From positions 1-27,699 of the forward strand of contig JBEIJY010000033.1 in NCBI GenBank assembly GCA_040380025.1: 27,699 bases of DNA, in the 5' to 3' direction. Below are positions 1-27,699 of this stretch, one piece after another. The stretch is from Bdellovibrionales bacterium. Lineage in GTDB: Bacteria > Bdellovibrionota > UBA1018 > CAIMNF01. The notes under the pieces were generated by a model. That model saw only the letters and a list, made by a program, of their open reading frames with translations. It was not told the origin of the DNA and made no database searches. How positions within the stretch are numbered: the stretch's first letter is position 1; every line of letters starts with the position of its first letter. Made by a program: the position numbers and the translations under genes.

Positions 1-128
1 CGATCGTCCGAACAAGGCTCTTCGGAATAGAACCCCGGAAGAGTTTGCAAGAGAACAGGGGCTGATGCTATACGCATGAGTCTCTTAACTATGAGGATTC
101 GAGTCCTACGGTTCGTGGGGCAACGTCA
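1..128 (+). mobile_element. Right end of an IS3-family (IS407-group-like) insertion sequence, truncated by the window edge
   Basis: A transposase-like C-terminus at 2..79 is followed about 50 bp later by ...GTTCGTGGGGCAACGTCA ending at 128. This resembles IS3/IS407-group right inverted repeats, which end in GGGGCAACGTCA with the terminal CA. Confidence 0.75.
2..79 (+). CDS. IS3-family transposase OrfB (integrase core), C-terminal fragment
   Basis: Frame 2 reads DRPNKALRNRTPEEFAREQGLMLYA*, matching the N-x-x-RPH-x-(S/A)L-x-x-x-TP-x-EF tail of IS3 OrfB proteins. Not in the supplied ORF track. Confidence 0.75.
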   Translation, partial: DRPNKALRNRTPEEFAREQGLMLYA

Positions 129-346
129 GTCCGGTCTAAACAGGGGCTACTACAATCTTGACGCTGCCCAACGATTCGTTGGGCAATATAAAATCGAATC
201 GGCATCCGTTCTCCTGGTCGAAGTCCTTCTTGTGATCAAACAAAATCCCAAGATGATCCCCCTTCAGGCGCCTTCCACCGGGATTGATGACCCGTTCCCA
301 TCTTTGCCATTTACACCGCTCCCGTTCCTGCACAAAATTAAAGTTG

Positions 347-1510
347 ATGAACCCCGTGAATCCGGCACGCATTGAGGCCATCGACATTCTCCGCGGATCG
401 GCCCTGCTTGGCATTCTGGTCATGAACATCCAGGCGTTCGCGCTTCCGATCGCGGCCTACTTCAATCCGATGGTCTATGGCGACTTCTCGGGATCGGACC
501 GGGTCGCATGGCTCGTGACCCGCTTGTTCTTCGATGTGAAGTTCCTGAGCATCTTCTCGATGCTCTTCGGTGCCTCGCTGGTACTGGCCGGTGGCGGAGT
601 CCAAGCGAAAAAACGACTCGCCTGGCTCCTTGTTTTCGGTCTGATTCATGGATATTTCCTTTTCGTCGGCGACATTCTTTTCACCTATGCGATTGTCGGG
701 TTTTTGATCTTACCCGCCCGAACCTGGGCGATCAAAACCCAGCTTCGTGCGGGTCTGGCGCTTCTGATGGCTTCCCCGCTGACTCTTGCGGGATTGGGAA
801 TCTGCCACGAGTGGCTTCCGGATTCCTTGCAATCGGAGCTTTTTCGAACAGTCACGGACCTTGATGTCGCGCGCGATCTGGCCGTGTTTCGATCGGATTA
901 CCTCTCGCAACTCCCCCACCGCGCTGAACTCAGTTTCTCGAACCAGATTCACGGGACCGCTTTTGAGTCGGGCTGGCAAGCCGCAGGCTGTATGCTTCTT
1001 GGCATGGCGGCTGTGCGATCCGGCTTCTTTCAGAGGACCCACGAGTTCATCCGGGTCGCAGTGGGTTTCTTTTCGATCGGGATCCTGATGAGCGCGCTAG
1101 GGGTATTTTTCGCAATGAAAAACCAATTCGCGCCGCACGCATGGCTGATCGGTCAATCCCTGCACATGGCTGGCTCGGCCGGTATCGCCTTCGCGTGGCT
1201 CACAGGCCTGGTCGCACTCTCCCGAATGCGCGCACTACAGGGGATCTTCTCGAACATCGCTCGACTGGGAAAGGTTGGCTTCAGTGCGTACATTCTGCAA
1301 TCGATTGCAGGAATGTTTGTGTTTTGCGGCCAAGGCTTCGGGCAATACGGGTCGTGGAATCGCGTGGACCTGATCATTGCCGCAGTTCTTTTCTGGGTGT
1401 TCCAGATCTTTCTCGCGATGGCATGGACCTCGCGGTTTCGGGTGGGCCCCTTGGAGGCAGTATGGAGAGGGCTCTCGCGCGGGGATTTTTCGCTCGGGCG
1501 GATTTCATAG
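347..1510 (+). CDS. DUF418 (YeiB-like) inner membrane protein
   Basis: N-terminal RIEAIDILRGSALLGILVMNI, KFLSIFSMLFG, GDILFTYA and C-terminal W..RFRVGPLEAVWR motifs of the DUF418 family, with many hydrophobic segments. ATG 347 is preferred over ORF start 284. Confidence 0.9.
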   Translation: MNPVNPARIEAIDILRGSALLGILVMNIQAFALPIAAYFNPMVYGDFSGSDRVAWLVTRLFFDVKFLSIFSMLFGASLVLAGGGVQAKKRLAWLLVFGLIHGYFLFVGDILFTYAIVGFLILPARTWAIKTQLRAGLALLMASPLTLAGLGICHEWLPDSLQSELFRTVTDLDVARDLAVFRSDYLSQLPHRAELSFSNQIHGTAFESGWQAAGCMLLGMAAVRSGFFQRTHEFIRVAVGFFSIGILMSALGVFFAMKNQFAPHAWLIGQSLHMAGSAGIAFAWLTGLVALSRMRALQGIFSNIARLGKVGFSAYILQSIAGMFVFCGQGFGQYGSWNRVDLIIAAVLFWVFQIFLAMAWTSRFRVGPLEAVWRGLSRGDFSLGRIS

Positions 1511-1553
1511 CGGAAACCGTGATTCCTCGCCGCTCGTTCGGCACCCGATCCTT

Positions 1554-1940
1554 TCATTCCCGTTCGAGACCGGCCATTTCGCGGAGCATCTGGCGCCAGG
1601 CGGGGACTCCGCTTTCGAACATTTGCGTGAAGACCCTGTCGAGATTGAAATGAAAATCGAGGCCCGGATGGTTGAATATTTGATCACGCGAAAAACAGAC
1701 CGTAACTCCGGCTCCATTCGCAAAACGGATCAGGGATTCGAGTTTCGATGGAGCATGGGCCGAACGGGTCACCTGAGCAAAAACCCTCTTACCCTTCACT
1801 GATCTGCCGTGGAAGTGGGTCGAAGAAATAGCTTTCTTGTCTCGCAATATGGTGTACTCCAATCGGACCGCTGCCGGCGCGAGTTCGGATTTGTGACCAT
1901 TCCCTTTGTTTTGGATCCGTCCCATGAAAATCAGTCCCAT
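1554..1940 (-). CDS. Hypothetical protein (128 aa)
   Basis: Fills the gap downstream of the nuclease gene, and its ATG overlaps the nuclease stop (TGATG at 1942..1938). No recognisable motif. Confidence 0.3.
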   Translation of the reverse strand: MGLIFMGRIQNKGNGHKSELAPAAVRLEYTILRDKKAISSTHFHGRSVKGKRVFAQVTRSAHAPSKLESLIRFANGAGVTVCFSRDQIFNHPGLDFHFNLDRVFTQMFESGVPAWRQMLREMAGLERE

Positions 1941-2929
1941 CAGGTGCGAATCTCCTCCAAAAGGCGGCTTCCAACCCCCGGGTCGAGCCCGACCAGAGTC
2001 TGCCGGTAGATCAGATCGATGTTCATCGCCTTGATCTGTGCGACGCTGAGCGGTTGCCGTGCCCTTTTGAAGTCCCTGAGCCTCACAAAGAACTCATTGT
2101 CGGGAATTCCATCATGCTCCTTTTTTTCGACTTTGCCATCGACCACTCCGGTCGCAATGATTCCCTTGGAGTTCGAGTACAAAAACACACGATCCCCTTT
2201 TTGCAATTTTTCGATTTTGTACTTCCATGGATCATGGAATGCAGAAGCTTTTTGTTCCGAGAGCATCTCTTCCTCGTGATGATCCCCCGCGCTCCGGTTT
2301 GTGTTCAACAGCCAGGCTCCGGATTCCAATGTCTCACCGCACGGGAACTCGATGGCAAAATCCCCCGGAGAAGTTTCATACACATGGACAAGATGAAGCC
2401 GGAGGTCGATTCCCTTGTTTCTCCAGAAATCCACACTCGCGCGACACCCGGGATCGACTCCATCCGCAATCAATACGAGCGTTTGCTTTTGATTGAACTG
2501 CTCATCGGGAAGAGCCTTCCTCAGATCGAAATACCTTCGATGGGCCTCGGATAGCTCGAGAGTCTCCGTGGCTTCCCGGGGAGAGGAACGCCTCTTGAAC
2601 TTTTCATGAAACTGATTCAGCTGGGAGTACGAGAACCGCCCGAAAATACCGGCATACTTCAAAAGCTGCTCCACGGCGTCTTGAGATGCGGTCCATCGCT
2701 TCAGCTCGAAGATCCACGAATTCCCGTCTTTGTCGATCGCAAGAAGATCGGGCTCCGTCTGCCATTGATTCTCCTGGAACACCAAAAGAAGGTCTTCGCC
2801 GGTCACGGTTTCAAGGTTTCGAGCGATGAGATTCTCGAGGTCCTTCTCGAGCCACTGCATCTCTGCGAAATTGGTCTTTAGGGGAAAATAGATGAGATTC
2901 TTCGTATTCGAATCGATTCGGTAGAGCAT
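1940..2929 (-). CDS. NucS/EndoMS-like PD-(D/E)XK endonuclease fused to a C-terminal EVE/PUA-like domain (putative modification-dependent nuclease)
   Basis: EKDLENLI...EPDLLAIDKDGNSWIFELKR...EQLLKYA (PD..ELK plus QxxxY). The C-terminal WLLNTN...KLQKGDRVFLYSNSKGIIATGVV pattern is EVE-like. AAAGGA RBS upstream of ATG 2929. Confidence 0.75.
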   Translation of the reverse strand: MLYRIDSNTKNLIYFPLKTNFAEMQWLEKDLENLIARNLETVTGEDLLLVFQENQWQTEPDLLAIDKDGNSWIFELKRWTASQDAVEQLLKYAGIFGRFSYSQLNQFHEKFKRRSSPREATETLELSEAHRRYFDLRKALPDEQFNQKQTLVLIADGVDPGCRASVDFWRNKGIDLRLHLVHVYETSPGDFAIEFPCGETLESGAWLLNTNRSAGDHHEEEMLSEQKASAFHDPWKYKIEKLQKGDRVFLYSNSKGIIATGVVDGKVEKKEHDGIPDNEFFVRLRDFKRARQPLSVAQIKAMNIDLIYRQTLVGLDPGVGSRLLEEIRT

Positions 2930-3122
2930 GGGTTTCCTTTCGGGGAATGATGTCACGATCCAAAATGCACTGATTGCCGAAGCACACTACGGCACAGGGA
3001 TGACATCCGGGGACAAGGGAGGGAACCGCCACACCTCTCCTCCTGAACTAGCGCGTCAGACACCGAAGCGAATCCGTCCGATTCTTCCCTCCGCAAACCA
3101 CGACCGTGCTAGACTCATCCCC

Positions 3123-3650
3123 ATGTCCAAATGGATGGAGGCATTCCTCAGGGCCTGCAAACGACTTCCCGCCTACACCGAACGCGCGTGGTTCGCTCCA
3201 GCAGTGGCGGGCCTGGCATTCTTGGACTTCTTCATCTTCATTGTTCCGCTCGATGCGATCGTGATCGGCTCGTTTTTGGCCGCTCCTAGAAAACGATTCC
3301 GAATCGCGTGGATGACCGCCCTTGGCTCCACCCTGGGTGCGGTGGGATTTGCCCTTTTGATCCGGCACCTCGGGATGGGTTTTTTGAATGCAGTGACGCC
3401 CGGAATTCTAGAGGGAGATTGGGCCAGAACCTTGGGAATCTGGTTTCAGAGTTACGGATTTTGGGCTTTGGCGGGCAGTGCATCGATCCCGATCTACCAG
3501 CATCCGGTCGTGGCCGTGGCCGCGCTATCGGCTTTGCCGATGGTGTCGATTTTTTGGGGGATGCTCCTCGGGCGCGTGATCAAGTTCGGGACCTTTGCGA
3601 TCCTTTCGCACCATGCGCGCGTGAGGATGGAGCGTTGGTTCGGGGAGTAG
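3123..3650 (+). CDS. DedA/YqaA (VTT/SNARE-associated) family membrane protein
   Basis: AFLDFFIFIVPLDAIV, TALGSTLGA, SIPIY and LLGRVIKF motifs. ATG 3123 is preferred over the ORF start at 2928. Confidence 0.8.
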   Translation: MSKWMEAFLRACKRLPAYTERAWFAPAVAGLAFLDFFIFIVPLDAIVIGSFLAAPRKRFRIAWMTALGSTLGAVGFALLIRHLGMGFLNAVTPGILEGDWARTLGIWFQSYGFWALAGSASIPIYQHPVVAVAALSALPMVSIFWGMLLGRVIKFGTFAILSHHARVRMERWFGE

Positions 3651-3953
3651 GATGTCTGCCACTACCGGGAGTGTTTGATCTTCCCCGGGAACCAGCCTGA
3701 TCTGACAAGCAAGCCGTTCGCTTTTTCCCGCGTTCAGGCGCTCCAGAAAATCGACTTCAGACTCGTCCGGAGGAGCCAAGTGTTCGGCCTCGAGGACCTC
3801 CACTTTACAGCTTCCACATACGCCCTGCCCGCATCCAAATGTGATTGGAAGATCGATCTCATGCGCCACATCCATCAACGCAGATCCCTTACCCAGTTCG
3901 ACGAACAAATCCTGCTCTTCGAGTCTCAAGCGAATTCTGGATTTTTGATTCAT
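3525..3953 (-). CDS. 2Fe-2S ferredoxin
   Basis: FGCGQGVCGSCKVEV...ERLACQ cysteine motif; AGGAG RBS before ATG 3953. The 3' end overlaps the opposite-strand DedA gene by 126 bp. Confidence 0.88.
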   Translation of the reverse strand: MNQKSRIRLRLEEQDLFVELGKGSALMDVAHEIDLPITFGCGQGVCGSCKVEVLEAEHLAPPDESEVDFLERLNAGKSERLACQIRLVPGEDQTLPVVADILLPEPTLHPHARMVRKDRKGPELDHAPEEHPPKNRHHRQSR

Positions 3954-3966
3954 GAGGTTCTCCTGA

Positions 3967-5190
3967 TCAAGATTCAAGCGATGGCATTACGGTCCGGTAA
4001 CCGAAAATCCATTTTCCCGTGAGAATGGTCAAAACGCCCAAGGTTGCGGCAATCACGCTCATCAAAAGCAAGTTTTCCTGTGGGGTCATCACACCTGCAG
4101 TGAGCGAGACCACGAACCCGCTGATCGGAAGCGAGAAGTTGTTCACAAGAATGATCACCCCGGTCACTTTTCCGAAATCCTCCTTGGGAATGATTCTCGC
4201 CCGCAAGGAGCGTATGTATACATTGAACATTCCGTCGAACGCGAACAGGGTGCTCAGGCCCAAGCCAAACACAAGGATGTTTCCAGCAAGGGACCCGATC
4301 CACGCTCCCAGCACCATTCCAGCGAACGCCATGAGCCCGACCCCGTGAAGCCCGATCCTCCGCACCAATTCCGGGGCGGCCATGAAGGCCATGATGCAGG
4401 CAATGCCAGCGGCGGTTTGCATGAGTCCGAATGCGTGCTCCGGCTGCATCAAGCGTTGGGTAACGATCGCGGGGGCGACCACAAGGATCGTTCCGTAGAT
4501 CAAATTTACAAGCCAGGTCAGCGCGCAGAGCTGAAGAAGCATCTTTTTTTGGAATAGGATCGTAAAACCCCTTGTATAACTTTCGACGACAATCGCCTGA
4601 AAAGACTTCGGAGCGGGTGGCGTGAAATCCGCCTTGGGCAAAGACAAGGAGTTCAGAAAGCTTACTCCGAAGAAAACTGCACCGGATGCAATTACGGATC
4701 TCAGCTCGAAAAACGCCGCCGCCGCCCCGGCCAGAGCCGGCCCGAGGACCTGACTGAGCTGATCCACACCTTGAAGCCACGACTGTGCCTTGGGCATATC
4801 CTCTGCTGGCAACTGACGAGGAAGCGTGGCCTCCATTCCGATGAAGGCCAAGGAGTTCAAGATCGACATGCAAGCCATCATGCCGCTCAAGAGCCAGAAG
4901 GAACTGGAAGGGAAAACATGGATCGCTAAATAGGAACCAAGAATCAGGATCATTCTCCCCAAATCCGAGAAGCGATAGAGATTCCTGACATTGATCCGAT
5001 CTGCGAGACTGCCTGAGACCGGAAGGAAAAACAACCGGGGCAGCCACTCGATCGCAAACGCAAGTCCCGACCATTTCACACTGCCGGTGACCTTCAGAAT
5101 ATACAAAGGCACCGCAAACATCATGAACTGGTCGCCCAGTGCGGCCAACATTCTCGAGAGCATAAAACGATGAAGTCTGAAGCGTGACAT
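3967..5190 (-). CDS. MFS transporter (probable efflux/exporter)
   Basis: About 12 hydrophobic segments, GSLADRINVR motif-A-like loop, IPKEDFGKVTG loop; AGGAG RBS overlapping the upstream stop. Confidence 0.92.
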   Translation of the reverse strand: MSRFRLHRFMLSRMLAALGDQFMMFAVPLYILKVTGSVKWSGLAFAIEWLPRLFFLPVSGSLADRINVRNLYRFSDLGRMILILGSYLAIHVFPSSSFWLLSGMMACMSILNSLAFIGMEATLPRQLPAEDMPKAQSWLQGVDQLSQVLGPALAGAAAAFFELRSVIASGAVFFGVSFLNSLSLPKADFTPPAPKSFQAIVVESYTRGFTILFQKKMLLQLCALTWLVNLIYGTILVVAPAIVTQRLMQPEHAFGLMQTAAGIACIMAFMAAPELVRRIGLHGVGLMAFAGMVLGAWIGSLAGNILVFGLGLSTLFAFDGMFNVYIRSLRARIIPKEDFGKVTGVIILVNNFSLPISGFVVSLTAGVMTPQENLLLMSVIAATLGVLTILTGKWIFGYRTVMPSLES

Positions 5191-5198
5191 GAAGTCTC

Positions 5199-6383
5199 CT
5201 AATTTACGTTTTCGAAAATCTCTTGAATCAAAGTTTTCACCTCGAAACTGGTTTCCCCGCGGACCAGTCCCGCCAGAGGGACCTCCCTCGATTGGTAGGT
5301 GATATTGTTAAAAAGCGGAGCCCCGGCCGCCAATGCATTCCATCGGACCATCCCGGGATGGAACTTGTACGCATCGAATCCATGAACTCCTGAAAACGGG
5401 CCCGGAAGATGGTGCCCCGGGAACACAAACCATCCGAACTGGCTCTGGTACGGAGCCGACACCCTGATTGAAACAGGCTCATTGAGGTACAGCTTCAACT
5501 CCTCCGAGGGGAGATGAATTCCCGTGGCAAGTTCAAAGGTATCGACCACATCCCCTCCTCCCACTCTGGCTCCCACCTCAAGGAAAACAAGCTGGTCTCC
5601 CTTTTGAATCGCCTCCAGATGAAACGCACTGTTCTGGATCCCGACTGCGGAAATACACCGCTGGGCCCAATCCTGATGCTCGCTCCGATGCTCGATCTGA
5701 AACGAACCCAAAGGCTTTCCCCGCGCATAATCAAGACAAGTCCCGATGTATTGACTGGCGACAAAACACTGAATGACACCGTTGGAGACCAGGCCATCCA
5801 TATGAAGAATAGCCCCTTCGACATATTCCTCGAGTTCGAATTTTTCTGGATTCTTTCCGTGCGATCGATACACTTCGAGCCGAGCCAAGGCCTCTTCAAC
5901 AGTCCGATGCACAGTCACATCTTGCGAAGATGCTCCGTCAACGGGTTTCAAAACGACCTTTCCCTCCCAGAGTAGTTCCAAAGAACGACTGACCGCCTCA
6001 TCGGCACGAATCCAGCGGGGAGTTGCGATCCCATGGTCCTGAACCGCGCGCTTCATGGCGACTTTATTTCGGACTTTCTCGACATCCACAGGCCTAGGCC
6101 CCGGAACACCCAGAACCTCACGGATGATCGCCGCATCCATGAGTTCGTATTCCGAGACGGAAATCACCCGATCGAAGTTCTCGTTTCGGGGAATCACATC
6201 CAGAACCTCTCTTGCGGTTCTCTCCACTCCCTGTCGAACGAGTTTTTTGCAATTCAGCCCCGGGGGCAAATCCCCAATTCGCTCATGAAGGCCCACATAG
6301 GTGACCTCGTGCGTGTCGTGGTTGATCCCACGGTGATACTCGATTTTGTAATAGGGCACCCGATGAAGAACAAGGATTTTCAT
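5199..6383 (-). CDS. ATP-grasp domain protein (L-amino-acid ligase-like) #3
   Basis: RNKVAMK, VVLKPVDGASSQDV, LEEYVEG, AFHLE, FLEVGARVGGG. ATGA overlap with the upstream gene. Confidence 0.9.
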   Translation of the reverse strand: MKILVLHRVPYYKIEYHRGINHDTHEVTYVGLHERIGDLPPGLNCKKLVRQGVERTAREVLDVIPRNENFDRVISVSEYELMDAAIIREVLGVPGPRPVDVEKVRNKVAMKRAVQDHGIATPRWIRADEAVSRSLELLWEGKVVLKPVDGASSQDVTVHRTVEEALARLEVYRSHGKNPEKFELEEYVEGAILHMDGLVSNGVIQCFVASQYIGTCLDYARGKPLGSFQIEHRSEHQDWAQRCISAVGIQNSAFHLEAIQKGDQLVFLEVGARVGGGDVVDTFELATGIHLPSEELKLYLNEPVSIRVSAPYQSQFGWFVFPGHHLPGPFSGVHGFDAYKFHPGMVRWNALAAGAPLFNNITYQSREVPLAGLVRGETSFEVKTLIQEIFENVN

Positions 6384-7681
6384 GCCAGCTCCATTTCCGG
6401 AAAATGCATGTGTTCCCGCATGGACTCCTTGAATCTCTCCTCGAAGCGGCTTCCGATTTCCCGGATGTCCGCGAGGGGATCATCAGAAAACACGCAAATC
6501 TCGGCAATGAAACCCGAATTGTCCCTCGGTTCGCGATTCACGAGAGTTCCTCCCCTCTGGGTGAAGCGGAAGTCGCTCCACATCAGGCCTTTTGGAGAAT
6601 CCCTCAGAAGCTTCCGAAGCAACTCCCCGGAAAAGTTGGGGTCATCGATCGCAGGAGACAAAGTTCCATTGAAGGGCGCCGCCAGCTCGAGGATGGCCGC
6701 CACCCCCTTCGGGGCCGGAAGGGTCGTCGGGATTCCCTCACCCAACAGCTGGTCGATCCAAAGCTTGAAGAAATTCACCCCATAGACCTTTTCTGCAAGA
6801 TGCCAGATGCGCATTCCCGCCGGACGTCGGTTTGGCTCGATCACCGCTGATCTGGTGCCGGAGAAATCGAGCTTGATCTCGTTATGAAAGGGCCCGATTC
6901 GCTGGCCGACAAGCAGATTTGCGGCTCTCCCTGCGCGCTCAATGCTCTGAAGACGATCGGAGCTCAATCGAGCGGGAACGATCTGGCCCTTTTCGACAGG
7001 ATACCTCCCCGTTACGCTCATTTTTTCCGTGGCAAAAGTGAGATGGCCGATTCCATCGAAAGAGTACTCCCGATCAAATGGGATCAGCTCCTCACAGATC
7101 AATCCCTCCTTCAAATACATTTCGACTTCATCGAATGCAGCGCGCAGATCGCACCCCTTTTCAAGACGAAGCACTCCCCGATTGTTCCCTTCACAGGACG
7201 GCTTAAGCACAAATCCATTGGGGCACAGATCGGCAAATGCCTCGAGTTCCGTGCGTGTGCTTACCCTTGCAAAACGTGGCACGAAGATCTCCTGCGCCTC
7301 AAGATAGTGTCGCAAGCGGTCCTCGGCCTCTCGATAGCTCAACTTGGAATAGGCGTTTCGGGCAAGAAGAGCCGAGTCCGACTTCATCCCGAGATGCCCG
7401 GCAAGAGTCGCCCCGCTCACGACCCCATTGTCAGAGAACGGAAGAACGGCAGAAATCCCGGAACAATACGGCGCGAGGAATTGCAACGCTTTCGGAATGA
7501 AATCCGCCGCCCGGGGGTCGAGGTCGCCGATCACGGTCGCCACCTCGCGGTCGCAGGGCTGAGGATTCGGCCGAAGCAGGATGGTCTCTGCTTGATACCG
7601 GGATTTCGCATAATCCGTCATGAGTTTCACATCATGAAAGCGGGTAAGGTTGTAATCGACGATGACAAGGTACTTAGACAT
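6380..7681 (-). CDS. ATP-grasp domain protein (L-amino-acid ligase-like) #2
   Basis: FVLKPSCEGNNRGV, ICEELIPFDREYSFDG, GPFHNEIK, VIEPNRRPAG. GGAG RBS before ATG 7681, which overlaps the upstream gene by 8 nt. Confidence 0.88.
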   Translation of the reverse strand: MSKYLVIVDYNLTRFHDVKLMTDYAKSRYQAETILLRPNPQPCDREVATVIGDLDPRAADFIPKALQFLAPYCSGISAVLPFSDNGVVSGATLAGHLGMKSDSALLARNAYSKLSYREAEDRLRHYLEAQEIFVPRFARVSTRTELEAFADLCPNGFVLKPSCEGNNRGVLRLEKGCDLRAAFDEVEMYLKEGLICEELIPFDREYSFDGIGHLTFATEKMSVTGRYPVEKGQIVPARLSSDRLQSIERAGRAANLLVGQRIGPFHNEIKLDFSGTRSAVIEPNRRPAGMRIWHLAEKVYGVNFFKLWIDQLLGEGIPTTLPAPKGVAAILELAAPFNGTLSPAIDDPNFSGELLRKLLRDSPKGLMWSDFRFTQRGGTLVNREPRDNSGFIAEICVFSDDPLADIREIGSRFEERFKESMREHMHFPEMELA

Positions 7682-8978
7682 ATTCAATCTCCAGTGCTTT
7701 TTTTGAAGTTTCGGTAAAGGTTTGAATTTCATCCTTACGGAGGCGTCGGGGAAAACTCCAAAGGGCCTGCCCGAGAAATACCTCGCGCTCGGCATGCGGA
7801 ATCGGTTGTCCGGGCCGGAAATGGATTTTTAGAATATCGGGTTTTGAATGGGAGGATGGCCCGATTTTTCCGATGACTTTTCCGGGTGTCCCGAAAAACA
7901 CGCGAAACAGGGTTCGTACCTCAGAATTCCTGGATTCCATTTCCAGTTTCTCGAGCTTCTTCAGGAGTATTGACATCTCGCTTGCGTCGTGGACAAGAAG
8001 TGTCTCGATCCAGAGTCCCAGAAGCGAAATCCCCCGATGGCGCTGGTTGACGCTCTCCTTGATCAGCGCCCCTCCCACCCTCGGGTTGATCTCGATCAAC
8101 TCCCATCGATCCATTGCCGGATCCCATTTCGCTTCGACATGAAAAAGCCCCCTGTCGAGACCCATGGCTTTCAGGCACTCCCCGACAAACCGCATGCCGC
8201 GATCGGTGTTTCTTTTGGTGAGCGAAACCGGTGGCGACACGCACAGATTCTCAAGAGTCGTGGAGTTCGTCTCTTCCACATCCAGTTTCTCGTGAATTCC
8301 AAGAAAAAACGCCTTTCCGTCCAGGGCGATGGTCTCGAAACTGAACTCTTTTCCCGGAATGTAATCCTCCAGGATAAATTCCTGATTTTCCTGAAACACC
8401 CCGTCGTATTCGATGTCTTTTCCCATTTGCCTTCGGAGCTCGCGGAGGTTCTCCTTGGCCTTGGCGTTGAGCTTGAAGGTACCGTAGGAACCAAGCCCCC
8501 GTCGTGGTTTCACGAACCCGGGTTTCCCCTCATCCATCCATGAATCGAGAGTGCGTTCATTCGCCTCGACGGCATTGACGCCACTCAACCCCTTTCGCTT
8601 CAAACCCAGCCGGAAGGAAAGCTTGTCGATCGCTCCACCGATCGAACCCGGAGGAATGTCATTTCCCCCGAGCTGGGCGTTCCCAAAAGCCATCAGCTCC
8701 CGGTATCCTTCCCAGACCGAAACCACGGCTCTTGGGTTCAGGTTCTTCGCCGCAAACGCCTCGATCGCATTCCTCACATCAGCCAGGCACAATGACGGTT
8801 TTGAAGTCACAATGACATGCTCGCTGAGTTTTAAAATCGCCGGAATCCTCTCCTCGGAATTCTGCGGGATCGAGGAACTCAGGATCACCGGTATGATGTC
8901 GTTTTCCCGGCACCAAACGGCGATGTCCTCGAGAAACGAATATCCCTGATGACTCAGGATGAGGACGGTCTTCCTCAT
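7674..8978 (-). CDS. ATP-grasp domain protein (L-amino-acid ligase-like) #1
   Basis: DKLSFR, FVKPRRGLGSYG, LEDYIPGKEFSFE, GLFHVEAK, LIEINPRVGG. ATG 8978 forms an ATGA overlap with the oxidase stop. Confidence 0.9.
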   Translation of the reverse strand: MRKTVLILSHQGYSFLEDIAVWCRENDIIPVILSSSIPQNSEERIPAILKLSEHVIVTSKPSLCLADVRNAIEAFAAKNLNPRAVVSVWEGYRELMAFGNAQLGGNDIPPGSIGGAIDKLSFRLGLKRKGLSGVNAVEANERTLDSWMDEGKPGFVKPRRGLGSYGTFKLNAKAKENLRELRRQMGKDIEYDGVFQENQEFILEDYIPGKEFSFETIALDGKAFFLGIHEKLDVEETNSTTLENLCVSPPVSLTKRNTDRGMRFVGECLKAMGLDRGLFHVEAKWDPAMDRWELIEINPRVGGALIKESVNQRHRGISLLGLWIETLLVHDASEMSILLKKLEKLEMESRNSEVRTLFRVFFGTPGKVIGKIGPSSHSKPDILKIHFRPGQPIPHAEREVFLGQALWSFPRRLRKDEIQTFTETSKKALEIEYV

Positions 8979-9724
8979 ACCGTACCCTCGACTTTCGAGA
9001 GAACCTGGTCCTCGTGAATCTCGCGAAAAAACATGGCCAGAATGCTCTGATGCTCGTCGATGTATTTTGTGAGACTCCGTACATCCGCCTCGGAGCGAAT
9101 GAGATGGCGGATTGCGTTCCATACCTCTCCCGGGTGATCGTCATTGAGGTCGGTGTGCATGTGCGAGATCTGGCCGGAGACTGCCTTCTCTCCCAGGCGC
9201 GATTTCAACCCGCTGATTTTCTTCGGATCGAGTTTCACATTCACGTATTCCACAAGATACGAATAAACGAGCACGCCCAACGGACCTTCATGGTCCAGAA
9301 GATAAGAAAAGAACCCGGTAAGAAGCTTGGTGGACAGATACGGCTCCGTCGAAAGAATGGTCTCGATGGATGCGCCCGTTTTTTTTGCATCCTCGATGAA
9401 GAGTCGGTCGTGAATCATCTCTTCATACTCGTAGTGCGCCCAGATTTGAGCGGCATCCGGAGAGATTTTGGCCACTTCCGCCAGTGTTCTCGATTCGGAG
9501 ACCCGAAGAAGCCGGATCCTCAAAGCTGTCTCGATCAGAAACCGCTGATAATACGCGGTATGAATTTCACCTTTCTCAAAGTGGGTGGCGAAAGGAACCG
9601 TCGCATTCCATTCTTCGATTTTATGGTCGATATAACGATCGATTTTTCTACGAAGCTCATTCGAATCTTCGATCGTAAGAAAAGGTTTTTGACGTTCCAT
9701 TCCGGTGTGTTTGCATCGATTCAT
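8975..9724 (-). CDS. Heme-oxygenase-like dimetal oxidase (HDO; TenA/PqqC/CADD fold, iron-containing redox enzyme)
   Basis: All-helical-looking 249-aa protein with YEEMIHDRLFIEDAKKTG (EExxH), YSYLVE and HMHTDLNDDH candidate metal-ligand motifs. AAGGGGAG RBS before ATG 9724. Confidence 0.8.
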   Translation of the reverse strand: MNRCKHTGMERQKPFLTIEDSNELRRKIDRYIDHKIEEWNATVPFATHFEKGEIHTAYYQRFLIETALRIRLLRVSESRTLAEVAKISPDAAQIWAHYEYEEMIHDRLFIEDAKKTGASIETILSTEPYLSTKLLTGFFSYLLDHEGPLGVLVYSYLVEYVNVKLDPKKISGLKSRLGEKAVSGQISHMHTDLNDDHPGEVWNAIRHLIRSEADVRSLTKYIDEHQSILAMFFREIHEDQVLSKVEGTV

Positions 9725-9773
9725 TTTGGTTCTCCCCTTGATTTGTGATTGCTTATGGAAGCGAAATGGCGAC

Positions 9774-9790
9774 ATGCACTCTCTGTGCCA
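9774..9790 (-). promoter_or_regulatory. sigma54 (RpoN) -24/-12 promoter for the oxidase/ATP-grasp operon
   Basis: Minus strand reads TGGCACAGAGAGTGCAT: GG-N10-GC spacing with TGGCAC and TGCA. Predicted +1 is near 9764, about 40 nt before ATG 9724. Confidence 0.7.
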
Positions 9791-10155
9791 TCATTCGCGA
9801 GCCTCTTGTTTTCGGATTCGGGGGCGGAAAATTGGGCTCAATTTCGCAGTTCCACCGAGCGAAGCCGGAGATCCGTGCGGATTTTTAAACAATCACTGTA
9901 GATCGCGGGAGAGTTCCAGGCCGGACAAAGCCAGAGGACTGCTGAAGCGAGGGTCGAGACGTCCCATTTTCCGGTCATAATTGTCACGGAGAAGGGACGC
10001 CATTCGTTATATTATTGAAATTTAATAAATCGCGGGCGTTGCGATCCGGTACGAACCAGCCCTCATGTTGATTGAGTGATGACTCAGGAGATTCATCGGT
10101 TGGCAAGCCCCTCGATCGGGCCCAGAACGCAACGACCGCCGCCCGGGACTTCCAC

Positions 10156-10176
10156 AAATGCAATATGTTTGCATTT
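10156..10176 (+). promoter_or_regulatory. Palindromic operator AAATGCAA-N5-TTGCATTT (Zur/Fur-family-like) overlapping a predicted -35
   Basis: Perfect 8-5-8 inverted repeat. Its right arm supplies TTGCAT, followed 17 nt later by TATCAC (10192..10197). Identical arms recur at 12161..12181. Confidence 0.7.
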
Positions 10177-10205
10177 ATGAAAAACTCCGTGTATCACCAA
10201 GGAAC

Positions 10206-11243
10206 ATGCAAAATCGTGAAAAAGAGATCCTGTTCCTGTCTCTCGAGGACGTTCTGGCTTCCGGCGGCGCTGACATGGCCCTTGCCGCTCAGGATGTCGA
10301 CCGCGGCTTCGCCCTTTTGCTTCAGGGTCGCATTCAACAGCCCCACAAGACGACGCTGAAGCCGGCCGGAACCAACGAGCAAGGCACCGGGCTTGTGAAC
10401 TTCCTGCCCTCGTACGTGAACTCCGGAGAGCAATCCATTTTCGGCCTGAAGGCGCTGGGCGCAATGCCCTCGAATGTGGCCAAGGGAATGCCCCGCGCGA
10501 CCGGTTTGATTCTTCTTTTCGACCCCGAAACGAAATCCCCTCTTTGCGTCATGGATGCACAAGTCATCTCGGCCACTCGAACCGGCGCAGTTTCGATGGT
10601 CGCGGCGCGAAAGCTCGTGCGCGAGGATGAGGAAGCAGTCGGGCTCATCGGATCGGGCGTGAACATGCGGACCCAGCTTCTGGGATTGAAACTCGCGCTT
10701 CCGCGTCTGAAATACGCGCGGGTGTATTCGCGCGGGGAATCACGCGAGATCTTCGCGCGCGAGATGTCCGAGAAACTCGGAATGGACATTGTTCCGGTCG
10801 ACTCCGCCCGGGCCGCCAGCGAGGGAATGAAGACGATCGTCACCTGCCTTGCGAATGTGAGTTCTCCGGTGCTCATGGATCGACACGTGGCCGAATCGGG
10901 CGTAACGGTCTTCAACATTGGCTGCTACGAGAGCGAGGCAGTTCTCCTCAATCGCATGGACCGGGTGATTGCGGACATCTGGGAACAAGGAAAACACCGT
11001 GGCGTTCAGACCCATGCCATTGCTGTCCGGGACGGAGTCATTCCCGAAACGAAGATCGAGAATCTCGGTCCCATTCTGATCGGCGAGAAAGCCGGAAGAA
11101 CCCGTTCGGAAGAAAACATTTTCTTTTGTCCGACAGGGCTCGGGTTTCAGGATGCCCTGGTGGCAATGCGTGTGTACCAAACAGCGATAAGCCAGGGCCG
11201 CGGAACCTCCCTTCGCCTGTGGAATGATTCAAAATGGATCTGA
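10206..11243 (+). CDS. Ornithine cyclodeaminase/mu-crystallin family protein (SbnB-like fold)
   Basis: ILFLSLEDV, GLKALGAMPSNVAKGMPRATGLILLFDPET, ISATRTGAVS, Rossmann VGLIGSG, GLGFQDALVA. AAGGA precedes ATG 10206. Confidence 0.9.
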   Translation: MQNREKEILFLSLEDVLASGGADMALAAQDVDRGFALLLQGRIQQPHKTTLKPAGTNEQGTGLVNFLPSYVNSGEQSIFGLKALGAMPSNVAKGMPRATGLILLFDPETKSPLCVMDAQVISATRTGAVSMVAARKLVREDEEAVGLIGSGVNMRTQLLGLKLALPRLKYARVYSRGESREIFAREMSEKLGMDIVPVDSARAASEGMKTIVTCLANVSSPVLMDRHVAESGVTVFNIGCYESEAVLLNRMDRVIADIWEQGKHRGVQTHAIAVRDGVIPETKIENLGPILIGEKAGRTRSEENIFFCPTGLGFQDALVAMRVYQTAISQGRGTSLRLWNDSKWI

Positions 11244-12124
11244 TCAAATCCCTGCGCGCGCGCACCTCATCGATCCCGCAAGAGACTATCACCTTTGGCT
11301 GGGTGGCGCTTGCTCTTCTCGCCTCGTCCATTGAGCCTCTGATCGTGAAGCTTGGCTACCGGACCGGTTCGGATCCGGTCTCGCTTCTGGCGTGGAAGCT
11401 CATTTTCGGGGGGATATTCATGCTTCCGCTCATGGTCCGGAACCGGGACCTTCCGAAACAAAAAATCCCGGTCCTTCTTTGGATCGGTGCCTGCTTCTCA
11501 CTGCACTATCTTGCCGTGTTTTATGCCCTCACCCGGACCTCGGCTTCGATCCTGGTCACTTTTCTTGCCAGCACACCGGCCCTGGTGGCCCTCATGAACC
11601 AAATGAAAATGCGTGAAAAAGCCGGCAGGAAATTCTGGTTCTGGTGGGCGGCCTGCTTTTTCGGAGTCTTGCTGAGCCTGGACCTCTTCGGAACCGCCGG
11701 AGTCCGTCTCGATGGACCGGGAATCGCCCTTTGCGGGACTGCGGTGGCGCTCTCCGCACTCTACCGGGTTTCGATTGATCATTTCACGCGCGGACTGGAA
11801 CCGCTCACGGTATCGGGCGCCATCTTCGCGATCGCGGGTATTGTCGGCCTTGCGCTGATTCCCGTGGCACCCCCGATGAATTCACAGGGCTACTTCTCGG
11901 CACTCTGGATGGGACTTGCCGGCGCCGCCGCGAACATCGCCTTCGTCCAGGCGCTCAAATCGCTGGGCTCCACCCGCATCTCGGTTCTGACCCTTCTTCA
12001 GCGTCCGCTCGTGATTTTTCTTGCGGCAATCCTGCTCGAGGAACCGCTCGGAGCCCTGCAGGTCGCGGGAGTCGCCCTCGTGATTCTGGGGTCGCGTTAT
12101 GCCAAGGTCGAAAAAAGGGTTTGA
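11234..12124 (+). CDS. DMT/EamA family transporter
   Basis: About 10 hydrophobic segments in two repeats; FYALTRTSAS, ALKSLGSTRISVLTLLQRP, LLEEPL. Overlaps the upstream gene by 10 nt. Confidence 0.9.
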   Translation: MDLIKSLRARTSSIPQETITFGWVALALLASSIEPLIVKLGYRTGSDPVSLLAWKLIFGGIFMLPLMVRNRDLPKQKIPVLLWIGACFSLHYLAVFYALTRTSASILVTFLASTPALVALMNQMKMREKAGRKFWFWWAACFFGVLLSLDLFGTAGVRLDGPGIALCGTAVALSALYRVSIDHFTRGLEPLTVSGAIFAIAGIVGLALIPVAPPMNSQGYFSALWMGLAGAAANIAFVQALKSLGSTRISVLTLLQRPLVIFLAAILLEEPLGALQVAGVALVILGSRYAKVEKRV

Positions 12125-12160
12125 TTCGTGCCCTTTTTCATCGTTCGAAACCCTGAAATC

Positions 12161-12181
12161 AAATGCAATTTACTTGCATTT
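12161..12181 (+). promoter_or_regulatory. Second AAATGCAA-N5-TTGCATTT operator, upstream of the ABC operon
   Basis: Reads AAATGCAATTTACTTGCATTT and ends 28 nt before GTG 12209; the first copy ends 30 nt before its ATG. Confidence 0.7.
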
Positions 12182-12208
12182 AAGCTGCGATCAAGGTAGG
12201 CAAATCTT

Positions 12209-12925
12209 GTGATCCAAATTCAATCTCTCTCCAAACAATACCCGTCCCGGGGAGCCACGGTCAGCGCTGTTTCTGATGTCTCCCTCTCGATTCCGAAGGG
12301 CGAGATCTTCTGCCTTCTCGGGGGAAATGGCGCCGGAAAATCCACCCTCGTGAACCTGCTCATGGGATTCCTTGAGCCGAGTTCCGGAGATGCACGGATC
12401 GACGGCGAATCGATTCGGGATTCCATTCCGGCCATCCGGAAAAAAATCACCTACATTCCCGATCAGGTGAATTTGTATCCGGAACTGAGCGGAATCGAGA
12501 ATCTGGAATATTTTTTGAGCCTTTCGTCACCCGAACTCGCCCGCGACCGCGACTTGTTGCGACGCGCGCTTCTTGCCGCCGGACTCGACGAGAAGGCGCT
12601 TACCCGCGCGACCGGGGAATATTCGAAGGGCATGCGCCAAAAAGTGGGGGTTGCCCTTTCGATCGCGAAGAAATCGAAAATTCTCATTCTCGATGAACCG
12701 ACCACCGGGCTTGACCCTGAGGCCTCGAACGACTTTGCCCGTCTTCTGACCTCACGCTCGCGCGAAGAGGGAGTTACGATTTTCATGGTCACCCATGACC
12801 TTTTCCGTGCGAAGCAATCCGGCGACCGAATCGGAATTATGAAATCCGGCCGCCTTGTCTATGACTCCTCCACCCGGGATTTGTCTCATGAATCGCTTGA
12901 AAAAATTTATCTCGATTATATTTAA
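12209..12925 (+). CDS. ABC transporter ATP-binding protein (ABC-2/exporter-like)
   Basis: Walker A GGNGAGKS, signature YSKGMRQK, Walker B LILDEPTTGLD, H-loop MVTHD; GTG start. Confidence 0.96.
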   Translation: MIQIQSLSKQYPSRGATVSAVSDVSLSIPKGEIFCLLGGNGAGKSTLVNLLMGFLEPSSGDARIDGESIRDSIPAIRKKITYIPDQVNLYPELSGIENLEYFLSLSSPELARDRDLLRRALLAAGLDEKALTRATGEYSKGMRQKVGVALSIAKKSKILILDEPTTGLDPEASNDFARLLTSRSREEGVTIFMVTHDLFRAKQSGDRIGIMKSGRLVYDSSTRDLSHESLEKIYLDYI

Positions 12926-14345
12926 TACTGACTGGCGCCGGCACCCCGGATCGGTCATTGCCCGCTCGGAGTTCCGGCAAATGCTCCGGGGGTGGCTTCC
13001 GCTCACACTCGTCGCGTTTCTTTGGTTTTTGATCGCGGTTTGCGGGGTTCTGGAAGCGGGACGGAACCGCAATCTCTCTGAACAGCACCAGACCGTGGCG
13101 CAACTGGAGCGTGAGGCATGGACCGGGCAACCCGACCGGAATCCCCACCGGGCGACCCACTTCGGCCAATTCGCATTCCGCCCCCCTGCTCCGCTCGGGC
13201 CATTCGAGCGGGGAATCCACCCGTATGCCGGATCGGGAGTGTACCTTGAGTCGCACGTTCGGCATGAGCCGGTGCTTGCGCCTTACCTCGGCACCCCTCC
13301 GTCCTCGCGAATGGGTTTTTTTGACATCAATGCCATTTTGAATCTGATCCTTCCCCTTGCGCTTGCGTTCCTCGGGGCACGTCGCATTCCTTACGAAGCG
13401 AGGTCGGGGCTTCTTCGGATCCTCGAGAGCGAAGGCGCGAGCCGATCGGCCATTCTGGTCGGGAAGACCCTAGGGCTTTGGGGAGTTGCCTTTTTTTGCT
13501 TTGATCTGCCCCTGTTTTTGATCGGAGTCGGATGGTTCTCGTGGTTTCTTCCCGCAATGATCCCGCACCTTTTCTTTTTGCTCGTGGTCTGCGCCCTCTA
13601 TCACTTGACCATTTCGGCCGTGATCATCGGGGTCTCCTCGTACGGCCGATCAGAGCAAGGATCCGTGGCACTCACACTCGGAGTGCTCCTTGGACTGAAT
13701 CTGTTTCTTCCGAAGGCACTACCACCCTTGTCTGAGCTTCTTGTTCAGGAAAACGGCGTCGGAGAGCTCAGACGAAACCTCTATACCATGCTGTCTCAGG
13801 CTCCCGACGGACACCGCCCGGGAGGAGCGGAGTTCGAAAAAATCAAGGAATCACTCCTGAATCAGTACGGGGCGAAGGCGCTCGAGGAACTACCCATCAA
13901 CTATGAGGGCGTGATTCTTCAGGTCGCAGAAGAGAAGTCATCCGCCATCTTTCAGCAGGTTTTCAGGGATCAATGGGACCGATTCCTGAGACAGGAAGCG
14001 CTGACCCTTGCCCTCGGCGCGATCGCGCCCGCGTTGACCCAGCGGGTGCTGGCGATGCATTTTTCGCAAACGCACCTTCGCGATCAGATCCACTTCGAAG
14101 ACCGTGTCGAGAAACACCGCTCGGATTTCGTGCGCGAGCTGAATCAGATGGTGACTGCGATTCCCCACAAGGAGAGAAAAACAAAGAAACTCCCCTCGAG
14201 CACCTGGGAGCAAATTCCGTCCTTCCGATTTGAGTCCCTGTCCTTTTTATCGGCGCTCCGGAACGCGTATCTTCCCTTTTTGATCGCGGCGCTTCAGTGT
14301 TTCCTTGCGCTACGATTCGTCGCGAGAAGGAGGCTCCCGGGATGA
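12888..14345 (+). CDS. ABC-2 type permease, DUF3526 family
   Basis: IARSEFRQMLR N-terminus, PDRNPHRATHFGQFAF and YLESH motifs, E..SGLLRIL EAA-like loop, multiple TM segments. Exact start uncertain. Confidence 0.8.
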   Translation: MNRLKKFISIIFNTDWRRHPGSVIARSEFRQMLRGWLPLTLVAFLWFLIAVCGVLEAGRNRNLSEQHQTVAQLEREAWTGQPDRNPHRATHFGQFAFRPPAPLGPFERGIHPYAGSGVYLESHVRHEPVLAPYLGTPPSSRMGFFDINAILNLILPLALAFLGARRIPYEARSGLLRILESEGASRSAILVGKTLGLWGVAFFCFDLPLFLIGVGWFSWFLPAMIPHLFFLLVVCALYHLTISAVIIGVSSYGRSEQGSVALTLGVLLGLNLFLPKALPPLSELLVQENGVGELRRNLYTMLSQAPDGHRPGGAEFEKIKESLLNQYGAKALEELPINYEGVILQVAEEKSSAIFQQVFRDQWDRFLRQEALTLALGAIAPALTQRVLAMHFSQTHLRDQIHFEDRVEKHRSDFVRELNQMVTAIPHKERKTKKLPSSTWEQIPSFRFESLSFLSALRNAYLPFLIAALQCFLALRFVARRRLPG

Positions 14346-15607
14346 AGAATCTTTTTTGGAAAGAATGGAAACTCCTGACCCGGGACCGCGTGTTCCGCGT
14401 GTCGGCGGCGCTCTTTTTTGCGCTCTCGTTTTTCTCGCAAATCCATGGAATCTGGATTCTTCATCGTTTTGAGACCGACCAAAAGCAACTGGTCGAGGCC
14501 TCGAAAGCGAGTACACAACTGTATGCGAAGGAGGCTAAGAGTGGAAAGATCAAGCTCGGCTCGCTTGCGTCGAAAAGTCGCTTTCCGTTCACCGCTCAGT
14601 TTGCTCCGGGTGCCGCACTGGGGGTTGCCGCGGTCGAGCGGTCTCCGCACACCATCGAACTCTCCTTGAAGTCCTTCACCCCGCAGGTGTTCACCCCGGT
14701 ATTCGTGAACCCCCTGCGAACCGCACTGGGCGGATTTGATTTCTGGGGAGTCCTGTCGATCTTTCTTCCGCTTTGGTGTCTTGCGCTGACCTTTTCGTTT
14801 TATTCGCGCGAGAAGGATCAGGGGACCTTGCGACAGATCCAGGCCGAGGGCGGGAGCATCGCTCCGCTCATGGCGATGAAGCTCGCTGTGGTTCTGACGG
14901 TGATCACCTTTTGTGTGTTGATTGCCGTGGCCGTAGGAATTGCTCTCACCGCGCCCCCATCGGAGTGGGGTGGGCTTCTGAGATCGGTTTTGCCCGCGGT
15001 TCTCACCCATACGGTATTCTGGTCATTTCTTGGGACTTTGATCTCGTTTTTGAGATTGCCTGCGATGCAATCCGCGATTCTGGCGGTCGGAGCCTGGATC
15101 ATGTTGAACCTCATGATGCCTGCCGTGAAAACTGCAAATGAGGGTTATGCCCTTCAAGAATCGAGCGTTCGCCTGCTCTCGCAGCAGAGAATTATTTTGA
15201 ATCAGTACTGGGAGAAAGACCGCGCCGGCCCATTGGCCGATCTGAAGCAGCCGCCAGAATGGTCTGTGAACAGCATCGCGACCGAACCCAAGGAATTCTC
15301 GTGGGGGTGGTTTTTTACCGCCCACAATGCGGCGGACCTTGCCGTGCAGCGGGAGCTTCTTGACCTTTTCGAACGGATTCGCGAAACAGCAGAGAAGGTT
15401 TCCTCTTCTTCGATGGCGGGGCTTCTCGAGTCCAAGCTCGATTACGCAATCCACGAGACCCATCTAGACCGGAAGATCATGCTGTATGATCTGTTGTTTT
15501 ACCGGATCCGGCTCCTGGACCACTTGGTCCCGATGATGATCCCGGACAAGGAAATTCCGGTGGAAGAGGCTGCTCGCATTTTGGGAGGAGCACGGGGAAT
15601 TCAGTGA
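14342..15607 (+). CDS. Second ABC-2 type permease, DUF3526-like
   Basis: MKNLFWKEWKLLTRDR, NPLRTALGGFD, SREKDQGTLRQI. AGGAGG RBS and ATGA overlap with the upstream permease. Confidence 0.8.
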   Translation: MKNLFWKEWKLLTRDRVFRVSAALFFALSFFSQIHGIWILHRFETDQKQLVEASKASTQLYAKEAKSGKIKLGSLASKSRFPFTAQFAPGAALGVAAVERSPHTIELSLKSFTPQVFTPVFVNPLRTALGGFDFWGVLSIFLPLWCLALTFSFYSREKDQGTLRQIQAEGGSIAPLMAMKLAVVLTVITFCVLIAVAVGIALTAPPSEWGGLLRSVLPAVLTHTVFWSFLGTLISFLRLPAMQSAILAVGAWIMLNLMMPAVKTANEGYALQESSVRLLSQQRIILNQYWEKDRAGPLADLKQPPEWSVNSIATEPKEFSWGWFFTAHNAADLAVQRELLDLFERIRETAEKVSSSSMAGLLESKLDYAIHETHLDRKIMLYDLLFYRIRLLDHLVPMMIPDKEIPVEEAARILGGARGIQ

Positions 15608-15744
15608 TTTGAAAGAACGGATCGCATCTGATCCAATTCACTCACTCCTTTGCTTCGGCCTCAGGCTTCTTCACTGGTCCGACGACCCCGGCTTCCAGAA
15701 TCTCACAAAAAAACAAGTTTGCTCAACTCTGAATTCGGCAGAAA

Positions 15745-17154
15745 TCAGCCCTCGTGTTGATCGAGCAACAAGTCGGCGGATTCCTCGACCCCCTCCTGCG
15801 GCAACAGCTGCTGTGCTTCGGCCTGGGGCAAGGCCTCGACGTTCTTCAGCTTTTGGCCAATGGTTCTCGTTTTCGTTGCGGCCAAGGTGATGGTTTTTTG
15901 GACGGTTTGGAGCTGCTCGCCCGCTTTTTCGAGGATTCCACCAAACTTCCCGAACTCGGTTTTGACCGCACCCAACACCTTCGAGATCTCACCCGACTGT
16001 TTTTGAATCGCAAGGGAGCGGAAACCCATTCGAAGACTGGTGAGGAGTGCAGTGAGCGTCGTGGGACCGGCAATGGTCACGCGATGCGTTTGCTGGATCC
16101 GATCCACAAGCCCGGGGCGCCTCAAAACCTCGGCAAAGAGACTTTCGACCGGCAAAAACAGGATTCCGAAATCCACCGAATACGGCGGATGCACGTACTT
16201 GTCGCGGATGTCACGCGCGCAGGATTCGATGCTGATTTCGAGCTGTTTTGCCGAAGCCTCGGCAAGCTCGGGCAGTCCCTTCTCCTGGGCATCCAGCAAG
16301 CGCTCGTAGTCCTCTTTCGGGAACTTGGAGTCGATCGGAAGCCAGACATGCTCCTGCCCTTCTTCTTTGCCGGGAAGTCGGATCGCGAACTCGACCATCT
16401 CGGGGCTTCGGGGACGGATTCGGACATTCCTCTCGTACTGCTCCGGCGTGAGCATATCCTCCAAAAGGGCACTGAGCTGGAACTCCCCCCAGGTTCCGCG
16501 GGTTTTCACATTCGTGAGCACCTTCTTCAGGTCCCCCACACCAACAGCGAGGTTTTGCATTTCGCCAAGCCCCTGATGAACCTGCTCGAGCTGCTTGCTC
16601 ACCTGGGCGAAAGACTCACCCAAGCGCTTCTCGAGCGTGCCCTGGAGCTTTTCGTCCACGGTTTTGCGCATTTCATCGAGTTTTCCCTCGTTTGAAGTGC
16701 GGATTTCATTCAGACGATTCTCGATGGTCTGATTGAGCTGGGCTTGCCTGCTGTCATTCGATTTCGTGAGCTGCTCGATCGTGGTGGCGAAGGAATCGAG
16801 CTGGGCTTTTTGTCCGTTGGCCACTTCGCCTTGAGCAAGAACGATCGAATCCTTGAAGCCCAGGAGCTGATTGACCATGGTGTCGTTGGCGCTTTTGATC
16901 GAGTCGCCCACTTCCTTTCTGAGGCTCCCCATGGCGGCTTGGAGCTCTTGCCTTGATGAAGTGAATTCATTGCGAAGAGAGATTTCGACCCGGGAGGACT
17001 CGTCGCGGATGGTTTTGTCGAGCGATGCCTGGATTTCCTTCAAAAGAGCGAAAAGCTCATCATTCCGGTTGCTTTTGGACCTGAGAAACAAGAGCACAAG
17101 AAGAACAAGGTTCAAAACCGAGGCAAACAAGAAGATCAGAGACGGAATTTCCAT
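15745..17154 (-). CDS. rmuC: DNA recombination protein RmuC
   Basis: N-terminal TM anchor, coiled coil, TVDEKLQGTLEKRLGESF, NVKTRGTWGE, LPIDSKFPKEDY, FGILFLPVESLFAE, AGPTTLTALL. The start could be 17154, 17166 or 17172. Confidence 0.96.
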   Translation of the reverse strand: MEIPSLIFLFASVLNLVLLVLLFLRSKSNRNDELFALLKEIQASLDKTIRDESSRVEISLRNEFTSSRQELQAAMGSLRKEVGDSIKSANDTMVNQLLGFKDSIVLAQGEVANGQKAQLDSFATTIEQLTKSNDSRQAQLNQTIENRLNEIRTSNEGKLDEMRKTVDEKLQGTLEKRLGESFAQVSKQLEQVHQGLGEMQNLAVGVGDLKKVLTNVKTRGTWGEFQLSALLEDMLTPEQYERNVRIRPRSPEMVEFAIRLPGKEEGQEHVWLPIDSKFPKEDYERLLDAQEKGLPELAEASAKQLEISIESCARDIRDKYVHPPYSVDFGILFLPVESLFAEVLRRPGLVDRIQQTHRVTIAGPTTLTALLTSLRMGFRSLAIQKQSGEISKVLGAVKTEFGKFGGILEKAGEQLQTVQKTITLAATKTRTIGQKLKNVEALPQAEAQQLLPQEGVEESADLLLDQHEG

Positions 17155-17307
17155 ACAATGATCCATTACCACAGAGTCGTGTCATCCGGGGACTTTTGCG
17201 CCGGAATTGCATGCGGATCGCACCGAGAAAAGCACACCGGGGTCTGAACGGAATCATGGATGACACATCTTCATGCGCAAAACCTGATTCTGTTAGAATA
17301 AGGAAAT

Positions 17308-18816
17308 ATGAGCACACGATTTCTTTTTTCCGCCGCATGCGCGATCTTGTTCCTCACTGGCTGCGAATCCGCCAAACGAGCGGCGAATTTGATCGAGACC
17401 CTGTCCCCTCCGCTCGCCGCGAACAACGTTCCTCTTTCTTTGGCTTCGGTTTCTCCCGCCCGAAGCGGACCGGGTGCCAGGATCACTCTGTCGGGAACGG
17501 GGTTTCAAACCGGAGCGACTGTGCAAATCGGAGGGATGAATGCGCAAGTGGATTCTTTGACCTCGACGAGCATCGTGGTTCGGGTTCCCGATCTTCCGGA
17601 AGGGAACACGGACATCCGGGTCATCAACCCGGATCTGGCAGAAGCACAACTCCCCTCGTCGGCTCTTCATGTTTCGTGGGTAACGCAAATCGCAACCTCG
17701 TCCACCCATAGCTGCACTGTGGTGAATCAGGAAATTCAGTGCTGGGGGCAAAACACTCATGGACAACTCGGGAACGGAGTGCCATTTGCCTCCGATCCGA
17801 ATCCGAATCCAGCGGTGTTCGTCCCTCTGCCCGTGAAAGTTCTCGGAATCAACGGCGGAGTCACGGGAATCGCTCTTGGCATGTCCCACACTTGTGCAAT
17901 TGTCAACGGACTCGTGAAATGCTGGGGGCGCGCCAGCAGTGGTCAACTCGGCAACGATCCTGTTGGGAACGACAATTTTCCTCCATCCACTCCTGTCACG
18001 GTTCTGGGGCTTGCCAACGTGACCTCGATCGCCGCTGCCATGAGCACCACGTGCGCCGTGGCGAATGGTGGCGTTTATTGCTGGGGAGGAGGAAGCCTTC
18101 TTGGGAACGGAGGGGATTCGGGGAATGAGTCAGCCAGAGTTCCCGTGGCTCTGACTGCGTTAAGTTCGGGGGTTCAGAAAATCGTATCCGGCGGAGGCAT
18201 GAGTTTCTGGTTCTGCGCTCTCGTGTCCGGAGCGGTTTGGTGTTGGGGGCAGAACGGAATGCTCGGCGACGGCTCAATTGATCAAACCCTCATGACGCCC
18301 TTCGAGGTTCCGGGCGTCATGGAAAGCTTTGTTCCCGTTCCGGTGACCGGTCTTCAGGCGGGAGTGACGGACCTTTGGCTGGGCGGGAATAACGCTTGTG
18401 CAAAAGTGGGAGCTCAAGTGAAGTGTTGGGGCTCCGGCGGATTCCACATGCTTCAGAACGGCTCCACGGATGACGTGTACATTGCCCGAACCGCAACAGG
18501 CCTCCCGTCCCTTCCGAACGCATTGGCTTTTGGTGGAGTCCACGGCTGCGGTGTTTTCTCGGGAGCCGCAAAATGTTGGGGGGCGAATGTGGAAGGCAGT
18601 CTCGGAAACGGGTCTCCTCCAGCTTCGATTTCTTCGGTTCCGGTCGATGTGACCGGCCTCTCCTCCGGCGTGCAAGCTATTCAGAGCAGTTACAACCATG
18701 TTTGTGCGATCAAGAATGGCGGGCTTTACTGCTGGGGATTGGGGAGTAATTCAGGCTTGGGCAACGGATCCCTCGGTACGGCCTTTACCCCGGTGGTTCC
18801 ATTGCTGCAGTGGTGA
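17308..18816 (+). CDS. Lipoprotein with IPT/TIG domain and RCC1/BLIP-II-like beta-propeller repeats
   Basis: Lipobox LFLTGC; VSPARSGPGARITLSGTGF (IPT/TIG); repeated H(T/S)CA...(K/Y)CWG.N..GQLG.G units; AAGGA RBS. Confidence 0.88.
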   Translation: MSTRFLFSAACAILFLTGCESAKRAANLIETLSPPLAANNVPLSLASVSPARSGPGARITLSGTGFQTGATVQIGGMNAQVDSLTSTSIVVRVPDLPEGNTDIRVINPDLAEAQLPSSALHVSWVTQIATSSTHSCTVVNQEIQCWGQNTHGQLGNGVPFASDPNPNPAVFVPLPVKVLGINGGVTGIALGMSHTCAIVNGLVKCWGRASSGQLGNDPVGNDNFPPSTPVTVLGLANVTSIAAAMSTTCAVANGGVYCWGGGSLLGNGGDSGNESARVPVALTALSSGVQKIVSGGGMSFWFCALVSGAVWCWGQNGMLGDGSIDQTLMTPFEVPGVMESFVPVPVTGLQAGVTDLWLGGNNACAKVGAQVKCWGSGGFHMLQNGSTDDVYIARTATGLPSLPNALAFGGVHGCGVFSGAAKCWGANVEGSLGNGSPPASISSVPVDVTGLSSGVQAIQSSYNHVCAIKNGGLYCWGLGSNSGLGNGSLGTAFTPVVPLLQW

Positions 18817-18956
18817 AGCCCATTCCAGGATCGCGCCCGTGTCACCCCTGACCCGATTCTGAAGATCCGGTCATTCCCGACACATCTTCCGGAGCACCCC
18901 CCGCTTTGAGATCATGGAGTAAAGGAGAAATGCTGACCCGGATGATGAAACATCGT

Positions 18957-18983
18957 TAACGTTTTGATCGGTTTCCCCGAAGA
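18957..18983 (+). promoter_or_regulatory. Possible sigma28 (FliA)-type promoter
   Basis: TAAC-N15-CCCGAAGA versus consensus TAAA-N15-GCCGATAA; partial match only. Confidence 0.35.
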
Positions 18984-18986
18984 GCT

Positions 18987-20060
18987 ATGCGAATGCCTCT
19001 GTGTCTGGCGAGAAAACCTTTCGTATGGCTCCTGATGCTGGCGATCCAGACCCTCGCGGGTCATGCGGAATCAGCAGGAGCCAGTGCTCCGGACGTTCAC
19101 ATCGTCCGTGAGGGGGAGGTGCTTTCGCGTATGGCGCAGAGGTATTTCGGGAGACCCATTTATACCCGAAGCGGAGCCTTGAAAAAAATCCTGTCGCTGA
19201 ATCCGGGCCTTGAGCCTCCTTTTCGGATCTATCCGGGCCAATCCATTCGCGTCGGGGGTGATTCGGAGGATGAGACCCAGCCCCTCCCGAGTGACCGGAA
19301 ACCATCGGGAACAGAGCCGCAGACACAACCAGAAGCACGGACACTGCCACAACCACAGCCACAGCCCCGAGACGCGTTTCGGGCCGCGAACTCAATCGAA
19401 GTCGCTCCGGCTTGGGAATTCTTTCGCATCGACGGGTTTGATCCGGTGAATCTCGGCCGGGCCGCGATCCTGTCAAGAACCCATCTGAATGTGCCGGTTT
19501 TTTGGCGGCAGCACTGGTCGCGATCTTCCTCGAGCTACGTTCGATTCCGCGTTTCCCACACCACGTTCGACCCGAATGCCTCTACGGTGCTGACCACCGG
19601 GGCCCTCACCCAGTACGGATTCGCGATGGGGGGCCGCCATGAATGGGCACGGGGACAGTTCATCGGGGGCGAGGCGTCTTTGGATCAGCGTCCGTTTTTT
19701 GCCGCTCCGAACATCAGCAGCGTCGCCATTCAATCCGTGATCATTCCCCGGATCGCTGTCCGGTCTGAAACCACGCTCGCGCAGACGGATCCGTTTCGTT
19801 TCGGGTTTCACCTTGAGGGCGGATTCCTGCTTCCTTCGTATTCCTCGTCGTACTCCATTCGATCAGGGTACGAATACGGAGGAGGATTGTTTCTTGAGCA
19901 ATCCTTTGAACGCTCCCTGATCGGTGCCAGCATTTCCTTCAAGCAAGCCCAACAAGACTCGTCGATCGTAGAGCAAAACATCACAACCCTCGGATTCGGC
20001 CTTCATTACCGGATCCGCTTTGAACTGTCGCAACCATCATCCAAAGAAGGGGGAAGTTAA
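18987..20060 (+). CDS. LysM-domain protein with Pro/Gln linker and C-terminal outer-membrane beta-barrel
   Basis: Signal peptide; HIVREGEVLSRMA...ILSLNPGLEPPFRIYPGQSIRV (LysM); PQPQPQP linker; alternating amphipathic strands ending LGFGLHYRIRF. Start 18987 or 18993. Confidence 0.78.
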   Translation: MRMPLCLARKPFVWLLMLAIQTLAGHAESAGASAPDVHIVREGEVLSRMAQRYFGRPIYTRSGALKKILSLNPGLEPPFRIYPGQSIRVGGDSEDETQPLPSDRKPSGTEPQTQPEARTLPQPQPQPRDAFRAANSIEVAPAWEFFRIDGFDPVNLGRAAILSRTHLNVPVFWRQHWSRSSSSYVRFRVSHTTFDPNASTVLTTGALTQYGFAMGGRHEWARGQFIGGEASLDQRPFFAAPNISSVAIQSVIIPRIAVRSETTLAQTDPFRFGFHLEGGFLLPSYSSSYSIRSGYEYGGGLFLEQSFERSLIGASISFKQAQQDSSIVEQNITTLGFGLHYRIRFELSQPSSKEGGS

Positions 20061-20063
20061 GCC

Positions 20064-23000
20064 ATGACTCTTCTTTGGAATCGGTTGAATCCGGTTTGCA
20101 CGGGACTTCTCGCACTCATGGTCACGGCCTGCTCGAATCCGCTCGGCTCGAGCATCAAGATCGCTGAGACATTCCGCCCGGGGATCCTGGTCTCCGAACC
20201 AGTGAGCGCGACCCCGATCACGGGATTTTCTTATGGGGGCAGCAGTTTCGTTTTCACAAAAAACACCGCCATCGCGACTCTTACGCCTGTTTTCAACTCG
20301 GGGACTCCGACCGGGTTCTCGGTTGCTCCTTCGCTTCCGGCAGGTCTCGTTCTGAACCCGACGACGGGGGTGATTTCCGGAACTCCCTCGTCGATCTCAG
20401 CACCCAGCAGTTACACGGTAACCGCCACAGGTGGCTCAGGAAACGCCTCGACGGTTTTCTCGCTTTCCGTGCAAGGAACCGATCCTGCACAGAGCACCGT
20501 CGCCGAATCAGTGGCATCGGTCACCGCAGACGGCACCTCGAGTGCGACGGTCACGGTCACTCTTCGGGATGCAACGGGTAATCCGGTTCCAGGACAGAGT
20601 GTTTCTCTCGCATCGTCTCGCGGGGCCACCGATACGATCCAAACTCTCTCTGGAACCACAAACATCTCGGGCGTCGCGACCTTCCGCGTGACCTCCACAA
20701 CCAGCGGTTCGTCGATCTTTACGGCAACCGACGCCTCGGACTCGGTCGTAGTCACCGACACCGCCTCGGTTGTATTCTTACCGGGCCCTGCCACGAGCTT
20801 CATCCTCACAGGGCCCAACAGCGCCACCGCCGGCACTTCTCAAACCCTGACCGTCGCGGCGTTAGATGCTCATTCGAATCCCGCGAGCACGTTCGTAGGA
20901 ACCGTGACCCTGAGCAGCTCGGATGGCGCGGCAATGCTGGGTGCTCCTGCAACCCTTACTGCGGGAGTCGGCGCATTTTCGGTGTCTTTGCGAACTGCGG
21001 GATCGCAGACTGTGACTGCCTCCTCGGGTGCCCTTTCGGCAACGACCTCTGCAGTCACCATTTCTCCTGCCTCACTCGCCTCGCTTCAGTTCTCGACGCA
21101 GCCATCGTCGGGCGTGAGTGGCATCACCCTCCCGACCCAACCTGTGGTCAGGGCCTATGATGCGTATCAAAACCTGCGCAGCAATGATTTCGCATCCCTC
21201 GTCACTCTTTCTGCCTTTTCGTCGAACACTTGCTCCGGCACTCCGGTTACGGAGGCTCTGAGCGTCGATGCAAACCCGATTCCGGTCTCAGCGGGAACCG
21301 CAAGTTTTAGCGGTGTCGCTCTCGCGAACCCATCCGTCACCCGACTCAAGGCCACGAGCGGCGCTGTTTCGGTCTGTTCGGATGCAATATCGATCGCTTC
21401 TGGACAAATTTCTTCAATCGAGTTCCAAGTGCAGCCCGCTTCCACCGGAAATACCGACACCCCCCTTGCGATCCAGCCTGCAGTCCGCTTGATGGACGTT
21501 TCTGGAAACGTCATCACGGACGACTCGAGCACCCTGATCACCCTGAGTGCGCACTCGGATTCGACCTGTACGGGTGCCGCGATTGCCAGTTCCGTATCCG
21601 GCGCATCTGCAACTGCGTCGTCCGGCGTTGCGACCTTCAGCTCATTCCAGGTCCTGAAAACCGATGCAATCCGGATCAAAGCGAGTGACGGCATTCACAC
21701 GGCTTGCTCGGACCCGATCACGATCGCGCCCGGTGCCGCTCATCACATCGCTTTTGCAACCCAGCCTTCGGGCACGAATACGGCGGGATCCGCCTTCGGA
21801 ACCCAGCCTGTGGTCGCAGTCTACGACTTCCATAACAACTTGCTGAGCGGGCTCTCGACCGGATCGGTCTCGCTTGCGATTTCCGCAGGCTCCATCGCCT
21901 CAGGCGGGACCGCTGCGATCTCAGGAGGTTCTGCCTCGTTCTCGGGCCTTCAGGTGAACTCAGGCGGAACGAACCTCACGTTTACTGCAACCTATGGAGC
22001 TCTCTCGGCGACCTCAAACGCATTCACGGTAAACGCAGGAGCCTATTCCGCGGCGCAATCCGAGGTTTCTCTCTCGGCAAACGCGGTCGATTCGGGCTCC
22101 ACAGTCACCGCGACCCTCACCGCGAAAGACGCGTACGGAAACCCGAACCCTTCGGGCCTTCCTGCGCTGGGATCGATTGCCTTCAACTCGACTGCCATCG
22201 GAGGAACCGGCACCTTCGGCGCCATCACGAATGCGGGAACGGGCGTCTACACCGCTTCGTTCACGGGCGCGGTTGCAGGATCAGTCACAATCGGGGCAAG
22301 CATCTCGGGAACATCTGTCGGGACGAGTGCAAATCTTACTGTGAACCCGGGCACAGCCTCGACTCTGGCCTTCACCACGCAGCCGTCGAGCCCGAACGCT
22401 GCAGGATCGGCCTTCGGCACTCAGCCTGTGGTGACCGTTAGGGACGCGCAAGGAAACACGGTCACGAGCTCGAGTGCATCGATTACCATCGCGATCGGCA
22501 CGAACCCGGGCGCAGGGGCCTTATCGGGGACCGCGACCGTGAGCGCGGTGAATGGGGTTGCAACCTTCAGTGGACTCTCGATCAATAAGTCGGGAACCGG
22601 TTATACCCTCTCTGCAACGAGCGCAGGCCTTTCAAGCGCCACGAGCTCGACCTTCACCATTCAGGCAGGTGCTGCCACGACTCTTGCCTTCACTACACAG
22701 CCGTCGAGTCCGAACACCGCGGGATCGGCCTTCGGAACCCAGCCCGTTGTGACGGTACAAGACTCAAACGGCAACACCGTCACGACCTCAACCGCATCGA
22801 TCACCATCGCCATCGGCACCAACCCCGGCTCAGGGGCCTTATCGGGTACTGCGACCGTGAGCGCGGTGAACGGCATTGCGACCTTCAGTGGACTCTCGAT
22901 CAATAAATCCGGCATTGGCTACACTCTCTCTGCCTCAAGTGCAGGCCTCACAAGCGCCACAAGCTCCACGTTCACCATTCAGGCAGGGGCCGCGACAACT

Positions 23001-25229
23001 CTGGCCTTCACCACACAGCCCTCAAGCCCGAACACCGCGGGATCGGCCTTCGGAACCCAACCAGTTGTGACGGTACAAGACTCAAACGGCAACACCGTCA
23101 CGACCTCAACCGCGTCGATTACCATCGCCATCGGCACCAACCCCGGCCCAGGCACCTTGTCGGGAACCGCGACCGTGAGCGCGGTGAACGGCATTGCGAC
23201 CTTCAGTGGACTCTCGATCAATAAAACGGGAACGGGCTACACTTTGAGCGCCTCCAGCACAGGCCTAGCAAGTGCAACCAGCTCCACGTTCAATATCAAC
23301 CCGGGCGTTGCGGCGAGTCTCGTCTTCACCACCCAGCCCGCTGGGGCAACCGCAGGTTCGGCATTTACTTCTCAACCTGCGGTCATCATCCGGGACTCAT
23401 CGGGGAATACTGTGACCTCAGGAACAGATGCCACAGCAACACTCACCATGTCGATCGCGTCCGGAACCGGCACACTGTCTGGCACCACCTCGGTTACCGC
23501 AGTCGGCGGGGTTGCGATCTGGTCCGGGCTTTCGATCAATACGATCGGATCAAAGACGCTCCAAGTCTCGAAGCCGAATCTGATCGGATCCGGCGGCGGA
23601 GGAGCACTCACTGCGAACTCGAATTCCTTCTATAACGAAGTCGCAGTCACCTTTCAGGGCTGGACCGGAATCAAAGCCGTGGGAGCAAGAACACCCGCGG
23701 CAGGAGCCACTGACCTGGTCTCCGCAGCGGCCTCGGTCACGCTGACCTGGAGCGCAGTGACCGTTGCTCCGACAGACACCATATCGAGCTACAACATCTA
23801 CCGCTCCACCAGCTCCGGCGGGCAAAACTACGCATCCCCACTTGTCACTGGCATCAGCGCCTCGACCCGGACCTATACCGATTCGAACGTCACGGGAGGA
23901 ACAACCTACTATTACACGATCGCGCCAGTGATGAACGGATCGGGCTCTGCGGTCGAGCCCCAAAGCGCAAGCGATAAAGAGATCAAAATCATCGCGCCGC
24001 CCGCGAACATGGTCCTTTTGCATCGCTGGGCCGCTAACCGCGAGATGTGTGTCGAGCTCATGGGCAAGACCTCGGACCGCACCAACCACTACCGCTGTTC
24101 GGTTGCAACGGGCGCGAATGCGCCTCCGGGAACCGGAAACACCGGGTTCGTTGACCTCGGATCGTCCATCTTTGTCGACACCTACGGACAAGGCTGCAAT
24201 TACACCGCAACCAACACTTGCACCGACTCGACCGTAAACGGGGGAGCAGCAGCACCCTGCATCGGCACTCGCTCGACCCCGGTCGGAAACGTCACTGCAC
24301 CCTCGGGAACGGTGTATTACAGCCGCGCCAATGCCACCTGTTACATCAATACCAGCTCTGGCAGCGGAACCTCCTGGACCGATGCGAACTCGACCATGAC
24401 CGCCAATCGAAGGACCATGGGCGCGAACTCGCCGGGGCTTCCTCCATTGGTTTGGGTCAGTCAGCTCCAGGGCCATGAGGTCTGTGGCGGACAAACCGTG
24501 AGCGGATTTGCAGGGACAAAGCGACTTTTAAGAAGAAAAGAGCAACTGATGGTTTCAGCATGGGATTCGAGCTGGTCCCACGCCACGATCGACAGCACCG
24601 AATATTCGGCCACAAGTCTGCTCACGACGAACGGATGCAATACCAACTCCGCGAACGGCCTCACTTTCGACGACACCCGAACACCGGGCACTCTCGACAC
24701 GCTTCCTTCCACCCTGACTCTCGGGCTGAAAACCCTTCGAATCGGCAACACCACCACAACCGGTTGTGTTTCGCGCTATGGAGCGCAGGACATGGTCGGA
24801 AATGTCCTGCAATGGGTTTCAGAACAAATCACCTGTACCAGCCTTCCCTGCACCGGCAGAACTTCCACCACGGATGCCACAAACGATGACTTGAACGGCG
24901 TTCTTTTTAACGGAACGCAGGGCCCGAACACCTCGAACCTTCTTTTTTCGACCAACGGAAGGATTCAATTCCCCCTCGGGATTCCCATCATCAGCGCAAG
25001 TTTTGCGGGCGACGGGGTCATCACCTGGAGCGGAAGCGGGACCGCGAACGAGTTTCATGGGGACCGATTTTTCCTTACAGGCAGTGCGACCAGAGGAATG
25101 CTGACGGGCGGTGCCACATCCGGAACCTACGGGGGCACGAACGCAGGGAGATACTTGATGCAGTTTGTATGGGCGGAGACCTACTCCGCGTCCAACGTCG
25201 GATTCCGGTGTGCCCTACAGGCGGATTGA
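20064..25229 (+). CDS. Giant surface lipoprotein/adhesin (1721 aa): He_PIG, invasin-type Big domain, tandem Ig-like repeats, FN3-like domain, C-terminal FGE/Mtd-type C-type lectin fold
   Basis: Lipobox MVTAC (Cys23); LPAGLVLNPTTGVISGTP (He_PIG); ADGTSSATVTVTLRDATGNPVPGQ (Big_1); LAFTTQPS repeats; LTWSAV..SYNIYRS..YYYTI (FN3); GAQDMVGNVLQW...VGFRC terminus. Confidence 0.88.
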   Translation: MTLLWNRLNPVCTGLLALMVTACSNPLGSSIKIAETFRPGILVSEPVSATPITGFSYGGSSFVFTKNTAIATLTPVFNSGTPTGFSVAPSLPAGLVLNPTTGVISGTPSSISAPSSYTVTATGGSGNASTVFSLSVQGTDPAQSTVAESVASVTADGTSSATVTVTLRDATGNPVPGQSVSLASSRGATDTIQTLSGTTNISGVATFRVTSTTSGSSIFTATDASDSVVVTDTASVVFLPGPATSFILTGPNSATAGTSQTLTVAALDAHSNPASTFVGTVTLSSSDGAAMLGAPATLTAGVGAFSVSLRTAGSQTVTASSGALSATTSAVTISPASLASLQFSTQPSSGVSGITLPTQPVVRAYDAYQNLRSNDFASLVTLSAFSSNTCSGTPVTEALSVDANPIPVSAGTASFSGVALANPSVTRLKATSGAVSVCSDAISIASGQISSIEFQVQPASTGNTDTPLAIQPAVRLMDVSGNVITDDSSTLITLSAHSDSTCTGAAIASSVSGASATASSGVATFSSFQVLKTDAIRIKASDGIHTACSDPITIAPGAAHHIAFATQPSGTNTAGSAFGTQPVVAVYDFHNNLLSGLSTGSVSLAISAGSIASGGTAAISGGSASFSGLQVNSGGTNLTFTATYGALSATSNAFTVNAGAYSAAQSEVSLSANAVDSGSTVTATLTAKDAYGNPNPSGLPALGSIAFNSTAIGGTGTFGAITNAGTGVYTASFTGAVAGSVTIGASISGTSVGTSANLTVNPGTASTLAFTTQPSSPNAAGSAFGTQPVVTVRDAQGNTVTSSSASITIAIGTNPGAGALSGTATVSAVNGVATFSGLSINKSGTGYTLSATSAGLSSATSSTFTIQAGAATTLAFTTQPSSPNTAGSAFGTQPVVTVQDSNGNTVTTSTASITIAIGTNPGSGALSGTATVSAVNGIATFSGLSINKSGIGYTLSASSAGLTSATSSTFTIQAGAATTLAFTTQPSSPNTAGSAFGTQPVVTVQDSNGNTVTTSTASITIAIGTNPGPGTLSGTATVSAVNGIATFSGLSINKTGTGYTLSASSTGLASATSSTFNINPGVAASLVFTTQPAGATAGSAFTSQPAVIIRDSSGNTVTSGTDATATLTMSIASGTGTLSGTTSVTAVGGVAIWSGLSINTIGSKTLQVSKPNLIGSGGGGALTANSNSFYNEVAVTFQGWTGIKAVGARTPAAGATDLVSAAASVTLTWSAVTVAPTDTISSYNIYRSTSSGGQNYASPLVTGISASTRTYTDSNVTGGTTYYYTIAPVMNGSGSAVEPQSASDKEIKIIAPPANMVLLHRWAANREMCVELMGKTSDRTNHYRCSVATGANAPPGTGNTGFVDLGSSIFVDTYGQGCNYTATNTCTDSTVNGGAAAPCIGTRSTPVGNVTAPSGTVYYSRANATCYINTSSGSGTSWTDANSTMTANRRTMGANSPGLPPLVWVSQLQGHEVCGGQTVSGFAGTKRLLRRKEQLMVSAWDSSWSHATIDSTEYSATSLLTTNGCNTNSANGLTFDDTRTPGTLDTLPSTLTLGLKTLRIGNTTTTGCVSRYGAQDMVGNVLQWVSEQITCTSLPCTGRTSTTDATNDDLNGVLFNGTQGPNTSNLLFSTNGRIQFPLGIPIISASFAGDGVITWSGSGTANEFHGDRFFLTGSATRGMLTGGATSGTYGGTNAGRYLMQFVWAETYSASNVGFRCALQAD
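22356..23309 (+). repeat. Three near-identical 318-bp (106-aa) Ig-like tandem repeats, followed by a diverged fourth unit
   Basis: The ACTCT(G/T)GCC anchor occurs at 22362, 22680 and 22998, with diverged AGTCTCGTC at 23316, giving an exact 318-bp period. Confidence 0.92.
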
Positions 25230-25234
25230 ATGAT

Positions 25235-25261
25235 TCAACAAATCAAGAGCTCCTCCGATAA
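25235..25261 (+). promoter_or_regulatory. sigma28 (FliA)-type promoter upstream of the second adhesin
   Basis: TCAA-N15-TCCGATAA, with exact 15-nt spacing and a 7/8 match to the GCCGATAA -10 element, inside a 42-bp intergenic gap. Confidence 0.6.
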
Positions 25262-25271
25262 AGCATAAGCC

Positions 25272-27699
25272 ATGGACGTGAGACGCATCGACAAACGATT
25301 GACTCGCAGAAGCCAAACGAAAGCGGCGCTACTCCTCGTCTGCCTGATCCTGGCCCCCGCCTGCTCCAAACGGAATCCTCGCGGAAGCTTCATCGATGAG
25401 CGATTCCGGCCGGGAATCACCCTTCCCGATCCGGGAGGAACGCCCGCGACCATGTCGGGCCTCAGCTACGGACAGGGGAACTTCGTGTTCACCAAGAACC
25501 GCAGCATTGCACCTCTTACCCCCGTACTTGATTCCGGAACACCCACCCTTTACTCAATTTCTCCCTCGCTCCCCCCAGGCCTCTCACTCAACCCAACCCT
25601 CGGAATCATCTCGGGCACTCCGGGGGCTGTCTTTTCCCTCACTTCATTTACCGTCACGGCATCGAATGCGTCGGGAAGCACATCGACCTCGCTCTCGATT
25701 CAGGTTCAGGGAACCGATGCCCTTCAAAGCTCGGTCTCGGAGTCGCCGGCACAGGTCGTCGCCAATGGTGTCTCGAGCGGTGCCGTGACCGTCACGATTC
25801 TGGATCGCGACGGGAACCCGGTTCCGGGGCAAATCGTGTCTCTTGCCTCCTCACGGGGAGCCCTCGATACAATCGAACCTCCGAGCGTGACTACAAACGC
25901 ATCAGGAATCGCGGTGTTTTCTTTGCGATCCACTCGAAGCGGAACCGTCGCCCTGAGCGCAACCGACACTTCGGATTCGGTCGCCATCACGGATACGGCC
26001 ATAATGACATTCGTTGCGGGCCCCGCACACGAGCTCGTGAAGATCTCGGGGGATTCGCAAACCGGATCCGTGAATGCACCGCTCGCGAACCCGCTGGTGG
26101 TCGAGGTTCGCGATGAGTTCGGGAATGCGGTTCCGGGCGCGAGCGTTCAATATTCGGTCACTTCGGGCGGCGGGAGTGTCACTCCGGCGCAGGTTTCGAC
26201 GGGAGCGAATGGTCGTGCGAGCGCCTCGCTCACCTCGGGCACGAATGCCTCGCTTGCACAATCGGTGCGGGTGACGAATGAGTCACGGGAAGTTTTCTTC
26301 TCGGCCACGGCTCAAGCAGGTGCCCTGAATCGTCTTACGTTGCTTCCGATGACGGTGACCCCGACCGCGGGCGATTGCGTCCAGGTGGTGGTGTCGCGCG
26401 AGGACGGATTCGGGAACCTGGCGTCTCCTGCGAGTGCCACAACTGTCGGGCTTTCGGTCACGGGCGGGGGCGGGTTCTACCCGGCAAACGGATGCGCGGG
26501 ATCGGCGATTTCTCAGGCGACGATCGATGCGGGAGACTCGCAAAAAGTCGTGTTCTTCAAGAGCACCACATCCGGCCCAAAAACGATCACGGTAAGTGCG
26601 AATCCGCTTCAGCCTGCGAGTGCGGGACTCACCGTTGCGACGGGTGCTCCCCATCAACTCGCATTCACCACCGAGCCCTCGAACACCACTGCGGGATCAC
26701 CCCTTAGCGTTGCGGTCGAGGTGCGGGATTCGTTTCAAAACCCCATTCCGACGGCCAACGGGGCGGTTTCACTTACGATCTCAGCCGGGGCGATCGCGGC
26801 AGGAGGCAGTGCGAACCCCGTCAACGGAAGAGCCCAATTCAACAACCTCATCATCCATACCGCAGGAGAGAATCTCATCCTCACGGCTAGCTATCACGGG
26901 CTCACCGCGGCCTCGAGCCAATTCAACGTGAACCCGGCTTCAGTCACCAGGCTCGCCCTCTCCGGACTCTCCGACGCCACCGCAGGCACCGACCAGACCC
27001 TCACCGTCCAGGCATTCGATGCCAACAACAACCTTGCCACCCACTTCAATGGAGCCGTGACCCTGAGCAGCTCGGACGGTTCGGCCGAGCTGGGCGCGCC
27101 CGCGAATCTCACGAACGGTACCGCCATTTTCTCTGCCATGCTGAAAACCGCAGGTTCACAGGCCGTCACCGCCACCACCACCGTGAACAACCAAACCATC
27201 ACGGCCACCTCGACGGCTACCATCTCGGCAGGACCATACTCCGCATCTCAATCTGTGGTCTCTCTCTCCGCAAACACCGTCATCTCCGGCTCCTCCATTA
27301 CCGCAACCCTCACCCCGAAAGACGAGTACGGAAACCTGAACCCTTCAGGATTGCCCCAAGACCCTGCTCAGATCACATTCCGTTCGAGCATGGTCGGCGG
27401 AACCGGCAGCTTCGCCCCGGTATCTTATTCGCAAGCACAGGCCGTCTACACCGCCTCGTTCACAGGCGCAGTCGCAGGATCAGTCACGATCGGGGCTGGC
27501 ATCGCCGGAACTCCGGTCACCTCGACCGCGGACCTTACCATCACCCCGGGCACTGCCCATCGCCTGGTGACCGTCTCGGGCGATTCACAAACAGGCACCG
27601 TGAATCAGCAACTGGCAAATCCCCTGATCGTGAGACTCGAAGACTCCCATCAAAACCCGGTGCCGAACCAGACCATCACGTTCCAGGTCTCCCAAGGAA
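25272..27699 (+). CDS. Second giant Ig-repeat surface lipoprotein, paralog of 20064..25229; 3' end outside the window
   Basis: Frame from ATG 25272 reads MDVRRIDKRLTRRSQTKAALLLVCLILAPACSKRNPRGSFIDERFRPGI...LPPGLSLNPTLGIISGTP... and is still in frame at the window end (...NPVPNQTITFQVSQG). Absent from the ORF track, consistent with having no stop in the window. Confidence 0.88.
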   Translation, partial: MDVRRIDKRLTRRSQTKAALLLVCLILAPACSKRNPRGSFIDERFRPGITLPDPGGTPATMSGLSYGQGNFVFTKNRSIAPLTPVLDSGTPTLYSISPSLPPGLSLNPTLGIISGTPGAVFSLTSFTVTASNASGSTSTSLSIQVQGTDALQSSVSESPAQVVANGVSSGAVTVTILDRDGNPVPGQIVSLASSRGALDTIEPPSVTTNASGIAVFSLRSTRSGTVALSATDTSDSVAITDTAIMTFVAGPAHELVKISGDSQTGSVNAPLANPLVVEVRDEFGNAVPGASVQYSVTSGGGSVTPAQVSTGANGRASASLTSGTNASLAQSVRVTNESREVFFSATAQAGALNRLTLLPMTVTPTAGDCVQVVVSREDGFGNLASPASATTVGLSVTGGGGFYPANGCAGSAISQATIDAGDSQKVVFFKSTTSGPKTITVSANPLQPASAGLTVATGAPHQLAFTTEPSNTTAGSPLSVAVEVRDSFQNPIPTANGAVSLTISAGAIAAGGSANPVNGRAQFNNLIIHTAGENLILTASYHGLTAASSQFNVNPASVTRLALSGLSDATAGTDQTLTVQAFDANNNLATHFNGAVTLSSSDGSAELGAPANLTNGTAIFSAMLKTAGSQAVTATTTVNNQTITATSTATISAGPYSASQSVVSLSANTVISGSSITATLTPKDEYGNLNPSGLPQDPAQITFRSSMVGGTGSFAPVSYSQAQAVYTASFTGAVAGSVTIGAGIAGTPVTSTADLTITPGTAHRLVTVSGDSQTGTVNQQLANPLIVRLEDSHQNPVPNQTITFQVSQG

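Follow-up and report, generated by a model that had tools for sequence, protein, structure and literature searches.

The window, the whole 27,699-nt stretch of DNA analyzed here, carries six adjacent genes on its minus strand. The first encodes a heme-oxygenase-like dimetal oxidase (HDO; 8975..9724, 249 aa), assigned below to the MboA/VarO branch, and is followed by three ATP-grasp ligases: G1 (7674..8978, 434 aa; ATP-grasp_4, E 4e-14), G2 (6380..7681, 433 aa; profile matches to BL00235 and BacD) and G3 (5199..6383, 394 aa), which is of the type of MboD, the ligase that adds the N-terminal residue in mangotoxin. A transporter of the MFS H+ antiporter (MefA/EntS-like) type (3967..5190, 407 aa; MFS_1, E 7e-25) and a [2Fe-2S] ferredoxin (3525..3953, 142 aa; Fer2, E 5e-12), the likely electron donor of the HDO, complete the set. 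The successive junctions measure -4 (ATGA), -8, -4 (ATGA), +8 and +13 nt, in agreement with the six co-oriented genes, ATGA or 8-nt overlaps and gaps of at most 13 bp described in the initial annotation, and purine-rich RBS-like sequence was found upstream of the operon genes in the stretches inspected. Matches in Pfam/NCBIfam comprised Haem_oxygenas_2 (E ~8e-4, under its curated cut-off), ATP-grasp three times, MFS_1 and Fer2; the ESM Atlas returned generic names only. The arrangement is not a product of chance, since the gene order recurs in other phyla. Counts in a promoter and terminator scan were no higher than in shuffled sequences, and Rfam gave no match in positions 1-14000.

For the HDO, 9724 is the most likely start, because orthologs begin at this position and N2 and R3 are invariant in 21 of 21 rows of their alignment; the longest open reading frame begins at 9775. 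The span of 3525..9790 proposed earlier thus holds for the six genes but not for an HDO start near 9790. At the other end of the operon, the ferredoxin domain ends near residue 100 (~3654), the 10 aligned orthologs are only ~95-110 aa long, and the last 42 codons of the window gene run antisense over the end of the neighboring plus-strand gene (3123-3650). The cysteines C41, C46, C49 and C83 are invariant in 11 of 11 ferredoxin rows. In four relatives the left neighbor is followed by a gene of which the window genome has no close copy.

Five of the six genes form one cassette common to bacteria of four phyla. The HDO is accompanied by all three ligases in 72 of the 73 loci with enough flanking room, and the ferredoxin is present in 77 of 80 loci. 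An FNR/TrxB-like flavoprotein was found in 31 of 80, with an FNR-like gene in 30 of the 31 actinobacterial loci. The transporter is more variable: the window type occurs at 33% identity or more in eight of 80 loci, and many others carry other MFS or EamA types. The cassette is absent from all 16 same-genus genomes searched, and occurs in 11 of 401 Pseudomonas and nine of 401 Streptomyces genomes. The operon is horizontally spread, and such a patchy and mobile distribution is typical of competition metabolites. No terminal repeats marking a mobile element were found around the cluster. Many cultured Streptomyces, Pseudomonas, Burkholderiales and cyanobacteria carry the cassette. Accessory genes are added in a locus-dependent manner; PvdN-like, Tat-exported PLP enzymes are encoded in 34 of 80 loci, and a separate HrmI-like HDO is added together with a PLP decarboxylase in 12 of 80. 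The window copy is without an accessory module and therefore defines the core pathway. Among the recurrent gene families, no duplicated target gene hinting at a mode of action was seen.

Beyond the divergent intergenic region lie an OCD and an EamA gene, which had been included in the proposed expression unit of 3525..12124. These were rejected as cluster members, as none of 80 cluster loci carries them. Among the 12 OCD-bearing metagenome loci, nine were tested, several of them short; four had the EamA partner and none had a match to the HDO, a ligase, the MFS transporter or the ferredoxin. Judged from this gene content, the adjoining OCD/EamA genes are a separate unit from the cluster, and the expression unit was therefore drawn too wide. 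This separate unit is probably zinc-regulated. A Zur-like palindrome in the divergent intergenic region lies 31 nt from the OCD start and 434 nt from the HDO start, and the same palindrome was found 5' of an OCD homolog in the metagenome contig L135, which has no cluster gene in its 2.2 kb. The palindrome bears on whether the cluster product could be a metallophore or a signal instead of an antimetabolite. Its occurrence within the intergenic region of the window would fit a metallophore, as would the PvdN-like enzymes, which resemble a pyoverdine tailoring enzyme, and the pairing of HrmI-like N-oxygenase and PLP decarboxylase, which resembles hydroxamate logic. However, the palindrome sits far closer to OCD than to the HDO and precedes an OCD homolog also in that 2.2-kb contig. 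Furthermore, no TonB-dependent receptor was found among 34 long ORFs scanned in 10-kb flanks of 43 Gram-negative loci (ORFs of at least 560 aa, composition-filtered, with 8 of 42 left out). A metallophore or signal is accordingly regarded as improbable.

The HDO itself was compared at the level of fold, metal ligands and pocket. Its AF2 model (pLDDT 89.4, pTM 0.87) is a heme-oxygenase-like helical bundle that matches 3DDE (TM 0.76, Z 23.1, rmsd 2.5 Å over 226 aligned residues) and CADD (Z 21.3) in the fold search. By sequence, the closest protein of solved structure is MboA, the acetylenase of the mangotoxin pathway (9YPI; PDB sequence search E 2e-18, profile 7e-24), the better of only two PDB matches, the other being 3DDE; MboA is absent among the fold-search rows listed and may postdate that library. 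Alignment to MboA predicts E102, H105, E159, H188, D192 and H197 as iron ligands, equivalent to MboA E86/H89/E143/H172/D176/H181. This 3-His/3-carboxylate dimetal set (E-H-E-H-D/E-H) is identical in 80 of 80 loci, as are 17 key HDO positions among the 80 GTDB loci. The first gene thus bears out its earlier designation as an HDO, in the fold (AF2 and fold search) as well as in all six predicted ligands of the dimetal site on which that designation had been staked. The family is small, with 88 representatives at E<=1e-10. Four orthologs appear in the published Badding HDO screening list, where the structural filter matched 6.0 of 6 ligand positions against 7 of 7 reference structures; given this listing, clusters of this type may have been catalogued before, as orphans.

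To our knowledge, MboA and VarO are the two characterized members of this HDO branch, and both are desaturases. MboA acts on a peptide-bound residue; a 2026 report presents it as the first alkyne-forming HDO and also as the first HDO with a redox partner of its own (PMC13185094). VarO, a heme-oxygenase-like desaturase likewise acting on a peptide-bound residue, belongs to the thiovarsolin pathway (PMC6511847, in part) and is ~30% identical to MboA (PMC13185094), and it is by this published identity that it is placed in the branch. By sequence relationship, the window HDO is a member of the MboA/VarO branch, and the term "desaturase" as used here is anchored by these two enzymes. This sharpens the initial annotation, which had listed four HDO chemistries, to one of them, and the third ligase is MboD-like. 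The desaturase reading would nevertheless be limited by the identity of 25% between the HDO and an MboA homolog and by the ease with which HDOs change reaction. D106 and Y98, equivalent to the switching ligand D90 and the proposed base Y82 of MboA, are invariant, and these equivalents are also common across the wider family. Most members of that family retain Y98, which hence cannot tell one reaction type from another within it.

The substrate pocket of the window HDO (L73/R74/E77/S155) differs from that of MboA, in which N57/D61/D139 occupy the places of L73/E77/S155. The latter three residues occur in 80 of 80 loci, from which the MboA-type guanidinium pocket is absent, and the N/D/D pocket was seen in four locus matches from two MboA-bearing genomes. 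Since all three guanidinium-binding positions differ, the MboA substrate cannot be assumed for the window HDO. The distinct pocket would also suit a different oxidation within the same peptide pathway, namely hydroxylation, N-oxygenation of a side-chain amine, or an oxidative decarboxylation/C-C cleavage by which the C-terminal residue would become an enamide or terminal alkene. All of these reactions are catalyzed by the HDO family (PMC13108848), the fold search also matched UndA, BesC, HrmI and PolF at similar scores, and the N-oxygenases SznF and RohS are likewise accompanied by ferredoxin-like genes (PMC13725569, in part). At the sequence level, however, the HDO matched MboA and 3DDE alone; HrmI, RohS, SznF, BesC and UndA were unmatched even with a profile at E<=1. 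The presence of the separate HrmI-like HDO in 12 loci also suggests that N-oxygenation is not a function of the core HDO. We therefore consider another oxidation rather unlikely, and retain desaturation as the preferred reading.

As the initial annotation held, the three ligases are mutually divergent; G1 and G2 share 26% identity over 304 columns, and no ligase matches another within its own genome at E 1e-3. The nearest sequence and fold matches to the three are BL00235, BacD of bacilysin, RizA of rhizocticin and DdaF of dapdiamide. For G1, the nearest PDB sequence is the L-amino acid ligase BL00235. The model of G2 (AF2, pLDDT 93), the one ligase of the three for which a three-domain ATP-grasp fold was shown by model, has BacD and BL00235 as top fold matches and RizA at rank 7, at 12-18% structural identity to L-amino acid ligase structures. 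Conserved Lys, Glu and E-x-x-x-R motifs in the alignments of G1, G2 and G3 (71-73 rows; 71 for G1 and 72 for G2) presumably bind ATP/Mg, as in BacD-type ligases. G3 matches the MboD homolog at 30% over 345 columns (pairwise E 1e-38) and falls in the same clade as MboD (SH-aLRT 99). G1 forms its own clade, shared with two-ligase sister clusters, and G2 another, which within the loci examined was confined to clusters with three ligases. Both match MboC at 27% over partial length (217 columns for G1, 273 for G2), and MboC is joined to the clade of G2, with support 84, by a long branch. The tree behind all these groupings is a quick IQ-TREE result, and the tree tool flagged G1 and G2 in it for their very long stems. 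G1-G3 are likely ATP-dependent ligases of free amino acids. They might instead cross-link or extend a ribosomal precursor on which the HDO would act as VarO does, and VarO indeed belongs to a RiPP cluster in which an ATP-grasp gene is present as well (PMC6511847, in part). Yet none of 772 small ORFs (12-90 aa) in 82 loci formed a family reaching more than four loci or more than one phylum, in a scan that very short or non-ATG precursors could escape, and the ligases match L-amino acid ligases and MboD, with no graspetide-type model among the NCBIfam matches. A RiPP pathway is thus considered very improbable.

The MFS protein, which matched TIGR00900 under the cut-off (E 1e-36), likely exports the product. 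A fused FAD/NAD(P)H/[2Fe-2S] reductase of the MboB type was not found at the locus; the ferredoxin stands alone at ~100 aa, and its profile matched MboB over the Cys motif alone (probability 1.6%). A complex prediction for HDO and ferredoxin (score 0.01, mark 0.32) counts neither way.

The closest described system is the mangotoxin operon mboABCDEF of Pseudomonas syringae (PMC13185094; PMC13725569 and PMC3355146, both in part). In both, an MboA-branch HDO comes first and is joined by free-standing ligases of the ATP-grasp type, a partner for electron transfer and an exporter; the window HDO keeps all metal ligands and the D90/Y82 equivalents, and G3 is of the MboD type. They differ in HDO identity and in the replaced Arg pocket, as given above. 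Mangotoxin has two ligases, whereas the window cluster has three, none a clear MboC ortholog; it has the fused reductase MboB in place of a stand-alone ferredoxin, an EamA exporter in place of an MFS one, and the deiminase MboE, which the window cluster is without. No amidinotransferase/deiminase family of the MboE type was found among the window ORFs or the recurrent accessory families scanned. The window cluster type also occurs across four phyla. Thiovarsolin is alike in that a heme-oxygenase-like enzyme desaturates a residue of a short peptide, but its substrate is a RiPP (Arg) and YcaO/TfuA are present, whereas no precursor was found for the window cluster (PMC6511847, in part).

L-amino acid ligase antimetabolites share a carrier-peptide-plus-warhead logic. 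In pathways of the BacD, RizA and DdaF type the warhead is made first and ligated afterwards; MboA logic, by contrast, would oxidize the finished peptide. Two-ligase sister clusters, all uncharacterized, occur in Burkholderia sp. FERM BP-3421 p1, Burkholderia sp. RPE67 p1 and Streptomyces griseocarneus. They share an HDO 47-50% identical to that of the window and G1-type and G3-type ligases, and the RPE67 cluster also a ferredoxin, MFS and LLM, but they are without G2, have H66, S73 and Q or H at 77 in the HDO pocket, and carry extra AroA-like, PhyH, DgcN-like and HisC-like genes that vary by locus. The idea of a common warhead was dropped for these pocket differences. Pantoea PNP-2 was rejected as a match on its differing gene list: N-acetyltransferase, serine hydrolase, MFS, AurF-type N-oxygenase, ferredoxin reductase and one ATP-grasp (PMC13684122, in part). 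No full-length match to a characterized cluster was found, in keeping with the earlier statement that the gene set was not recognized as a characterized pathway, and no characterization was found in the literature searched, which left out most subscription papers.

On balance, we favor a mangotoxin-type pathway in which a tri- or tetrapeptide would be desaturated at a C-terminal residue other than arginine and then exported. The core of the initial annotation, an NRPS-independent short peptide with an oxidized residue, a ferredoxin partner and export, stands. Very likely, G1, G2 and G3 would each use ATP to make a single amide bond, starting from free amino acids, giving a product with up to three amide bonds, at most a tetrapeptide, to which G3, as MboD, would add the N-terminal residue. 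With somewhat less assurance, the C-terminal carboxylate of the peptide would probably anchor it at the diiron site, as is the case in MboA. With Y98 as base, O2-dependent C-H abstraction would then yield an alkene in the side chain or, if a second turnover follows, an alkyne. The ferredoxin would quite likely re-reduce the iron pair in the role of MboB; actinobacterial copies would supply their own FNR-like reductase, and the window genome would borrow one from the host. It is fairly probable that the MFS transporter exports the peptide, which would be trimmed and would act against competitors as an antimetabolite. The acid kept at E77 hints that the oxidized residue carries an amine in its side chain, as Lys or Orn does, a tentative assignment against which we lean slightly. 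MboA also oxidizes Leu-Ala-Lys to a four-electron product (PMC13725569, in part), and a Lys-type substrate is therefore chemically feasible in the HDO scaffold.

A more specific scenario, which we hold to be doubtful, would make this HDO a second natural acetylenase of its kind, driven by a free ferredoxin and forming a triple bond in a residue of the Lys/Orn type within a tetrapeptide built by the three ligases. Different hosts would then diversify or disarm the scaffold, each with a single module out of three that exclude one another. These would be a PvdN-like PLP oxidase that is exported, a flavin monooxygenase of the SsuD type, and an N-oxygenase resembling HrmI that is paired with a PLP decarboxylase. 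If true, this would be a new antimetabolite family present in more of the sampled Pseudomonas species than mangotoxin (11 against 2 of 401, by a profile made from the HDO family of the window cassette).

The product of the cluster is probably a widespread, antibiotic-like compound without description in the literature searched, and its many cultured hosts put this candidate antibiotic or ecological toxin within reach. The cassette offers a small, soluble five-enzyme relative of the MboA pathway that has one more ligase, a minimal ferredoxin and a pocket that is invariant but unlike that of MboA. It opens two questions to direct testing: whether HDOs of this branch generally desaturate as far as an alkyne, and by what means cells re-reduce HDOs.

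All six co-oriented genes linked by the initial annotation were found, on the minus strand: the heme-oxygenase-like dimetal oxidase HDO (9724-8975; a weak Haem_oxygenas_2 match, under the family cut-off), the ATP-grasp-domain ligases G1 (8978-7674), G2 (7681-6380) and G3 (6383-5199), an MFS transporter (5190-3967; MFS_1) and a [2Fe-2S] ferredoxin (3953-3525; Fer2). The successive junctions from HDO to ferredoxin are -4, -8, -4, +8 and +13 nt. Of the span first proposed, 3525..9790, the ferredoxin end stood, but the upper end had to be moved, because the orthologues begin at 9724, where the HDO start is best set. The ferredoxin ORF runs 42 codons beyond the end of its orthologues (3525-3653), antisense to the neighbouring gene, and this tail is letter-identical, without gaps or indel, in the probable source assembly (not an independent one). 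Since DNA likeness to four close relatives breaks off at 3650, the stop codon of the left neighbour, the ferredoxin stop codon may have been lost at an insertion junction. The cluster extends from 3525 (or about 3654) to 9724.

Expression of a wider span, 3525..12124, had also been suggested, but its OCD/EamA part (10206-12124) is without support, being absent from 80/80 related loci. The two genes form a pair of their own elsewhere: in four metagenome contigs that lack the HDO cluster, an OCD/mu-crystallin-family gene (61-65% identity) is accompanied by an EamA exporter gene (40-47% identity). A search of 40 relatives turned up no OCD. The pair is best taken as a unit distinct from the cluster. 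The genome contains three perfect copies of a 17-bp palindrome (ATGCAA-N5-TTGCAT type), located 31 nt upstream of OCD (10155-10177), 29 nt upstream of a DUF3526 ABC operon (12160-12182) and before a TonB-dependent receptor gene on another contig (G000:C31:19198, in region L177), and it is also found upstream of an OCD homologue in metagenome contig L135. The palindrome resembles the Desulfovibrio Zur box (PMC545781) and likely marks a small zinc regulon. Together with the Zur-like box, the OCD/EamA pair could constitute an opine-type zincophore module. The receptor gene (L177:4199-6244) comprises two ORFs, one of 451 aa with the plug and one of 189 aa with a barrel part, and may be split or broken. 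At 17308-27699 lie genes for an RCC1-repeat/TIG protein, a LysM protein and two large Ig-like repeat proteins, with predicted surface or adhesion functions and no apparent relation to the cluster. The NucS-C-like nuclease-domain gene beside the cluster (1940-2929), low in GC (0.517), is possibly another acquired gene.

A PDB sequence search with HDO returned two distinct sequences, the uncharacterised 3DDE and MboA (E 2e-18; profile 7e-24), the HDO of the mangotoxin (Mbo) pathway of Pseudomonas syringae, to which it is 25% identical. According to the AF2 model (pLDDT 89), HDO folds as a heme-oxygenase-like bundle that matches 3DDE, CADD, UndA and BesC. The metal ligands of MboA are E86, H89, E143, H172, D176 and H181 (PMC13185094); their aligned counterparts in HDO are E102, H105, E159, H188, D192 and H197, and MboA D90 and Y82 align with D106 and Y98. 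The ligands expected of a dimetal site are present in the first gene, and such a site is also supported by the occurrence of four of six orthologue accessions checked in the supplementary HDO list of PMC13185094, each with 6.0 positions matched in 7/7 reference structures. The orthologue family thus lay within that screen, which reported at least 25 HDO/ATP-grasp cluster types. In MboA the arginine guanidinium is held by N57, D61 and D139 (PMC13185094), and these positions are L73, E77 and S155 in HDO. Seventeen key positions are the same in 80/80 GTDB loci and unlike MboA and every other subgroup fetched, and Leu73 and Glu77 occur together in only two of the near-full-length family representatives aligned. 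Such invariant, divergent pocket positions indicate, at the sequence level, a distinct and strongly constrained HDO subfamily with its own substrate.

Of 104 relatives confirmed by the genome scan, the best 80 (57-64% identity) comprise 43 loci from Pseudomonadota, 31 from Actinomycetota, 4 from Cyanobacteriota, 1 from Gemmatimonadota and 1 without phylum. Of the 73 loci that extend at least 4.3 kb downstream, 72 carry all three ligases (L062 is the exception), with the gene order nearly always kept. The ferredoxin occurs in 77/80 loci, two of the three misses starting at a contig edge, and an FNR/TrxB-like flavoprotein goes with it in all but one of the 31 actinobacterial loci and in a single locus outside that group. 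The window-type MFS reaches 33% identity in 8/80 loci, with other MFS or EamA types elsewhere; the transporter slot is exchangeable. Orthologues of HDO were seen in 0/16 same-genus genomes, in one of 40 relatives (G025; 69%, same gene order), and in 11/401 Pseudomonas and 9/401 Streptomyces genomes (centre genomes counted). When 73 loci and the window were placed in one midpoint-rooted tree of concatenated genes (8/81 loci with short or missing genes omitted), Streptomyces copies were nested within proteobacterial ones. Among 1285 long ORFs of the genome, GC3 falls at the 5th-6th percentile for HDO and G3 and at the 16th-28th for G1, G2 and MFS. The patchy presence, tree nesting, GC3 and likeness ending at the left neighbour's stop codon together indicate an acquired accessory cluster, for which no particular donor is claimed.

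By sequence, all three ligases are closest to L-amino-acid ligases, and the first fold matches of the G2 model (pLDDT 93) are BacD and BL00235. Motifs that we take to bind ATP and Mg are kept in the G1, G2 and G3 alignments (71-73 rows), so none of the three looks dead. When compared with mbo homologues from two Pseudomonas genomes, G3 shares 30% identity with MboD over 345 columns and a common clade (support 99). G1 and G2 fall into separate clades, each on a long stem, and are roughly equidistant from MboC. MboD joins an N-terminal Leu to Ala-Arg (PMC13185094). Because the two-ligase sister clusters (L118, L119, L096; HDO 47-50% identical) have G1- and G3-types and no G2, G2 is the addition that marks the three-ligase cluster type. 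Those sisters carry varying combinations of AroA/EPSP-synthase-like, PhyH dioxygenase, DgcN-like DUF1611, HisC-like aminotransferase and PhzF-like isomerase genes, and the AroA-like gene of L118 and L119 could encode either a resistant target or an enolpyruvyl transferase. A further MboA-family subgroup (L097, L161-L173; 37-41% identity), with K73/D77 in its pocket, is common among Streptomyces. The L097 copy has a fatty acyl-AMP ligase and a class III aminotransferase as neighbours, and no ATP-grasp match was seen there.

Three accessory modules were observed among the 80 related loci: a PvdN-like Tat-exported PLP enzyme in 34 (with DUF885 in 13 of them), an SsuD-like LLM in 16, and an HrmI-like HDO with a PLP decarboxylase in 12 (with a carbamoyltransferase in 6). 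Within the 10-kb flanks scanned these never co-occur, a count limited both by that flank length and by kinship among the loci, and in the core-gene tree each reappears on branches apart from one another. All three are lacking from the clade made up of the window, G025 and L076, and single queries for PvdN-like, LLM and FNR-like proteins found no close homologue in the window's genome; the copy in the window thus seems to represent the pathway's minimal core.

By analogy with Mbo, the ligases would build a tri- or tetrapeptide, G3 acting last; HDO would bind it through the C-terminal carboxylate and take 2 or 4 H off the side chain of the last residue, the ferredoxin would recycle the iron pair, and MFS would export a product that would then be trimmed and act as an antimetabolite. 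Desaturation is the favoured reaction, since MboA and VarO (the thiovarsolin HDO; PMC6511847), the two characterised members of the branch, both perform it. The low identity to MboA (25%), the ambiguous ligation order of G1-G3 and the labile chemistry of HDOs count against this reading, as does the fact that no self-resistance target gene was seen at the cluster loci. There is perhaps a one-in-four chance that HDO carries out another oxidation; against this, 12/80 loci obtain an N-oxygenase-like function from the separate HrmI-like HDO, which favors desaturation. The oxidised residue is probably not Arg, and E77 weakly hints at an amine side chain; MboA also oxidises Leu-Ala-Lys (PMC13725569). 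A metallophore or signal as product is unlikely, TonB receptors numbering 0/34 long ORFs from 43 Gram-negative loci. A RiPP pathway is very improbable, as no conserved precursor peptide gene was found around the cluster loci.

The cluster would thus work like the mangotoxin pathway, yet it is not a member, since pocket, reductase, deiminase and ligase number differ. A mangotoxin-like pathway was observed on the symbiosis plasmid pBPHY02 of Paraburkholderia phymatum STM815 (L120:7935-11185, nifA to nodB interval), where BPHY_RS38115, an MboA-family HDO keeping the MboA-like N/N/D pocket, accompanies two ATP-grasp ligases; in nodules of the nifA mutant, both this HDO and one of the ligases are up-regulated (PMC8305402). 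The names given to homologues in the top 120 of 385 protein matches do not go beyond "hypothetical", "iron-containing redox enzyme" or PqqC-like. The literature searched, which covered few subscription papers, contains no description of the gene set, in keeping with the initial annotation, which did not recognise it as a characterised pathway. The combination of HDO and ATP-grasp as a general kind is already published and actively mined, which limits the surprise. With a pocket of its own, a third ligase, a free ferredoxin and a spread over four phyla, the cluster is a good and directly testable target.

Follow-up and report, generated by a model that had tools for sequence, protein, structure and literature searches.

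Among the closest described systems is ZnuK plus ZnuGHI of Caulobacter crescentus, a member of the Zur regulon which, in the parts of PMC4176598 that describe it, combines an ABC-2 ATPase and two permeases, no binding protein, a Zur box and a partner TonB receptor. Known zincophore chemistries are few. Staphylopine, pseudopaline and yersinopine, as treated in the relevant section of PMC7438024, depend on CntL, CntM and an EamA exporter, and the [S,S]-EDDS zincophore of Amycolatopsis japonicum appears in the corresponding passages of PMC4993170 as a Zur-controlled small aminocarboxylate chelator, made with no NRPS or NIS enzyme and found from Zur boxes. Current mining keys on CntL and CntM, and for this reason a two- or three-gene module based on an ornithine cyclodeaminase (OCD)-family enzyme would be missed. 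Our literature search found nothing that joins zincophores or metallophores (Zur, zinc, ATP-grasp) with ornithine cyclodeaminase.

The window, which is the whole stretch of 27,699 nt analysed here, comes from a Bdellovibrionales genome (G000) and contains the following features.

3525..9775, minus strand: HDO, three ATP-grasp ligases, MFS protein and 2Fe-2S ferredoxin; apparently a separate MboA-like peptide cluster, outside the zinc module
10156..10176, no strand: box 1, a likely operator for Zur ahead of the OCD-EamA unit; exact palindrome, score 34.7 with the position weight matrix (PWM) from relatives; the same box precedes OCD-EamA in locus L110
10206..11243, plus strand: 345-aa oxidoreductase of the OCD/mu-crystallin family (PF02423), in a subfamily as yet unnamed; under every NCBIfam cut-off; predicted NADPH-dependent opine-type synthase
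11234..12124, plus strand: EamA/DMT exporter (PF00892), overlapping the OCD stop; adjoins OCD at 21 of 62 loci; shares 35% identity with its L053 counterpart
12161..12181, no strand: box 2, a likely operator for Zur ahead of the ABC-2 operon; exact palindrome, PWM score 37.5; the same box precedes the orthologous operon in genome G011
12209..12925, plus strand: ABC ATPase, ZnuG-like layout (PF00005); 67% identical to the G011 orthologue
12957..14345, plus strand: ABC-2 permease with DUF3526, ZnuH-like layout (PF12040, PF12679); 45% to G011; start codon approximate
14342..15607, plus strand: second ABC-2 permease, ZnuI-like layout (PF12679); 38% to G011; start from the ORF listing

A Zur box and an ABC system are by themselves ordinary; the new part is the OCD subfamily behind Zur-type boxes, with recurring partners. 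We lean, if only slightly, towards reading the plus-strand genes as a Zur-released ZnuGHI-like transporter together with an enzyme-exporter pair that would make an opine-type zinc chelator.

Palindromic boxes and their company

Exact copies of the palindrome AAATGCAA-N5-TTGCATTT stand at 10156-10176 and 12161-12181, and the rest of the window holds no further match at up to 3 mismatches. Shuffled windows gave a mean of 0.11 matches, and none of 100 shuffles reached two. The twin identical palindromes that the preliminary description had placed ahead of both units are therefore real, with both copies exact, and the box end lies 30 positions from the start codon for box 1 (ATG, 10206) and 28 for box 2 (GTG, 12209). 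The right arm had also been described as a TTGCAT -35 element. The hexamer is present, but its promoter role is the weaker part, as it agrees with TTGACA at three of six positions and a sigma-70 scan called neither site. Hexamers TATCAC and TAGGCA lie 17 nt 3' of the TTGCAT arms; across the lineage, a TA start at 17-nt spacing is seen in 8 of 25 site-directions, and TAnnnT at 16-18 nt in 4 of 25. An overlap of box and promoter is a plausible prediction.

Genome-wide, G000 has exactly three perfect copies at the 5-nt spacer and none at spacers of 0-4 and 6-11. The PWM likewise gave only three strong sites (scores 30-37.5; next best, 14.7), and block shuffles gave none at 22 or above, although this evidence is partly circular because the training sites were found with the window's own motif. 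The third box stands on another contig, before a gene whose product has ZnuD as both its best NCBIfam and its best PDB match. This ZnuD-like receptor gene is interrupted by a premature in-frame stop, and G000 may therefore lack a complete circuit.

With at most one mismatch, the box is present in 19 of 61 genomes (G000 counted), versus 2 for the reversed control. Twenty box regions were opened in relatives; COG0523/ZigA (599.8 bits, cut-off 600), ZnuA, ZIP, ZrgA/DUF3299, TonB receptor or Fur-family genes were found in 14 of them, and zinc genes were absent from the other six. Such neighbours make a Zur box very likely, and the two window palindromes are likely to be Zur operators, as predicted from these sites. 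The zinc-repressed regulon suggested earlier, together with the genome-wide palindrome scan proposed as its check, is thus supported by the ZnuD-like gene in G000 and by copies at ZnuA and COG0523 in relatives.

The repressor would be the Fur-family protein encoded on contig C3 of G000, which matches the box-linked regulators best and falls far below the NCBIfam Zur cut-off, a value reached by none of the candidate Fur-family regulators. Formal assignment to a Zur regulon demands Zur binding and zinc-dependent repression (PMC6103462). A literature search on Zur in deltaproteobacteria (RegPrecise-type zinc regulons) found nothing, and a predicted Zur box is now available for an uncultured Bdellovibrionota lineage.

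The DUF3526 ABC-2 operon

The ABC-2 operon has the layout of ZnuGHI, with an ATPase, two permeases, no binding protein, and a TonB receptor with its own box elsewhere in the genome. By analogy with the layout of CC1518-20, the DUF3526 system is likely a zinc-uptake transporter. It differs from the Caulobacter system, as far as PMC4176598 details the latter, in operator sequence and in a receptor that is ZnuD-like, interrupted and on a different contig; moreover, a biosynthetic unit shares the regulon in G000. A genome search found no ZnuA in G000, and the same is true of Caulobacter in the control list, which is also the only one of 14 control genomes with DUF3526.

The orthologous operon in G011 ends with a gene for a CntM-like opine dehydrogenase. 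Plasmid DUF3526 loci have a TonB receptor in all five examples opened and a biosynthetic gene in none, and DUF3526 is next to OCD in 0 of 62 OCD loci. No relative of the DUF3526 protein turned up in a metagenome scan, and a literature search under DUF3526 found nothing. P0243 holds a DUF3526 relative (48%) and P0036 an OCD relative (62%) that is the sister of L110 in the tree; the two have the same sources, with a longest contig of 12371 nt in both, and offer no more than a hint of a recurring OCD-DUF3526 link.

The OCD-family enzyme and its product

On sequence grounds the window OCD is a member of a new, unnamed subfamily, with 186 relatives at E<=1e-30, and EamA orthologues travel with it. 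At the position where NAD-bound relatives carry Asp, the subfamily has Tyr-Ser/Ala-Arg. By established Rossmann-fold rules this points to NADPH, the predicted cofactor here. The structure model (pLDDT 94.7) matches P2C reductase and SbnB with TM scores of 0.87-0.90, and the OCD family takes in imine reductases, according to the portion of PMC11876095 that bears on them.

In the mechanism that we propose, zinc shortage would lead the Zur operators to release the ZnuGHI-like transporter and the OCD-EamA pair. The enzyme would use NADPH to couple an amine with a 2-oxo acid and so give an N-carboxyalkyl amino acid, a chelator made without nicotianamine synthase; EamA would export it, and the TonB receptor and ABC-2 system would return zinc or the complex. 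Where a ligase is present, it would lengthen the molecule through an amide bond; the window, which has none, would represent the short form. The earlier suggestion that OCD and EamA make and export a chelator survives as a plausible, predicted role. The wider proposal is more tentative, and we put it somewhat short of an even chance: a new class of zincophore pathway in at least five phyla, in which an OCD-fold NADPH opine synthase stands in for CntL/CntM, with an optional ligase and EamA export, and whose product is a candidate cargo of DUF3526/ZnuGHI transporters. It offers a handle on what ZnuGHI-type transporters carry, and is directly testable because the genes are small and cultured carriers of the subfamily exist (Archangium, Sorangium, Polyangium and Pseudaquabacterium).

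The likeness to the staphylopine group, as presented in part of PMC7438024, lies in zinc-starvation control, the EamA exporter, a CntA-like importer in two OCD loci and the predicted reductive condensation. The differences are an OCD-fold reductase, a partner ligase of glutathione-synthetase fold, and the absence from G000 of nicotianamine synthase (CntL, PF03059) and of CntM (0 tblastn matches with the CntM-like query from G011). Membership of the window pair in a Cnt cluster was rejected for want of CntL and CntM, even though the PF00892 protein supplies the EamA or MFS exporter expected of one; the naming of this protein as CntI was not supported, as it gave no such NCBIfam match. With respect to [S,S]-EDDS, the window has no SbnA-like or lyase partner. 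The subfamily's best PDB match by profile is SbnB (4m54). Presumably, an OCD-like gene is also part of the [S,S]-EDDS cluster.

Elsewhere, likely zinc switches also precede members of the subfamily in Gammaproteobacteria and Saccharibacteria, two further bacterial phyla. In L110 the boxed OCD-EamA unit is divergent from CobW. The gammaproteobacterial loci L053 and L082 have gamma-type boxes before OCD, and further matches to these boxes in the same genomes stand ahead of ZnuA, CobW, an L31 paralogue and a TonB receptor; the boxes before OCD are placed 373-498 nt ahead of where the match starts, a distance that we count against the favoured reading. In Saccharibacteria, the loci include a Fur-family gene in divergent orientation plus CobW or ZIP, with TTGCAA-N5-TTGCAA in L080 and L117; the 23 Fur-linked loci form a single clade and are not independent cases. 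The Eremiobacterota/Vulcanimicrobiota, myxobacterial and Pseudaquabacterium copies yielded no shared box, and in five other genomes the upstream regions of OCD and of ZnuA/CobW_C had no convincing box in common. An unannotated ligase, a circularly permuted ATP-grasp distinct from those of the left operon, occurs in 42 of 62 OCD loci. It is missing from the window and was not found anywhere in G000, nor in G408-G411 and G011 by a search without positive control.

An unlikely alternative that nevertheless deserves weight accepts the Zur regulon and takes the product to be a metal buffer kept inside the cell or a simple amino acid of the pipecolate, proline or alanine type, with EamA as an overflow exporter and zinc imported independently by the ABC-2 system with the TonB receptor. 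It would suit the top structural match (P2C reductase), the glutathione-synthetase fold of the ligase, the Saccharibacteria copies, which stand with the ligase, a CooC/MinD-like ATPase and CobW and have no EamA, the Bacteriovoracaceae-type copies in CzcA/ZntA/CDF efflux islands without a box, a metal-excess context, and the DUF3526 loci without biosynthetic genes. Against it, NikA/CntA-like importers directly follow OCD-EamA and end both L053 and L082, the ABC operon of G011 includes its CntM-like gene, and the subfamily keeps an SbnB-type Arg (PRA/ERA) that is absent from P2C reductase and alanine dehydrogenase.

It is improbable that the enzyme acts as an oxidative hydrolase of SbnB type, supplying L-diaminopropionate for a siderophore. 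SbnB (TIGR03944) is the best NCBIfam model in 47 of 47 members and shares the fold (TM 0.84-0.90), with Lys/Arg positions that align with the window OCD and that we take to be active-site residues. However, identity is about 26%, the score of 156 bits falls short of the 327-bit cut-off, the subfamily lacks the NAD-type Asp and there are no NIS synthetases; identity with SbnB was accordingly rejected. SbnA is above cut-off in none of five genomes tested, yet its homologues and those of SbnB are consistently adjacent or fused in the pertinent part of PMC3179956. Equally hard to credit is another metal sensor at the boxes (Fur for iron, or a nickel/cobalt sensor), since the box targets are ZigA, ZnuA, ZIP, ZrgA and ZnuD-like genes, siderophore and Feo genes did not appear among them, and the second Fur-family gene of G000, on contig C13, matches the box-linked regulators less well than that on C3, even if Fur models outrank Zur in NCBIfam for all candidate regulators and CbiM and NikA-like genes are among the neighbours.

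The divergent HDO/ATP-grasp operon

The preliminary description had tentatively linked the OCD/DMT genes to the divergent operon, so that OCD would feed a precursor to it and the two would jointly build an ATP-grasp metallophore. We give this very little credence. The two units are adjacent and divergent, both are uncommon in the phylum (2 and 5 of 401), which makes the adjacency notable, and the three neighbouring ligases could substitute for the usual OCD ligase. Nevertheless, genes of the left operon occur in 0 of 62 OCD loci, the HDO cluster is carried by G025, G101 and G212 without any PF02423 gene, Burkholderia and Streptomyces HDO copies have no OCD nearby, and OCD-EamA without the ligase is common in other genomes. 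There is also no box, the best PWM score in 3400-10140 being -1.6, which bears out the caveat raised at the outset that the two arms may be independent.

The left operon thus appears to be a separate pathway. Its HDO has MboA as best PDB match (9ypi, E 2e-18), and it shares with mangotoxin-type clusters, as depicted in part of PMC13185094, an HDO, a redox partner, ATP-grasp ligases and an MFS protein. It is a distant match to the clusters in that account, with three ligases rather than two and no amidinotransferase seen. Figure S2C of the same source has 25 HDO/ATP-grasp cluster types, and the left operon may be among them.

The twin palindromes and a probable zinc regulon

The palindrome AAATGCAA-N5-TTGCATTT occurs in two perfect copies in the window, while 100 shuffled windows averaged 0.11 matches with ≤3 mismatches:

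10156-10176, box 1, followed by the OCD/mu-crystallin (cyclodeaminase-family) gene and an overlapping EamA exporter gene
12161-12181, box 2, followed by genes for an ABC ATPase, a DUF3526-bearing ABC-2 permease and a second ABC-2 permease

The start codons (10206 and 12209) lie 30 and 28 positions past the boxes, which confirms the twin exact palindromes and spacings of the preliminary description; its assignment of each right arm as a -35 element is plausible.

That description had also proposed a zinc- or metal-repressed regulon, with a genome-wide scan as a check, and the scan supports the regulon. The window's own genome (2.35 Mb, 98% complete) has the palindrome in perfect form three times, always with the 5-nt spacer, and the third copy lies upstream of a TonB-dependent receptor gene with an adjoining tonB gene. 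The receptor's best NCBIfam and PDB matches are to ZnuD, with a score below the family cut-off. A single TAG, codon 440 of 669, interrupts its reading frame (contig C31, L001:7235-9244) at a position that encodes Tyr in two congeners; the probable source run, which is not independent data, has the same letters. An extended -10-like TGATAGCGT lies 3' of the third box with the receptor ATG 7 nt beyond, which suggests that the transcript is leaderless.

Across the genus, family and order, 19 of 61 genomes (the window's included) carry the box at ≤1 mismatch; the reversed control gave 2. Twenty box regions were opened from 15 of the 18 other box-bearing genomes, and 132 ORFs near boxes were scanned. 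Fourteen regions (10 genomes) contain COG0523, ZnuA, ZIP, ZrgA/DUF3299, TonB plus receptor, DUF3526 ABC or Fur-family genes, one COG0523 protein scoring 599.8 on the ZigA model (cut-off 600); the other six, all one-mismatch matches, have no zinc genes among the scanned ORFs. With a matrix built from 21 relatives' sites, and so partly circular, the window genome's three sites score 30-37.5 and the next best 14.7. This genome has two full-length Fur-family genes, of which the C3 protein is the better match to box-linked regulators. All Fur-family proteins scored fall short of the NCBIfam Zur cut-off, and we use the name Zur on the strength of the target genes. Their types are among those listed in PMC6103462; for proof of a Zur site, the same text calls for binding or reporter data. 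We consider the box a likely Zur site, as predicted from sequence, and the window boxes very probably belong to a zinc regulon.

The layout of the window's ABC system is already known, being that of Caulobacter ZnuGHI (ATPase and two ABC-2 permeases), which is described in PMC4176598 as Zur-repressed and adjoining the receptor gene znuK. Among the controls only Caulobacter has DUF3526 (1/14), and ZnuA was found neither in the window's genome nor, among controls, in Caulobacter. In all five opened of 13 DUF3526 plasmid matches, a TonB receptor adjoins the ATPase and two DUF3526 genes. On a Spirosoma plasmid, one TonB receptor-DUF3526 operon is preceded by TTGCAA-N5-TTGCA (L137:3104), in line with the Bacteroidetes boxes named in the preliminary description. 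Within the phylum sample, DUF3526 occurs in 2 of 401 genomes, the window's and G011, whose orthologous operon has the same box upstream:

G011 contig C8, L031:6330-10963, box, ABC ATPase, DUF3526, permease and, last, a CntM-like gene

The CntM-like gene scores 87 bits on its NCBIfam model (cut-off 675), and no nicotianamine synthase was found in G011; it may be an orphan opine dehydrogenase controlled by zinc through the predicted box.

The OCD subfamily and its loci

The new element is the OCD enzyme subfamily. The window OCD falls under every NCBIfam cut-off. Its relatives at E≤1e-30 number 186, and the best 119 listed are 52-69% identical. Two scans gave 66 loci, of which four at ~30% identity (one Halorubrum) were left out; 43 of the 62 tallied have at least 3 kb of upstream sequence. 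A 465-aa gene lies directly 3' of OCD in 42/62 and an EamA orthologue is present in 21/62; CobW occurs in 19/62, NikA-like protein and ZIP in 2/62 each, DUF3526 in none, and a Fur-family gene in 23/62, counts that are not independent, the Fur-linked loci all being Saccharibacteria-type.

Zinc signals occur at OCD loci in three lineages. In the window's own, L110 has a window-type box between CobW and OCD-EamA. At a Psychromonadaceae locus (L053) and its sister in the tree (L082), gammaproteobacterial-type boxes, TGTTAT-N3-ATAAC(A/G), precede the OCD match by 498 and 373 nt; their genomes give 22 rows of matches to this pattern against 4 control rows, a count in which these two OCD sites match by construction. 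Other matches there (31 ORFs scanned) precede ZnuA, two CobW genes, an L31 paralogue and a TonB receptor. Both loci encode, further along, a NikA-family binding protein above cut-off (CntA score ~421, below cut-off). Saccharibacteria loci have a divergent Fur-family gene with ZIP or CobW, and L080 and L117 contain TTGCAA-N5-TTGCAA. No shared box was found for myxobacterial, Eremiobacterota-type or Pseudaquabacterium copies. Bacteriovoracaceae-type copies lie amid CzcA/ZntA/CDF efflux genes, which still points to metals, but to metal excess.

As separate observations, ZIP, Fur-family gene, CooC/MinD-like ATPase, OCD and the 465-aa predicted ligase occur together in Saccharibacteria at L080:7734-12369 and L117:7661-12330, biosynthetic content unusual for such reduced genomes. 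Nine loci (L063, L065, L078, L105, L107-L109, L111, L112) have OCD-EamA without a box, in or adjoining heavy-metal efflux genes (CzcA, ZntA-like ATPase, CDF, MerR, DUF3703).

The 465-aa family (37 representatives at E≤1e-30) has no Pfam and no meaningful NCBIfam match:

L053:11033-12424, example of the 465-aa predicted ligase

Atlas and a confident model group it with circularly permuted ATP-grasp/glutathione synthetases (eukaryote-type, TM ~0.69). The gene was not found in the window's genome. Ligase-less OCD-EamA pairs occur on several tree branches, including the window's four-row group, which marks the short form as a stable arrangement instead of a deletion peculiar to this genome.

Predicted chemistry of the proposed exported product

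The window OCD model has the OCD fold, with P2C reductase and SbnB as nearest structures, and the subfamily profile has SbnB as its best PDB match. Invariant K48, K82, R97, R125 and D316 align with SbnB residues; R97, without counterpart in P2C reductase or alanine dehydrogenase, aligns with an Arg that presumably grips the 2-oxoglutarate/glutamate end of the SbnB substrate. The Asp of NAD-bound relatives is replaced by Ser/Ala-Arg (S 38, A 9; R 41/47). Under general Rossmann-fold rules this replacement suggests NADPH as cofactor and the reducing direction. SbnB needs SbnA (PMC3179956), and none of five genomes tested has SbnA above cut-off.

We predict that OCD condenses an amine and a 2-oxo acid into an opine-type product, which EamA would export and the receptor and ABC system would recapture. 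Carriage by DUF3526 is the weakest step because OCD-DUF3526 adjacency occurs only in the window and perhaps one further contig. The OCD step resembles in how it works the CntM step of staphylopine/pseudopaline (PMC7438024); with no CntL and no CntM, the module is not a Cnt cluster. The accessible text of that CntM survey does not mention cyclodeaminase, ATP-grasp or ABC-2, and a search of the open literature, with most subscription papers outside it, returned no description of an OCD-EamA module. That OCD and EamA make an exported chelator is a prediction we regard as evenly balanced.

The left operon and other window genes

The divergent operon appears to be a pathway separate from the zinc module:

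3525..9775 (-), HDO, three ATP-grasp ligases, MFS and 2Fe-2S ferredoxin

The preliminary description had tentatively tied it to a possible metallophore while cautioning that it has no such box near its start. The caution holds, a matrix scan of 3400-10140 (operon and flank) finding none; the tie is not supported. Left-operon genes occur at 0/62 OCD loci, no OCD-family gene was found in three carriers of the HDO cluster (G025, G101, G212), and the suggested co-occurrence survey of 401 genomes of the phylum found HDO in 5, OCD in 2 and both only in the window's. A link between the two is very improbable. Ferredoxin, HDO and ligases occur together in those carriers, although the G212 contig reaches no further than the first ligase, and plasmids of Burkholderia and Streptomyces also have them together. 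The HDO has 385 relatives and MboA as best PDB match; MboA is an alkyne-forming oxidase whose cluster also encodes two ATP-grasp ligases and a redox partner (PMC13185094). The Fdx-HDO-three ATP-grasp(-MFS) cluster (3525-9775) is ~60% conserved in Burkholderia, Streptomyces, Nostoc and others.

The window also contains:

1940-2956, NucS-like gene
15745-17172, RmuC
17308-27699, IPT/TIG-RCC1 protein, LysM protein and two large invasin/Ig-repeat surface proteins
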